DNA of 64,000 nucleotides from Kiritimatiellia bacterium (GTDB lineage: Bacteria > Verrucomicrobiota > Kiritimatiellia > JAAZAB01), in the NCBI GenBank assembly GCA_040767085.1, contig JAXGPF010000011.1, positions 128,001 to 192,000 on the forward strand. Reading direction: 5' to 3'. The position numbers and the translations under genes are program-made. Positions 1 through 64,000 of this stretch are shown here, piece by piece (position 1 is the stretch's first letter; the number at the start of each line of letters is the position of its first letter). The notes under the pieces were generated by a model. It made no database searches, was not told where the DNA came from, and saw only the letters and a list, made by a program, of their open reading frames with translations.

Positions 1-1352
1 AGCACCCGGTATTGCAGGAGGACTTCCAGCGGACAGTTTTCCAGCACCACATCGAAGCAATCGCCGAACCGGCTGGCGGCCAACACCCCTTTTTCCAGCG
101 GACGCCAATCCGCGCCCGGCGCCGCGGCATTTTCCGCAGCCACCCGGCGCCGGATATGTTCCGCGTCGTCAAGATTCCCGGCAAAGCAACAATTGTCCTC
201 CTGCCCCGGAAACAGGAAGTTGAACAGATCGTCAATCATCAAGTCGCCGGGGCCGTATTCAAGGCAGCCGCCCCAAATGCGGTGATCGCGCGGGTCCCAG
301 CCGTGGTCATGCTCCAACATGATGGCGCAAGGCGTCAGCGGCGAGCCGCGATCGGGATGCCTGGCCAAAGCATGCTTTCCGAACATCTGCGCTTTACGTC
401 CGAACTCGGAAAGCTCCCAACCGCCGGACGGGGTTTTAATCCAGCAACTCGACGCGGTGGATTCCAGGTGCAGATAATTTGCGCCGGCATAGAAGTAAGC
501 AATGATTTCTCTCAACACCAGGCTGTCGCTGATCCCGCTGATTTGCCGGCCGTCGCGGTCATAAAAACACGCGCCATCCATGCATCCGCCCCAACCGGAA
601 ATATCCATACCCCAATAAGCGCCATATTGCCGGGCGGCGCCGCGCATGAAGGCCGCGGCAATCTGGCCGCTGCCCAACGTGCCGGTGCGTTCGCACCATA
701 CCAGGCGCGCGCCCCATTCGTACGGATAATGCGTCGAAAAACACCGTGAAACCTGGATGGCGATGTTATCCCTGGCAAAATCCACGCGATACCGGTCGCG
801 CATCATGATGAAATCGGCCATCTTCCGGTTGGTATTCGGATACCGGGCCGGATCGTTTTCAAAATAACATTGCCGGTAGTATTCATAAGCTTCCCGCTTG
901 CTGTTGAATAACCGCGCCGGCCATACCACGCCGCCGTCCTGTTCGCCGCAGATACACCACCAGACTCGCTCGCCGTCGCGCGCCATATAACGCCTGAGCA
1001 AGGCGACACGGCGGTCCAGATATTCCTGGTAGGGCTCGTCCGGATAAAGTTTGGCGACATTTTTCTGCTGATCGGACAACAGCCAGAAATCCACCATGGC
1101 TAGATGCCTGGCCGTATCGGCCCGCGCCATCCGCCGTTCATCGGGGTTGGTCCAGATGCGCACGCCGTTGCAGGGGATGGCCGCCCGGGTTTGTTCAATG
1201 CTTGTGTATTCAATGCCGGTGGCCGTCGGCGAAGGGAAAGCATCCTGCCCGCCCAATGCCTCGCCCTGGTCGAATTCCACGGAAAAAACAAAGGCTTCGC
1301 GGTTCATTTTAACCGGGAGATATGCAGCGGTTTCATTACCGGGCCGGATCAT
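1..1352 (-). CDS. Hypothetical protein, runs off left edge (possibly glycoside-hydrolase-like)
   Basis: Read manually: ATG at 1352 with AAGGAG RBS; open frame MIRPGNETAYLPVKMNREAFVFSVEFD...RGAARQYGAYWGMDISGW...; absent from the ORF track, consistent with no stop in the window. Confidence 0.75.
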   Translation of the reverse strand, partial: MIRPGNETAAYLPVKMNREAFVFSVEFDQGEALGGQDAFPSPTATGIEYTSIEQTRAAIPCNGVRIWTNPDERRMARADTARHLAMVDFWLLSDQQKNVAKLYPDEPYQEYLDRRVALLRRYMARDGERVWWCICGEQDGGVVWPARLFNSKREAYEYYRQCYFENDPARYPNTNRKMADFIMMRDRYRVDFARDNIAIQVSRCFSTHYPYEWGARLVWCERTGTLGSGQIAAAFMRGAARQYGAYWGMDISGWGGCMDGACFYDRDGRQISGISDSLVLREIIAYFYAGANYLHLESTASSCWIKTPSGGWELSEFGRKAQMFGKHALARHPDRGSPLTPCAIMLEHDHGWDPRDHRIWGGCLEYGPGDLMIDDLFNFLFPGQEDNCCFAGNLDDAEHIRRRVAAENAAAPGADWRPLEKGVLAASRFGDCFDVVLENCPLEVLLQYRV

Positions 1353-1636
1353 GTTATTTCTCCTTGATTGCACAATATCGCCCTGACTGCAGCCACCCTT
1401 GTCGGGGTATCCAAAAACCGCATACGTTTACGCTGTCAGACTTTCCGCTTGGCGCGGAGGTCATGATCCGGCGATGCTGAAATTCTAACATTGCCGTCAA
1501 GACTTGCCCCGCCCTGTTGCTCGTCAACGCCGACTGTAATACCGAGCGGCGTTCGGCATCCCGGTTTACCGCCGCGTAAAGGCCGACCCTGGCGCGGCGC
1601 CTTCCGGCCGGGAGCAGCAACTGGAGCAGCAAACGC

Positions 1637-1666
1637 TTGACAAATGGCGCATAAATAACCTATGTT
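1637..1666 (+). promoter_or_regulatory. Putative sigma70 promoter
   Basis: TTGACA-18 nt-TATGTT upstream of the small basic ORF and CsgG-like gene. Confidence 0.4.
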
Positions 1667-1745
1667 TAACGCCGCTTGCGCCAGACGGCCATCCGCCGCC
1701 GGCGCGGCTCAACCGCAGTTCAACTTATTGGTTACCGGGAACATT

Positions 1746-1850
1746 ATGGGACAGCAACTCCGCAAGCGCGTCAAACGCCAACGCCGCAAAAATTGGATTG
1801 AGCGCAAAAAACACGCCGCCAAGCCCGCCGCGCCGCAGAAACCCGCCTGA
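1746..1850 (+). CDS. Small very basic protein (34 aa)
   Basis: MGQQLRKRVKRQRRKNWIERKKHAAKPAAPQKPA, downstream of a promoter and just upstream of the next gene. Confidence 0.6.
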   Translation: MGQQLRKRVKRQRRKNWIERKKHAAKPAAPQKPA

Positions 1851-1872
1851 ACCGGCCGGCGCCGATGATGCC

Positions 1873-2832
1873 ATGAAATTTTCCGGCCAGACTGCCGCCG
1901 GACAAATCTGGCAGGGGCTGGCGCTGGCCTGCCTGCTGCTCGCCGGGTGCCGCACGCCTTCCGCCAGACTGCCACTGCTGCCGCCCAATGCCATCAAGCC
2001 GGTGGTGGCGGTCTCCCTGTTCGAAAATGAAACCGGGTTCGCCGGCCAATGGAAACTGGGGCGCGGGATTCCCGACCTGCTGGTGGCGGAATTGCTGGCC
2101 ACGGGGTACGTGGAAGTGGTGGACCGGCAGCACATCAGCGCCGTGGTCAACGAAATCAAGCGCCAGGGCCAGGACCTCTTCCGCAAGGAAAATGTCGTCG
2201 CGCGCGGCCGGCTGAAAAACGCCCGCTACCTGGTGCGCGGCGCGATCACCGATTTCACCCAGACCGGCAGCGCTTCCGGCTGGTTCCGCACTTCACAGGT
2301 CAGCGGCGGCGTGAGCGGCGCGCGCGCCGTGGTTATGGTCAGCATCACCCTGATTGACATCGAGACTGGCGAAATTCTCAAATCCATTTCCGCCGGCGGC
2401 ACGGCGCGGGCCTCCGGCCAGTGGGCCAAGTTCGATTACCGCGGCGTCGCCTTCGGGGGCGAGGCTTTCTTCCGGACTCCCATCGGCGCGGCAACGCGCG
2501 AGGCGATCAACAAGGCGGTGGTGGAAATCGTCCAGGCGATCCCAATATCCACCTGGCAGCCGCGCATTGCGGATGCCACGGCGGAACTGGCCATCATCAA
2601 CGGCGGCGCCAACATGGGCGTGAACATCGGCGACATTTTCCTTGCCCGCACCGCCGGGCGCCCGATCGCGGACCCGGAAACCGGCAACATCATCGGGCAT
2701 CATCCCGGCGCGAACACCGGCCGGCTGCAGGTCATCCGCGTCACCCCGACGGCCGCCGAGGCCCTGGTGATCGAAGGCCGGCCCCTCCCGGGCCATTACC
2801 TTGAGAAAATAGCCACGCCGCCGGCCAGGTAA
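1873..2832 (+). CDS. CsgG/HfaB-family lipoprotein with FlgT-like C-terminal domain
   Basis: Lipobox LLAGC; VAVSLFEN, VEVVDRQ, YLVRGAITDF, LIDIETGEI motifs; C-terminal INGGANMGV...DPETG. Confidence 0.8.
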   Translation: MKFSGQTAAGQIWQGLALACLLLAGCRTPSARLPLLPPNAIKPVVAVSLFENETGFAGQWKLGRGIPDLLVAELLATGYVEVVDRQHISAVVNEIKRQGQDLFRKENVVARGRLKNARYLVRGAITDFTQTGSASGWFRTSQVSGGVSGARAVVMVSITLIDIETGEILKSISAGGTARASGQWAKFDYRGVAFGGEAFFRTPIGAATREAINKAVVEIVQAIPISTWQPRIADATAELAIINGGANMGVNIGDIFLARTAGRPIADPETGNIIGHHPGANTGRLQVIRVTPTAAEALVIEGRPLPGHYLEKIATPPAR

Positions 2833-3431
2833 ACTGTCCGCCAGCCATGCCGCCCGGCAAGCCACTCCATGGTTGCCCGCCGGTAAAAACACAGGTGGGT
2901 AAAATCGCGCCGGTAGGACCAGGTCTGAAAATTCCGGCCTCCCTCCAGCCATTCGGTCAGCACGCCCAACATGCCGCCTGCCTTCAGCATCCCGGCCAGG
3001 CGCGCAAATTCCTCGCCCGGCCGCCGGAAATGCTCGACTACCTCCGTGCAAGTAATGAAATCATAAACGCGGCCCAGCGGCGTCGGATCGGGCTGGAAGA
3101 AAGGATCATAGCCGGCGGTGCGGAAACCGCGCCGTTCCAGCAATTGCGCCAGCACCGGCTGCGGCCCGCAGCCGTAATCCAACCCGGCCGCCCCGGCGGG
3201 GAGCAGCGGCGCCAGCACATCCAGCAGCCGGTTCAGATGCCGGCAATAGCCGGCATCCTCGATGGAATTCCGGTGCAGACGGTACCGCTCGCATTCGCGT
3301 TGTGGATCGGGATGCCAGGCCGGGGCGAGAAAAACCAGGCGGCAAACGCCGCAGTCGAAATATGCGCCATCCCGCGCGTCCCGATAGTATTCCCGCGCAT
3401 CCGCCGCGCCGCATAGTGGACATGCGCTCAT
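2796..3431 (-). CDS. Class I SAM-dependent methyltransferase with N-terminal Zn ribbon
   Basis: CPLC...CGVC, GLDYGCGP, YDPFF, CTEVVEHF; start taken at MSACP. Confidence 0.85.
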   Translation of the reverse strand: MSACPLCGAADAREYYRDARDGAYFDCGVCRLVFLAPAWHPDPQRECERYRLHRNSIEDAGYCRHLNRLLDVLAPLLPAGAAGLDYGCGPQPVLAQLLERRGFRTAGYDPFFQPDPTPLGRVYDFITCTEVVEHFRRPGEEFARLAGMLKAGGMLGVLTEWLEGGRNFQTWSYRRDFTHLCFYRRATMEWLAGRHGWRTVYLAGGVAIFSR

Positions 3432-3597
3432 GTCCAAAATGGTAGCATGGGCGATTGCACCCTGCCACCAAATTAAAATATTCCAGAGCGGCGCGGGTGG
3501 AATCCCGCCCTCCCTGGAATCTTGCGGAACACATGCCGCCGGGCGCTTGCATTTCCTTGCATGCCAGGTATAATGCAAGCACAAGGAGGATTAAATC

Positions 3598-4173
3598 ATG
3601 CAAGACAAGAAAAAATCGCTTGGCCCTGAAATCAGCCTGCTGGCGCCAGTCTGGGTCATCGGCTCGTACGACCAGGCCGGCAAGCCGGACATGATGGCTG
3701 CCGCCTGGGGCGGCGTTTGCTGTTCCCAGCCGCCCTGTGTGACGGTTTCACTCAGGAAGGCAACTTACAGTTACCATAACATCATGCAGCGCAAAGCCTT
3801 TACGGTCAATGTTCCCGGCCGGCAATACATCAGGGAAACCGATTATTTTGGCATCGCCTCCGGCAGGGATGCGGATAAACTGGCCGTCGCCGGCCTGACG
3901 CCCGTCAAGGGCGACCATGTGGATGCCCCATATCTGAAAGAATTCCCCATGGCCGTGGAATGCAAGTTGCTCCAGCATGTTGAATTGGGCATGCATACCA
4001 TGTTTATCGGCGAAATCATGGACGTCAAGGCGGAAGAGGACTGTGTCGCCAGCAAGGATGCCCTGCCCGGCATGGTGATTTTCGACCCCCTGCGCCGCTG
4101 CTATTACGGCATGGGCAACAACCTGGGAAAAGCCTTCTCAATCGGCCAGGAACTGGCTGGCAAGCCGCGGTAA
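3598..4173 (+). CDS. Flavin reductase family protein (flavoredoxin-like)
   Basis: AAWGGVCCSQPP, FTVNVP, HTMFIGEI; AAGGAGG RBS; TTGCAT-16-TATAAT at 3547-3574. Confidence 0.9.
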   Translation: MQDKKKSLGPEISLLAPVWVIGSYDQAGKPDMMAAAWGGVCCSQPPCVTVSLRKATYSYHNIMQRKAFTVNVPGRQYIRETDYFGIASGRDADKLAVAGLTPVKGDHVDAPYLKEFPMAVECKLLQHVELGMHTMFIGEIMDVKAEEDCVASKDALPGMVIFDPLRRCYYGMGNNLGKAFSIGQELAGKPR

Positions 4174-4195
4174 TTTTACCGGCACGCCGCAGGAT

Positions 4196-6445
4196 TTACT
4201 CAGCGCTGTTTTTCAGTCGCCCGGAGATGGCATTCCGCCAGGCCGCGCTTAGCTCTGCCAGCGGCAGGTCTATGACCGCCCGGCCGCTGCCGCGCACGAT
4301 GAACTTGTCGCCGCCGACCTGCCCCAGCCTGACGCAAGGCGCCTTGAATTTCTGCGCCAACTTGTCCAGTTCCGGCAACTTATCCGGAGCCAGCGACACC
4401 ACAATCCGCGATGGCGCTTCGCCAAACAGAATTTCATCCAGCCGGATGCCGCCGGCCTGCAATCCGTCCAGACCGATTTCCGCGCCCAGCATATGGCCGG
4501 CGCGCGAAATGGCGGATTCCGCGAGCGCCACCGCCAGCCCGCCTTCGGAACAGTCGTGGGCGGAATGCACCAGACCGGCGGCGATGGCCGCCAGCGCGGC
4601 TTGCTGCACGGCCTTTTCCGCGGCCAGGTCAATTTGGGGATTGCCCTGCTTCCGGCCGTGCACCAGCCATAAATACTCGCTGCCGGACAGGTCGGGCCGG
4701 CAGGCGCCCAGCAAGACGATGGCATCCCCCGCGCGTTTGAATTCCTGGGTGACATGCTTGGCGACATCGTCAATTAACCCCACCATCCCCACCAGCGGCG
4801 TGGGATCTATCGCGCCCTTGGGATTTTCGTTGTAAAAACTTACATTGCCGCTGACCACCGGCGTGTCCAGCGCCCGGCAGGCTTCCGCCAGGCCTTCTAT
4901 GCACTTGGCGAATTGCCAATAGTTTTCCGGCTTCATCGGGTTGCCGAAATTCAGCCCATCGGTGATGGCCAGCGGCTTGCCGCCGCTGCACACAATGTTT
5001 CGCGCCGCTTCCGCCACCGCCATCATCGCGCCCTGGTAGGGATTCAGATAGCAATACCGGCCATTGCAATCCACGCTGATCGCCAGAGCCTTTTTGGCGC
5101 CCGGCACCTTGACCACCGCCGCGTCGGAGCCCGGCCCCGCCGCCACCAGGTCCCCATCCTGGAAGGTAAACGCCCGGGCGGCGGATTCCTTGCTGGCAAT
5201 CGTCGGCGAATCCAACAATTGCAGCAGCGCCTGGTTGAAATCACCGGGCTCCGGCAGGGCGGCGCGATCCAGCTTTTGCGCTTCCCGCAGGTAGGAGGGC
5301 TCCCGGGTTTCCCGGTCGTATAACGGGGCATGTTCGGTCAGGGCCGCCGGCGGAATTTCGCAGACGGTCTGCCCCTGGTCGAGCACCCGCATCAGCCCAT
5401 CGCCGGTTACCCGGCCGATTTTCACCGCATTGACTTTCCAGCGGCGGAGAATCTCCAAGGCGGCGGCTTCGTTTTCCCGGTTCAGGATCGCCAGCATGCG
5501 CTCCTGGGACTCGGACAGCAGCACCTCGTAGGGCGTCATGCCTTCCTCGCTGCGCGGCACCAGCGCCACGTCAATCTCAATGCCGGCGCCGCTGCGGGAG
5601 GCCGTCTCGCAGGTGGAGCACGTCAGACCGGCGGCGCCCATGTCCTGCATGCCGACAATCAGCCGCTTTTCGATCAATTCCAGGCAAGCTTCGCGCAGGC
5701 GCAGTCCCAGTTCCGGATCGCCAATCGCCACGGCGCCTTTGTCCGCACCGGAGTCCTCGGTGATTTCCTTGGAGGCGAAGCTGGCCCCGCCCACGCCGTC
5801 GCGGCCGGTATCCTTGCCGATGTAGTAAACGGCATTGCCCGCGCCGGTGGCGGCGCCTTTGACGATATTTTCATGCCGGACGATGCCGACCACAAAGGCA
5901 TTCACCAGCGGATTGCCCTCGTAACTTTCATCGAAACAGGTTTCCCCGCCGACTGCGCTGATCCTGGCTTTGTTGGCGTAATGCGCCAGCCCGCGGATGA
6001 CTTCCTTGTACAGCCATTGCACCTTGGAATTTTCCAGGCGCCCGAAACGCAGGGCCGCCAGGGCGGCCACCGGCCGCGCGCCCATGGTAAAAATGTCCCG
6101 CAGGCAGCCGCCCAGCCCGGTAGCCGAAGCTTCAAACGGCTGGACCGCCGATGGATGGTTGTGCGATTCCATCTTGAAGGCCACACCCCAGCCGTCGCCG
6201 ATATCCACCACCCCGGAATTTTCCTCGCCGGCGCCCACCAGCACCTGCGGGCCCTTGGTAGGAAACAGCTTGAACAGCTTGCGTGAATTTTTGTAGCTGC
6301 AATGTTCCGACCACATGGCGGAAAACACGCCCAATTCCGTGAAGTTCGGCGCCCGCCCCAGCAATTCCAGAATCCGCTTGAACTCTAATTCCGTCAAACC
6401 TAATTTTTCCGCCAAGGCTGCGTCAACTTTAACTTCCGTGCCCAT
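4196..6445 (-). CDS. purL: Phosphoribosylformylglycinamidine synthase subunit PurL
   Basis: MWSEHCSYK, KMESHNHPS, QDMGAAGL, SESQERM, SGNVSFYN, HDCSEGGL; start at MGTEV with GGGAG RBS. Confidence 0.97.
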   Translation of the reverse strand: MGTEVKVDAALAEKLGLTELEFKRILELLGRAPNFTELGVFSAMWSEHCSYKNSRKLFKLFPTKGPQVLVGAGEENSGVVDIGDGWGVAFKMESHNHPSAVQPFEASATGLGGCLRDIFTMGARPVAALAALRFGRLENSKVQWLYKEVIRGLAHYANKARISAVGGETCFDESYEGNPLVNAFVVGIVRHENIVKGAATGAGNAVYYIGKDTGRDGVGGASFASKEITEDSGADKGAVAIGDPELGLRLREACLELIEKRLIVGMQDMGAAGLTCSTCETASRSGAGIEIDVALVPRSEEGMTPYEVLLSESQERMLAILNRENEAAALEILRRWKVNAVKIGRVTGDGLMRVLDQGQTVCEIPPAALTEHAPLYDRETREPSYLREAQKLDRAALPEPGDFNQALLQLLDSPTIASKESAARAFTFQDGDLVAAGPGSDAAVVKVPGAKKALAISVDCNGRYCYLNPYQGAMMAVAEAARNIVCSGGKPLAITDGLNFGNPMKPENYWQFAKCIEGLAEACRALDTPVVSGNVSFYNENPKGAIDPTPLVGMVGLIDDVAKHVTQEFKRAGDAIVLLGACRPDLSGSEYLWLVHGRKQGNPQIDLAAEKAVQQAALAAIAAGLVHSAHDCSEGGLAVALAESAISRAGHMLGAEIGLDGLQAGGIRLDEILFGEAPSRIVVSLAPDKLPELDKLAQKFKAPCVRLGQVGGDKFIVRGSGRAVIDLPLAELSAAWRNAISGRLKNSAE

Positions 6446-6578
6446 GATTTGCTCCCTGTTTGGCCGCCCCGTGCGAATGTCATCCGCCCGCCGGCAGAGT
6501 GCCGGGATGGAGCAGCTTCGAGGGGAAATTAAAATATAAAGCGCAGCGGAATGAAAGGAAAAAACGCGGAGGGCTGGT

Positions 6579-6770
6579 TGACGCAGGGCTGCGTCATTCT
6601 CGGCGGCTCGCTCCCGCACCATGCGCGCCGTTCCGGAGGTAGGGCGCGCAGTCCCTTGCGCGCCGTTCCTTATTGTAGTAGCGCCACGGTGTGGCGCATC
6701 CGGATTCGGCCCTGTAGCAGCATCACGGCTTGCCCTGCGTAGTCTGGCGGAGCAGGGCGTGGCGCTCTCC
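6579..6770 (+). repeat. Cluster of GTAG-type REP hairpins
   Basis: GGCTGCGTCATTCT at 6587-6600, GTAG-GGCGCGCA/TGCGCGCC, GTAG-CGCCAC/GTGGCG and further GTAG units. Confidence 0.6.
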
Positions 6771-6787
6771 GGCGGGCGTGCCGCGCC

Positions 6788-8656
6788 CTAGCCTGCCGCC
6801 GGCGGGCGGCGATCTTCCGCGGCGATGGCCGCAAGTATATCCGCCTCCGTTAACGGATAAAAACGGAAGGCAAACGGCGAATAGCGCGCGCGGTACCAAT
6901 CCAGGGCTTCCCGCAGCAGCACCCGCCGGCGCACCGGGTTGATCCCGCAGCGGCGGTACATCTCCGCCAGCAGGTAATGGGCGTACGGATCGTCAGCCTT
7001 CAGCTTTTCGCCGAGTTCCCAGGCGCGGTTGGCCGCGGCGACGTCGCCGCCCTGGAATCGTTCCGCGCCCAGCCGGGCATAATGACAGGCATAAGCGGCC
7101 TGCACGCGGCGCGTATCGGGATCGTGCGCGGCGCCCGGCGCCGGCGGATGCAGCGCCGTCTCATTCAGCAGCAGCCCGGCCGGCAGGTTGTCCGCCGGTC
7201 TGGCCAGCCGATATACCAGCCCCCAGGGGACCGCCACCGTATCCCGCAGGAATGGGTAATATTGCTCCAGCGCGGGGATCGGCGGGAGATCGCATATCAT
7301 GGCGCTTAAAGGCTGATCCCGATGGGCGCTGAAAGGCGTCGCGACGAATTGCACGTCCGGCCGGACGTTTTCCACCGCCTGCAAATACAGGCAGGGAAAC
7401 AGAAACTCGTCCTGCACAAAAAACAATCCCGCATCTGCCGGGACCGCGGCCATAATGTCCATGGCGAAACTGCGCGCCAGCGTATCCCGCGACCGGTCGT
7501 TTTCCGACCAGTTCGCCGCCAGGATCAGCAGCGGCGCCAGCCCGCAAGCCGCCGCCGCCCAGCGCCGCGCTGTCAATCCGCGCCGGCGCCGGCGGACCAG
7601 CGCCAGGAAACGCCGCACTGCCGGCCCCAGCCAGAGCGCGAGCATCATTTGCGCCGGTATGTAAAACACGCGCCGGGTGTAAATCTCATCCGGCGCGGCG
7701 GCGCCCCGCAGCATCAGATTCAAAACAATGATATTCAACAACACCACCGCCAGGGTCATCCCGGCCAGGTCGCCCCGGCGCCGCGTCCAGACCGCCCACC
7801 CGCCGAGCGCGATGATCGCCGCCGGCCAGGTCGCCGACTTCCCCACCGCGCGGGCGCCAGCAGCCATGTATTGCGCCGCATCGCGCCAATCGCCGGCATA
7901 GCGGACGCGTTCGGGCTCGGTGTAATAAGCCCGGCGCAGCGCGTGGTTGACGGCGGCGCGCAAGGTGACGGGATTGCCCCAGTTGACCGGCGGTTGCGCC
8001 CGCGCGCGCCAGGGCAAATACGCGTAAACCGACAAGCCGGCCAGGCCCAGCGCCATGCATGCGGCCAGCACGCGCGGCCGCAGCAGCATCCGCCAATGCC
8101 GCCAGGCCGCCCACACCCCGGGCGCCAGGACGGCCAGGGCGAACGTCGAATGGTTGGCCAGGCCCAGCCCGCCCGTCAGGGCCAATCCGTAAAGCCACCC
8201 ACGGGCGCCAGACTGCCGCCAGCGCACGGCACAATAGAGCGCGCACCCGCAGAGCAGCGCATTCAACGTGTAAACCTCGGCGATCAAGGCTTGCGACCAG
8301 AAAATTCCTGAAAACGCCAGGGCCAGCAGCGCGGCCACGGACGCCGGCCGCGACCGGGTCAGCCGCCAGGCCGTCAGGTAAAGCATCCAGGCTGCCGCCG
8401 CCGCGCAGACGGCGGAAAACAAGTTGACGCGCCACGCCACCGTTCCCAGCGGCAGCCATGTAAACCCATGGGCCAACAGGCACCACAAGGGATATCCAGG
8501 CGGATGCGCGACGCCCAGGGTATGGGCCGCGGCGATAAAACTGCCGGAATCTTCCAGCGTCACGGACGGCGCCAGGGTGCGCCAGTAAACCGCCAGCGCC
8601 AGAACCGCCGCCAGCGAGCAGGGGTAAGTCCTATATTTTAATAATCGCCGCGTCAT
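6788..8656 (-). CDS. DUF2723 / TMEM260-like GT-C membrane glycosyltransferase with C-terminal TPR-like region
   Basis: TLAPSVTLEDSG...LGVAHPPGYPLW, FWSQALIAEVYTL, YLPWRA..PPVNWG; many TM segments. Confidence 0.85.
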   Translation of the reverse strand: MTRRLLKYRTYPCSLAAVLALAVYWRTLAPSVTLEDSGSFIAAAHTLGVAHPPGYPLWCLLAHGFTWLPLGTVAWRVNLFSAVCAAAAAWMLYLTAWRLTRSRPASVAALLALAFSGIFWSQALIAEVYTLNALLCGCALYCAVRWRQSGARGWLYGLALTGGLGLANHSTFALAVLAPGVWAAWRHWRMLLRPRVLAACMALGLAGLSVYAYLPWRARAQPPVNWGNPVTLRAAVNHALRRAYYTEPERVRYAGDWRDAAQYMAAGARAVGKSATWPAAIIALGGWAVWTRRRGDLAGMTLAVVLLNIIVLNLMLRGAAAPDEIYTRRVFYIPAQMMLALWLGPAVRRFLALVRRRRRGLTARRWAAAACGLAPLLILAANWSENDRSRDTLARSFAMDIMAAVPADAGLFFVQDEFLFPCLYLQAVENVRPDVQFVATPFSAHRDQPLSAMICDLPPIPALEQYYPFLRDTVAVPWGLVYRLARPADNLPAGLLLNETALHPPAPGAAHDPDTRRVQAAYACHYARLGAERFQGGDVAAANRAWELGEKLKADDPYAHYLLAEMYRRCGINPVRRRVLLREALDWYRARYSPFAFRFYPLTEADILAAIAAEDRRPPAAG

Positions 8657-8660
8657 GCCA

Positions 8661-11600
8661 TCAACCACCGGATTCCAGCAAGCGCAGGACGCGGAAGGCT
8701 TCGGCGGCGCTCCAGGCCTGGGCATCGCATCCGCGTAAAGCATGCGGGTAATCGCCATCCACGATTTCCGGGAGGTGCCCGACGCAGCCGCGCTGGATCA
8801 GGCGGCCGACGCCGCCGGCCAGCCAGGACCAGGCGGCGGAACGTCCGGCGGCGCCGTAGCGCAGGAACCACGCTTCGCAGAACGAAGGAAACAGCCAGCC
8901 CCACGCGGTGCCGTTATGGTAGGCGGGTTTGCGGCGCGTGTCTTCATCGCCCGTGTAATGCGGCCAATAGGGATGGATCGGATCGTTCAACGGCCGCCCA
9001 TCCAAGTGCACCGGCTGGGGATGGCGCACCGGACGGTCAGCCAGGCTGCGGATGGCGCCGGGCACCAGCAATTCCATGCAGGCGTCCAGCACGGCGGAAG
9101 CGGCCGCCGGATCGTCCGCCAGGCCCAGGGTCAGCGCCAGCAACTGGTTGGGGCGCAGGGCATCGTCTGGTGTCGCGCCGGCCGCCGGCGCGCCCGGGGC
9201 GGCATGACAGCAATCGCAGAAGAAGCCCCGGTCCGGATCCCAGAACAGCGCCATGAAGCTTTCACGGACTTGCCGTGCAAGTTTGCGCCAGTCGCCGGGC
9301 TGCGCCGTATGCGCCATGAAATCCAGCGCCGCCCACCATAGCGCCTGGATCTCCACCGGGTAGCCGGCGCGGGGGGTGGCGGCGGGAAAATTGGTGTCCA
9401 TCCAGGTGAAATGCGCCGGACTGAACACAAGTCCGCTGGCCGGGTCCACGCGAATGCCGTTGGCCGTGCCGCGGCGATAACTGTTCAAAATGGATATAAT
9501 CACCTCGCGCACTGTGCGTTTCCCCGCGCGTTCCGCCAACAGCGCCTGGCCGTCGGACGCCCGGCACCAATCCGCGCAGGCGATGATAAACCAAAGCGGA
9601 GCGTCCGAGGTGTCACGGTTGGCGGCATCGGCCCCGTTGATCATGTTGGGCAAGGCGCCGTCCTGCTCGAATGCGGCGAATTGGAGCAGGATGCGCCGGA
9701 CTTCATCCAACATGCCGGCGGCAATCATGCCGCGGGCGCAGATCAAGGTATCGCGCCCCCAGTCCAGAAACCAGGGATAGCCGGCAATCACGGTCTGCAA
9801 ATCGTCCCGGCGCACGATGAAGGCCCGCAACGCCTGCCGCAACACATCCGCCAGAGGCCGGGGCGCCACTACGGGATCGGCCGGCGCCGCATGTTCCATC
9901 GGAAGGGCTACGGCGGATTGATCTTCCGCCGGATCGGGAATCCAGGCCGCCAGCCGCACGGGGACATCAGCGGCCAGCGGCGCGCGGAAATATCCCGGGC
10001 TGAACAAATCCGTATGCGCCCGCAACCCGCGTTCCGCTTCCACGGGATGATGCACCATGTATTGCCACTCGGCTTCGGCATGAAATGCGCCGGGCGCCGC
10101 CCGCACATGCAATCGGCGCTCGGGATGCGGCGCGAAAATAAAGCCGCCCGCCGCCGGCTGGACCGCTGCCGGCCAGGTTTTTTCCGGGCCGGCATACGCC
10201 CGGGTATCCTCATGGAAATTGCGGTCTTCGAGGTCGGGCCGCATGACCAGGCTGACTGGCAAACTGTCCGGCAAGGGATTTTTAACCAAGGCCGCCGGCC
10301 GGCGCCGGAAAACAAGTTCCACGGCATTCCGGTTGGGGCGCATGGCCAGGGACAGAACCACTTCCACATGGCCGGCATCGCCGAACAACACCCGGAAATG
10401 CCAGCAGCCGGTTTCGCCGTCCTGCTGAAAATCGCGCAGGCTGTCCGCGCTTAGCTCGCGGGAATAACCGTGATACTCCAGCCAGGCCCGGCAGCGGCGA
10501 AACATCACCCAGCGATCCACCGGATGACGCGGATGCAGGTTGGCGGCCAGCAAGGCATCGTAACGGCTGTAAACCTTGCCCCAGTCCATTGCCGCGCGCG
10601 ACATGCCGCCGCGCCTGTTTGTCGCCAGAAAGATACGGCGCTCCCCCGCCCCGCACCGCAGGCGGGCGGGGGCCGTCACCCGGGCGCCGGCCGGCAAAAA
10701 GACCACCGGCCCATCCTCATGGCGGACGTCATCCGGCGCGTATACATCCGCCTGGATCCGGCCGGGTCGGGCGCCGGCGCAGACGCGCGGAGGCGCCAAT
10801 GCAAAAAAACCACCAGCGGCCAGCGGCAGGGCGTCTTCCTGGAAACATACACGCGGCCCCTCGGTCAGGCGGACGCGGAAGGGATGTTCCATGACGATCA
10901 ACATGCCATGGCCGGCCGGGACCATGACTTCGCGCCGGCAATCGCGCGGCGGCTGCCAGCGGACAAGGCAATCGGCCTGACCCGGCGCCAACGCGCGGCA
11001 AAAGGCGGCGGGATCGCGCGCCAACTCGCCGGCCAGGCGGTCGGGATCGCGGTCATGGATGTCGCCAAATCCGCGGAAGACCTGAAAAATTTCCAGGGCC
11101 TTGGCCCGGAGGCGCTGATGCGCCACCCGGTCGGGGATGGAGGCCGGCGCCTGCTCCGCCGCCGTCAGCCGTTCCAGCTCGTTCGGGTCGCGGGCCAGGC
11201 AAAGCGCTTCCGCCGGCGCCAATTCCAGACACAGGCTGGCGCCTTCGGTCACGGCGCGGTCAATCGGCTGGCCGGTCAGCAAGTCCACGGCGGGACGGCC
11301 CTGCACCGGGAAATCCGCCGCCGGCCAGACCAGTGTCTGCGGCTGACGGTCATCCAGGTTGATCAGCACCAGTAAAGCGCGGTCAGCCGCGGGCGGCCGG
11401 CGCAGCAGAACGATGCCGTTGGCGGCATCCTGGTTAATCAAACGCACCGCGGCGCCCGGGAAAAACGCCGGATGTATCCGCAGCAACGCCTGGAGCCGGG
11501 CAATCCAACCCACCTGGTTTTCCGCGGCGCCCCAATTCAGCGGGGCGCGGCCATGCACGTCAATCCGCTCCGTAGCCAGCCATTCCACGCCATTGGCGAA

Positions 11601-12935
11601 GGCGAAGGCGCCATTGACCGAACAGAGCGCCGCCAGCGCGGTGCGCATGCGCGCGTAAGCGGGCGAGCGCGCGGCCAGCCGGAGATTGTCGTGCGTTTCC
11701 GCGAAATGCACCATCAATCCGTTTTCCCGCGCCAGGCGCGCCGCCAGCGCCAGGTACGGCTCGACCGCCGGCCGGTCGTAATTCTGGAACAACTCCGAAT
11801 ACGCGCCATTCAGATTGGCGTTATGCATCAGGCTGACGGTATCCTCGATGCGGCCGCCCAGTCCTTCCAGCAGGAAAAACGTTTCGGGGAATTCCCGGCG
11901 CACGCGCGCCACCATGTATTCCCAGGCGGCCACCGGCACCATGTAGGCGGCATCGCAGCGGAACCCGTCCACACCGCGGCGGCACCAATACAAGAATACC
12001 TCCGCCAGATAATCCCAGAGCTCGCGGCGGCGGTGGTCCAGCTCGGTCAAGTCTTCCCAGACCGTGCCCCAGGCGCCGGGCGACCGGATGCTGCCATCCG
12101 GCTGGCGCGCCAGCCATTCGGGATGCAACGTATGGATTTTCGAAGCCCAGCCCGTATGATTGACGGCGATATCCAGCCACAGGCGCGCGTGGCGCGCGTG
12201 GACAGCGTCCACCAGCTCCAAAAATTGTTCCATGGGCGTCCGGCGCTGATCGAATTCCGCCAGGGCCGGGTCAACTTCGAAAAAATCCAAAGCGGCGTAC
12301 GGGCTCCCATACATGCCCATGCGGCCATACACCGTCGGCGCGGGGTGGATCGGCAGCAGCATCAGGATGCGGGATCCCAGCCGGCCAATGATGAAATCCA
12401 ACTCCCGGATCAAATCCCGGAACGTGCCCGAAGGCGGGAGGATGGTGTAGCCGGCCTGCGCCAGGCGCGCCTGCTCCGGGCGCGGCACGATGGCATCCGG
12501 ATCGAGCGGCCGGCCAAACTGGCGGACAAACGCATTGTAGATCAGGTTCGCGCCCGCCGCCTGCGCCGGATGCACGTTGATGGATACATTCGCCCCGGGC
12601 GGCCACAGCGGCTCCGTCCGGCCGGCAGGCAAAAAATAGGCCTTGGCTTCAAAGTGACCCGGCTCCAGCAAGGGCAGCGCCAGCCGCCAGCCCCCCGCGC
12701 CGTCAGGCAGCATGGGGATATCCCGCCAATCGCGCGCCTGGCGTTTGCGCCGGCGGAGGGTTTCCCTCAGGATTTCACGGCGGCGCAGGGCATCCCGGCC
12801 CAGATTCGTGCGCAGCCAGGCCTGCCCGGCGGCATGTGCATCCAGACGCAAGCGAAACTCGGCCACATCGCCGCAAAACTGCGCCCGGCGGGTGCCGGGC
12901 GCGGGCTGCTGGAATATAATATTGGTGTCAGGCAT
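8661..12935 (-). CDS. Glycogen debranching enzyme (alpha-amylase-like domain fused to amylo-alpha-1,6-glucosidase)
   Basis: GSPYA, DIAVNHTG, DGFRCDAAY; IAGYPWFLDWGRDTLI, FTWMDT, YHNGTAW, CDAQAWS. Confidence 0.92.
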   Translation of the reverse strand: MPDTNIIFQQPAPGTRRAQFCGDVAEFRLRLDAHAAGQAWLRTNLGRDALRRREILRETLRRRKRQARDWRDIPMLPDGAGGWRLALPLLEPGHFEAKAYFLPAGRTEPLWPPGANVSINVHPAQAAGANLIYNAFVRQFGRPLDPDAIVPRPEQARLAQAGYTILPPSGTFRDLIRELDFIIGRLGSRILMLLPIHPAPTVYGRMGMYGSPYAALDFFEVDPALAEFDQRRTPMEQFLELVDAVHARHARLWLDIAVNHTGWASKIHTLHPEWLARQPDGSIRSPGAWGTVWEDLTELDHRRRELWDYLAEVFLYWCRRGVDGFRCDAAYMVPVAAWEYMVARVRREFPETFFLLEGLGGRIEDTVSLMHNANLNGAYSELFQNYDRPAVEPYLALAARLARENGLMVHFAETHDNLRLAARSPAYARMRTALAALCSVNGAFAFANGVEWLATERIDVHGRAPLNWGAAENQVGWIARLQALLRIHPAFFPGAAVRLINQDAANGIVLLRRPPAADRALLVLINLDDRQPQTLVWPAADFPVQGRPAVDLLTGQPIDRAVTEGASLCLELAPAEALCLARDPNELERLTAAEQAPASIPDRVAHQRLRAKALEIFQVFRGFGDIHDRDPDRLAGELARDPAAFCRALAPGQADCLVRWQPPRDCRREVMVPAGHGMLIVMEHPFRVRLTEGPRVCFQEDALPLAAGGFFALAPPRVCAGARPGRIQADVYAPDDVRHEDGPVVFLPAGARVTAPARLRCGAGERRIFLATNRRGGMSRAAMDWGKVYSRYDALLAANLHPRHPVDRWVMFRRCRAWLEYHGYSRELSADSLRDFQQDGETGCWHFRVLFGDAGHVEVVLSLAMRPNRNAVELVFRRRPAALVKNPLPDSLPVSLVMRPDLEDRNFHEDTRAYAGPEKTWPAAVQPAAGGFIFAPHPERRLHVRAAPGAFHAEAEWQYMVHHPVEAERGLRAHTDLFSPGYFRAPLAADVPVRLAAWIPDPAEDQSAVALPMEHAAPADPVVAPRPLADVLRQALRAFIVRRDDLQTVIAGYPWFLDWGRDTLICARGMIAAGMLDEVRRILLQFAAFEQDGALPNMINGADAANRDTSDAPLWFIIACADWCRASDGQALLAERAGKRTVREVIISILNSYRRGTANGIRVDPASGLVFSPAHFTWMDTNFPAATPRAGYPVEIQALWWAALDFMAHTAQPGDWRKLARQVRESFMALFWDPDRGFFCDCCHAAPGAPAAGATPDDALRPNQLLALTLGLADDPAAASAVLDACMELLVPGAIRSLADRPVRHPQPVHLDGRPLNDPIHPYWPHYTGDEDTRRKPAYHNGTAWGWLFPSFCEAWFLRYGAAGRSAAWSWLAGGVGRLIQRGCVGHLPEIVDGDYPHALRGCDAQAWSAAEAFRVLRLLESGG

Positions 12936-13195
12936 GGTGTTTCAGTTTGAATTGAACGTGCGCGAATCAGCGCCGGAGGCCTGGCGGTGAAACCCCTGCA
13001 ACCTTCTGCGTAAATTATTGCATGCGGCACGGTATGTCAACGGTCTTTTGTGTTAATGTCTTTTATATCACCTGAATTTTGCACCGCGCAAGTTTGGCGC
13101 AGGGCGCGGCGCGAGGGGTGCCGCTGTATAAGTATACCGCAAACCCCCGAGCAACAAAGCCATGCGCTAAAATCGCGCGGCCGGCTGCGGGCTGT

Positions 13196-13225
13196 GCCTG
13201 CCATAGCATCCGTGCGACGGCGGGC
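13196..13225. repeat. Short palindromic element (CCGCCATAGC...GCGACGGCGG family)
   Basis: GCCTGCCATAGCATCCGTGCGACGGCGGGC resembles copies at 35730, 36740, 38573, 39060 and 49517. Confidence 0.6.
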
Positions 13226-13436
13226 GAATATTGGTGTTTCTGATCCCTATGCTGGCGTAACCATATGGGTGATAGCAGATAACTGTGCAAAAATAAATTT
13301 GCACGCTCTATGATTGCTTTAAATCATTTTAATACCAATATTCATGCAAAATTCAGGTATCAACAGTCTTTTTGAGCTACCCTGAATTCGCGATGATGCC
13401 GGGATGCCGCAGGCAATGCAGCAAGAGCGGTCCTGA

Positions 13437-13516
13437 TCCGGCGTGTTCAACTGCTGGTTGCCTGCCGGCCGTAAAAATATACTAGAATACGGGACTGACC
13501 CCTGTGCCCCCTGTGC
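13437..13516 (-). mobile_element. Y1-transposase end (GGGGTCAGTC) with decayed 5' transposase remnant
   Basis: GACTGACCCC at 13493-13502, tandem CCCCTGTGC x2; minus strand reads RQPAVEHAG, like RQPRVEYAG of the copy at 35801. Confidence 0.6.
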
Positions 13517-13524
13517 CACCGAAA

Positions 13525-15882
13525 CTAAGGCTGGCCCGCAGGCTTCGCGGGACCCAGCATCCGTTCGAGCTTTCCGGCAAGGGCGGCGGCGGCGAAAGGC
13601 TTCTGGATAAATTCGGCATCCGCCGGTGGATTCTCGCGGGCAAATACATCGCTGGTGTAGCCGGATATGAACAGGCACTTGAGGCCGGGGCGGATCGCGC
13701 GGAGTCTTCTGGCCAGTTCGACACCGTTAATGTCCGGCATGATGACGTCCGTGACCAGGGCGGCCAGGCCGCCGGCCTGGTCTTGAGCCAGGCGGAGGGC
13801 AATGGCCGGCGAGGAGGCTGGCAGCACGGTGTAGCCCAGGCGTTCCAGCATCAGCTTGCAGGTTTGGAGCATTCCCGGATCGTCCTCGACCAGAAGTATC
13901 TTTCCATGACCTTTTACGGTGGCCCCGGCCTTCGGATTCTGCTCGGGCATGGCCGCCGCATGGTGGCGCGGTATGTGGATCCGGAAGGTTGTCCCGCGGC
14001 CCGGCGTACTGTCGACATCGATGAAGCCCTTGTTCTGGGTGACGATGCCGTAAATGGTGGCCAGCCCGAGCCCCGTTCCCTTTCCCATGTCCTTGGTGGT
14101 GAAGAACGGCTCGAACAGGTGGGACCGCGCCTCTTCGCTGATGCCGCTCCCCGTATCAGCCACCGAAATGACGACATAGTCGCCCGGACTGGCGCCGGCA
14201 TGGCCGGCGCAAGCGGCGGCGTCGAGACTGATATGGCCGGTTAGGATGCTGACCCGGCCCGTTCCTGCAATGGCATCCCGCGCATTGACGCACAGGTTTG
14301 CCAGGATCTGGTCGACCTGCGAGGAGTCCATATGCACGGGCCAGAGGCCGGTTCCGGGTTTCCAGATGAGCTCGATATTCTCGCCGATGAGCCGGCGCAT
14401 CATTTTCAGCAGGCCCTCGATGGTCGTGTTCAAGTCGAGCACCTTGGGCAGGATGATCTGTTTGCGGGCAAAGGCCAGCAGTTGGCGGGTGAGGTTGGCG
14501 GAGCGTTCGGCCGCTTTCTGTATCTCCAGGAGGTTATCGTGAATCTCCTGGCCGGGTTTGGTTATGTCCAGGCACAACTCCACGTGTCCGAGGATGACGC
14601 CCAGCATATTGTTGAAGTCGTGCGCCACGCCGCCCGCGAGGCGGCCGACGGAGTCGATCTTCTGGGCCTGGATCAGTTGGGACTGCATGCGTTCGCGTTC
14701 GGCGTCAGCCTTCTTTTTATCCGTAACGTCTCGGATGATCGCGACCGTGCCTTGAGCGGGATCCTCGGGATTGATGGGGGCGGCCGTTACGATGACGTCG
14801 CGGAACACCCCGTCGCTGCGGCGCAGCCGTGTTTCCGTGGAGGCGATCCCCGCGGTCCGGAGGTTGTTGTAGAGCTCATGGCCCACCCGCTCCCATTCCT
14901 CGTCGGTCTCGTACAGCATCCGGGTTGACTTGCCAATGAGGTCCTCTTCCGGGTAGCCGAACGTCTCGCACCAGTACTTGTTGGCGCGGGCGTAAAGCCG
15001 GTTCTGCATGAGGCAGATGCCAACGGGGGCAACCTCGAACACGCTGAGGATGGTTGCCTGGCTCTGGTTCAGCGCCTCCTCCGCCTGCTTGCGGTCGGTG
15101 ATATCCAGCTCAATGCCGTCCCAGATGATATTGCCGTCGTCCAGGATCCGGGGCGCGGAGACGATGTTGTGCCAGCAGAGCCGGTCGTCGGGCAGCCTCA
15201 ACCGCACGTCGATATTGAGCTGGGAGAGGGTCTGAATGGCCGCGGATTCCGCTTCCGCCAGCAGGGCGCGGTCCTCGGGAATGACCTGGTTGTAGATCAT
15301 AGCCGGATCTGCGAGGGCCGCCTCGACGGTGCAGCCATGGAGCCGTTCCACAGCAGGGCTGACATAGGAAAACCGGCGCCCTGACCCATCGGCGCTGCAA
15401 ATGACCTGGTACACCATGCCGCGGGCGAGATTTTCATTCAGGCGTTGGAACTGTTCGGCGGTGGCGCGCAACTGCTCCTCGAATTGCTTCTGCACCGTGA
15501 TGTCGCGGTCAACCCCGATGAAGCCCGCCAGGTTGCCGCGCCCGTCAAGAATGGGGCTGCCGTTGCTTTCGAGAATCCGGTAGCCGCCATCCTTGGCCTT
15601 CCAGCGGATGATCCACCCCCGCCACCCCTGCTTGGCCGCAATGAGACCGGGCAGTCTCTGTCCCACCGTGCGCCGGTCCTCCTCATGCATGAACTCGAGG
15701 GCGTTCCTGCCGACAAACTCCGCCGGCGTGTAACCCAGGATCTCGGTGACGGCTGCCGTGGAAAACGTATGGGTGCCGGCCGGGTCGATCGCCCAGACCC
15801 ACTCGTTCGTCAGGGCGAGGAAGTGCTTGAGGTGCTCGGCGACGATGCTGCCTGGTTGTTTCCGCGTTGGCGCCTTGTCCAT
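13525..15882 (-). CDS. PAS-domain hybrid sensor histidine kinase/response regulator
   Basis: Three PAS/PAC repeats, LAGGVAHDFNN, NLCVNARDA, FFTTK..GKGTGLGL, C-terminal receiver (LLVEDD, TDVIMP). Confidence 0.95.
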   Translation of the reverse strand: MDKAPTRKQPGSIVAEHLKHFLALTNEWVWAIDPAGTHTFSTAAVTEILGYTPAEFVGRNALEFMHEEDRRTVGQRLPGLIAAKQGWRGWIIRWKAKDGGYRILESNGSPILDGRGNLAGFIGVDRDITVQKQFEEQLRATAEQFQRLNENLARGMVYQVICSADGSGRRFSYVSPAVERLHGCTVEAALADPAMIYNQVIPEDRALLAEAESAAIQTLSQLNIDVRLRLPDDRLCWHNIVSAPRILDDGNIIWDGIELDITDRKQAEEALNQSQATILSVFEVAPVGICLMQNRLYARANKYWCETFGYPEEDLIGKSTRMLYETDEEWERVGHELYNNLRTAGIASTETRLRRSDGVFRDVIVTAAPINPEDPAQGTVAIIRDVTDKKKADAERERMQSQLIQAQKIDSVGRLAGGVAHDFNNMLGVILGHVELCLDITKPGQEIHDNLLEIQKAAERSANLTRQLLAFARKQIILPKVLDLNTTIEGLLKMMRRLIGENIELIWKPGTGLWPVHMDSSQVDQILANLCVNARDAIAGTGRVSILTGHISLDAAACAGHAGASPGDYVVISVADTGSGISEEARSHLFEPFFTTKDMGKGTGLGLATIYGIVTQNKGFIDVDSTPGRGTTFRIHIPRHHAAAMPEQNPKAGATVKGHGKILLVEDDPGMLQTCKLMLERLGYTVLPASSPAIALRLAQDQAGGLAALVTDVIMPDINGVELARRLRAIRPGLKCLFISGYTSDVFARENPPADAEFIQKPFAAAALAGKLERMLGPAKPAGQP

Positions 15883-15888
15883 GACGGC

Positions 15889-15917
15889 ATATTAACGTGA
15901 CCGGTCATTATTTTCAA
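15889..15917 (-). promoter_or_regulatory. Putative sigma70 promoter, probably leaderless
   Basis: TTGAAA-17-TAATAT ending 6 nt before the ATG at 15882. Confidence 0.5.
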
Positions 15918-15930
15918 GAGAAATTACGGG

Positions 15931-16052
15931 CGTGCCGAGTCGGCACGGCTGCGTCATACGCGGAAAAGGCGGCTCGGTACGGCTTGCCCTGCATAGCTTA
16001 AGCGAAGTCCGTCAAAACCGGACGCAGCCCGCAGGGAGACTTCGCCCTACCG
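15931..16052. repeat. Composite REP-like element
   Basis: GGCTGCGTC (15947) ... GACGCAGCC (16021-16029) plus TTCGCCCTACC; related to 6587 and 52905. Confidence 0.55.
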
Positions 16053-16164
16053 GAAAATGTTCGGCGGACAGCTTGACTATTGCCGGGCCGGGATATAACA
16101 TTCGCTGAAACACGACGGAATTAGAGCGGATTAGCGGGCATGGCCCGCATGGCAGGAGCGGGAA

Positions 16165-16800
16165 ATGTTTACGGGATTGATCCAACAGGTCGGACGGCTG
16201 GCGGAAATCAAAACCGCGGCCGGCGGCGCGCGCCTGCGGATTCATGCCGTCTGGCCGGAACGCCTGGCGCCGGGCGAGAGCATTGCCGTCAATGGCGCCT
16301 GCCTGACGGCTGCCGCCGTTTACGACGATGGGTTCGCCTGCGATGTGCTCCAGGAAACGCTCCAGCGCACCAGCCTGGGCGGCAAACGGCCGGGCGCCAG
16401 GCTTAACCTGGAACGCGCCCTGCGCCTGGGCGAAGCGCTGGGCGGGCACCTGGTGGCCGGGCATGTGGACGGCACCGGCGCCGTGCGGGGCCGGCGCCCG
16501 GTGGGACGGGATATCGCGCTCCGGATCGCCTGCAGCCGCGAACTGCTGGCGGGTATGGTGCCGAAGGGTTCGATTGCCGTGGAAGGCGTCAGCCTGACCA
16601 TTGCCGGCTTGGAAGCGGACGCTTTCACAGTGCACCTGGTGCCGTTCACCCGCCGGGAGTCCACGCTGGATGAAGCGGCGGAAGGCGACCTGGTCAACCT
16701 GGAAACCGACCTGATCGGCAAATATGTGGTCCGCTATCTTGGCGGCGTTCCGCCGGCCGCTCCGTTGACGCTGGACCGGCTGCAAGCGGCGGGATTCTGA
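16165..16800 (+). CDS. ribE: Riboflavin synthase (alpha chain)
   Basis: MFTGLI, SIAVNGACLT, NLERAL, GGHLVAGHVDG, KGSIAVEGVSLT; TTGACT-17-TAACAT at 16073-16101. Confidence 0.96.
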   Translation: MFTGLIQQVGRLAEIKTAAGGARLRIHAVWPERLAPGESIAVNGACLTAAAVYDDGFACDVLQETLQRTSLGGKRPGARLNLERALRLGEALGGHLVAGHVDGTGAVRGRRPVGRDIALRIACSRELLAGMVPKGSIAVEGVSLTIAGLEADAFTVHLVPFTRRESTLDEAAEGDLVNLETDLIGKYVVRYLGGVPPAAPLTLDRLQAAGF

Positions 16801-16826
16801 CACACCGCAGGTGGCACACCTCAGGA

Positions 16827-17996
16827 CTACCGGGCATCCGCGCGGGCGGCCGCCGCCAGGCAGGGGGTTTCTTCCGGCGCTGCCCGGGCCGGCTCCGGCG
16901 CGGGCATGGCCAGCGGGCATACCGGCGCGGCGGCGGGTTGGCCGGCCGGCGCGTCCGGCACCTGCTGATACACGAAGCGCTTCCCTTCGTAATTGCGCAG
17001 CACCACCTGGCGGTCGTTTATGGATTCCACGTACTGGGGCAGCAATGGGATTTTGCCGCCGCCGCCGGGGCTGTCAATGACGAAGTGGGGCACGGCCAGC
17101 CCGGAAGTCCAGCCGCGCAGGCCTTCCTGGATGATTTCCAGTCCTTTTTCCACGCGGGTGCGGAAATGTTCGGTGCCGGCCACCATATCGGCCTGGTAGA
17201 TGTAATACGGGCGCACGCGGCATGAAAGCAGCTTGCGCATGAGGGTTTTCATCACTTCCGGATCGTCGTTCACCCCGCGCAGCAGCACGGTCTGGTTGCC
17301 CAGTTGGATGCCGGCATCGGCCAGCATGTTCAGGGCGCGCCGGGATTCCGGAGTGATTTCATCCGGGTGGTTGAAATGCACATTCATGAAAAGCGGGTGG
17401 TACCTTTTCAGGACGCGCACCAGCCGGGTGGTGATGCGCTGCGGCAGGAAGCACGGCATGCGGGTGCCGATGCGGATGATCTCCACGTGCGGAATGGAGC
17501 GTACGCCCTTGAGGATGGTATCCAGCCGGGCATCGGAAAGCATCAGCGGGTCGCCGCCGGAAATGATGACGTCGCGGATTTCGGGATGGGTCCGGATATA
17601 TTCCAGGCCGCGGGCGATGAAGCGCGGATGCATCTTGGTGAAGTCGCCCACCATGCGCTTGCGGGTGCAGAACCGGCAATAGGAGCCGCATTCATGGGAA
17701 ACCAGGAAGAGCACCCGGTCGGGATAGCGGTGCACAATCCCGGGCACGGGCGAGTCGTGGTCTTCCTCCAGCGGATCGTCCATGCCGCAGGAGTCCTGCA
17801 ACTCCCGGATATCGGGGACCACCTGCCGGTAAATCGGATCGTTCTTGGCCTTGATCAAGCCCAGGTAATAGGGATTGATGCGGATGCGGAACCGCTCAGC
17901 CAGCCGGCGCACATCCGCGACATTCAAGCCGAAAATTTCGGCTACTTCCTCCGCCGTCGTCAGGCTTTTCTGCAGCAACTTACGCCATCCTTCCAT
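16827..17996 (-). CDS. KamA-family radical SAM protein (lysine 2,3-aminomutase-like)
   Basis: HRYPDRVL, CGSYCRFCTRKR, SGGDPL, HFNHP, NQTVLLRGVND, DSPGGGGKIP. Confidence 0.93.
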   Translation of the reverse strand: MEGWRKLLQKSLTTAEEVAEIFGLNVADVRRLAERFRIRINPYYLGLIKAKNDPIYRQVVPDIRELQDSCGMDDPLEEDHDSPVPGIVHRYPDRVLFLVSHECGSYCRFCTRKRMVGDFTKMHPRFIARGLEYIRTHPEIRDVIISGGDPLMLSDARLDTILKGVRSIPHVEIIRIGTRMPCFLPQRITTRLVRVLKRYHPLFMNVHFNHPDEITPESRRALNMLADAGIQLGNQTVLLRGVNDDPEVMKTLMRKLLSCRVRPYYIYQADMVAGTEHFRTRVEKGLEIIQEGLRGWTSGLAVPHFVIDSPGGGGKIPLLPQYVESINDRQVVLRNYEGKRFVYQQVPDAPAGQPAAAPVCPLAMPAPEPARAAPEETPCLAAAARADAR

Positions 17997-18011
17997 GGCA
18001 ATCCAACCTTT

Positions 18012-18488
18012 CTATAGATATTTGCAGTAAATTACCCGGTCGTCCCCGGGCCGGTAAAAATCGCGGATTCGCGCGCATTCCGTATAGCCTGCCCGCAGAT
18101 AGAATTGCCGGGTAGGCTTATACTTGTCTTGTGAAGACGTCTCTATCACAATGACTCTCCCTTTTTTTTGTTTAACGGTGTTTTCCACCTGCGCTACCAA
18201 AGCCTTGCCGTAACCCCGGTGCTGGGCGGCCGGATGCACGGCGATCCAGTACAAATCGAAAGTGCCCTCGGTCATCGGCGTCGGGCCGTAGCAGACATAG
18301 CCCGCCGGCCGGCCGGCGTCGTCCTCCAGCACATCCACGATGTAATCGCTCTGGCAGGGCTGTTCGAGGAACGTGTCCATCAGTTCCACCGCCACCTTTT
18401 CCTCCTCGGCGGTGAACATGTCCGTGGCGCGGATCACTTCCCGCAGCGCATCGCGGTCGGCGGCATCCAGCATAGGTCGGATCAACAT
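18012..18488 (-). CDS. GNAT family N-acetyltransferase
   Basis: GYVCYGPTP, DLYWIAVHP..QHRGYG, IETSS, FYLRAGY. Confidence 0.9.
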   Translation of the reverse strand: MLIRPMLDAADRDALREVIRATDMFTAEEEKVAVELMDTFLEQPCQSDYIVDVLEDDAGRPAGYVCYGPTPMTEGTFDLYWIAVHPAAQHRGYGKALVAQVENTVKQKKGRVIVIETSSQDKYKPTRQFYLRAGYTECARIRDFYRPGDDRVIYCKYL

Positions 18489-19519
18489 GCCGCGCCTCGC
18501 TTTCCGCGCCCGGCCGCCCGGACCTGGGCGCTCCAGAAATCGGCATACCCGATGTCCGCCGCGGCCAGCGCGCGCGCCAGGCCGGCGTCCAGCGAGGTAT
18601 CGGGATTGGGATTGATTTCCAGCAGGTAAATCCGGCCGCGCCGGTCCATCCGGAAATCGAACCGGGCGTAACCGCGCAGGCCGGCGGCCGTCCAGGCGCG
18701 CAGCGCCGCCTCGCGCAAGGCCCGGGCGGCCCGCTCCGGCAGCCGGGCGGGGCATTGCGGCGTGGTGTTGCGGTAATACTCATGCCGGGGCTGCCACTTC
18801 GCCTGGTAGCCCACCAGGCGCGGCGCGCCGGCCGGCAGGCCGTCGAACCGGATTTCCGCGATGGGCAAAACTTCCAATCCGCGCCGTTCGATGACCGCGA
18901 CGTTGAACTCCCGGCCGTCAATGTATTGCTCCACCAGCGCCGGCCGGGCATAGCGCCGGGCCACGCGCCGGATTTGCACGGCCAGGTCGGTGCGGCGGCG
19001 CACCACGGAATGGCGGTAAATGCCGATGCCGCCGTCTTCCGCCGCCGGCTTGACGATCAGCGGCCAGCCGGCCGTCCGCGGCACATCCGCGGCGGCGGCG
19101 GCCAGCCAGCCGTCCGGGACATTCACGCCGGCGGCGCGCAGCAGCAGCTTGGTCTGGAATTTGTCCTGGCACAACTGCAAAGCGCGCGCGCCGTTGCCGG
19201 TGAAAGGGATCTCCAGCAGTTCCCACAAGCCGGCCAGGTGCGCTTCGTATTCCGGGCGGCCGCGGAAGCCTTCGCACAGATTCACCAGCGCGGCCGGGCG
19301 CAACCGCCGCAGGCGGGCGCAGATATCCGGCACGCTGTCCCGCACGGGGAGCAGCGCCGGCCGGGGCCAGCCGGCTTGCGCCAGGGCCGCCGCCGCCTGC
19401 CGCGCCGCGCCGGCCACCGCCTGTTCCGCCGCCGCTTCGCCGGTCCGGCCGCTGAGAGGCATGTAAACGCTATACACGATTGCCACGCGCTTTGTTTTGG
19501 TATGGTTGGCGGGTTGCAT
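18482..19519 (-). CDS. D-Ala-D-Ala ligase-like ATP-grasp protein
   Basis: VNLCEG, PFTGN, CQDK, IVKPAAEDGGIGI, YIDGREF, YARFDFR, LEINPNP; TGATG-coupled to the upstream gene. Confidence 0.88.
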   Translation of the reverse strand: MQPANHTKTKRVAIVYSVYMPLSGRTGEAAAEQAVAGAARQAAAALAQAGWPRPALLPVRDSVPDICARLRRLRPAALVNLCEGFRGRPEYEAHLAGLWELLEIPFTGNGARALQLCQDKFQTKLLLRAAGVNVPDGWLAAAAADVPRTAGWPLIVKPAAEDGGIGIYRHSVVRRRTDLAVQIRRVARRYARPALVEQYIDGREFNVAVIERRGLEVLPIAEIRFDGLPAGAPRLVGYQAKWQPRHEYYRNTTPQCPARLPERAARALREAALRAWTAAGLRGYARFDFRMDRRGRIYLLEINPNPDTSLDAGLARALAAADIGYADFWSAQVRAAGRGKRGAAC

Positions 19520-20583
19520 CAGGCAAGGCCGCATCGTTTAAGGGCAATTTGCGCAACGCGCAGGATCAGGGCATCGTAATCGTAACCCGCCGCGCGCGCC
19601 GCCGCCGGCAGCGCGGAATTATCGCGGGGATCCGGCAGCACGCCGGGCAGCGGATTCAATTCGATGATTTTGGGAACGCCGGCGGCATCCAGCCGGATGT
19701 CCATCCGGCACCAGTCGCGCAGACGCATTACCCGCGCGACGCGCAAGGCCAGCGTGCGGATGGCTTCGACGAGTTCCGGCGGCGCCTTCGCCGGGCAGAC
19801 GTGGATCGCCAACGGGCGGGCCGGATCGTCCCACACCCATTTGGCTTCGTAGCCGTAAACCGGATTGGCGCCCGGCGGCAGCACGGAGTGGTCAATTTCC
19901 ACCAGCGGCAAAACTTCCCAGTCCGGCGCATTGCCCAGCAGTCCGACCGTGAATTCCCGGCCCGGCAAAAACTCCTCCACCAGCGCCGGCTGGGCATACC
20001 GGCGCAACACGGCCTGCGCCTGCGCCATCAGGTCGGCGCGGGTGCGCACCATGCTGGCATTACCGATACCCATGGACGACCCCTCCCGCAGGGGCTTGAC
20101 GATCGCCGGCAGGGGGAAATCCGCCAGGCTGCCGAGCTCCGCCGGGGAGTCCACCATGCGGAAGGCCGGCGTCGGCAGGTGGTTGGCCAGCAGGATTTCC
20201 TTGGCGCGGGACTTGTCCAGGCAGAGGCCCAAGGTCAAGGCATCCGAGCCCAGGCAGGGGAGATCAAGCATCTCGCAAACGATCGGGATGTGGCATTCGC
20301 GGTTGGCGCCGCCGAAGCCCTCGGAGATATTGAAGACGAAGTCAGGGCGCAGGGCGCGTAATTTCTCGAAAACCGCAACATCGCCTTCCAGCCGGGTTAC
20401 CTTGTATTTGCGCGATAAAGCCACATCCAGCGCCGCAATGGTTTCCTCGGTGTCGTATTCCGCCAACTTATCCGGAGGCTCTTCGTCTTCGGCCACAGGC
20501 TCGGCCGGACGACGATTCGGAGCCACCTCCAAGGCTTTATGTTTGGATGAATAAACCAGAGCAACGTGCAATGTTGTCTTCAA
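19519..20583 (-). CDS. D-Ala-D-Ala ligase-like ATP-grasp protein
   Basis: FNISEG, CLDK, VKPLREGSSMGI, FLPGREF, RMDIRLD, IELNPLPG; TTG start. Confidence 0.88.
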   Translation of the reverse strand: MKTTLHVALVYSSKHKALEVAPNRRPAEPVAEDEEPPDKLAEYDTEETIAALDVALSRKYKVTRLEGDVAVFEKLRALRPDFVFNISEGFGGANRECHIPIVCEMLDLPCLGSDALTLGLCLDKSRAKEILLANHLPTPAFRMVDSPAELGSLADFPLPAIVKPLREGSSMGIGNASMVRTRADLMAQAQAVLRRYAQPALVEEFLPGREFTVGLLGNAPDWEVLPLVEIDHSVLPPGANPVYGYEAKWVWDDPARPLAIHVCPAKAPPELVEAIRTLALRVARVMRLRDWCRMDIRLDAAGVPKIIELNPLPGVLPDPRDNSALPAAARAAGYDYDALILRVAQIALKRCGLA

Positions 20584-20750
20584 GCTTAAACCTTTATGAC
20601 CGGTGTCATGCGCCTGATTCCCGGCTCACCGGCCGGTTTTCCGCGGCGCGCTTCCGCCATACCACATACTACTATCCGTACTATCCGTAGTATTGCCGGA
20701 AGTTTAAACAACTATATTTAGTTGTCAATAGTTTTGGGCTGTTTTTTTAA

Positions 20751-21254
20751 TTAAAAATAATGGCGCAGCCCTAACCGCAGACCGGCATCGTTGTTGCGGC
20801 CGCCTTCTTCGTCGTCGGCAAACGCGTCTTCGCTGGCAAGGTCGTAAAAAATCTCCGTCGAAATGGCCAGGGTCTGCGAGAGAAAGAATTTCAAACCGGC
20901 GGCGGTATCCAGCAGCAGATAATTCTTGTCGTAATGGCTGCCGAAGTCGAACATCACGCGGGCGGCCAGGAACGGCATGACGGCATTGTAGGTGTCAAAG
21001 TTAATTTCGCCGAACGTGCCGATGCGGTAGCCCATGTCGCGTCCGTCATACAACATGCCCAGCATGCCGCCGGCCTGGATGTTATCCATGAAAAAATATC
21101 CCAGGGTGGGATAGACCATGAACTCGACATCGCCGTCGGGGCTGTCGAAATCCAGGTTGCCCTGTAATCCCAGCTCCAGGGTGTCCTTCTCGATGACCGC
21201 GCCGAACCCGCTCACCGCGGCCAGCAACATCGTCAGCAACATAGTTTTTTTCAT
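20751..21254 (-). CDS. Outer membrane beta-barrel protein
   Basis: Signal peptide, alternating amphipathic strands, terminal GLRHYF; AGGAGG RBS. Confidence 0.8.
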   Translation of the reverse strand: MKKTMLLTMLLAAVSGFGAVIEKDTLELGLQGNLDFDSPDGDVEFMVYPTLGYFFMDNIQAGGMLGMLYDGRDMGYRIGTFGEINFDTYNAVMPFLAARVMFDFGSHYDKNYLLLDTAAGLKFFLSQTLAISTEIFYDLASEDAFADDEEGGRNNDAGLRLGLRHYF

Positions 21255-21350
21255 GAGCGCCAATCCTCCTGTATTGTTTTGCCGGCCTTTTTACATGAAT
21301 TTAAAATGTTGTCAACAGATAATTTTTTTCTGTATTTTCAGCACCGTCTT

Positions 21351-21956
21351 TCAGCCGGAAACCGTTGCGTCCAGCCCGGCCAGCGGCGCCGCGCGCAGCG
21401 GCGCATAAACGGGGCCGCCGGGGCCGAGCCGGCTTTCCATCAGGCAAATCCGCTCGACGGCCAGCGCGCCGAACACGGCGGCGGCATTCCGCGCGATCGC
21501 CGCCGCCAGGCGGTCGGAGTTCCTGGCGGAACGCACGCGCCCGATGGTCAGGTGCGGGTGAAATGCCTTTTCGCGCTCGCCTAAAGCGGCGCTGTTCCGC
21601 GGCATGGCGCGGCAGAGTTGCCGCTGCATTTCCGCCAGGGGGTCGGCCGGCTGCAACCCGGCCCAGATGATCCGCGGCGCGCGCGGCGGACCGAAGCAGC
21701 CCAGCCCGGCGGCTTCCACGGCACAGCGCCGGCTGGCCGCCGCCGCCGCGGCGACCGCATCGGCGACAGCCGGAATTTCCGCGGCCGGGACATCGCCGAG
21801 AAACAACAAGGTGCAATGAATGTTTTCCGGCCTGGTCCAGCTGACATGGCCCTGGGCCAGGGCCAGCCGCCGCTGCATCCGGACCAGCGCGGCCCGGACG
21901 GCGTCGTTGATTTCGACCGCCACGAATGCGCGGATATGCCCGGGCGAGGCCATCAT
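21351..21956 (-). CDS. thpR: RNA 2',3'-cyclic phosphodiesterase
   Basis: RAFVAV, two HxT motifs (IHCTL, PHLTI), PRIIWAG, ESRL. Confidence 0.88.
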   Translation of the reverse strand: MMASPGHIRAFVAVEINDAVRAALVRMQRRLALAQGHVSWTRPENIHCTLLFLGDVPAAEIPAVADAVAAAAAASRRCAVEAAGLGCFGPPRAPRIIWAGLQPADPLAEMQRQLCRAMPRNSAALGEREKAFHPHLTIGRVRSARNSDRLAAAIARNAAAVFGALAVERICLMESRLGPGGPVYAPLRAAPLAGLDATVSG

Positions 21957-23899
21957 CAGGCCGTGATTTTCAGGAAAGGCAGTTTATCCGAGGGCAGTTG
22001 GCCGGAAGGCCGGGCCGCGCGGCGCAGGCAGCGGAACTTGATGCCCCAGGCCCGGCCGTGGTTGGACGCCAGGGCAAAGACCACGGTATGCCGGCCCTGG
22101 CCGGCCTGGAACGGGATCAGCGCCTTGTCCACGCCGGCCGGGTTGGCGCCCTTGCGGTCGCAATACACGGCGCGCCCGTTGATCCAAATTTTCACCGGGC
22201 CGTCATACCCCACGCCCAGGTTGATGCGCGCGGCCTTGGCGCAGACCAGGCGGCAGACAAAATACACCATCAGGTCGCGCGGCGCGCAGTTGAATTCGTC
22301 CCGGTGCAAATCCCAAAAACCGCCGGGGAACTTCCGGAGCTTGAGGCCCAGCCGGCGGAAATTCGCCGGCAGTGGCAGTTTGCGGATATCCGCCGGCGCG
22401 GGCAGCGGGCGGCTGACCAGGGCGCGGTCGGCAAAGTTGCCGGCGAGCGCGGGCGCCTGGCCGACATTCAGCGTCCTGAGATCCCGCAGCATGCGGCGCC
22501 GCAATTGCGGCGTATTCAAAGGCAGCGGTCCGAACACCGGCAGGGAGCGGTCGGCGCCGTCGGTGATATTGCAACAGGGCGCCAGGCCGCGGCCATAATG
22601 TAAAACCATCCCGGCGTGCAGCGCCGTGGCGCGCAAGACCACGGCTTGCTTGCGCAATTCGACGCGGTAGGCGTATTCCATGCCGGACGGGTCGGCAAGC
22701 GTGAAGCCGGCCGGGCGGCCGGCCGCCTGCAATTGTCCAGCGACATGCTTGAAGGTCAACACGACATGCGCGCAGTTATGCTTGCGGTCGCGCTCGAAGC
22801 TGATGCCGCCCAATTCGATCGGCGGTAAGCCGCGGGCGGGTTCGCGGCGCAAGATCAGCATCGCCTGCGCCAGCCGGCGGCCCAGCCGGACCATCTCCCG
22901 CCCGGCGACGTGGATGGAATCGTCCAGGGCCAGGTCAATCGCCGGCACGGTCAGGAGATTTTTAATCAGCCGCGGCAGGCAGCGTTGTTGTTCCTGAATT
23001 TGATTCCAGAACACCGCGCGGTCGGGCTGCCAATTATAAACCCCGGCCAGTTGGACGATGGCCCACGGCAGCCGCGGCTGGCGGAAATCGCGGCGGACGG
23101 CGGCCACGAGGCGCTTCATCCGGCGGGTATACTGGCCCGCGCTTTTTTCCTGGGCATCCGACTCGCCCTGGTACCATAACATCCCGGCCGCCTGGCCGCC
23201 GCTTTTGACAAACCGGCGCAGCATGGCGCCGTAAAGGCTGCGTGAGCCGAGACGTTTGCGCGCGGGATCCCATTGCTCCATGGACGACCCGCCATGGGCG
23301 CAGGCCAGCAAGCCTTGCGGCACGCCGGTCTGACGGAGCATTTCCCGTCCAAAGCTCATGGCCGGACCAACCCCCACCCCGTTGGGCCGGCCGCGCGGCG
23401 CGCGCGCGCGCGGCGTCCGTGAATCCGGCCAGCCGCTGTGGACCGCATCCACCGACTCGGCCAGGACGTGGATCGGGTCGCGCGCCACGCCCCATTCGTC
23501 GTTCATGTACATGGCGCGCACCAGGGGGTGCGGCTTCATCGCATCGCGCAGGCGGCCGATGCCTTCCATGTTCGACTGGCCGGCCAGCACCCAGACATCG
23601 CCAACCAGCACATCGGCGATGGTGATTTCCTCCAGCACGGCGCCGGCCGGGGAGCGGATGGCCAGGACGATGGCATAAGGGCCGCCGGCCGGCAGACCGC
23701 GCAGGCGGCCGGCGAACTTCCCGCCGCGCGCGCGGCCGATCGCCCGCGCCTTGAAGCCCGGCAGACTGCGCCCATTGCGCGCCGCCGCGGCCGTCACAAT
23801 CCCCGCCTGCGCGCAAACACCCGCAATGCTGGCATCGCAGCGATTGCTGCGGTCGCGCTGCAGCACCATCCTGTCAAACAATCCGGTTTTGATTTCCAT
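21956..23899 (-). CDS. Sialate O-acetylesterase (SASA) family protein
   Basis: MVLQRD, GGPY, VGDVWVLAGQSNM, WYQGESD, DSIH. Confidence 0.87.
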   Translation of the reverse strand: MEIKTGLFDRMVLQRDRSNRCDASIAGVCAQAGIVTAAAARNGRSLPGFKARAIGRARGGKFAGRLRGLPAGGPYAIVLAIRSPAGAVLEEITIADVLVGDVWVLAGQSNMEGIGRLRDAMKPHPLVRAMYMNDEWGVARDPIHVLAESVDAVHSGWPDSRTPRARAPRGRPNGVGVGPAMSFGREMLRQTGVPQGLLACAHGGSSMEQWDPARKRLGSRSLYGAMLRRFVKSGGQAAGMLWYQGESDAQEKSAGQYTRRMKRLVAAVRRDFRQPRLPWAIVQLAGVYNWQPDRAVFWNQIQEQQRCLPRLIKNLLTVPAIDLALDDSIHVAGREMVRLGRRLAQAMLILRREPARGLPPIELGGISFERDRKHNCAHVVLTFKHVAGQLQAAGRPAGFTLADPSGMEYAYRVELRKQAVVLRATALHAGMVLHYGRGLAPCCNITDGADRSLPVFGPLPLNTPQLRRRMLRDLRTLNVGQAPALAGNFADRALVSRPLPAPADIRKLPLPANFRRLGLKLRKFPGGFWDLHRDEFNCAPRDLMVYFVCRLVCAKAARINLGVGYDGPVKIWINGRAVYCDRKGANPAGVDKALIPFQAGQGRHTVVFALASNHGRAWGIKFRCLRRAARPSGQLPSDKLPFLKITA

Positions 23900-23941
23900 A
23901 TGATTGTTTCCCCCTGGAATTGTGAGTGTTCGGTGTTAGTG

Positions 23942-24142
23942 CCCCGGCGGGTTTACTCCGCCGGAGACCAAGGTTATAAGTGTTCGGTGTTCGGTAATTT
24001 CAAAAGTCCCCCGACGGGCTTGTTCCACCTGCGGCGGACAAGCCCGTCGGAGACCTAGGTTATGCAAAACGCCATGTGTTGTTTAAAAATAACACCTTGT
24101 GTTTTTGCATAACCTTTCGTTCCTGCCACGCAAGGTGGCAGG
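23942..24142. repeat. Cluster of intergenic hairpins
   Basis: Two related CCCCG(G/A)CGG...CCG(C/T)CGGAGACC(A/T)AGGTTAT units, AGGTTATGCAAAA/TTTTGCATAACCT, CCTGCCAC/GTGGCAGG. Confidence 0.55.
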
Positions 24143-24164
24143 GGACGACTTTTGATATTGAATC

Positions 24165-24767
24165 TTACGATAAAATTATTTCGCGCAACGGACGCTTGGG
24201 CACATGATGGCGGCCGGCGGCATCGCGCCAGTACTTGATCGCGCCGCGGCGCGCGGTCTCCAGGATCACCGTCTCCCGCGGCCGGCCGAGGGCAAGGGCC
24301 AGCAGGATTTCGTAACGCGCGGGGATGCCCAGAACGCGGCGCAAGCGGGGGCGTTCGATGGAACCGATCATGCAGCCGCCCAGCCCCGCGGCCGCGGTGC
24401 CCAGCATGATGCTCTGGGCGGCAATGCCGTGGTCGCAGCCGAAATCCTTGCGGATGGCGGTGTCGCCCAGAATGACGATATAGGCCGCCGGGCGTTCCCC
24501 CGGCGTCGGCCCGGGCCAGTCTTTAAAATACCCGGCCCAGGCCAGGCATGGGAAAATTTCGGCATTGCGGCGCGGCGCATTGACCGGGATGAATTTCAGC
24601 GGCTGCAGGTTGCCGCCGGAAGGCGACAGCCGGGCCAGCTCGATCAACCCGCGCAGGGTTGACATGGGAATCCGCTGCTTTTCGTAAAACCGCCGGAAAG
24701 TGCGGCTGCGCTCCACCAAGGACGCCACGGCTGGCAGCCGGGGAATTCCGGCGGCGGGAATTTTCAT
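24165..24767 (-). CDS. Nitroreductase family protein
   Basis: SRTFRRF, SPSGGNLQPL, DHGIAAQSI, GLGGC, HVPKR. Confidence 0.9.
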   Translation of the reverse strand: MKIPAAGIPRLPAVASLVERSRTFRRFYEKQRIPMSTLRGLIELARLSPSGGNLQPLKFIPVNAPRRNAEIFPCLAWAGYFKDWPGPTPGERPAAYIVILGDTAIRKDFGCDHGIAAQSIMLGTAAAGLGGCMIGSIERPRLRRVLGIPARYEILLALALGRPRETVILETARRGAIKYWRDAAGRHHVPKRPLREIILS

Positions 24768-26131
24768 ATCTGCCAGGCCCCTTTTTTGGCGGAATCCCTG
24801 ATGACGGCGCAGGCGCGCGCCGGGCCGGTCTGCCGCAGGCGGTCGGCCAGCGGCTCATCCAGCGCCGGCAGCCGGCCGACGGATTGAAACAGGCGGTTGC
24901 GCGCGGCGGGCTTATTGCCGAATTCGGCGGCCGCCGCCGTGCCGTTGTACGGATAATTCGCATAGCCCGCCAGGATGGTATGCCCCACCATGATCGCCGC
25001 GCCGGCCAGGAACTGATCGGCGTAAGGCCGCAGCGCCTCCGCCGCCAGGTCGTCCACGAACGGCTGGCCCGCCTTGTTCATTTCCGTGCCGATCTGCACC
25101 GGCAGGTGCAGGCGGACGGCCAGCTTGACGATTTCGTCCAGCTTCTCCAGCTTGCGCGCGCGCGCCGCCGGGTCGGCAATTTTATGGTTGCGGTCGGGAA
25201 TGATGTTCAACGCGCAGACGCCTTTGGCGCACATGCATTCCAACATGGCCGCGGGATCGGCTTCGGCGGCGCTGCCGCCATCGAGCCAGGCGATCATGGG
25301 CAAGGCATCGCATTCGCGCACCCAGCGGATAAAGTCGTCCAAAGGCGGAAAAGTATGCGGGCCGGGCTGCTCGTAGCCGAGGCCGCCGGCCTTAACCAGC
25401 AGGGCCCGGATGAACTCCTCCATCGGCGCCTCGGCTGCGGCATGGCGGGCAATGACTTCGATGGGCTTCTTCGACAAGTCGGCCCAGAACCGGTGGTTGG
25501 CCGGCGCGGCGGGGAAGGCAGCTTCGGCCTTGCGGCGGTAGGCGCGCACGATGTGCCGTTCGGTGGGCGCGCCCGCCGGGGTCAATGGCAGAATTTCGGC
25601 GTCGTAATCCAGGGCAATCGCCGGCACGGCGGCGTTGATCCGGCTGACCAGCGCGCGGTTGCGCGCCTGTGCCTGCTCGCGGTACTGCTGCAGCACCACG
25701 CCCGGCGGCGAGCCCGGCGCCGGAAGGCGGACGAAGCCCGCGCCCATGATGTAAGCCACCCCGGGTTCGCCGGGCGAATTGATATCCGCTTCCGCGTATT
25801 CCGGGAAATATGCCCGGGTTTCGATGTTGACGGTTGCGCGCAGTTTCAATATCCGGCCGGCGGTCAAAAACTCGTCCAACCCATCCAGCACGTCGAAATC
25901 GCACAGCCCGGCGGCGAACAATCCCGCGCGCGCCGTATCCCAGGCCAGGTGCGCCGGGGAGCAGCCCAGGTTGTTGTATGAAAAAAACGAATGCATATGC
26001 ATGTTGGCCAGGGGCGCCTCGGCCGGCGGCCGCCAGCCCGGCCCCGCCGCCAGGCGCCGCAGGGTTTCCAACCGTTGCGCCTGGTCATACACATCCAATT
26101 CCGGTGCTTTGGAGTATGATTCTTTATTCAT
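24764..26131 (-). CDS. PHP-domain-like metal-dependent hydrolase
   Basis: NMHMHSFFS, GLCDFDVLDG, ERH, IPDRN, GTEMN. Confidence 0.7.
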   Translation of the reverse strand: MNKESYSKAPELDVYDQAQRLETLRRLAAGPGWRPPAEAPLANMHMHSFFSYNNLGCSPAHLAWDTARAGLFAAGLCDFDVLDGLDEFLTAGRILKLRATVNIETRAYFPEYAEADINSPGEPGVAYIMGAGFVRLPAPGSPPGVVLQQYREQAQARNRALVSRINAAVPAIALDYDAEILPLTPAGAPTERHIVRAYRRKAEAAFPAAPANHRFWADLSKKPIEVIARHAAAEAPMEEFIRALLVKAGGLGYEQPGPHTFPPLDDFIRWVRECDALPMIAWLDGGSAAEADPAAMLECMCAKGVCALNIIPDRNHKIADPAARARKLEKLDEIVKLAVRLHLPVQIGTEMNKAGQPFVDDLAAEALRPYADQFLAGAAIMVGHTILAGYANYPYNGTAAAAEFGNKPAARNRLFQSVGRLPALDEPLADRLRQTGPARACAVIRDSAKKGAWQI

Positions 26132-26289
26132 GGCGCCATTCTAAAGCTTCCGCCGTGAAAAATCCATGCTAAAATCCTGGCCCGGCAATCTGAAATTCTG
26201 GGGCGAACGTTACCGCCGGCATTTCGGCGGCCGGGTGATATCCCTGCCCTATCCGGCCGGCGTGGAGATGGTTGGCCGCGCGGCGGCCC

Positions 26290-26406
26290 GGGTGCGGAGA
26301 TGTCGGCTTGGTGCCGCCAGGCAACCGCCCGGCGAAACGATCCGGGGTCCGGCGGCGGCAAATAGAATGGACAAGCCGGAGCTTGGTTGCTATCTTTTCC
26401 GCACTC
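26290..26406 (+). promoter_or_regulatory. Candidate structured 5' leader of the decarboxylase gene
   Basis: Four nested stems ending just before the GAAAGGA RBS; no known family recognised. Confidence 0.35.
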
Positions 26407-26420
26407 GAAAGGATAATCGC

Positions 26421-27563
26421 ATGGTCTCGTTAAAAACACTCCAACAACTGGTCCGGGAATACGGCACGCCGCTGTTCGTGGTGGACCATGACGAGCTGCG
26501 CCGGAATTACCTGACCTTCAAGAAATACCTGCCGCGCGTCCAGGCCTATTACGCCGTGAAGGCCAATCCCGACCCGGCCATCGTCAAGACGCTGTACCAG
26601 GCGGGCGCGAGCTTCGATGTCGCTTCCATGCCGGAATTCATGGTGGTGTACGAAAACATCAAAGACCTGCCCCCCAAGGAGCGGCAGGATTGGATTTGGG
26701 ACAAGATCATCTACGCCAACCCGATTAAAGCCGAGGAAACCCTGCGGGAACTCAACCAGTACAAGGCGCTGGTAACCTATGACAACACCGAGGAAATCGC
26801 CAAGATCCGGCAATTCGCGCCCCAGGCCGGCCTGGTGCTCCGCCTGAAGGTTCCCAACACCGGCGCGATGGTGGAGTTATCTTCAAAATTCGGCGCGGCG
26901 CCAGGCGCGGCGGTGGATTTGATCCTGGAGGCCGACCGGGCGGGCTTGACGGTGGAAGGCTTGAGCTTCCATGTCGGCAGCCAGACCACGAATTTCGAAA
27001 ATTACGTGCAGGCAATCAACCTGGCCGCGGGCGTGTTCGAAGAAGCCCGCGCGCGCGGCTATACCAAGATGTTCCTGCTGGATATCGGCGGCGGCTTCCC
27101 GGCGCCTTACGATGCCACGGTCAAACCTTTCCGCGAGCTGGCCAGGAAAATCAACGCCGAGTTGGACCGGCTGTTTCCGAAGGAAATCCAGATCCTGGCG
27201 GAGCCCGGCCGGTTCATGGTGGCGACCGCCGGCACGGTCATCGCCAAGATCATCGGCAAGGCCGTCCGGGACGACAAGCTCTGTTATTACATGAACGACG
27301 GCGTCTATCACACCTTCTCGGGGATCATCTTCGATCACTGCCGCTATCGCCTGCAGGCGTTCAAGCGGGGGACGAAACAGATTTGCACCGTGTTCGGCCC
27401 GACCTGCGACGCGCTGGACGTGGTTTCCATGGCCGAGGAGTTGCCCGGCAACCTGGCGCGCGGCGACCTGCTCTACAGCCGGAATATCGGCGCCTACAGC
27501 GTAGCGTCATCCACGCCGTTCAACGGCTTCCCGCCCGCGCGGATCGTGCACGTCAATCAGTAA
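26421..27563 (+). CDS. Ornithine/lysine decarboxylase, alanine-racemase-fold PLP enzyme
   Basis: YAVKANP, FDVAS, SKFG, SFHVGSQ, DIGGGFP, AEPGRF, GPTCD, GAY; start at MVSLK. Confidence 0.9.
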   Translation: MVSLKTLQQLVREYGTPLFVVDHDELRRNYLTFKKYLPRVQAYYAVKANPDPAIVKTLYQAGASFDVASMPEFMVVYENIKDLPPKERQDWIWDKIIYANPIKAEETLRELNQYKALVTYDNTEEIAKIRQFAPQAGLVLRLKVPNTGAMVELSSKFGAAPGAAVDLILEADRAGLTVEGLSFHVGSQTTNFENYVQAINLAAGVFEEARARGYTKMFLLDIGGGFPAPYDATVKPFRELARKINAELDRLFPKEIQILAEPGRFMVATAGTVIAKIIGKAVRDDKLCYYMNDGVYHTFSGIIFDHCRYRLQAFKRGTKQICTVFGPTCDALDVVSMAEELPGNLARGDLLYSRNIGAYSVASSTPFNGFPPARIVHVNQ

Positions 27564-27603
27564 ACCAGCCTGGCCACTGGGCGTATCCGGAATCCGCTCT
27601 GCT

Positions 27604-27665
27604 GTAGTGGCCGAACTGTGTTCGGCTTCCGGAATCTGCTCTCCTGTAGCGGCCGCGCCGCCTAC
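27604..27665 (+). repeat. GTAG-type REP hairpins between convergent genes
   Basis: GTAGTG-GCCGAAC-TGT-GTTCGGC and a second GTAG unit. Confidence 0.5.
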
Positions 27666-29032
27666 CGTGCAGACTTCCGCGGGCGGGACGCAGTCCGCGG
27701 CCGGGACGCCAAGGCAATCATCGGGTTGGCCGCGGAAACCGTCACCGTGGCGGTGGACCTGGCCAACTCTTCCTCCAGTGAGCCGACAGCGCCGTCGAAC
27801 GAATCCTTGCCGCCCGGCGCGATTTCCTTGATCTCCGTCGGCAAGCCGATCTGGTCCAGCAAGGCGATGAACGGCTCGGGATCGAGTTCCTCGACGTTCA
27901 CCATGGTCCGCGGATTCCAGACGCCCCGGGCCGCCAGCAGGGCGGCGGCCACCGGCGGCACCCCGGCGGTATAGCTGATGCCCTGGGATTCAACCTCCTC
28001 GTAGCATTGCTTATGGTCGGAGACCTGGTAAATCAAGACCTCGCGCGGCCGGCCGTCTTTCCAGCCCTTGACGAAATTGCCGATGCAGGTCTTGCCGGTG
28101 TAGTTCGGCGCCAGCGTCTGCGGATCGGGCAGCAGCGCCTTGACCACCTTCAGCGGCACCACCTGCTGCCCGGTGGTCAGGGTCACCGGCAGATGCGAGA
28201 GGAACCCGAGCGTGCGCAGCACGGTGAAAACATTGATGTAATGGTCGCCGAATCCCATCCAGAACCGGATACTGTTGGCGTCGATATTCCGCGAAAGCGA
28301 ATGCAACTCGTCATGGCCGTTCAGGTAGATCGGCTGGGCGCCGACCACCGGGAAATCGTAAATACGCTTCACGGAATGGGTGGGATATTCCCGCCACTGG
28401 CGGTCAATCCAGGTCCAGACCTTGACAAACTCGCGGAAATTGATTTCCGGATCGAAATTCGTTGCGAAATACTTGCCATGCCGGCCGGCATTGACATCCA
28501 TGATGTCAATCGTATCAATCTTGTCGAAATAGCGCTTCGCTGCCAGCGCGCAGTAGGCGTTGACCACGCCCGGATCGAATCCTGTCCCCAGGATGGCCGA
28601 CAGGCCTTTCTCCCGGCAGCGGCCGCGGCGTTTCCACTCGTAGTTGGCGTACCAGGGCGGATTCTCGCAGACTTTGTCCGGCTCCTCATGGATAGCGGTA
28701 TCCAGGTAAACCGCGCCGGTTTCCAGGCAGGCTTCCAGGACCGACATGTTGATGAACGCGCTGCCCAGGTTGATGACAATCCCGGTCTTGGTTTCCTGGA
28801 TCAGGCGGACGGCCGCGGGCACGTCCAGGGCGTCGAGTGTTCGGGAATACAGTTTCCGGGCCGGATCCTGCACATGGCCCTTGCGCCGGACGCTCTCAAT
28901 GATGGCGTCGCATTTGGCCTGGGTGCGCGATGCCAGGCAGATATCCCCGAGCTCGGCATTGTGCATGGCCGCCTTGTGAGCCGCCACATGCGCCACCCCG
29001 CCGGCGCCGATGATCATGACATTGGGTTGCAT
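27662..29032 (-). CDS. Carboxy(nor)spermidine dehydrogenase (saccharopine dehydrogenase family)
   Basis: IGAGGV, LASRT, YLDTA, GFDPGV, FATNFDPEINFRE, SYTAGVP; directly downstream of nspC. Confidence 0.9.
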   Translation of the reverse strand: MQPNVMIIGAGGVAHVAAHKAAMHNAELGDICLASRTQAKCDAIIESVRRKGHVQDPARKLYSRTLDALDVPAAVRLIQETKTGIVINLGSAFINMSVLEACLETGAVYLDTAIHEEPDKVCENPPWYANYEWKRRGRCREKGLSAILGTGFDPGVVNAYCALAAKRYFDKIDTIDIMDVNAGRHGKYFATNFDPEINFREFVKVWTWIDRQWREYPTHSVKRIYDFPVVGAQPIYLNGHDELHSLSRNIDANSIRFWMGFGDHYINVFTVLRTLGFLSHLPVTLTTGQQVVPLKVVKALLPDPQTLAPNYTGKTCIGNFVKGWKDGRPREVLIYQVSDHKQCYEEVESQGISYTAGVPPVAAALLAARGVWNPRTMVNVEELDPEPFIALLDQIGLPTEIKEIAPGGKDSFDGAVGSLEEELARSTATVTVSAANPMIALASRPRTASRPRKSAR

Positions 29033-29044
29033 AGCTTTTCCTCC

Positions 29045-30160
29045 TCATCCTAGACTGGCAAGATAATCTTCGTAGTTGAAAGCCCGCACCCGGACCAGCC
29101 GGCCGTCCAGCCGCCGGACGCAGATGGCCGGCATCGGCAGTCCGTTGAACCAGTTTTTCTTGACCATGGTGTAACCGGCGGCATCGGCCACGCGGACCAG
29201 GTCCCCCGGCCGCAGCCGGCGGTCAAGCCGGAATTCGCCGAAGACATCGCCGGCCAGGCAGGAGCGGCCGGCAATCAGGCAGCGGTGCCGGCCGGGGCCG
29301 GGCCAGGCCAGTCTGGGGCTGAGCCGGTAAATCAGCAAATCCAGCATATGCGCTTCCGTCGAAGCGTCAATGATGGCAATCTCCTTCCGATTGCGCACGA
29401 CATCCAGCACGGTGGCTACCAGTTCCGCGCCGCCGGTGATTGCCGCCTCGCCTGGCTCCAGGTACACCTGCACGCCGAATGCGCGGCTGAAATCTTTCAG
29501 CCTGGCGCAGAATTGGTCCAGCGGATAGCCGGCCTTGGTGAATGCCAGCCCGCCGCCCAGGCTGACCCAGCTCATTTTTTTCAGGAGCGCGCCGTATTGG
29601 CGGCCAATCAGGTCCAACGCCGCCGAGAAATTTTTAAAATCGTCATTCTCGCAGTTGAAATGGAACATCAGGCCGGCCAGGCGTGGCGCCGCCCGGGCGA
29701 GCGCCCGGCGGTCTGCCACCCCCAGCCGCGAATACCGGCGCGCAGGGTCGGCCAGATCGTAATGCGAATAACTGATGCCGGGATTCACCCGCAACCCCAC
29801 CGGCAGATGCCGGACCGCGGCATAATGCTCGTCCAGTTGGGAGACCGAGTTGAAAATGACTTTATCGGCGTATTTGCGGACTTCCCGGATTTCGGCCCTG
29901 GAAAATCCGACGCTGAAAGCGTGCGTCTCGCCGCCGAATTTTTCCCGGCCCAGCCGGGCTTCGTACAGCGAGCTGCTGGTCGTGCCGTCCATGTAGCGGC
30001 GCATCAGCCCAAAGACCGGCCAGGCGGCGAAACATTTCAACGCCAGAACGAATTTAGCGCCGGACGCCGCGCGCGCGCGTTCGATCAGGCGCATATTGCG
30101 CAGCAGCCGCCGCTCGTCAATCAGGTAATACGGCGTCGGGAATTTGCGGTAATCGTTCAT
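29045..30160 (-). CDS. nspC: Carboxy(nor)spermidine decarboxylase
   Basis: TPYYLIDE, LALKCF, SSSLYEARLG, DPARRYSRLG, YLEPGEA, SCLAGDVFG, YTMVKKNWFNG. Confidence 0.92.
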   Translation of the reverse strand: MNDYRKFPTPYYLIDERRLLRNMRLIERARAASGAKFVLALKCFAAWPVFGLMRRYMDGTTSSSLYEARLGREKFGGETHAFSVGFSRAEIREVRKYADKVIFNSVSQLDEHYAAVRHLPVGLRVNPGISYSHYDLADPARRYSRLGVADRRALARAAPRLAGLMFHFNCENDDFKNFSAALDLIGRQYGALLKKMSWVSLGGGLAFTKAGYPLDQFCARLKDFSRAFGVQVYLEPGEAAITGGAELVATVLDVVRNRKEIAIIDASTEAHMLDLLIYRLSPRLAWPGPGRHRCLIAGRSCLAGDVFGEFRLDRRLRPGDLVRVADAAGYTMVKKNWFNGLPMPAICVRRLDGRLVRVRAFNYEDYLASLG

Positions 30161-30230
30161 GCGGATTGAAAATTTGTGTCCAACTATCGCATAACGCGAT
30201 GGAAAACACAATCAAAACCCGCCCGCCGCT

Positions 30231-30520
30231 GTATCGCCGCACGGTGTGCGGCATTCCGTTCCGCCCTGTAGCGCCGCACGGTGTGCGGCGTTCCGCTCCG
30301 CCCCTGTAGCGCCGCACTGTGTGCGGCGTTCCGCTCCGCCCCTGTAGCGCCGCACGGTGTGCGGCATTCTCGCTCTGCCCTGTAGTGCCGCACTGTGTGC
30401 GGCATTCTCGCTCCGCCCTGTATCGCCGCACGGTGTGCGGCATTCCGTTCCACCCTGTAGTGCCGCACGGTGTGCGGCGTTCCGTTCCACCCTGTAGTGC
30501 CGCACGGTGTGCGGCTTTCC
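30231..30520 (+). repeat. Tandem array of 8 GTAG-REP units (37-38 bp)
   Basis: Units start at 30231, 30268, 30306, 30344, 30382, 30420, 30457, 30494; GTA(G/T)-(C/T)GCCGCAC-(G/T)GT-GTGCGGC hairpin plus near-constant linker. Confidence 0.9.
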
Positions 30521-30678
30521 GCTACTGCTCGGCCGCATACTGTTGACTTATCGATAATATTATTCAACTCAGAAGGATTGAGCCAATATTGAAAGGAATC
30601 CGCGATTCCTGAGACTATTTGTATGGCAAACAAAGGCATTGCCAACAATATTACTTTATACCAGTTTGGACTCATCAT
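30521..30678 (-). pseudogene. 5' part of a putative membrane immunity gene, cut by the REP array
   Basis: MMSPNWYKVILLAMPLFAIQIVSG..., low GC, follows a putative toxin-tip stop and runs into the repeats. Confidence 0.4.
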
Positions 30679-30707
30679 GTATTTCCTTACAAATAATAAT
30701 GTCCACT

Positions 30708-30875
30708 TTACATCGCTCTGCGTATCCCCAGGTACCCAGCCGGGCCGACTCCAGGTTTTGTAGCATGCTCGCACAATTCGCCGACGTCACCAGCCAATAC
30801 TTCCCCTGAAACAGGCAATGATTTATATATCGGTATTTTAACAAATGGCCGCATTCCATGCCGCGCGTTGCGGAG
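30708..30875 (-). pseudogene. Putative toxin C-terminal tip fragment
   Basis: Open frame begins at the 30880 end-site and stops 30 nt before a hydrophobic ORF. Confidence 0.3.
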
Positions 30876-30879
30876 ATTT

Positions 30880-30908
30880 AGGTCAGTTAGCAGATATATC
30901 AATGACCC
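30880..30908. mobile_element. Empty/fused Y1-transposase end site
   Basis: AGGTCAGTTAGCAGATATATCAA joined directly to TGACCC; matches GGGGTCAGTCAGTAGATATATCAA at 36330. Confidence 0.65.
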
Positions 30909-30917
30909 TTCCCCCCG

Positions 30918-31298
30918 CTAGACTCCCTCCCCGTTCAGTGCGTGCCCAAGAAAGCATAGTAAGATAATAGACATAACAACCAGAACTCTGTGAATAATCG
31001 CTATAGACAAAAGCGGAAATGTAAATAATGGGGACAGGATTATAACTAACGCTGTGACAATAAGCCATATTCCACGGATTCGCGATCCTTTTTCACGCTT
31101 TGGTAATTCTCTATAACGATTAACCAATTCAAATACAGCCCATGAAAACATAATTATACCGGCGCAGATAGCCTGCCATCCTTGAACCCTAATCCAAATC
31201 GACGCAGACGTCTGTCCATATCTGATTGCAGCAACGCCGACATATCCCATTAGCAGGCATGCACAGGTAAACCAAACAGATGTATTTTGATCTTTCAC
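30918..31298 (-). CDS. Putative membrane immunity protein (about 4 TM)
   Basis: 126 aa, hydrophobic, low GC, starts 10 nt after the Rhs-CT stop. Confidence 0.65.
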   Translation of the reverse strand: MKDQNTSVWFTCACLLMGYVGVAAIRYGQTSASIWIRVQGWQAICAGIIMFSWAVFELVNRYRELPKREKGSRIRGIWLIVTALVIILSPLFTFPLLSIAIIHRVLVVMSIILLCFLGHALNGEGV

Positions 31299-31308
31299 TT
31301 TGGAATCG

Positions 31309-32160
31309 CTAATTGACTGTATTGTTTATCTGGCGCAAGATTTCACTCAACGCCGTGCCGAAACTCCCCCATCCTGTAGATGGCCCAGGTGTCACTGCCG
31401 CCGCGCCAATCTCTACTGATATTAGCACCTGCACTGGGTGAGTAAGCACATATAAGCTGCCTGCGTAGATCGTAACCACTCCTTCCCCCCCTGCGCCAAT
31501 AATCGCAATCGGCGCGGCCTGTATTTCTGGAGTTGGCCCCCATATTGGATCGTGTGGTGGAGAAGGCGGCCCCCGCAGCGGAGGTGTCTCAAAGGCTTGA
31601 GACCCTTTTCCCTGAGTAAGAATTAGTGAAGGCCGCCAAGGACGAGGATCGGTTCTAATTGGAGGGAAAATGGGCCCTGGCGATGTTACAATACCGTGTG
31701 GCATATTTTGATACCAGCACCAAGAACCCCAAGTGTCCTGGCACAGCCCTATGGGATCGCGGCTATTGACCGGATTATTGTTGCAGAACACATACTGATT
31801 CACCCCGCCGGAAATCCCGATCGGGTCATTGCTTAACCACCGACCAGTCAGCGGATCATACCATCTTGCCCGGAAATAATACAACCCGGTATTCCATGAA
31901 TATTCCCGACCTTGCCAGAGGAAGCGGTTGCCCACACTGGACACCTTCATCACCCCGCCCGTGGAATCAAACACGCCCAAGACGTTGCCGAACGCATCGT
32001 ATTCATATGATTTCACGATATTGCCATCGCTGTCAACGATGGCCTGCACGGAACCCAGATGATCCTTGACATAATAATACTTCGTTGCGGCGCCGCCGGT
32101 GTGCACGGTCATGGCAAGAATATTGTCCACGCCCGGACCGAAATGGACGACGTGGGAACG
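31309..32160 (-). pseudogene. Orphan Rhs module (core 3' end plus Pro-rich/hydrophobic C-terminal toxin tip)
   Basis: GPGVDNIL, DHLGSV, YDAFG, GLYYFRARWYDP..GRWLSNDPIG, NPVNSRDPIGL; Rhs similarity starts near 32140. Confidence 0.85.
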
Positions 32161-32210
32161 GTTCTCCACGCTTTCCGAGCTGGCACTATTTATTTCAAAG
32201 AACATTAAAT

Positions 32211-32741
32211 CTACTTTGATAATAAATGACGTTTCCAGCATAATCCTGGCTTCCATTTCAGATTTTCTGCCCCAGACCTCGGCAGTGTCGTCGGAGGCTG
32301 TACAGGCTGAGGATTTACATTGCTACTACTTAACCATTCCACCGAACCGTTGGCATAAAGCACCGAATAGCCACCCATACCCTTATGATTTCTAGTTTTA
32401 TCACGGGCAATGATTTGTTTTGAATCTCCCGTCCCTTCGGGTTTCTTATAGATGTAACTTATGGAATTGGCGATTGTTGATGAGTTGTCATAATCCGCAA
32501 AACACTTCAAGCTTCTTTGGCTCTCAAGATACTTTGGATAAAGTTCCTGAAGAGTTACGGGATATTCGCCATCATGTAGATTACGATATTTTTCAATCGC
32601 CTGACCGATGCGATACAAGTTATCTAAACAGGCAACTATTCTCGCCTCCGAAGCTGACTTTGCCATATTGTGTACAATCCAAAATACTCCCGCCCCAAGA
32701 AGAACGAGAGTAACAAGAATGAATATCGTTTTTGATCGCAT
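32211..32741 (-). CDS. Pseudopilin-like (DUF1559/H-X9-DG-like) protein in immunity position
   Basis: N-terminal TM, CLDNLYRIGQAIEKY..GEYP, NHKGMGGYSVLYANGSVEW; 14 nt after the Rhs stop. Confidence 0.65.
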   Translation of the reverse strand: MRSKTIFILVTLVLLGAGVFWIVHNMAKSASEARIVACLDNLYRIGQAIEKYRNLHDGEYPVTLQELYPKYLESQRSLKCFADYDNSSTIANSISYIYKKPEGTGDSKQIIARDKTRNHKGMGGYSVLYANGSVEWLSSSNVNPQPVQPPTTLPRSGAENLKWKPGLCWKRHLLSK

Positions 32742-32755
32742 AACCAGGCCCCAGA

Positions 32756-34882
32756 CTAGGGAACACTTCCTGGAAGGATTGGAAACGTGCTAATAACTTC
32801 TTCAACGATTTTATTTCCGAAGGTGTAGCAGTTGGGATTCCCAATGCCCATAGCGTTATACCCCAGCTTATCTTGATTGGAATAAGCATCCCTAAACTTT
32901 GTGAGCATTTTATTGCTTTCATCACAAGTGGTTTCATAATGCCGATTCCACCATTTATTACCGAGCTTCCTAATGCTTTCCACTGTACGTGGCATATCTG
33001 GATAATAGCTCTGCAAAAATATTACGGGGTCAATGCAAGCTACTTCCGCTTTGTCTTTCCAGAAAACCCGCCATTGACTTGCGCCCCGATTCCAACTTTG
33101 ACCGCTGTAGTGGTATATTTCTACACCACCATTTGGAGTATCCACAGCCCAATAAGCGGTGTAACTGACATTGATTCGGTATACATCCAATCCCAACGGA
33201 TCAATAAACATCACGGGATTGTCGTTGCAAAACACATACTGATTCAACCCACCTGAAATCCCAATGGGATCGTTGGAGAGCCAACGCCCAGTGATAGGAT
33301 CATACCATCGTGCCCTAAAATAATAGAGTCCCGTCATCCAACTGTATTCTCGTCCCTGCCAGAGGAAGCGATTGCCGATGCTGGATGTCTGAAGGACGCC
33401 ACCTGTGGAATCATAAACGCCGAGCACGTTGCCCCATCCGCCGTATTGATAACTCTCTACAACCGAACCCGAAGAATCCACGATGGCTTGGACCGAACCG
33501 AGATGATCTTTGACGTAATAATAGGTATTGGTCGTTTCACCATGCATCGTCATCGAAAGAATATTGTCCACGCCCGGACCATACGTGTATGACCGGACCA
33601 GATTTCCGTTCTGATCGGTGTCGGCAATCACATGCAGGCCGTCATAAATCATTTTTTCAGTCACTCCGCCGCTGCTGACGGAAATCCGGCGGCCCAGCGC
33701 GTCATATCCATAGCTCTCGGACTGGGAACCGTTGATGCTGACGGACGTCAGGCGGTACCGGCTGTCCCAGGTCAGAGCCAGCACTCGTCCGTCATTATAT
33801 GCGATATCGGTCACATTCCCAGCGTCGTCATAATCGCAGTCGCCGATTGCGCCAAAAGTATTGAGCCGATTGCCCTGGCCGAGGCTGTAATTGATATTTG
33901 TGCCATTCTCTGTCATCTGCGTCCGATTGCCGGCCCGGTCGTAGGCGTAGGCAACGGTGAAGGTGTTGGAGTCAATATGACGGATTTCAGCGGTCAACCG
34001 GTCCAGGTCGTCATAGGTGTAATCATTGGTGGCGCCTTGGTCGTTGATGACGGTCACTTTCTGCGTGATCATGCCGGCGTTGTTGTAGCCGTAGTTGAAT
34101 GTGATCGGCTGGTTGGTTCCGGCAGCCCAATTGATCTCCGCAACCTGATCCATGACGTCATATTTGTTGGTCACGGAAAAAACGCCGGTTGCGCGCGCCA
34201 CCTTGGCAATCAGGCCGTTGTTGGAGTTGTAGCTGTAATCGAACGTGCCGGCCGGCGCGGTGATGGAACTCAACCGGTCGCCGGCATCCAACGTATAACT
34301 AACATTCCCAACAAGCGATGCGACGGAGGATACCTGGCCGCCCGGATGATATCCGTATTCCACCGTGCTGTTTGGCGTCACGCCCACAGTTTGGGTCAGC
34401 CGGTTGGCCATGTCATAGGCATTGGAGATGGCGCCCGCGCTGTCGGATACCTGTTTGAGCAGGCCGTTGGCGAGATATTCGCAGGAAATAGCGGCGTTTG
34501 GATAGGCTATCTGGGTCGGTCGTCCGCTGCCGTCATAGTCAAACGACACGCTTGAACCGTCAAAACGTGCCATGGAATCCACGAATTCGCCCACCCCGTA
34601 GCTTATGCTCATCCCCTGTCCTTCCACGTTGGTCACCGACACCGGCCGGTCTTGGATGTCAAGCACGTAGGATTCCACCGCCCGGTTCAAGCCATCGCGG
34701 ATACGCAAGGTGTTGAGCTGTTGGTTGTATTCATGGGTTATGCCAACCGTCTGGCCGTTCACCGTGCGGCTGACCGACTCCAGTTTGCGTGTAGGCAACC
34801 AGGACATCCGGGTAACCCGCCCGGCGCGATCCACATGGTTGGTAAGATTACCGATGACGTCGTAGTTGAATGTTTCAAGCAT
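32756..34882 (-). CDS. N-terminally truncated Rhs/YD-repeat protein with C-terminal toxin domain
   Basis: Many YD repeats, Rhs core, NPVMFIDPLGL then a unique tip; begins mid-repeat right beside the 34885 end-site. Confidence 0.9.
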   Translation of the reverse strand: MLETFNYDVIGNLTNHVDRAGRVTRMSWLPTRKLESVSRTVNGQTVGITHEYNQQLNTLRIRDGLNRAVESYVLDIQDRPVSVTNVEGQGMSISYGVGEFVDSMARFDGSSVSFDYDGSGRPTQIAYPNAAISCEYLANGLLKQVSDSAGAISNAYDMANRLTQTVGVTPNSTVEYGYHPGGQVSSVASLVGNVSYTLDAGDRLSSITAPAGTFDYSYNSNNGLIAKVARATGVFSVTNKYDVMDQVAEINWAAGTNQPITFNYGYNNAGMITQKVTVINDQGATNDYTYDDLDRLTAEIRHIDSNTFTVAYAYDRAGNRTQMTENGTNINYSLGQGNRLNTFGAIGDCDYDDAGNVTDIAYNDGRVLALTWDSRYRLTSVSINGSQSESYGYDALGRRISVSSGGVTEKMIYDGLHVIADTDQNGNLVRSYTYGPGVDNILSMTMHGETTNTYYYVKDHLGSVQAIVDSSGSVVESYQYGGWGNVLGVYDSTGGVLQTSSIGNRFLWQGREYSWMTGLYYFRARWYDPITGRWLSNDPIGISGGLNQYVFCNDNPVMFIDPLGLDVYRINVSYTAYWAVDTPNGGVEIYHYSGQSWNRGASQWRVFWKDKAEVACIDPVIFLQSYYPDMPRTVESIRKLGNKWWNRHYETTCDESNKMLTKFRDAYSNQDKLGYNAMGIGNPNCYTFGNKIVEEVISTFPILPGSVP

Positions 34883-34884
34883 TT

Positions 34885-35875
34885 GGGGTCAGTCAGTAGA
34901 TATAACAATATTAAGCAGTTTGCGCCTTTTCTCCCGCAGATCCGGAGAGTTTTTTAAACGACTTTTCTGCTTCGTAATCAATTGACTGCAATACGCGCGG
35001 GCGCCCATCTTCAGCACATCTCGAATCCAGTCCAACCGCATCACTGTTTCTGACTGGATGGCTTCGGCCATTACAAGCTTGCGATAATCGTTACATGGAA
35101 TCCCGGCCAGTTCTTTTTGCCTCCAGGTTGAAATACTTCAGTCCGGAGCTTAGGATCAGCCGCACGCAACTGGATACTTTTAAATGTCAATTGTCAAGGG
35201 CTGGCCCTGCGCACTGCCGCGCTTAAGATATCGTCCGTATTCCCGTCCCGCCAGCCGACTACGGCTGTCTATTTCTACACTCCCGTATACTCGCTCCAGT
35301 TCCAGCCAGGCCGGAGCTGTAGCGCGCCCCAGGTACGCCGGCAAACTGCCCCAAGGATACTCGCCGGCTTGTTTCACCAGGCCTGCCCGCAGCGGATTGA
35401 GATGAATATACGTGCTCACACGGGCTGTGAACCCAGATTCCTCCGCGTCAATCATTACCGCCTTGTACCGGCCCTGAAAAACATGCCCGTGCCGCCGGTG
35501 TCGCACATTGTAACGCAGGATGTAGGTGCTTAAAAACCATTTCATCCCAGCCACCAGATTGGTCTCCGGCGTTTCCAGCAGCATGTGAAAATGGTTGCGC
35601 ATCAATACATAGGCGTGCACCTACCATCCTGTCCGACCACATGTTTCCCCCAGCGTCTTGAGGAACAGGTTGCGATCGGCATCATCTTCGTAAATCGCCT
35701 CCCCGCGGTCGCCACGGCTCATCACGTAACGTGTCCGCCATAGCATTGCGCGACGGCGAATACAGGGCGCCAGCGTATTCTACTCTTGGTTGCCTTGGCA
35801 TATTTGGTATTTGGTATTTAACACCAATTAAATATATTAATCAAGCAAAATATACCAATATTCACGGACTGACCC
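34885..35875 (-). mobile_element. Decayed Y1/HUH (RAYT-like) transposase unit 1, pseudogene 34889-35801
   Basis: MPRQPRVEYAGALY, HUH motif NHFHML, GHVFQGRYKA, YIHLNP; 31-nt insertion, internal TAG, internal deletion; ends GGGGTCAGTC / GACTGACCC. Confidence 0.85.
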
Positions 35876-35899
35876 TCCACCCCCTCCTTATTTCCGCCT

Positions 35900-36289
35900 T
35901 TAACGAGTGACCCCGTATCCCACGGAACACTCTTGAATTAAATCGTCTTTAGTTCCAATTATTCCATCTTTACCAATACTAATTATCGTTATTTTGAAAG
36001 AATTATTTTTGTCCGTTTTTAATGACACGGCAATATGATTTCCCCATGCATCAAACAAATTTGGATTTGACGCAAACAAATCGTGCGAATGTTTCATTAT
36101 AGCATTTGTAATATTTGCCTGTATAAATTCTTCTTCTTGTAATTTATCTAAGGCAACAAAGATTTGTCCAAATGTATCATATGTTTTTAACACATTAACA
36201 TAAGCTACAAGATATCTGTAAAACAAATAACTTAACATTGCAATCAATATCGACAATATGAGAATAAGGGCTATTATTTTATTTTTCAT
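35900..36289 (-). CDS. GspG-C-terminal-like small membrane-anchored protein, putative immunity
   Basis: N-terminal TM, DAWGN, ISIGKDGIIGTKDDL; very AT-rich; ATG overlaps the TGA of a short upstream remnant. Confidence 0.7.
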   Translation of the reverse strand: MKNKIIALILILSILIAMLSYLFYRYLVAYVNVLKTYDTFGQIFVALDKLQEEEFIQANITNAIMKHSHDLFASNPNLFDAWGNHIAVSLKTDKNNSFKITIISIGKDGIIGTKDDLIQECSVGYGVTR

Positions 36290-36329
36290 TGAGCAAACAA
36301 TGTTGGGAAAAAGGTCCCCGTCAAAGATT

Positions 36330-36876
36330 GGGGTCAGTCAGTAGATATATCAATATTAAGCAGTTTGCTCCTTTTCTCCCGTAGATCCGGAGAGTATTTT
36401 AAACGACTTTTTTGCTTCATAATCAATTGACTGCAATACGCGCGGGCGCCCATCTTCAGCACATCTTGGACCCAGTTCAACCGCATCACTGCTTCTGACT
36501 GGATGGCTTCGGCCATTACAATCTTGCGATAATCGTTGTATGGAATCCCGGCCAGTTCTTTCGCCTCAAGGGTGAAATACTTCAATCCGGAGCTTAGGAT
36601 CTGCCGCGCGCAACCGCATACTCTCAAATGTCATTTGTCAAGGACTGGCCCTGCGCATTCCTAGTCTGGTTATAAATCGCTGGCAATCCTCATTAACGTG
36701 CATTAATTTTCACGCCGTTCTCCGCGAGCCATGACGCGGCTTATCCGCCATAGCCTTGCGTGACGGCGGATAGATCGCCCCCGCATATTCTATTCGGTGT
36801 TGTCTTGCCATGTGTCACATATCGCATATCCTAAATCATTTGTTAACCATTATTTATATATCTACTGACTTACCCC
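36330..36876 (-). mobile_element. Decayed Y1 transposase unit 2, pseudogene 36334-36811, large internal deletion
   Basis: MARQHRIEYAGAIY start, same C-terminus (...LLNIDISTD*); ends GGGGTCAGTCAGTAGATATA / TATATCTACTGACTTACCCC. Confidence 0.85.
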
Positions 36877-36954
36877 TTATTCCCCGCATTATATGACGCC
36901 GGGGATTATTCCTACTATTTTATTTTCTATGGGATACTAGTGTCTGCATTTTAT

Positions 36955-37320
36955 TTAACTACGCCTAATGGTCTCAATTTCCCGCTTAATGAATGCTGCA
37001 CACGCCTTAAACTTATCTGTGAATGTCACTTCCGAAGTCTCGGTCATATCGATCTTTCCTACAATGTAGGTTTCATTCTTACTTTTTTTGAAATACCATC
37101 CAGAGCTTGTTCGCTTATCTTCAGAGTATTCTAACCAGTAATTAACAGCCTGAAGATTTGTGGAAAGCACTTCTGCAATAGATATTTCCGAAATAAGATC
37201 ATAAATATCGCAATATCCCGTTTCTTTGAGTAAATCTTTTATGGAAACCGTGCCTGATGTATTGAACGTTTCAGGCAAGGCTATTATTAGGTCTAATACG
37301 TCGCTATCATTAGATTTCAT
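36955..37320 (-). CDS. Putative immunity protein
   Basis: 121 aa, acidic, low GC, 12 nt downstream of a toxin tip. Confidence 0.7.
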   Translation of the reverse strand: MKSNDSDVLDLIIALPETFNTSGTVSIKDLLKETGYCDIYDLISEISIAEVLSTNLQAVNYWLEYSEDKRTSSGWYFKKSKNETYIVGKIDMTETSEVTFTDKFKACAAFIKREIETIRRS

Positions 37321-37332
37321 AATACATGCCGC

Positions 37333-37551
37333 CTATCTGATCAGTTGTGTGCCATCTTCGCTCAGACGGAATCCTTTTCCAAGCAAATACTCCAATTCTT
37401 TTCGATATGAGCCCGATACTTCTCCTATATCCTTGACAGGATTGGACAAAATGATCTCGTCACCACGGGCAATTAGTCGATCCAAAAACTTTTGATTAGC
37501 TGCCCATTGTTCGGCCTTGGTCATTCTGTTCCATATAGCAGTTGGCATCAA
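37333..37551 (-). pseudogene. Polymorphic-toxin C-terminal tip fragment
   Basis: WAANQKFLDRLIARGDEIILS...YRKELEYLLGKGF resembles Rhs/CdiA-type tips; starts at the 37557 end-site. Confidence 0.65.
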
Positions 37552-37556
37552 AGATT

Positions 37557-38709
37557 GGGGTCAGTCAATTGATATATCAATATTAAGCAGTTTGCGCCTT
37601 TTCTCCCGCAGATCCGAAGAGTATTTTAAACGACTTTTCTGCTTCGTAATCAATTGACTGCAATACGCGCGGGCGCCCATCTTCAGCACATCTCGGATCC
37701 AGTCCAACCGCATCACTGTTTCTGATTGGATGGCTTCGGCCATTACAAGCTTGCGATAATCGTTACATGGAATCCCGGCCAGATCTTTCGACTCAAGGTT
37801 GAACAACTTCAATCCGGAGCATAGGATCTGCCGCGCGCGCGCTGCGCTATGCGCCTGCATTTGCGCCCCGCCATATCCATCAGCTTTTTTCGACATTTTG
37901 GCTTCCAAATCATCCCCGGCTAAGCGCAACAGCTCCTCGCGGAACGCCTGGCTGCCAAAATACCACCCACGGCGGATACTGCTCTGCAAACTTATTCCTA
38001 TTTTCTTAACGTCTACCAAACCCGCCTGCCGGGACTTGGCTGCCTGCGCCAGGGCGATCAGCCGTCCCAAATACTTCCGCCGGCAGCTGGCGTTATCCGT
38101 CAGGCCGGCCACGTTCATTCAGCGCTCCACGCTCAACCATCCCGAACGACGGCTTGGCGGCATTACATATTCCCGCAAACTGCACCACGGATATTCTTCC
38201 ATCCGCTCACCCCGCTCAACCAGTCCGGCGCGCATTGGATTCAGATGTATATAGTCAATCAGGCATCTCAAATACGCAGGATCTTTATCCTCGATCAGCA
38301 GCGCCTTGTAACGCCCGCCAAACACATGGCCCTATAATTTGTGCCGGATATTAAACCGGCGGGTATACGTGTTTTGCAACCAGCGCATACCGTCCACCAG
38401 ATTGGCCTCCGGGGTCTCCAACGCCAGGTGGTAGTGATTGGGCAACAAAACGTACGCATGCACGATAAAACCCGTCCGCCACGCATGCTTCGCCCAGCGT
38501 GGTTATAAATCGCTGACGATCCTCATCATCGCGCACTATATTTTCACCGCGATCTCCGCGAGCCATGACGTGACTTGTCCGCCATAGCCTTGCGCGACGG
38601 CGGATAGAGCGCCCCCGCATATTCTATCCGGTGTTGTCTTGCCATGTGTCACATGTCGCATATCCTAAATCATTTGCTAACCATTATTTATATATCTACT
38701 GACTGACCC
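37557..38709 (-). mobile_element. Decayed near full-length Y1 transposase unit 3, pseudogene 37561-38645
   Basis: MARQHRIEYAGALY/HVMARGD, NHYHLALET, GHVFGGRYKA, YIHLNP, YPWCS, RRGWYFGS; insertion, stops and frameshifts; inverted ends. Confidence 0.88.
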
Positions 38710-38864
38710 AATTTATTACGATCCTGGTCCATGCCGGTAAAACATCTCAGGTCGTCGGCGCCGTCACTAATCATGCGCACCGCGATATTTTCCCGGACCA
38801 GCGCGTCGAAAGTGCAGGCATGCACATCGTAATGATTTTTCATGCCTATGCCGGTGATAAATGA

Positions 38865-39298
38865 GAGGTCAGTCCCATCCCAAGTGCTTCTTGCGTACAT
38901 AGACATTTTTATTCAAGTCGAACGTAAAATGGCATCATTGTAAAGTGGTGCGGGGAACGGACGGGGAACCAAATGGAAATTCTCGAATCGGCGGGTTAAC
39001 GTTGCAAAATAAAACAACCACACAATAGTGTGGATGGGGGAATTATGTCTTTTGCTGCGTCAGCCATAGCCTATGGTGCGACGGCAAGACAACACGCCTT
39101 TAATGAGTGATCCCTTGCCCTGCACATTATATACCTCACGTATCCCCGGCGGTCGGACGGCGTGTCCTTTAATCCCATATTCCCCAATACCCACCCCACA
39201 CTCAGCCATGCCGTCCGCATTGCCCGCAGGCATCGGACTGATCCTTGCAGCCCCAATCTACTCGTCAATACTTATTATTAATTTATAGGACTGACCCC
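38865..39298 (-). mobile_element. Highly decayed Y1 transposase unit 4
   Basis: GAGGTCAGTC at 38865 and GACTGACCCC at 39289; internal AWLSVGWVLGNMGLKDTPSDRRGY resembles the mid-region of units 1 and 3. Confidence 0.55.
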
Positions 39299-42200
39299 TC
39301 GCCCCCCCTGCTTCGCCTCTGAACCCTCGCTCTCCTTTCATGCTATCTGCCCCTAATTCCCCGAGCCATGCGTTTCCAGCATAATTTCGATGTCATCCAA
39401 CAGGTAAGACGCCGGAATGAAACGTAAAATGCCGTCCATCGGATAATCTACGGCGAACCAGATGTTGTACCTGCCCGGAGCTAATGTCATATCCTGCACA
39501 ATCATAAATTGTGGCAGATTGGATAGCGGCCCCTGGAACACAGGATGGATATTCGTCAGGTTTCCATCAAACGGCATCCAGCCCATTGCCGGAGTCAAAT
39601 AATACCACGCGTTGCCGGTCTGGGCATAAGCCGCCACCCACCAATCAACATAATACCCGATATATGCTTCCGGAAGATTCATCATTTCAACGGCAATGGT
39701 CAGCGGCGTACCGGCGGTAATGTTTATCTTGCCGCCGACCAGATCATTGACGCTGAGCAAAGGCCCGATGACCCCGCAATAACCGGTGTCATAATCGCTG
39801 AATTCGCTTTCTCCAGCGGAATTCCCGGCCTTAATCCAATAATAGTAAGTCCATTGATCCACGACGTTTGTGTCATCATACAACGTATCCGTAATTGTAG
39901 CAATATGTGACGCCGTACCAGAATTGCTGGTGGTATTCCGCCATATCTGGTAAGCCGCTGCGCCGCCGGCCGCACTCCAGATCACCCGCACCTTGTCGTT
40001 ATACCCTCCATCGCTCGCTTGGATATCCACAGGGACGGAAGGCCGCTTATTAGCATTCACCGTGAAATTCCTGATCACATTCAGCGCTGTATTCCAGTTG
40101 GAATTCCCAGCTTGGCTGGCAATAATGCTGACCGCCCCTGTGCCAGTAAAGCTCAATATATTGCCGTTTAGAACAGCCGGCCCCTTTACGTCATAGCTTA
40201 TCGTCATACTGGAATTTGCTGTGGCGCTTAAGGTTATAACGCTGGCCACCTTTTGATCCGGGATGGCCGGGAACGTGATTATCTGATTTGCCTTTGCTAT
40301 AATTAGCGTGCTATTGGCAAAACCTTGGTAGTTAACTTCGCTAATCGTTACGATTATCGCATAAGAGCCCGAATTAACCGGAGCTTTAATACTCCCATCG
40401 TATGTGATGAGCACAGCCAAATTGGCTGGTACAGTCATGGCCGTTATGTTCCGAGCCGCCCCGTTATATGTTTGGTTCAGGTTATTCAGTGTGATTTTGG
40501 CTGTGGCCTTACTCACCGTCAGCGTCCCATGCGCGGAGCCCTGATAAAGATCCGAATACACAACTCCGTTTACCGCATAAATACCGGCTGCCGTTGGCGG
40601 TGTGCTCCTCCCATTATACGTGATGAACACAGGCAAGCCGTCGGGGACTGTCGTCGCTTCCACCAGCTGCGGTGTTCCATCGTAAATTTGGTTCATGTTT
40701 GTCAGCGACACTAAAGCTGTTTCCTTGCTCACATTAAATGTGTTCGTCACTGTCGGCGCTGCATTCCAGTTTATGTCACCGGTCTGCCCTGCCGTCACAA
40801 TCACAATCCCAGAATTCGTAAAAGTCAGGTTCGTCATCCAGGAAATAACACCCGGGCCGGAAATCACCGCAAAATTCGTCACGGTCAACCCAGATGATGC
40901 CTGCGCGAACAATCGGACTACATTTGTTGTCATCATTGAAGAACCGTCCGCAGGTGTAAAGTTCGTAATCGTTTGATTGCCTTTGCTCACCGTAAGTGTT
41001 GCCACTAGATACTGTGGACTATTTGTTGCCTCGGACGAAATAATTTCGTTTGTTACGTAATATGTCCCTACATTTAGCCCAGTAACAGTTACATTACCAG
41101 TAATTGTAAGCATTGATAAACCAGCCAAGCTACTTATTTCCGGAGTTGCACGCCACCAACCGGAAGCGTTAGTGGAATACTTTACGATATTCGAGATATT
41201 AATATTCCAATAGCCTGAATTTGTTATTATATAATTTTGTTCCGCCGGATCAGCCTCGCCATATACGCTCGCGTAAGTCAAACCCATAGGCAACAATCTG
41301 ATTGCGCCCCTTGGCACCTGCATTACTGTCGAATTAGTACTAATTCCCGTATTATTTTCAGCACGTACTCGATAATAATATGCCACCTTTGTTTCCAATC
41401 CTGTAACCGAGCAATTTAAGGCCAACCCAACCATCCGGTTGCTGTATCCAGGCAGATAAGATTTAAAGTCATTTGTTGGAGCTACGTCCAACCAGTAATT
41501 AGCAGCTCCTGCGGCTAATTGCCAATTAGCATCTAGAGATTTTTCAGTGAGATTTGTCGGCGCTAATATTGCTGGCGCATCAGGACGCGTTAAAAATGAG
41601 GCTTCTTCCGTGTAATTTGTCCCTACTAAATTCACTGCATATGCTAGAAAATAATTAGTTCGTCCAGACGGCAGATTAGTCACAAAATAGCTGAATGGAT
41701 CCGTCCCAAAAACAGACCTTTCATGGAACTTCATTCCGTCAGTGCAAACGCTGCCTGAGTTCGTCCCCCAATAAATTCCACGCTCCGTTATAGAACAGCC
41801 GTTGCTTGCTGTTACAATACCGCCCAAATATGCCGTATGTGACATGATATTTGACACAACTGGCACACCCATTGCGGGAATTGCGCGGATGATTACGCTG
41901 ATCGTTTCTGAATTTGAGCTTATCATACCGGAATTTTGCGCCCGCACCCGGCAATAATAGGTGTTCCCGGCATTTACGCCGGTTACGGTACACGATACAT
42001 TCGAACCCGTTAAATAGTTACTAAATCCGTCAAGACAGCTTGAAAAATCATTTACAGATGCCACATCTAAAAAGTAGTTTGTCGCCGTATCCACCGCGCC
42101 CCAATTAGCAGTAAAATTATTGGGCGCAATCAATGTCGCCTCAAGCACCACTGGCGCCGGAAGAGCATTAATTATCAGCATCCCATTGGTAGATCCCTGA

Positions 42201-45200
42201 TAGAGAACTTCGTTAATCTCACAGGCCACTGCGTATGAACCAATATTAGTCGGCGCCCAATTATTTCCTGCATAAGTAACATCAACCAACAGACCCGGGG
42301 GCACCGTCTTTGCTAACACTGACTTTGCCTTACCATCATAAATATGCGTTAGATTTTCAAGCATTACTGAAGCTAACGCTTTGATTCCATTAAACGAGTT
42401 AGTCACGTTAGGCGCGGGGTTCCAATTGTCATCACCAGCCTGACTGGCCACGACACTGACTGGTCCTGCACCGGAGAAACTAAGGTTCGTGCCGTCAGAA
42501 ATATTTGCCGACCCACCGGTCAGGATAAACGTAACGTCAAGATCAGAAGATGCCGTCGCATATAGGCATACGGTGTTAGTTATTGACTGGTCACCCGGAT
42601 TTGGGAAAGTAATAGTCTGGTCAAGTTTTTGGCCCATGCCCGCCAGATTAAGCATGAAAGGCGAATTTGTGGAATTATTAACAATAGAAACAGTACATGT
42701 GTAATTCTGTGCTGCGATTGGCGCAAAAGTTACAGTGATGTTGGAGGCGTTACCAGCCGAAATCAAAAAGGGCGAGCCAGGTAGCGAAAATACACTCGCA
42801 CCGGCGCCACTAGTGGTAACATCACTGATGGTTAACACGGCATTACCCGTATTAGTGAGGATATAATAGTTGGTTAAAATCTGCCCTCGAGGGATTGCTC
42901 CGAAGTCCGTACCCTTTGCTGAACTTGCGCCCTCGCCGTTGATAATCGTCGTGCCGTTGGGGCTTAACACTTGTAGGCCGGGGTCGGTATAAGTAAAGGC
43001 ATTGGACTTGACGGTCTCCCCGAAGGAGGTTGAAAACACATTGACCGACCCGGCCCCGATAGTAGCTGCCGCGCCGGCCATCACCACAATCTGCGTGGAC
43101 GATTGACTTATAATCCCGGCAACATTTATGCCGCTTAGAATGACATTAGTAACATCCATGCCATCGCCAAGGTTTGAGCCGGTAATAACAACGGTGTAAC
43201 CGCCAGTGCAACTCCCGCTTGAAGGATGGACTCCGCAATGAACGGCGGTAATACGTGGATAGCGGTACACATTGGATTGAGCCCCGATATCCCATCCCCC
43301 CCCTCCGATAGCATATATACAACTATCCAACACGCTCGCCGCTAGAAACATGCGGGCAGACGGCAATGACGCTGCTTCCAGCCATCCCGTTTCGTTATAC
43401 TTGTATACGGTGGCTTTACGGTTTAAGCTATTATCGCCACCGCCAATGGCATACAGCGAACCATTTAATACACCCGCTGCCAAATATGAGCGCACTGCTG
43501 GCAGCCCTGCTATCTCCTGCCATCCTGTCATATTAAGCCGACAAACACTGGGAGTATTATATCCGCCGACAGCATATAACATGCCATTTAACACGCCTGC
43601 GGCTAAACCAGTGCGCGGAGCCGGTAAGCCCACCACTTCCGTCCAGTTCGTACCATTATACCGATACACATTGGTAGAAAGACCGCCAATGGCGTATAAA
43701 GCACCGTTCAGGACACCTGCCGCCAACTCAGTTCGCGCGACCGGTAAGCCCGACACTTCCTTCCAGTCAACGCCATTGTATCGATACACGTTTGTTTTTG
43801 CCGAATCATTGTCATCCAAGCCGCCGATGGCGTATAACGCATCATCCAGCGCCGCAACCGCAAGAAACCTACGCGCGGCCGGTAAACCTGCTATTTCCGC
43901 CCAGCTTGTCCCGTCAAAACGATAAACATTAGTTTTAACGGCATTGCCGCTATCCCATCCGCCAACGGCGTATAACGCATCGTTCAGCACACCTGCCGCC
44001 AGTTGATATCGCGCCCCCGGCAAGCTCGCCACTTCCTGCCACTGGGTCCAATCTTTTATCACGACGCCGATTTGTCCTGCTGGATTCACTGTATAGGCCT
44101 TGTCATAAACAGTGTTGCCGACCGAAGCAGACTGGATCAGAAGGTCTTTAACGCCATCAGTGTTTGAGGGGGCTACAAATAAAACCCAATTTGTTCCCTG
44201 ACCGGCGATATTTGTTGTTCCCGCAGTGCCGACGCAGATATTGGTGATATCGAAACCATTACCGATATTCGGCTCACAGTTTGTGATTTGAACGACGTTT
44301 CCTCCTAAATAGGGACCTTTACGCGGATTCACTTCTTGTTTAGGAGTAAACTCGTAGGCTCCCACATCCACAATCCCGCCATAGATCCTCGAAAGACCAT
44401 CAAGGTCCATATTTGTCCCAGCAATATCAATAATCTCAACCAGATTATCATTGAGTCCGGCATTGACACAAATAGATATCGAGCTCAAGTGATAATTATT
44501 GCTCGTGCTGTTCACAAAGCCCAAGGTTGAAACACTTGCGGTAATCATCCCGGTAGAACTCCCCGACACATTATAAGTATTGTTCACGCAGGAGTAAGAA
44601 AGGCGTGAAGACATTGCCGCATTGCCACAGATATCCCCTCCTTGCCCGCCAGCTGCAACTGAATTATCAACAACTATGCTATTGAGAATATCAGCGGAAC
44701 CGGAGACAGCGATGCCTCCGCCATTACCGCTATTACCATTGATGCCTCCTGTTCCGCCGGCTTTAGTGCTATTTTCTAGGATAGTGCAGTTCAGCACAAT
44801 CAGACTGCCATCCACACACAATCCACCTCCGGATCCGCCTGCTCCAGCAGTTGATTTATTCCCATTCCCGCCCATTCCCGTATAGTTATCAGTGATTAAA
44901 GAACTGACAACAGTACAATTCGTTATGCATCGAATAGCACCTCCACTTCCGCCATTACCTCCATTGCCATCTGTAGCTCCTCCAATTATAACGGCCAGTC
45001 CGCTAGCGGCACCTATGCCACCGGAGTTCCCTTTGAAAACACAGTTAGAGATGCCTACAGATGATAAGGCGTAGATGGCGCCTCCACTGCCGCCGGAACC
45101 TCCATCTCCGCCATTTTGCCCAAACGCATTTTGGCCGATTTGACCTGCCCCTCCTCTGTTATTACTTATGATCGAATTTACAAGTGTTGAGTATTTTTCA

Positions 45201-45341
45201 ATGAACACACCTCCGCCGTTACCTCCACTGCCACCATCCCCGGCATCCCAGTTTGATGCATTATGGCCTTGACCCCCGGAGCCTCCAATATTTTCTGTAA
45301 CGATCGTATCCACAAGACAGATATCAGAGACAGAATATAGT

Positions 45342-47182
45342 CCTAAAATAAGCGAGGTTGTTCGAGCGCTCTGATTTTTCGCGATTTATGCACCCAAATT
45401 GATTTCCCGGTGCAATTAATTTGATGATTTGCGTCCGTTTTGCCCGGTTCCATCAGCACACACCTTGCTTTCCTCAAAATACAGCCGGTTTTAAATACAC
45501 CTCGACTGTAACTTGCGTCTCGCTCCAGCCTTCTGCCCGGGAAAATATGTTGTCAGGCGAATTTCGTTCGCCGGATATATTCCCATGCCGCAAAAAAATC
45601 CGTCAGCCAGGAATTGTACGCCAAAAGCCGATATGTAATCCGGCGCCCCTGCACGATAATTTGTGTTGGCAATAATATTATGGCGTGTAAAAACCGGCGA
45701 AACTCCATGCGCAGCAATTCCGTCCGGCGATCTTGACGCCGAACCATCATCGCAAACCACGCCTTTAAATTCCATGCCAGCGCCGCCATTACCATGTACG
45801 CCCAATTGCTGACCAGGTCATCCACCGGCATACGCATCGCATTCACGCCGTTTTTCAGTTGCTCGATCACGTTTTCCTGGTCGCAACGGCCGTTGGCCAA
45901 CTCCACCACCTGCGCCAGCGTCAGATCTTCACGGGTGGTGACGTAAAAGAAATATCGAATCTCGTCAAAAAGCATCGCCTCGCCTTTAATGTGGCTGATG
46001 TTTTTACGCAGCGCTATCACGCGATAATCCCGCCCGCATTTCCCAGGACGATACCGGAACTCCGCCACCTGCTCCCCGTCCAAACGCAGATTCTCGAACT
46101 CGCGCCGCACCACAATCTGCTCTTTGACTTTTTCCGGACGCCGCCGCGCAGTCGTGGCAACCTCATACCTGGCCTTCCGCTTTAGCGGCCGGTAATCAGC
46201 CTCTGACAACGCCTCGGCTCTTTTGACCAACGCGGGATGCGCGTCCATCCCAAACACAAAATCCACCCGCTTCGCCCAACCATCGAATTGTGCCGTGAGC
46301 GAAAAATCCGTGTCGCCCCGCAAGGTGATCGTCCGGGCATGCGGCCATACCAGATCGATCGCCTTGTCAATCCATTTAACGCATCCTGCGTGACTGGCGA
46401 CATTCCCCGGACGATTCTCGATAAACAGCACCTCTTTGGTGTTCGCCAAACTCACCACCAGCGGGTGATACCCCCACACCCCCTTGTAGGATATTTCCAT
46501 CCCGCCCTTGCATTCCCCAAGCGTCCCGGCAATCGTGCCGTCAACATCAATCAACGCGTCCCTCAATAACTTGCGCCCGCGCCTCTTCCATACCCGCCGC
46601 CGCCCGGCATTGAAGCACTCCATCAACCGCTCTATGTCCATCGGCGTAAAACGCCGGGTAAAATCGCCCGCCGTCGTCGGATCAGGCATGCTCTCGGTTT
46701 GCAACGCCTTCAGAAACACCTCATCCTGGCGTCTTAATTCAATATCTTCCAACCGTACGCCGCCAAGTAAAACGTTGTAGCCAATATTTAATACATGATC
46801 GGATTCATGATACGGCATATGCAGCTTCAGCAATCCCATTCGCCGGTCAATCTCGTCGGTCAAGCCAAGGCGCTTAACCATCTGGTGGATCGCCCCAATC
46901 CCCCCGCAATTCATCCCCTGCGCCTTGTCCGCCATCTCGTAATGGATGTTGCTCGCCGACAAGACCGGCACCGTGTTGTCAACATGCCCGCCGCGATAAT
47001 TTGCCAGTTTGCGCTCAATTTTGTTCTTGCAATTCCGTATGATTTCCCGGTAACCTTTGCTCACTTGAAATGCCCCCTTTCGTTGGTCTTAGTGTTTTAT
47101 ATCAACTTCACTTTAACCAATACTGGCGGGCATTTCAAGCATCTTATCCTCTCATTTCCATAAATTCTTCGCTTGGATCAGG
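45342..47182 (-). mobile_element. IS1380-family insertion sequence (1841 bp)
   Basis: Imperfect TIRs CCTGATCCAAGCGA / CCTAAAATAAGCGA; TATAGT duplicated at 45336-45341 and 47183-47188. Confidence 0.92.
45553..47064 (-). CDS. IS1380-family DDE transposase
   Basis: [43 protein letters not shown]; uninterrupted 503 aa. Confidence 0.92.
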
Positions 47183-48191
47183 TATAGTCCTCCTCCATCG
47201 CCTCCCATCCCGCCATTACCACTCGGCGTGGGGCCACCAATATTGCCATTGCCGCCGGTCCCCCCTGCATTCCAGGTAACGGAAGAGTTCTTGATGGTCA
47301 ATTTGGATACGGCATATATGCCACCGCCCTTTCCTCCACTCCCTCCACTTCCTGCACGATAAGATGAATAAACGGCTCCGCCATTACCACCAAATCCCGC
47401 TTGGTTACCAGAAACAGTACAGTTTGTTAAATCAAGAACCGCTTCTGAATATATGCCGCCGCCATATCCACCTGTCCCGCCAGTTGTTTTGTTATAAAAA
47501 TAATGACCTTCTCTCCCTGTGCCTGCCAAGTTCCCTAAAATCATACAGTTTCTAAGGATAAGATGTCCATTTCCCTTGGCGCATATGCCTCCCCCTTGTA
47601 AGTCTTGATCAATTGCACCATCACCAATATTTAACGGACAGGTCCCCGGATTCTTACCGTGCCCGCTACTGAAATACAGGCCATCGAGTTCGCAAACAGC
47701 CCCGCTGCTACTGGCCCAGTAGAGAACATGATAGCTGTTTTTCCCGACAATGGCGCTGGTATTGGTAACTATATTTTGAATAAAGCCAAGACTGTTGGTT
47801 AGGTCATTCCTGTCCAAATCTCCACTCAAGATTGTAAGAACGTTGGTATCACACCTTTCAGAGGGAGACGACTCTGCTCCAGTAAAACCTCCGTAGATGC
47901 TGATGTCATCCTTTGCTATGAAGCCGGTTTGGTTCGTAGTGCGGTAAACACCTCGCGCAATCCACACTTGGTCACCAGAAATGCTTTCATTGATGGCGTC
48001 CTGAACATTGCTTGCCGCACTCGCCCAACTGGTGTAAGGCGCGGAAGGAATTTGGTTGCATTGGGCAACATAGTGTATGGGAGTCGCATCCGCATACACA
48101 TGCCATATGCCAAAAACAATTGATAATACAATTAATATAGACTTTTTCATGTTTTGTAAAACGCCAGCCAATATGCCTATTAATGCAAGAT

Positions 48192-48244
48192 TTGTTGTTG
48201 TTGTGTTGTTGTTGTTGTTGTTTGGTGTGGTGGTGTGGTGGTGG
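48192..48244. repeat. Low-complexity (GTT)n/(GGT)n tract in 5' UTR
   Basis: TTGTTGTTGTTGTGTTGTTGTTGTTGTTGTTTGGTGTGGTGGTGTGGTGGTGG between promoter and ATG. Confidence 0.8.
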
Positions 48245-48259
48245 CGGAAATCTTTAAAT

Positions 48260-48288
48260 ATCATATAAAGTCGCCAAGGTATTGTCAA
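48260..48288 (-). promoter_or_regulatory. sigma70 promoter for the giant surface protein
   Basis: TTGACA-17-TATGAT. Confidence 0.65.
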
Positions 48289-48367
48289 GAGTTGTAGCAG
48301 AGTATTTCCACGACAGAGTATTTCAAAATCTTGACAAGGCGGCCGGGAAACACAATGATGGGCGGAT

Positions 48368-49288
48368 ATGGACTCGATCTATACCACGACCATTACCGAT
48401 GAGGCCCGGCGCCGGGGCATCGGCGTCGAGGTGATTGACGCCGAAACGCCGATTTTTCTCCTGAAACACGGCGGGCGGGCGGTGCGCTGTTATAACGCGC
48501 TGACCGACCGCGTGGGCGCGGTCACGTTCCATCTTGCCCAAGACAAGCACCTGGCGAACCAATTTTTGGCCCGGCACAATTTTCCCGTGCCCCGGCAGGC
48601 GAAATATGCCGACCGGGTGGCGGCGCGGGCTTTTTTGCGCCAAGTCGGCTGCCTGGTGGTTAAACCCTGCCGGGAATGGGGCGGGCGCGGGGTCTCGGTG
48701 GCCATCCGCACACCTGCTGAACTGGATCGCGCGGTGCGGCGCGCCCGCGTTTTCAACGAGGATATCGTGCTGGAGGAATACGTCCGCGGGATTGATTACC
48801 GGGTGATCATCGTGGATGGCAAATTCGTCGCAGCCATCGAACGCCGGCCGGCGTCGGTCACCGGTAATGGCCGGGATACGATCCGCGCGCTGATCCGCCA
48901 GGCGAATGCCCGGATGCGAAAGATTGACCCGAGTTGCCGGATTCCGCTGGACGCTGAAACCGCGCGTAACTTGCGCCATTTCAACTTGAATTTCGACGCC
49001 ATCCCGCCCGCCCGCCGGCGTATCCAAGTGCGTTTGACCACCAATTATCACACCGGTGGCACGGTGCTGGATGTCACGGATACCGTGCCGCGCCCGCTGG
49101 TCAATCTGGCCCGCCGGGTGGCGCGCCTGTACGGGATTCCGGTCATGGGCGTGGATTTCCTCGCCAGCCGGTCAGGGGCGCCCTGCCGGGTGGTGGAATT
49201 AAGCCCGGACCTTGCCATTTCACCCCCGGAAGGCGCCCGGGTGGTCGTCCGTTTTATGGATTATCTTTTCCCGGAGACAAAATCCTGA
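48368..49288 (+). CDS. Stand-alone ATP-grasp ligase (cyanophycin synthetase / Ngg C-terminal-like)
   Basis: DEARRRGIGVEVIDAE, AQDK, VVKP..WGGRGV, GIDYRVII, RRPASVTGNG, NYHTGG, GVDF. Confidence 0.85.
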   Translation: MDSIYTTTITDEARRRGIGVEVIDAETPIFLLKHGGRAVRCYNALTDRVGAVTFHLAQDKHLANQFLARHNFPVPRQAKYADRVAARAFLRQVGCLVVKPCREWGGRGVSVAIRTPAELDRAVRRARVFNEDIVLEEYVRGIDYRVIIVDGKFVAAIERRPASVTGNGRDTIRALIRQANARMRKIDPSCRIPLDAETARNLRHFNLNFDAIPPARRRIQVRLTTNYHTGGTVLDVTDTVPRPLVNLARRVARLYGIPVMGVDFLASRSGAPCRVVELSPDLAISPPEGARVVVRFMDYLFPETKS

Positions 49289-49377
49289 ATTCGTGACGGG
49301 GTTTTAAAATTTTTGCTCATGCAAAGACTTTTGAATCTTGATATAATATCAGTAGCATCCCATAGAAAACCACTTTA

Positions 49378-49840
49378 TGCTCTCACAAAGCTGCAAAGAA
49401 GTTGCGGATAACTTACCACGGACCCTTTTTTATCCACAGATTACGCAGATTTTCGGCCATAAAGAAGATGGGAATTGTTTACCACAGAGACGGATGAGCG
49501 GATGGAGGGATGAGCCATCCGCCTTCGCTCGGATGCTATGGCGGACACAGCCCGTTTTCGCTAAAGCTATGGCGGGCAAGCACAGGCATAGAAAAGAACG
49601 TAGATGTAATGGAATTGAATGGGATGTCGTGCTGTCCGCTATGCGGACAGGGATCGGCTGACACGCTGGTACACGAATCAATTCGGGTATCAGCGTGTCA
49701 ACCGATCCGTCAGACCGGCAGATGCCGGTCTGGCACGGTAATTGGCAATACATCTGATCATTTTGCGCATTTTGAATATTTCTGTATCTGTTTTAATTGT
49801 AAATTGAATAAATCTTTGTGCCTTCGTGTCTTTGTGTGAG
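49378..49840. repeat. Intergenic mosaic of short repeats and hairpins
   Basis: TTATCCACAGATTACGCAGATT, two GCTATGGCGG palindromes (49517-49580), three adjacent hairpins (49632-49732), CTTTGTGCCTTCGTGTCTTTGTGTGAG. Confidence 0.55.
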
Positions 49841-49985
49841 TATTTCTGGATTTGTTAATTTACGCCAATCTCCAATTTTCTTGAAGAATATTGCCGTTTT
49901 CAGGTGATAAATTATATCTATGGGATAATACCTGTCCCGCTTCAAGCGGGATGCGGTATACTGACCTCATCTCGGATTCAGGAAA

Positions 49986-50747
49986 ATGCTAAAGCACTAT
50001 AAGGTGGTCGGCTGCAACGTGTTGCGGCGCGAATTGAGCCGCTGCATCGCGCGTTCACCCCAGATTGTGGACCTGGTGATGCTGCCGCAGGGCTTGCATG
50101 ACCAGCCGGATATCCTCCGCCAGACGGTGCAGGAGGCGATTGACGAACCCCTGCGCCCGCGGCAGCGGCCGGGCCGGCCGCTGGGTTCGGCCAGCGCGGA
50201 TCGCCCTTATGACGCCATCCTGATCGGGTACGCCCTGTGCAGCAATGGCCTGGCCGGCATCACGGCCCGGGAATGCCCGGTGGTGATTCCCAAGGCGCAT
50301 GACTGCATTGCGCTGCTGCTGGGCTCGCGCCAGCGTTACCGTGAATATTTTGACAGCCATCCCGGCACCTACTGGTACAGCGCCGGCTGGATTGAAACCT
50401 GCCTGATGCCGGGCAAGGCGCGCCTGGATGCGGCCTTGCTCGAATATGCCAAAAAATACGGCGAAGATAACGCGGAATACCTGCTCCGGATGGAAGCCGA
50501 CTGGCTGAAGAATTACCAACGGGCCGCCTACATCGACAATCGATTTCCCAATGCCGAAGCGGAAAAAAGTTTTACGAAAAAGTGCGCGGATGAACTGGGC
50601 TGGGAATACGCGGAACTGGCCGGGGATTTGACCCTGCTGCAGAAGCTGGTGGACGGCATGTGGGATGAACGCGATTTCCTGATCGTGCCGCCCGGGCGCG
50701 TTTCCGCGGCCGACCCGGCCCATCCCGAGGTGTTGAAATTGGCCTGA
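49986..50747 (+). CDS. DUF1638 domain protein
   Basis: GCNVL, GLHDQP, IGYALCSNG, HDCIALLLGS, GTYWYSAGW. Confidence 0.85.
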   Translation: MLKHYKVVGCNVLRRELSRCIARSPQIVDLVMLPQGLHDQPDILRQTVQEAIDEPLRPRQRPGRPLGSASADRPYDAILIGYALCSNGLAGITARECPVVIPKAHDCIALLLGSRQRYREYFDSHPGTYWYSAGWIETCLMPGKARLDAALLEYAKKYGEDNAEYLLRMEADWLKNYQRAAYIDNRFPNAEAEKSFTKKCADELGWEYAELAGDLTLLQKLVDGMWDERDFLIVPPGRVSAADPAHPEVLKLA

Positions 50748-50795
50748 GCCGGAAGTCATTGTCAGCAAAATCAATAAATTGTTTAATGGTTGCTT

Positions 50796-51831
50796 ATGGA
50801 TCATCGTAATCTTTATCCGGCCCGCGCGGCCGCGGCCGCCTGCCTGACCATTCTGATCCGCCTGGCCGCGGCGGCCAATCCCGCCGATGCCACGCAATCT
50901 CCGCCGGCCACGCCCCTACCCCCGCACCTTCCGCCGCAGCAGATGACGGGAATTGGCATGTCGGCGGCGGGCAATGTGCAGCCTGCGCCGGAGGCCCGGA
51001 GCGCGGCGTCCCGCCGACCGCCCTGGATAACCTATTACTATACTTATGAACAACAGGCCGGGTTCGATCCGGACACCATCAATTTTCCTTATGACAAGGT
51101 GATCATGCATGACACCTTCCTGCAACTTGCCTTCCCGGTCTATCTACGGCCGGAATGGCGGGTTTTCAGCGGGGTGGACCTGCAATGGACGCAATTCGAT
51201 TTTCAGGGCGGGGGCGATCCGGAAAAATATTCCGAAACCAGGAACCTGTTCGCCTGCGGCGTGCCGATCCGGGTGTCGGCGTCTTTGCCGAAAGACTGGA
51301 CCGGCACGCTCATGGCTGCACCGGCGGTGTACAGCGATATGGAAGATGTGGACAGCGGCGCCTGGCGTTTTACTGGTCTGGCGTTGGGGGGGGTACCGCT
51401 GGTCGCCGCAGTTGAATTTATCAGCCGGCGTGGCTTACGGGCGGATCATGGGCCGCGAGATGCCGTTCCCGGTGGCCGGCCTGACGTGGGATCCGCGGCC
51501 GGATTGGCGGATCAACCTGATGTTTCCGAATCCGGGCGTCATTTACACGCCGACAGAGCGTCTGCGCTGCATGGCAATGATTACGCCTTCCGGGAACGAG
51601 TGGGATGTCCGCAAGGATTTCACGGGTAAAACCGGCGATTTTGACCTGCGTTTCAAGGGATTCCGGACCGGCTTGCGCCTGGAATATGAAATCACCAGGC
51701 GCCTCATCCTCCGCTGCGCCGGCGGGTTGGTATTCCACCGTCGTTACGAGTTGCGGGAAGACGGCGCAACCGTGGCCGAAGCCGATGTGGATGAAACCTG
51801 GTTCGCCCAGGTTGGGCTGGCGGTGCGCTGA
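50796..51831 (+). pseudogene. Outer membrane beta-barrel protein (DUF6268-like), frameshifted at a G8 tract
   Basis: Frame reads ..FTGLALGG, continues YRWSPQLNLSAGVAY..FPVAGLTW..LMFP in another frame; G8 at 51386-51393, G7 restores 344 aa. Confidence 0.75.
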
Positions 51832-51849
51832 TCCGTCTGGAACGTGTTT

Positions 51850-52806
51850 TCACGCATGGTTGCGGAGTTTCAGTTCCAGCGGATGCGGCTGCAGGTAATA
51901 TTGGGCCTGCAGGTAGTCCGACTGGCAGCGGCGCGCATGGTGCCGGAGCAGGGTGACGGGCACGATCAACGGCACCAGTCCCTGGTGGAATTGCTCGATG
52001 ACCTCCAACAACTCGCGCTTGTCCGGCTCCTCAAGTCTGGCGCGCAGGAATCCGTACATGTGCTGCAGGATGTTGGTGTGTTTCTTGACCGTTGCCAGGG
52101 TCTGCATGGCCTGCATTAACCGGGTTTCGTAAGCCGGGATGGCCGCCTGCGCGTCCCGCGCCCGCAAGCCGGCCAGCAACCGGCCGAGCCGGCGCATCCC
52201 GGTTTCGTTATGGGACATGATCAGCAACTTGTTCCGGGCGTGGAAATCCATGAGCGTTTGCAGCGTCGGCGCGGTCCGCAGCGCCTGGCGGAACCGGTGC
52301 AGAGTAAACACCCGCACAATGAAATTTTCGCGCAGGTCGGGGTCATGCAGCCGGCCTTCGTCAATCACCGGCAGGTTGGGGAAGCGCTGCACGAAAGCGC
52401 CGGCGAAGAGCCCCGGAGCCCGGCCGATGACGTCCCCCTTGTTGTTATAAACCTTTACTCCCTCCATGCCGCTGCTGGGCGAGCGCGATTTGAAGATGAA
52501 TCCGCATAAGTCCTCGCGTTCCAACGCGTTAATCCGGCCGGCGGACCAGGCAGCCATCCGCTCGGTGTGATCCAGGCCGGTTTTGACGGTCACCAGTCGC
52601 GGCGCGGCCGGATCACCGGTCAGGCGCATGGCCTCCCGGGGCACGGGCAGCCCGCATTCGACTTCCGGGCAGACGCCGACGTAATTAAAATACCGGCCCA
52701 GCGTATCGGTCAGGTACCGGTCGTGCTTGTGCTGCCCGTCATACCGCACCGGCTCACCCAGCAGGCAACGGCTGATGCCGATTTTGATTTTATGGTTCCT
52801 CCGCAT
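51850..52806 (-). CDS. YbgA family protein (DUF523 + DUF1722)
   Basis: GISRCLLGEPVRYDG, CPEVECGL..PRE, KSRSPSSG, FHARNK, HMYGF, YLQPHP.EL.LRNH. Confidence 0.92.
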   Translation of the reverse strand: MRRNHKIKIGISRCLLGEPVRYDGQHKHDRYLTDTLGRYFNYVGVCPEVECGLPVPREAMRLTGDPAAPRLVTVKTGLDHTERMAAWSAGRINALEREDLCGFIFKSRSPSSGMEGVKVYNNKGDVIGRAPGLFAGAFVQRFPNLPVIDEGRLHDPDLRENFIVRVFTLHRFRQALRTAPTLQTLMDFHARNKLLIMSHNETGMRRLGRLLAGLRARDAQAAIPAYETRLMQAMQTLATVKKHTNILQHMYGFLRARLEEPDKRELLEVIEQFHQGLVPLIVPVTLLRHHARRCQSDYLQAQYYLQPHPLELKLRNHA

Positions 52807-52889
52807 AATCTATGGGCGACAAATCCATTATAAAAGCTTTAATATGTTGCCGCAAAGCTTGTTACGACAATAGAGACACACATATGGCT

Positions 52890-53033
52890 TGGTATCCGAA
52901 CCACGGCTGCGTCATTCTAGGCGGCTCGCCCGGAGGTCTCGCCCTACCCACGACAAATGTCTAGGAAACGGTAGGGCTAGGTCTCCGTACCGAGCCGTTT
53001 GTTCTGAGAATGACGCAGCCCTGGTATCCGAAC
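52890..53033. repeat. REP doublet inside 14-bp inverted repeats and 12-bp direct repeats
   Basis: TGGTATCCGAAC at 52890 and 53022; GGCTGCGTCATTCT / AGAATGACGCAGCC; GCCCTACC...GGTAGGGC core. Confidence 0.7.
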
Positions 53034-53057
53034 GAAGACACCGCCGACCGACAGAAG

Positions 53058-53298
53058 ATTCACCACGGAGACACAGAGGCACAGAGAAGCACCGTCGCCA
53101 CCAGACTCCTCCCATCATCCAGCAGAGGCGTTGCGCGAATTTGGCACAGGGCGATCATTGTATCTAATCCATGCAGGCCAGGATGGCATGATCGCCCTGC
53201 GCTAAATTCGCGCAACACTCGTTCGGGGAGCGCACCAGAGCATGGCCTGCACCGCAACAGATCTTTCCTCTCCATGCCTCCGTGTCTCTGTGGTGAAT
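53058..53298. repeat. Nested inverted-repeat (MITE-like) element
   Basis: Outer 30-nt arms (4 mismatches) at 53058-53087 / 53269-53298; inner 29-nt arms (2 mismatches) at 53130-53158 / 53188-53216. Confidence 0.7.
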
Positions 53299-53350
53299 TC
53301 CCCATTCAATCCACATATTCTGGCGAAGAACCGATTTTATGCAGGGCAGG

Positions 53351-54316
53351 CTATTGGTCTTCAGCCAGGTTTTGGATGGCTTTTTGAAGCACGGCCGCCG
53401 AGGCCCGCAGGGCGGCCAGTTCGGGTTCGGCCAGCGGGCCTTCAATTACTTTCTTGACGCCTTCCCCGGCCACGATGCAGGGCACGCCCAGGCACACGCC
53501 GCGGATGCCGTATTCGCCATTCAGCATGGCGGACACGGAGAGCACGCTGTGCTGGTCCCGGAGCACGGCGCCGGCAATCCGCACGAGAGCCAGGCCCACG
53601 GCGTAATACGTGGCGCCCTTATACCCGATGATGTGGTAGGCCGAATCGCGGACTTCCTGCTCGATTTTTTTGCGTTCGGCGGCCCAATCGGCGCACCGGG
53701 CGCACACCGGGCAATAGACATCCAACGGCATGCCGGCGATGTTGGTCAAAGACCAGGCGACGCTCTCGCTGTCGCCATGCTCCCCCAGCACGTACCCGTG
53801 GACGTTGTGCGGATCCACACCGCAGTGGCGGCTTAAAATGTGGCGCAGCCGGGCGCTGTCCAGCACCGTGCCGGAGCCGATGATGCGTCCGGATTCCCAC
53901 CCGCTGGCCTGGATGGCCACGTAAGTCATGACGTCCACGGGGTTGGTCACCACCAGCAGGACGGCTTGGGAATGCTGCGCCTGAATTTCCCGCACGATGC
54001 CGCGGATGACCGCGGCATTCTTGCGCAGGAGCTGCAGCCGCGTCTCGCCCGGGCGCTGGGCCGCGCCCGCGGTAATGACGATCAATTGCGCATCCGCATA
54101 GTCGCCGGTCTCGCCCGGCCGGATGGACACGGTCGGGAAAAACGGCTGGCCATGCACCAGGTCCAGCGCCTGCCCGCGCGCCAGGTCGGTATTCCGGTCG
54201 AGCAGGACAATTTCATCGGCCAGCCCGCTTTGGGCGAGGGCGTAGCAGAACGTGGAGCCGACGGCGCCCGCGCCCACCACCGCCACTTTCCGGCGTTTTG
54301 TTCCAGAGATAGTCAT
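53351..54316 (-). CDS. ldh: L-lactate dehydrogenase
   Basis: VGAGAVG, ITAGAAQRPGETRL (Gln specificity residue), TNPVD, GSGTVLDSAR, GEHGDS, KGATYY. Confidence 0.95.
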   Translation of the reverse strand: MTISGTKRRKVAVVGAGAVGSTFCYALAQSGLADEIVLLDRNTDLARGQALDLVHGQPFFPTVSIRPGETGDYADAQLIVITAGAAQRPGETRLQLLRKNAAVIRGIVREIQAQHSQAVLLVVTNPVDVMTYVAIQASGWESGRIIGSGTVLDSARLRHILSRHCGVDPHNVHGYVLGEHGDSESVAWSLTNIAGMPLDVYCPVCARCADWAAERKKIEQEVRDSAYHIIGYKGATYYAVGLALVRIAGAVLRDQHSVLSVSAMLNGEYGIRGVCLGVPCIVAGEGVKKVIEGPLAEPELAALRASAAVLQKAIQNLAEDQ

Positions 54317-54388
54317 GGCATTTACTGCTTCAGGATGTTCAACTTGTTTCTACCATAGCCAGGGCGTTATGTCACGGCGGAATTAAGA

Positions 54389-55513
54389 TTACAACCGGAA
54401 TACGTGCGGGCAAGGATACAGGATGCGGCAGCCGGTGGCGGTCACCACCACGACATCTTCCACGCGCACCCCGCCGAGCTTGCGGTAATACAGGCCGGGC
54501 TCGACCGTCACCACCTGCCCGGCGCGCAGGCGGTTGTCCTGCAGGCCGATCCGCGGGGCTTCGTGGACTTCCAATCCCAGGCCATGGCCCACGCTGTGGA
54601 TAAATCCTTCCATCGCACCGGAATCCGTCCTGGTGGGAAATCCGGCCTTGGTCAAATAATCCAGAACCAGATCGTAAATCCGGCGCGCGGTCGCCCCTGC
54701 GCGGATATTGGCGATGGCCAGACTCTGCGCCCGGCGGACAGCCTGATACATCCTTGCCAGTGCGGGCGGCGGGTCGACTTTGACGACAGTCCGCGACAAA
54801 TCGCCCCAATAGCCATGCTCCAGGTGCCGGGGAAAAATATCGAGCACGATGCCCTGCCCGGCCAGGAGCGGGCCGGCGCCGGTTTCGTGCGGGTCCGCCG
54901 CCGCGCGGCCGCAGGCCACAATCGTGCCCCACCCCATGCAATCATGTTGCAACATGGAGGCATGGATCGCCTGTTTCAGACGTTCCGCGGTCAGAATCCC
55001 GGCGCGGTCGCGCAATTGCCCGCGGCTGTCAATTTCCGCCTTGCGGATTATGCCAATGGCGGTCTGCATGGCGGCCACCGCCGCGCGCTGGGATTCCCGG
55101 AGGCGGGCCAGTTCCGGCGCGCGCTTGATTTCCCGTTCTGGAAATACCGGCTCATCGCACACCGCGACGCGCATGCCGGCCGCGGCCAGGCGCTGCACGA
55201 TCCCGGCCGGGAAGTCGCCCGGCACCCGCACCGCGCGGATGTGCAGTCTGCGCAGCAGCCCCAGACACCAATCCGCCAGCGTGCGGGGCGGACGGCGGTT
55301 GAGCGGCAATTCCGCCGGTGTAAAGACCTGCAGGCGTCCGCGAAACAAGCGGCGTGCGCGTGCCGCTTCCATGCCGCCGACCACCAGGCAGCGCCGGCGG
55401 CCCGCCTTTAGAAACACCACCGGATCGCTCCCGGAAAACGGCGCGGCATAGAATAAATCGGCATTTTGCTGAGGAATTCCGGCCAATAAGACGGGGCTTG
55501 TTAATTTATTCAC
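54389..55513 (-). CDS. Xaa-Pro aminopeptidase (M24)
   Basis: DPH, LDIFP, YWGDLSRT, HSVGHGLGLEVHEAP, TVEPGLY, GGVRVED. Confidence 0.92.
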   Translation of the reverse strand: MNKLTSPVLLAGIPQQNADLFYAAPFSGSDPVVFLKAGRRRCLVVGGMEAARARRLFRGRLQVFTPAELPLNRRPPRTLADWCLGLLRRLHIRAVRVPGDFPAGIVQRLAAAGMRVAVCDEPVFPEREIKRAPELARLRESQRAAVAAMQTAIGIIRKAEIDSRGQLRDRAGILTAERLKQAIHASMLQHDCMGWGTIVACGRAAADPHETGAGPLLAGQGIVLDIFPRHLEHGYWGDLSRTVVKVDPPPALARMYQAVRRAQSLAIANIRAGATARRIYDLVLDYLTKAGFPTRTDSGAMEGFIHSVGHGLGLEVHEAPRIGLQDNRLRAGQVVTVEPGLYYRKLGGVRVEDVVVVTATGCRILYPCPHVFRL

Positions 55514-55886
55514 GATTTGTTACTGTTTTCAGGTGTTGAACGGCGCTGATTGCTCCGCCTTGTTGCATTTCCGGCCCTTTAAGCAGCAAAAAGCCTCCAG
55601 CGCGAAGCAATATAATTTAAGCGGATACCACCTACATATTGTTGCATAAATACTTGGAAACAACAACATTTGGTATAATGCGCTTTTTATGTTTTTTTTT
55701 CAAGCTTTTCACTTGCTATCCGGAGGCGTGGCGGTTATGCTCCGCCCTTGTTGGGCAAGGAGGAAGATGAGGCGGGCTGTTAATAACTTGTTAATTGGGT
55801 TAAATAAACAGCTTCTTTTTCGCATCAAATAGCTTACATATCGGCGTTTAAGGTTAACTGGGTTTTTTATCGGGGGCAACCGGAAC

Positions 55887-57281
55887 ATGGAATCGGCCGA
55901 ATCAATTTGGAAAAAAGCCTGCATCGAACTTAAAAATAAACTTCATGAGGATATATATTCCCGCTGGATCGCCGTTATTTCCGCCGGCCGGATAGAATCC
56001 GATACCATGGTGCTTTATGTAAGCAACGATATTTATCAATCATGGCTGGAGGAAAACTATCTCCCGGTCATCCGGGAAACCGTGGCGGAAGTCAACGGGG
56101 AAGCTTTCAACATAATCTTTGAAGTGCATCATAACGGCCGCCTGCCGCCGCCGGCGGAAGCGGTGCCGGCCGTCCCGTCCAAAAGCGGTCCGGCCGAGGT
56201 GCGGCGGCGTCTTGCGCCATCCGGCGGCGCCGGCGAGCTGGACGGAATATTAAATCCGAAATATTCCTTCAAGACTTTTGTCGTCGGGCCTTCGAATAAC
56301 TTTGCCCATGCTTCATCTTTGGCAGTGGCCCAGGCGCCCGGCAAAGCTTACAACCCGCTTTTCATTTACGGCGGCGTCGGCCTCGGCAAAACGCACTTGA
56401 TGCAGGCCATCGGCCACGAGGTCATGACCAATGCCCGCGGCCACATTCATTACCTTTCCTGCGAATCGCTGATGAATGAATATATAGAGGCCTTGCAGCA
56501 TCGCCGGATCAAGCAGTTCCGCGACAAATACCGCGGGACGGATCTTTTGATGATCGACGATATCCATTTCCTTTCCAAGACCGGCGCGCTGCAGGAGGAA
56601 TTTTTTCATACCTTCAACGTGCTATACGACGCCCACAAACAGATCGTCATGACCAGCGATCGGCCGATCGGCGAAATCTCCGGGTTGGAGCAGCGGCTGG
56701 TCTCGCGGTTCGAATGGGGCCTGGTCACCGAACTGATGCCCCCGGATTTCGAGACGCGCATGGCAATCCTGCGTTCCAAGCAGAAAACGTTGAATTTCAC
56801 AATCAACGAAGATGTCCTGCTGTTCATCGCCTCCAATATCAAGTCGAATATCCGCCGCCTGGAAGGCGCCTTGAACACGATCACTTCCTACGCATCGCTT
56901 TACAAGCGGCCGGTGACGATTGACGTGGCGGAGGATATTTTGAGCCGGTGCATCGACCGCGAGCATCGGAATCCCATCACCATCAACATGATTCAAAAGC
57001 AGGTGGCGGAATTTTTCGACATCCGCATGGCGGACATGACCAGCAAGCAGCGTTCGCAAAACGTCGCCCTGCCCCGCCAGATTGCAATGTTCCTTTGCCG
57101 GCGCATGACGAAATCATCGTTTCCGGAAATCGGCGCGGCCTTCGGCAAAACACACGCAACCGTGTTGCATGCGCACCGTTGCATCGAAAGGCGTTCCCTG
57201 AAAGACAAGCAGATCAACCAGGCCGTCGAAAGAATATCGCGCCAGTTGGAAGAATCCACCGCCGCCGGCGGTAAAACCTGA
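55887..57281 (+). CDS. dnaA: Chromosomal replication initiator DnaA
   Basis: YNPLFIYGGVGLGKTHL, IDDI, QEEFFHTFN, RLVSRFEWGL, NIRRLEGAL, PRQIAMFL. Confidence 0.98.
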   Translation: MESAESIWKKACIELKNKLHEDIYSRWIAVISAGRIESDTMVLYVSNDIYQSWLEENYLPVIRETVAEVNGEAFNIIFEVHHNGRLPPPAEAVPAVPSKSGPAEVRRRLAPSGGAGELDGILNPKYSFKTFVVGPSNNFAHASSLAVAQAPGKAYNPLFIYGGVGLGKTHLMQAIGHEVMTNARGHIHYLSCESLMNEYIEALQHRRIKQFRDKYRGTDLLMIDDIHFLSKTGALQEEFFHTFNVLYDAHKQIVMTSDRPIGEISGLEQRLVSRFEWGLVTELMPPDFETRMAILRSKQKTLNFTINEDVLLFIASNIKSNIRRLEGALNTITSYASLYKRPVTIDVAEDILSRCIDREHRNPITINMIQKQVAEFFDIRMADMTSKQRSQNVALPRQIAMFLCRRMTKSSFPEIGAAFGKTHATVLHAHRCIERRSLKDKQINQAVERISRQLEESTAAGGKT

Positions 57282-57539
57282 TGGCAGTTAATATCCCTGT
57301 TGAAAACCAAGTCAAAACCTTAAGATAAAATTGTTGAAAAAAACGATATTTGAATAACGGCGCAGTTCTTAAAATATTTACCAAACCGGATTAACATTCT
57401 GCTTGCAGTCCGGGCTGGTTCTACTGCCTTAACCCAAACATTTTATACTTGTCTTTAACATTATTAACACTCATTATAATAATAAAAATTAATTAAATAA
57501 ATATTAGACGGATCGTTCAACAAACAAACTGGAGCTTAA
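57282..57539 (+). other. Putative replication origin (oriC) unwinding region
   Basis: AT-rich dnaA-dnaN spacer, repeated TTWTNAACA-like 9-mers, tandem boxes at 57452-57469 followed by a TAA/ATA-rich run. Confidence 0.75.
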
Positions 57540-58637
57540 ATGAAATTCACAGTCGCAAAGGACGCATTTCTTAAAGGGCTGCAGATGGTTCAATCCATCA
57601 TCAGTTCCCATAACACCGCCGCCGTCTTGTACAACATCCTGCTGACGGCGGAAAACGGAACCTTAAAAATGGCGGCCACGGACCTGTCCGTCAGCCTCCA
57701 GTATTCGATTGACGGCGTGGATGTGAACGAGCCTGGCGCCACCACGCTGCATGCCCGCCGGCTGCTGGGGCTGATCCGGGAATTGCCGGGCGAAAAAGTG
57801 GAAATATCCGTTGACGACAAGCATACCGCGACCATTCAGGCAGGGTCTTCTAATTACAAGATTTACGGAATTCCGGCGGAAGAATTTCCGCCGATCAAGG
57901 TCAGCGAGACGGAAAAGGTTTTTTCGCTGGAGCAGGGCGCGTTTCGCGAAATGCTGAAAAAGACCGTCTATGCCGTTTCCACGGACGAAAGCCGCCAGGT
58001 TTTAAACGGCATCCTGATGACCGTTGCCGAGCAGAAATTAACGGTGGTGGCGACGGATGGAAGGCGCCTGGCGCTGGTCGAGCAGGAAATCGAAATTCCG
58101 GTGGATGTCCAGGCGAATGTGGTCATTCCCACCAAGACCGTCAACGAACTGGTCAAAGCGTTGGGCGACGAAGGGACGCTGAAAATCAAGGCCGTCACCG
58201 GGATGGTTTCGTTTGAAATTGATAATGTTGTCATCATCTCCAAGCTGATAGACGGCAATTATCCGAACTACCGGCAGGTCATTCCCGGACAATGCGAAGA
58301 AAAGATAACCCTGGAACGCGAGATATTTTTGGCGACCTTGCGGCGCGTTTCGCAACTGGCCAAGGAGAAAAACGTTCCAGTCCGGCTGACTTTCGATAAA
58401 AATCAGTTGCGTGTGTTCGCCAGCGTCCCGGATGTGGGCGAAGCGGACGAGACCATGCCGATCAAGTACAAGGGCAAGACAATCGCCATGGCATTCAACC
58501 CGGATTACCTTATGGATCCCCTGCGGAATCTTACCAGCGACGAGGTCAATATTGAGATGGTGGACGATTTAAGCCCCGCCGTCGTCAAATGCGACATTCC
58601 ATTCCTTTACGTGATTATGCCGCTGCGGTTGAGTTGA
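57540..58637 (+). CDS. dnaN: DNA polymerase III beta clamp
   Basis: ATDL, EEFP, STDESR..LNG, VATDGRRLA, LIDGNYPNY, AFNPDYL, YVIMPLR. Confidence 0.97.
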   Translation: MKFTVAKDAFLKGLQMVQSIISSHNTAAVLYNILLTAENGTLKMAATDLSVSLQYSIDGVDVNEPGATTLHARRLLGLIRELPGEKVEISVDDKHTATIQAGSSNYKIYGIPAEEFPPIKVSETEKVFSLEQGAFREMLKKTVYAVSTDESRQVLNGILMTVAEQKLTVVATDGRRLALVEQEIEIPVDVQANVVIPTKTVNELVKALGDEGTLKIKAVTGMVSFEIDNVVIISKLIDGNYPNYRQVIPGQCEEKITLEREIFLATLRRVSQLAKEKNVPVRLTFDKNQLRVFASVPDVGEADETMPIKYKGKTIAMAFNPDYLMDPLRNLTSDEVNIEMVDDLSPAVVKCDIPFLYVIMPLRLS

Positions 58638-58675
58638 AGCGATCCGGCGGCCGCGCGATATCCGGCGGGTATAAA

Positions 58676-60286
58676 GTGGTTCTGCGTTTTTTTAGATTAT
58701 GCTTGTGCGCCGCCGCCATGGCCGCGGGAGCGCGCGCGAGCGAGATTGTCATACTGCATACCGCCGATGTGCATGGCAATGTATTCAATTCCGGCCTCTG
58801 CGGCGATGCCCGGGGCGCCGGCGGACTGCTCCGCTGCGCGGCCCTGATCAAGGACATCCGGAAAAATCATCCCGAAGCCGTGTTGCTGGATCTGGGCGAC
58901 TTGTTCCAGGGCACCGCGGAAAGTTACCGCACGCGCGGGTTGCTGGTGGCGGAAATCGTCAAATCCATGCGTTATGACGGGCTGGTGGTCGGCAACCATG
59001 AATTTGACTGGGGCGCGGATACGCTGTGGAAGTTTTACGAGCAAGCGGAAACCAAGGTGTTGGCGGCGGATATTTTCACGGCGCAGGCCTTGCACTTCGC
59101 GCAGGCCGGTCTCTGGCCGCCGGCCAACGACGGTGAACTCCGGCCGGCGGCAATTCATCCGTATTTCATCAAAAAAATCCAGGGCGCGCGCCTGGCGGTG
59201 ATCGGCTTGAGTAATCCGCACATGCCGCGCTGGTTCAAGCCGGAAGCGCTGGGCAACCTGTTGTTTTTCGACTCGGTGACGGCGATCCGCGGCGTGCTGA
59301 CGCAGGTGCGCGCGGCCCGGCCGGATGTGATCGTGCTGGCCGTGCACCAGGGCTACCGCGACTGGGGCGACAACCCGGCGAATCGCATCAACGAAATCGC
59401 GGCTAATTTTCCGGAGCTGACGGCCATCATCGGCGCACACAGCCATGCTCCCCTGCCGATGGAGGAAATCAACGGGATTCTATATACCCAGACCGAACCT
59501 TATGCGCGCAGCTTGGGAAAGCTTACGATTAATTTCGATTTGAAGGAGCGGCGGATTGTCAGCCGGCGCGCCGAACTGCTGCCGGCGGACGCAGCGGTTG
59601 CGCCCGAGCCGGCATTGCTGGCCCGATACGGCGGACCGCGCGCAGACACGGAGGCGTATCTTGACCGGGTGGTCGGCGCGGCGGCCTGTGATCATACGCC
59701 CGCGCCGGTTTCGCCCGGGCAATCGCGCATGCAATCCCTGATAGCCGCCGCCATCGCCGAGCGCACGGGCGCGGAGGCCGTACTGCACGGCCACCTGGCG
59801 GACGCGGCGCTGTTTGCGGGGCCGGTGCGCATGCGGGACATCTGGCGGGCGGTGCCCTACGAAAACAGCATCGGGGTAGCGGACCTCACGGCGGAAGAAA
59901 TCGCGGAGATTCTGGAGGAGAACAGCCGGTATTATAATTCGCCGCAGTTCCGGGGCGTGTATGGCATGACCTACCGGATCACCTTCGACAGCCGGTATCC
60001 GCGCATCAGCGACATCCAGATCGGAGGGCAGCCGGCGGCGCCCGCGCCCCGGCGTTACAAGATCGCTTTCAACAGCTTTGACCTGGCTTCGGCAGGCGAC
60101 CGCCTGCCGCGCTTGCGCGCAATCACGGAAAAACCATCCAGCGCGTTGCACGACACCGGGCTGGATACCCGGCAGATAGTCATAGATTATATTGCCAGCC
60201 ACCCCGATTTCGATATATTAAACGTGCCGCCGGCTGCCGGCGCGATTGTCCCGTCCGGGCGGTCATTCCGGCGCGAGCGGGAATGA
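58676..60286 (+). CDS. Bifunctional metallophosphatase / 5'-nucleotidase
   Basis: LHTADVHG, DLGDLFQG, GNHEFDWG, HQG, GAHSH, PYEN; signal peptide from GTG 58676. Confidence 0.9.
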   Translation: MVLRFFRLCLCAAAMAAGARASEIVILHTADVHGNVFNSGLCGDARGAGGLLRCAALIKDIRKNHPEAVLLDLGDLFQGTAESYRTRGLLVAEIVKSMRYDGLVVGNHEFDWGADTLWKFYEQAETKVLAADIFTAQALHFAQAGLWPPANDGELRPAAIHPYFIKKIQGARLAVIGLSNPHMPRWFKPEALGNLLFFDSVTAIRGVLTQVRAARPDVIVLAVHQGYRDWGDNPANRINEIAANFPELTAIIGAHSHAPLPMEEINGILYTQTEPYARSLGKLTINFDLKERRIVSRRAELLPADAAVAPEPALLARYGGPRADTEAYLDRVVGAAACDHTPAPVSPGQSRMQSLIAAAIAERTGAEAVLHGHLADAALFAGPVRMRDIWRAVPYENSIGVADLTAEEIAEILEENSRYYNSPQFRGVYGMTYRITFDSRYPRISDIQIGGQPAAPAPRRYKIAFNSFDLASAGDRLPRLRAITEKPSSALHDTGLDTRQIVIDYIASHPDFDILNVPPAAGAIVPSGRSFRRERE

Positions 60287-60329
60287 GGCCCTTTCGGCCA
60301 AAGCATCAGCAACCAGACAGGAAAGAAAC

Positions 60330-61238
60330 ATGAAAAAAACACCGGCGGATTTCGATGTCGTCATCGGCTTGGACATGGAAACGGACGTGGGGTCGTTCAC
60401 ATCCAATTACGAAGGCGTAAAAAAAGGCACTCCCGCCCTGTTGAAGGTTTTGCGGGGGCATGGAGCGAGCGCGACATTTTTCTGGACCGGCCATGCCGCC
60501 GAGCAGAATCCGGAGATGGTCCGGCAGGTGGCGGCCAGCGGCCATGAAACCGGCTGCCACGGGATGTACCATGAAACGCTGGGCGACCCGCTTTTCCCCC
60601 TGCCCAACAATTGGCCGCTGCTGCCGTCGGAGGTTGCCGGCCGCATCCGGCTGGCCACGAAGATAGTCGGCCAGACGGCCGGCCGGCGTCCGGTAAGTTT
60701 CCGTTGTCCGCGTCTCTGGGGCAGCACCCGGGTGGTGCAGGAATTGGAAAAACTGGGGTATATCGCCGATGCCTCGCTGCCGCTTTATTATTATCGCACC
60801 ATGTTCGTTCCATATCATCCTTCCGCGAAAGATTGGACCAAGCCGGGACGGATGCGCATCGTGGAACTGCCGAATTTCTGCGACTTGACGATGAAGAGCA
60901 AGGATCCGCTTTACAACCGCGATCGCGATCAATGGCCGCTTTTCCGGACCAAGTCCGCCAAGGCGCTCCTGGTTAAGGTGGACTCGTTCATGGATTACGT
61001 CAGGCGCCGCCGGCAGCGGCCGGTGCTGGTATTTTATTTTCATCCCTGGGAGTTCCATCCCATGCCGCAGGGCGCCATCGATTTCGGCGAGGCGTCCGTG
61101 CGTCCCTTGCCGTTTATCGTCAAGCATTGCGGCCCGCGCGCCCTGGAAGAATTCGATAAATTATGCCTGGGCCTGCGCCAAAGGGGCGGCCGGTTCGTTA
61201 CGGCCGGCGACCTGGCCCGCGAATATATAGCCGGGTAA
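60330..61238 (+). CDS. Polysaccharide deacetylase family protein
   Basis: LDMETD, ATFFWTG, GHETGCHGMYH, SFRCP, YFHPWEF. Confidence 0.9.
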   Translation: MKKTPADFDVVIGLDMETDVGSFTSNYEGVKKGTPALLKVLRGHGASATFFWTGHAAEQNPEMVRQVAASGHETGCHGMYHETLGDPLFPLPNNWPLLPSEVAGRIRLATKIVGQTAGRRPVSFRCPRLWGSTRVVQELEKLGYIADASLPLYYYRTMFVPYHPSAKDWTKPGRMRIVELPNFCDLTMKSKDPLYNRDRDQWPLFRTKSAKALLVKVDSFMDYVRRRRQRPVLVFYFHPWEFHPMPQGAIDFGEASVRPLPFIVKHCGPRALEEFDKLCLGLRQRGGRFVTAGDLAREYIAG

Positions 61239-61242
61239 AGCC

Positions 61243-62214
61243 ATGCGATTAAGTAAATTATACAAATTATTCCAAAACGGACAGCGGCGCTGCCACCTGG
61301 TCGGCGACGAGCAGGCTGGCGTGCTGGTCGGGCTGGACCTGGAAGGCCGGCTGTATGCGGTGGCGGAAGGCGAAGTGCTTAACCGCGTTAATCCCGCGGC
61401 GTTGGAAGGGCAGTCCACCATGGACGGATACCTTAACCCGGGCGGCGACGGGCTGTGGCCGGCGCCGGAAGGTTCGCGCCTGGGCTATGAATATGCCGCG
61501 GGCAGATGGCGGGTGCCGCCGGGATTGACCGGGGCGCGGTACCGGGTGACGGATACCGGCCCGCGGATGGCGGTGGTGCAGGCGGAGGTTGATTTGATCA
61601 ATTCCAGCGGACAGGGAATGCCGATGATTTTCGAACGGCGCATCCGCGCGGCAAAGCCGGCCGGGCATGCCGGCCGCGCCGTCCAGGTCCTGGTGTGCGA
61701 ATGCCTGAAATATCTGGGGCAGCGCCCCCTACCCCGGCCGGCTGCCATGATCGCGCCCTGGACGCTGGCCCAATTTGATTCCGGCCCGGGGGCGGAAGTG
61801 GTCTTTCCGGGCCGGCCGGACATGCTGATACACGATTTTTACGATCCCAGCGGCGACCGCCGCCGGCATGCAGGCGGGCTTTGGCGGACGCGCACCGACG
61901 GCAGCGGCCCGCGGTATCAGATCGGGTTGGAGCCCGACGTGCCCTGGATCGAATACCGTTACCCGGCGCGCGGGTTGACTGTCCGGCGCGCGGCGGCGCC
62001 CTTGGCGCCAGGCTGGGACTATATGGATATCGCCGACCGGCAGCCGGACCTTGATCCGCAGCCTTTGGCCATCCGGTACAGCGTTTACAGCGATCCATCC
62101 GGCTTCATGGAAATCGAGGCGGCGGGCGGAGCGCCCGCGGTGTTAACTCCAGGCATAAGCCTGGAGTTGTCGGTGGATACCACTTATTACGCTGACGCTG
62201 CTGAACTGCAATGA
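61243..62214 (+). CDS. Hypothetical protein
   Basis: 323-aa ORF tightly coupled to both neighbours; NPGGDGLWPAPEG, FMEIEAAG. Confidence 0.8.
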   Translation: MRLSKLYKLFQNGQRRCHLVGDEQAGVLVGLDLEGRLYAVAEGEVLNRVNPAALEGQSTMDGYLNPGGDGLWPAPEGSRLGYEYAAGRWRVPPGLTGARYRVTDTGPRMAVVQAEVDLINSSGQGMPMIFERRIRAAKPAGHAGRAVQVLVCECLKYLGQRPLPRPAAMIAPWTLAQFDSGPGAEVVFPGRPDMLIHDFYDPSGDRRRHAGGLWRTRTDGSGPRYQIGLEPDVPWIEYRYPARGLTVRRAAAPLAPGWDYMDIADRQPDLDPQPLAIRYSVYSDPSGFMEIEAAGGAPAVLTPGISLELSVDTTYYADAAELQ

Positions 62215-63428
62215 AATCCGGTTTTCTGGATAAATTAATCGAGCGGCTGGACAAGCTGGACCCGCGCAGCGTGCAAGCCCATTTCCTGCGGCTGGTCCAG
62301 GAGAAGGGGCTGCTGGAAGCCGTGTTTAATGCCTTGCAGGAAGGCGTCATCGTGCTGGATGCCCAGGGCAACATAAACTATGCCAACCAGGCCGCCGCCA
62401 AAATGCTGGGCTTTACCCTGGAAAACGCCATCCGCCAGCCGGTGTCGCGGTTCCTGCGGGAGATCGAATGGCATAAAATCATCGGGCTGGATACGCGGGA
62501 ATGGTCAAAACTGATCAGCCGTGAAATCGAAATAACTTACCCGCAGCATAAATTTTTGAATTTTTACGTCATGCCCCTGGCGGCCGACGCGGAGCCCGAC
62601 CGCGGCGCCGTGGTGATCTTCCGCGACGTGACCTGCGACCGCGAGCAGGAATCCCGGACACTCAACGCCGAAAGGCTGAACGCCTTGACGCTCCTGGCGG
62701 CCGGTGTCGCCCACGAGATCGGCAATCCCCTGAATTCCCTGCACATCCATCTGCAATTACTGGAACGCGGCCTGCGCCAGGCGCGCCTGCCCCAGGGCGA
62801 TAAACTGCGCGACTCGGTGCGCGTGGCCCGGGCCGAAGTCGAGCGGTTGAATCTGACGATTACCCAGTTCCTGCGCGCGATCCGCCCGACCGTGCCGCAG
62901 CGCGAGCAGTGCTCCCTCGAGGAAATCCTGCGGGAAATCCTGGCTTTTCTGAAAAACGAGATTGACGATCGGGATGTCCTGGCGGAAGTAAAGGTGCTCG
63001 AGCCCATCCCGAAAATTTCCGTTGACCGCAACCAGATCAAGCAGGCTTTTTTCAACATCGTCAAAAACAGTTTGCAGGCGATGTCCAAAGGGGGGCTGCT
63101 GACCATCACCATGTTTGCCAATGACCGGTTTGCCGGGGTCTCGTGCAAAGACACCGGCGCGGGCATTCCGCCGGAAAAACTCGGCTCTTTGTTCGAGCCA
63201 TACCAGACCACCAAGGAAGGCGGCAGCGGGCTGGGCTTGATGATTGTGCAGCGGATTTTGCAGGATCATGGCGGCGAGATGGAAATTCACAGCCAGCCGG
63301 GCCAAGGCACGACTTTTACCGTGCTGCTGCCGTTGGATGCCCGCCGCATCAGGTTGTTGAAAGCGCCGCGGCGGCCGGCGCCGCGCCGGCAGGCGCAAGG
63401 GGGAAATGACCATGAGCAGCCGGCGTAA
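62211..63428 (+). CDS. PAS sensor histidine kinase
   Basis: LAAGVAHEIGNPL, QAFFNIVKNS, DTGAGI, TTKEGGSGLGL. Confidence 0.93.
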   Translation: MKSGFLDKLIERLDKLDPRSVQAHFLRLVQEKGLLEAVFNALQEGVIVLDAQGNINYANQAAAKMLGFTLENAIRQPVSRFLREIEWHKIIGLDTREWSKLISREIEITYPQHKFLNFYVMPLAADAEPDRGAVVIFRDVTCDREQESRTLNAERLNALTLLAAGVAHEIGNPLNSLHIHLQLLERGLRQARLPQGDKLRDSVRVARAEVERLNLTITQFLRAIRPTVPQREQCSLEEILREILAFLKNEIDDRDVLAEVKVLEPIPKISVDRNQIKQAFFNIVKNSLQAMSKGGLLTITMFANDRFAGVSCKDTGAGIPPEKLGSLFEPYQTTKEGGSGLGLMIVQRILQDHGGEMEIHSQPGQGTTFTVLLPLDARRIRLLKAPRRPAPRRQAQGGNDHEQPA

Positions 63429-64000
63429 ACCTGTCATACTGGTGGTGGAAGACGAAAAAAACACCCGCGAAGGGCTGCGGCATGCCCTGGAGGACGACTA
63501 CCAGGTGCTTTTAGCCGACAGCGGCGAAACCGCCTGGCGTCTGCTGGAGGAACATGGCGCCGTCGAAGTCATGATCACCGACATGCGCATGTCCGGCATG
63601 GACGGATTGACGCTGATCCGCCGGGCCCTGGGGCGCGATGCCAACCTGGTGTGCATACTGCTGACGGCGTATGGCACGATCGAAACCGCCGTCGAAGCCA
63701 TGAAAATCGGCGCTTATGATTTCCTCACCAAGCCGGTCAACCTGGATCAACTGGAATTGGTACTGCAGCGCGCCCTGCGGTCGCGGCAGTTGGAAGACGA
63801 AAACCGGCAACTGCGCCGGCAACTGAACAAAAAATTCGGCCTGGAGAATATCACCGGCCAGGCACCCTGCATGGAGGAAGTGTTTAACCTGATCCAGCAG
63901 GTGGCGCCCTCCCGCGCCACCGTCCTGATCCAGGGCGAAAGCGGCACCGGCAAGGAACTCGTGGCGCATGCTATTCATGGCTTGAGTACCCGGGCCCGCG
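63412..64000 (+). CDS. sigma54-dependent NtrC-family response regulator (partial, runs off right edge)
   Basis: Read manually: ILVVEDE, TDMRMSGMDG, LTAYG, GAYDFLTKP, VLIQGESGTGKELVA. Confidence 0.93.
   Translation, partial: MSSRRKPVILVVEDEKNTREGLRHALEDDYQVLLADSGETAWRLLEEHGAVEVMITDMRMSGMDGLTLIRRALGRDANLVCILLTAYGTIETAVEAMKIGAYDFLTKPVNLDQLELVLQRALRSRQLEDENRQLRRQLNKKFGLENITGQAPCMEEVFNLIQQVAPSRATVLIQGESGTGKELVAHAIHGLSTRAR

Follow-up and report, generated by a model that had tools for sequence, protein, structure and literature searches.

Rhs and CDI loci carry orphan toxin-immunity arrays that arise via sequential displacement. Construction of this kind has been described for the orphan arrays of Rhs, CDI and T6SS loci (Kirchberger 2017, PMC5361080). 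Among elements with HUH/Y1 enzymes, those of the IS200/IS605 group (IS608, ISDra2) are single-strand "peel and paste" transposons (PMC6006769), and REPtrons combine a RAYT (TnpA-REP) with REP or REPIN repeats (Nunvar 2010; Bertels & Rainey 2011). The transposases of TIRtrons are TIRYTs, short for TIR-associated tyrosine transposases; they were described by Di Nocera, De Gregorio and Rocco (2013, PMC3733652), where TIRs that overlap the 3′ end of the gene are already in print, and correspond to TnpAY1 subclass 2.1 (Quentin et al. 2018, PMC6006769). The consulted parts of PMC3733652 and PMC6006769 describe no TIRYT biochemistry.

The window analyzed here, a stretch of 64,000 nt, comes from the 95% complete assembly of a Kiritimatiellia bacterium (GCA_040767085.1, contig JAXGPF010000011.1, positions 128,001-192,000, forward strand). 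An initial annotation had described inverted ends alternating along an island of this window, and these ends proved to be real and correctly placed. The sequence GGGTCAGTC or its complement was found at 34886, 35867, 36331, 37558, 38701 and 39289, with one further match outside the array at 13493; seven matches in the window compare with 0.20 expected, and none of 100 shuffles reached seven. Genome-wide, the 10-mer GGGGTCAGTC had 21 matches, against ∼4 expected from a second-order Markov model and 14.9 expected from base composition alone. The GGGTCAGTC sites delimit four co-oriented units (U1-U4) and one solo end, between which lie remnants of Rhs or toxin genes together with their small partners. 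All parts of the array listed below are on the minus strand, with coordinates given as window positions.

TIRtron units and their decay

Each end is a genuine terminal inverted repeat that extends over 15–25 nt or more (GGGGTCAGTCAGTAGATATA...) rather than over only 9–10 nt, and the array contains no fewer than three TIRtron types (A, C and D). The TIRs begin GGGGTCAG and fit the published GGGGWSAS motif. Intact proteins of the family match Pfam Y1_Tnp and contain HYH and YIHLNP motifs; their best NCBIfam match is the REP-associated tyrosine transposase, at a score under its cut-off. The units are thus TIRtrons, elements whose gene, a TIRYT, codes for an HUH/Y1 transposase of the RAYT-like kind, so that the assignment of the ends to an HUH/Y1 transposase holds, as does the surmise that Y1 families with inverted repeats had already been catalogued (PMC3733652; PMC6006769).

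Unit limits were taken as the points where homology to sister-species copies stops. By homology limits, alignment and tblastn, U3 (37552..38709) is a near full-length type-D TIRtron with a TIRYT pseudogene, and its termini mark the exact stop of homology to five copies in three sister species (79–84% nucleotide identity). Aligned to the intact copies L030 and L027, U3 carries an inserted hairpin of 31 nt and is disrupted by a +1 frameshift and by in-frame stop codons. U2 (36325..36876) is, from alignments, a type-D TIRtron from which ∼610 bp are gone, catalytic core included; since both TIRs are retained, it resembles a miniature derivative. Nucleotide and amino acid comparison identified U1 (34885..35875) as a chimera, with a 5′ TIR and Y1 domain of type A (82% amino acid identity to the intact copy L012; Pfam Y1_Tnp E 5.5e-4, and 31.9 bits, above cut-off, in another search) and a last ∼290 nt of type D (94% nucleotide identity to U3). 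Over these last ∼290 nt U1, U2 and U3 are 91–94% identical, while the remainder of the units differs. A derived ∼50-nt segment is common to U1 and U2, which are therefore not fully independent insertions.

U4 (38867..39298) is a type-C remnant recognized from its sequence and TIR typing (5′ TIR GGGGTCAGTCCTATAAATTAATAAT, 3′ end ...GGGACTGACC); pieces of it match a sister-species copy (G002:C163) that has an open 340-aa Y1 frame. At the other end of the array, positions 30880..30908 hold the final ∼30 nt of the 3′ end of a type-D copy; this solo remnant is, by eye, identical to the U2 3′ end at 26 of 30 positions and is preceded by GGGTCA. All TIRtron copies in the window are decayed.

Several claims of the initial annotation were refined by these comparisons. 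The repeat pair reported as empty at 30880–30908 does exist as sequence and is better described as an almost wholly deleted type-D copy. A decayed Y1 transposase, said to lie within every other pair, is found in U1 and U3 and partly in U2; in U4 no Y1 domain is recognizable and tblastn with Y1 proteins gave no match. The stop codon noted inside the end of units 1–3 (GAC TGA CCCC) is there, and occurs also in the intact L027 and in L009 of the same genome; unlike these copies, L030 has its stop a few codons before the end. Alignment likewise confirmed that U2 and U3 share ...TGACCCCAATCTTTG and then diverge; because CCCCAAT is present in L009, L027 and L030 too, it is part of the element.

Toxin remnants and partner genes

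The cargo proceeds from U4 towards the solo end and corresponds to the earlier inventory (a mid-repeat Rhs, a 12-codon tail, a 72-aa tip and an ORF pair after the solo end), as well as to its reading as Rhs or toxin remnants with probable immunity genes. Its GC content is 35–46%, against 61% for the genome. Behind U4 lies a 155-nt fragment of an aspartokinase gene (38710..38866; C-terminal ACT domain, Pfam ACT_9 E 6.5e-8). The U4 3′ end truncates it on the 5′ side, and the U3 5′ TIR interrupts it 13 codons short of the stop. The fragment shares 78% nucleotide identity with the end of a 462-aa open frame in a sister species (G001:C132), itself read as an aspartokinase from its sequence, and 76% with a copy on contig C22 of the same genome.

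A 72-aa C-terminal polymorphic-toxin remnant follows U3 (37333..37551). It has 70 longer homologues with ≤75% identity, many of them with RHS Pfam domains; it starts within the toxin domain, where U3 ends, and is without the conserved ∼30 aa found upstream in those homologues. The 121-aa ORF behind it (36955..37320) is, from its position, size and low GC, the probable immunity gene of this truncated toxin; Pfam and NCBIfam gave no match, and besides the window's own copy there was one match in the 300 other genomes of the phylum that were searched. U2 is followed by a 12-codon ORF tail (36290..36326), which is too short for a homology search and presumably represents the last codons of a toxin gene, and whose stop overlaps the start of the following gene (ATGA). 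That gene, a 129-aa membrane-type ORF from the ORF list (35900..36289), had no family match above cut-off in Pfam or NCBIfam and is by position a probable orphan immunity gene.

U1 abuts a 5′-truncated Rhs gene of 708 aa that starts mid-repeat (32756..34882; Pfam and NCBIfam), with YD repeats, the core motif PVMFIDPLGL at residues 556–565 and a C-terminal tip of 143 aa; its closest full-length relatives are open frames of 1300 and 1482 aa. The next ORF (176 aa, 32211..32741), with no family match in Pfam or NCBIfam, is from its position the probable immunity gene of this tip. There follows a classical Rhs orphan of 315 aa with no TIRtron ahead of it (31309..32256; TIGR03696 E 3.7e-23), consisting of a core fragment with PVNSRDPIGL and a 144-aa tip, and then a 126-aa membrane-type ORF (30918..31298), likewise probably its immunity gene by position. 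Translations beyond the solo end show a 67-aa ORF (no Pfam match) and an overlapping small membrane ORF (30540..30859), which may be another toxin remnant and its immunity gene. The 708-aa gene and the 315-aa orphan are the sole Rhs sequences found in the 95% complete assembly, where no full-length Rhs was found.

Copies elsewhere and polarity of the ends

The element occurs in five copies in the three sister species, two of them with intact ORFs of ∼350 aa. The intact transposase that had been sought is therefore found in sister species, with no intact type-D copy found in the assembled genome, which holds about six other Y1 genes. Neighbours of the copies in sister species and of others in the same genome are a sulfatase, an esterase, LacI, a C5 methylase, a methyltransferase and a phosphatase. 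Among the matches listed for 40 relatives, judged by eye, only two of ∼150 to Y1 lie within 2 kb of one to Rhs. In G037, a different family, two TIRtrons are located directly behind, or downstream of, Rhs immunity genes, and in G001 a solo ...GAGTGACCCC motif stands ahead of a differently truncated Rhs.

The two ends behave differently with respect to their flanks. Thirteen of the 15 TIRtron 5′ ends examined come 2–166 nt after the stop codon of an ORF in the same orientation. The 5′ flank commonly terminates in (A/T)TAG, and the 3′ flank is free. At the 3′ ends, a small sample of 21 that is partly from one locus and was judged case by case, nine directly abut homology-verified 5′-truncated DNA, which in six cases belongs to other genes (Rhs, toxin tip, aspartokinase, PTS EIIA, sulfatase and ISNCY transposase) and in three is a partial copy of the element's own 3′ part. 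Two more neighbours, the ORF tail behind U2 and the ORF beyond the solo end, are probably truncated as well. At the other ten 3′ ends no truncation was verified; intact genes or intergenic DNA follow six of them, and four are unclassified. The flanks of L012 are non-syntenic in relatives rather than simply deleted, and the 3′ feature of L030 is a 146-bp tandem duplication; thus more than one kind of event occurs at TIRtron ends. One real oddity is left, namely that TIRtron 3′ ends often abut abruptly starting DNA. That truncated DNA at these ends also includes housekeeping genes points to end-associated deletion or rearrangement, not to capture.

Contigs from four independent studies have an identical arrangement with every cargo/unit junction covered, and comparison of these contigs for cassette change revealed neither gain or loss nor joints at unit ends. 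The flanks on the two sides of each unit are not contiguous parts of one gene.

Origin of the array and comparison with known systems

The reading that we favour, with a probability of roughly 0.55, starts from a relic array of Rhs orphans in which TIRtrons inserted behind immunity genes, followed by loss or rearrangement of the DNA adjoining their 3′ ends. The locus would be what remains of an Rhs polymorphic-toxin array, with one truncated rhs, one classical orphan and several toxin remnants with intact small partner genes, which TIRtrons of at least types A, C and D would have invaded repeatedly, all in gene orientation. Each 5′ repeat lies shortly after the stop of an upstream gene, the usual TIRtron site, and DNA on the 3′ side would then have been lost or rearranged to a point inside the next toxin gene, with the immunity genes presumably kept by selection. 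Later decay of the elements would have involved frameshifts, deletions within them, the insertion of a hairpin and exchange among copies by recombination. We infer this order of events, and that the 3′-side truncations were caused by the element rather than preceding it; the transposase may, for instance, have linked the cleaved 3′ end to DNA farther downstream, or copies may have recombined. Because no empty site or pre-deletion state was recovered for any junction of this locus, insertion followed by 3′-side loss is not directly observed. Four or five insertions within 9 kb are also many compared with about six other Y1 genes in the genome, and this local clustering is assumed.

The initial annotation had instead proposed an acquired, integron-like array of toxin/immunity cassettes, assembled by a single-strand HUH/Y1 enzyme that attaches foreign DNA at the ends of its element. 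This would accord with five co-oriented 3′ ends in one locus, four of them followed by toxin-type cargo and a partner gene, with the abrupt start of the low-GC cargo at the ends, and with the Rhs neighbours in G001 and G037. However, the cargo as whole cassettes had to be rejected (the 72-aa tip is cut inside a domain and the aspartokinase piece at both ends), housekeeping genes and the element's own pieces form an equal type of junction, few of the Y1 matches listed for relatives are near a listed Rhs match, and the three element types are all dead, with no intact type D found in the assembled genome. Given ordinary-gene flanks in sister species, cargo that is not made of whole cassettes and an array constant across four studies, integron-like capture is not supported, and we consider it very improbable. 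A less remote alternative, still unlikely, is stacking by homologous recombination, with TIRtron copies as portable homology only and no part played by the transposase: an incoming or sister module of TIRtron, toxin remnant and immunity gene would recombine in the shared ∼290-nt 3′ module or in other copies, and modules would be stacked or deleted. The near-identity of that module in otherwise different units, the chimeric U1, the segment common to U1 and U2, the position of L012 at a synteny break and the known growth of Rhs, CDI and T6SS arrays by recombinational displacement (PMC5361080) all argue for it, yet it leaves unexplained the truncated DNA 0–44 nt from a precise 3′ TIR end at the sulfatase, EIIA and ISNCY sites, and would still require TIRtron insertions inside or before each toxin gene.

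Mobility of the flank itself would have a TIRtron overrun its 3′ end and move toxin remnant and immunity gene to a new site; with the Y1 target kept at the 5′ flank, new copies would come to lie head-to-tail before old ones in a co-oriented array. HUH elements of the IS91/ISCR/Helitron type carry flanks, and co-orientation head-to-tail, tandem repeats of ends at L008 and L012, and a second array at C3:109077-111530, where end and flank are repeated three times with variable junctions, agree with such movement. We nevertheless find it quite improbable, as the mid-gene start of the cargo is left unexplained, the 5′ flanks of U1, U2 and U4 resemble ordinary after-stop insertion sites, and none of the cargo modules was found a second time in the genome. 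Similarly hard to credit is a coincidence of junctions, in which classical Rhs displacement had already truncated the toxin remnants before TIRtrons arrived by simple insertion at immunity/orphan junctions. The TIRtron-free junction of the 176-aa ORF and the 315-aa orphan, where the Rhs fragment lies ∼40 nt after the immunity stop, has the geometry of the junction between the 129-aa ORF and the 708-aa Rhs minus U1, and for U1 and U2 the outcome of a plain insertion at an existing immunity/orphan junction would closely resemble that of the favoured sequence of insertion and 3′-side loss. Pre-existing junctions would nonetheless have to be hit within a few bases four or five times, and the U3 and U4 junctions would directly join two truncated, unrelated genes.

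Compared with known systems, the units have in common with IS200/IS605 an HUH/Y1 catalytic core, asymmetric ends (5′ flank often (A/T)TAG, 3′ free) and one copy orientation; IS200/IS605 elements, in contrast, have subterminal hairpins and no TIRs, and NCBIfam transpos_IS200 reached only 16.5 bits here. As in REPtrons, inverted repeats surround the gene, gene-less repeat copies are scattered in the genome and REP_Tyr_transpos is the best NCBIfam match of intact proteins (52.9–58.2 bits), although this falls short of the 80-bit family cut-off. The repeats also differ from GTAG-tagged hairpins, and the unit as a whole is present in several copies and moves from site to site among sister species. 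Integrons and the Bacteroidales recombinase-associated AID arrays (Ross et al., bioRxiv 10.1101/471110) likewise have co-oriented small, probably immunity, genes between repeats; here, however, the contig contains no tyrosine recombinase (the initial annotation had reported none in the window), the repeats are ends of transposase-bearing units, and the cargo starts with broken genes and shows no cassette variation among contigs of four studies. The orphan arrays of Rhs, CDI and T6SS loci differ in that no full-length rhs was found in our assembled genome and three modules are without a core fragment and start at a transposon end; they are similar in that each immunity gene follows a toxin-gene 3′ remnant, one orphan has a core fragment, and GC is low. 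Lastly, toxin/immunity neighbours and truncated DNA at 3′ ends are not mentioned in the consulted parts of the TIRtron reports (PMC3733652, PMC6006769), a C-terminal HTH/DnaA_C-like domain is undetected here (Pfam, E ≤ 0.1) and the window copies are all dead, yet the units share with TIRtrons a RAYT-like HUH/Y1 gene of ∼340–350 aa between inverted repeats with GGGGWSAS (here GGGGTCAG), a 3′ TIR that overlaps the gene end, TIRs that are single, dimeric or clustered, and several types per genome.

Arrangement and identity of the units

Every gene in the region has the minus strand as its coding strand. In transcription order, the gene for a 1986-aa surface protein with MBG, Kelch and fn3 domains (39353-45313) is followed by U4 (38867-39298), the first of four decayed units, a 155-nt ACT-domain fragment (38710-38866), U3 (37552-38709), a 72-aa toxin remnant (37333-37551), a 121-aa ORF (36955-37320), U2 (36325-36876), a 12-codon tail (36290-36326), a 129-aa ORF (35900-36289) and U1 (34885-35875). 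Beyond U1 lie a 708-aa Rhs fragment (32756-34882), a 176-aa ORF (32211-32741), a 315-aa Rhs orphan (31309-32256), a 126-aa ORF (30918-31298), a solo end (30880-30908), two small ORFs (30540-30859) and a tandem array of eight 38 bp units (30219-30523). The alternation of inverted ends along the island described in the initial annotation was borne out, with seven copies of GGGTCAGTC in the window against 0.2 expected.

The units are of a known kind, TIRtrons, which are already in print. In the available sections of Di Nocera et al. 2013 (PMC3733652), RAYT-like genes between inverted repeats are named TIRtrons and their proteins TIRYTs; the terminal inverted repeats (TIRs) have a common motif, GGGGWSAS, some reach into the gene at its 3′ end, and they are found singly, as dimers and in groups. 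In the available sections of Quentin et al. 2018 (PMC6006769), 20 of 26 TIRYTs are assigned to TnpAY1 subclass 2.1, a group with an HTH/DnaA_C-like domain at the C-terminus. In a full-text search the term ‘TIRYT’ appeared in these two papers only; their available sections describe the proteins from genome surveys alone, without biochemistry, and make no mention of toxin or immunity cargo of TIRtrons.

Six intact Y1_Tnp genes were found in this genome outside the window. With these proteins as tblastn queries, U3 was found to hold a near full-length Y1 pseudogene, and the Y1 domain of U1 was 82% identical to the intact gene at locus L012. L012 and a second intact locus, L009, bear the same GGGTCAGTC...GACTGACCCC ends as the window units, and in L009 the stop codon lies within the element end. 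Pfam Y1_Tnp scores were 46.4 bits (L009) and 33.6 bits (L012); the top NCBIfam match was REP_Tyr_transpos, the REP-associated tyrosine transposase, at 52.9-58.2 bits, below its cut-off of 80. The Y1 proteins also carry a C-terminal extension of ∼200 aa with no Pfam match at E ≤ 0.1. Three sister species (G001-G003) hold five U3-type copies (L027-L031; 79-84% nucleotide identity), whose homology to the window ends exactly at 38709 and 37554; two of the five, L027 and L030, have an intact ORF of ∼350 aa in which HYH and YIHLNP motifs are present. GGGGTCAG, which matches the TIR motif in the available sections of PMC3733652, stands at both ends of U1-U4, L009, L012, L027-L031 and three further loci (L041, L042, L045), in TIRs of 15-35 nt, and gene-less TIRs of types A-D occur in this genome both solo and in tandem.

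All Y1 genes of the array are broken. When aligned with intact L030 and L027, U3 shows a 31-nt insertion between the ...GALY and HVM... codons, a +1 frameshift and in-frame stops, and U2 has lost ∼610 bp. In U1 a type-A 5′ half is fused to the terminal ∼290 nt of a type-D element, and U4 bears a type-C TIR and lacks a Y1 domain, so that at least three TIRtron types (A, C and D) entered the locus. A ∼50-nt segment common to U1 and U2 and absent from U3 indicates that U1 and U2 go back to a single deletion derivative. The assembled genome (95% complete) yielded no intact type-D copy. Retention of the 3′ modules might have been explained by an outward promoter in the segment common to U1 and U2. 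This idea was rejected, as a consensus scan found no promoter-like site there; in the region as a whole it gave 20 such sites against 15.5 expected.

The 31-nt insert forms a hairpin (TCCGCC-15 nt-GGCGGA plus a short tail) and is present in U3 (38574-38604), U2 (36740-36770) and U1 (35730-35760), as well as in L029, L031 and L049, always at the GALY/HVM codon boundary of the Y1 gene. TIRtrons of type A as well as type D carry it, and it recurs in a second genus; intact L027, L030 and L012 lack it. A strict pattern of the insert had seven matches, in three of 41 genomes, and related hairpins are dispersed over this genome. The insert could be a small mobile hairpin targeting TIRYT genes, or a switch.

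Several other features were observed around the units. The low-GC island (30500-43000; 35-56% compared with a genome mean of 61%) extends beyond the array and takes in the surface-protein gene upstream of U4. Each unit of the 38-bp array has GTAG and then a CGCCGCAC..GTGCGGCG hairpin, giving it the look of a GTAG-tagged REP, and this array, situated at the island's distal edge, contains eight of the 12 genome copies of the hairpin core. Elsewhere in the window, a type-B TIR (GGGTCAGTCCCGTATTCTAGTAT...) stands alone on the minus strand (13493-13501); TIRs of this type flank intact L009. A ∼150-nt repeat with ∼15 sites in this genome (78-94% identity), including one in the window (23996-24160) and another at L067:1180-1337, is probably another miniature mobile element.

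Sequences adjoining the element ends

A total of 21 TIRtron 3′ ends were compared (five from the window, another five from the rest of this genome and 11 from relatives), with truncation judged by homology, case by case. An open frame running from the junction was dropped as a measure, since intact genes starting a few bases downstream (L029, L045, L009) look alike. Homology-verified 5′-truncated DNA directly followed nine of the 21 ends. Six of these neighbors were other genes: Rhs, a toxin tip, aspartokinase, PTS EIIA, a sulfatase and an ISNCY transposase. The PTS EIIA gene after intact L012 retains its C-terminal half only (profile positions 72-139 of 144), the ISNCY transposase, in relative G016, its last third only, and the truncated sulfatase of G003 has a full-length orthologue in this genome. 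The remaining three were incomplete repeats of the 3′ part of the element itself; at L030, a 146-bp tandem duplication covers the 3′ end and 9 nt of flank. Two additional 3′ ends also appear to adjoin truncated DNA. In G001 the homologous Rhs gene is cut ∼25 codons farther upstream and begins directly after ...GAGTGACCCC.

As for the 5′ ends, 13 of 15 sit 2-166 nt after the stop codon of a co-oriented ORF, and at several the flank terminates in (A/T)TAG. Just beyond 5′ TIRs, G-rich short tandem repeats were seen, namely (GGGAATAG)n, (GGGATAG)n, (GGGGCAAG)n and (GGGAGCATG)n, in this genome and at loci L012, L031, C5:121458 and C6:24107; stuttering at the cleavage site may have produced them.

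A second array lies on the window contig ∼17-19 kb before the window start (C3:109077-111530), where a type-A TIR plus ∼250 nt occurs three times. One and the same gene starts anew after each of these, and the next TIR interrupts it at a point that varies from copy to copy; the joints show short TTCC/CCCC microhomologies. This has the appearance of a tandem duplication in which the end is precise and the junctions vary. L012 (G000:C22:375067-376226) is an intact type-A TIRtron with four tandem 5′ TIR copies. Its flanks are on different contigs in all three sister species, which marks a synteny break at the element; this, together with paralogues of the region on C25, argues against a simple deletion there. 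No clean filled/empty site pair was found for the sister-species copies: of their flanks, a single one at L029 and a single one at L031 have an orthologue in this genome. In a further relative (L063, G037:C93:6000-12152, positions 5613-6153), the TIRtron that follows an Rhs immunity gene runs for ∼100 codons before it is broken by a second TIRtron, whose 5′ TIR is present there in two tandem copies; the elements are nested or in tandem.

The polarity of the ends suggests that the element itself caused the 3′ truncation. Rival accounts of the same junctions are that TIRtron copies served as portable homology and recombined with one another, that 3′ flanks were transduced and inserted head to tail, or that the elements were plainly inserted at junctions already present.

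Cargo and history of the locus

The 708-aa and 315-aa proteins have an Rhs core (TIGR03696 matches) and the PxxxxDPxGL motif (PVMFIDPLGL and PVNSRDPIGL), followed by tips of ∼143 aa, with the small ORFs of 176 and 126 aa downstream. These two fragments account for all RHS/RHS_repeat matches in this genome (95% complete), in which no full-length Rhs was found; Rhs open frames in relatives are 1300-2500 aa, and the nearest full-length relatives 1300 and 1482 aa. The 72-aa ORF corresponds to the C-terminus of 70 longer proteins (≤75% identity) from many phyla, many with Rhs domains. Its homologues have a further ∼30 conserved residues upstream that are missing in the window, and the remnant is therefore cut within the toxin domain, no more than ∼2 codons from the TIR end. 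What separates U4 from U3 is the tail of an aspartokinase gene with its ACT domain, cut at both sides; identity is 78% to the G001 gene and 76% to an intact copy that this genome carries on a different contig. The four partner proteins had no family matches in searches at the Pfam and NCBIfam level; their position suggests an immunity role. No tip homologue was found by tblastn beside the one phylum match of the 121-aa partner (L062).

Taken as a whole, the most likely history, to which we assign a probability of roughly 0.55, is TIRtron insertion behind immunity genes, loss or rearrangement on the 3′ side, and decay. The starting state would have been a conventional Rhs orphan array, of which one intact orphan junction remains. 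TIRtrons would have gone in behind the immunity genes, as they generally do behind genes; DNA on their 3′ side would then have been lost or rearranged, reaching into the next toxin gene, while selection would have spared the immunity genes. Loss of the main rhs gene and decay of the elements would have come later.

The initial annotation had instead proposed an integron-like array, in which a Y1 enzyme joins foreign toxin and immunity DNA at the element ends. Elsewhere, the neighbors of TIRtrons are ordinary: those of the five sister-species copies are a sulfatase, an esterase, LacI-type regulators, a C5 methylase, glycosyltransferases and a CarboxypepD_reg protein, and an intact methyltransferase and an intact phosphatase lie downstream of L009 and L011 in this genome. 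Proximity to Rhs is rare, with two Y1 matches ≤2 kb from a listed Rhs match, compared by eye, among the ∼150 matches listed for 40 relatives, where 28 further Y1 matches stand outside those listed; in both cases (G037) the TIRtron is directly behind, or slightly downstream of, the immunity gene of an Rhs locus. No tyrosine recombinase (Phage_integrase) was found on the window contig, all six genome matches being on other contigs. Cassette gain or loss at the ends was looked for in contigs of independent studies, and the junctions covered were the same: part of the stretch was present in 20 runs from nine studies, and each cargo/unit junction was covered by contigs of four runs from four studies with zero differences. 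No joints at unit ends were found in these contigs, which would not show rare variants, and no single contig spans two units because contigs break in the repeated 3′ modules; stretches lacking cover are uninformative. Cassette collection is thus not supported, and we consider the capture model very unlikely.

A broader reading, that TIRYT elements are polar rearrangement engines whose effects include toxin stripping in polymorphic-toxin loci, is doubtful in its entirety. After insertion behind a gene, the cleaved 3′ end held by the enzyme would be joined to DNA downstream or on the sister chromosome, and sequence 3′ of the element would thereby be deleted, duplicated or replaced. Polymorphic-toxin loci would in this way lose toxin genes and keep immunity genes, giving immunity-only islands, and foreign modules might occasionally be captured via the same reaction.

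The locus itself represents ordinary genome decay, with dead, catalogued elements inside a dead toxin locus, and the tempting reading as a new integron is removed. It offers a modest mechanistic clue on the TIRYT family: 5′ ends behind stops, 3′ ends against truncated DNA and tandem end repeats, an asymmetry that hints at which end is target-specific and which misfires. It also illustrates, in a natural setting, one way in which toxin genes may vanish while immunity genes persist.

Comparison with known systems

The units match TIRtrons in their RAYT-like HUH/Y1 gene, in GGGGWSAS TIRs that replace REP hairpins and in gene-less TIR copies, the window copies being pseudogenes. They differ from REPtrons (RAYT plus REP) in scoring at most 58.2 bits against the RAYT cut-off of 80 and in flanking repeats that are not self-complementary hairpins, whereas REPs are GTAG-tagged and palindromic. 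IS200/IS605 elements have subterminal hairpins without TIRs, while the units have TIRs and a transpos_IS200 score of 16.5 bits against a cut-off of 55. The cargo is similar to Rhs orphan toxin-immunity arrays in its core motif, variable tip and small downstream gene, but no full-length main rhs gene was found upstream. Unlike in integrons, no dedicated site-specific recombinase was found at the array, and its Y1 genes are broken; its cargo starts with a cut toxin domain, a 12-codon tail, a mid-repeat Rhs or an aspartokinase fragment, whereas integron cassettes are complete genes with recombination sites at their borders.
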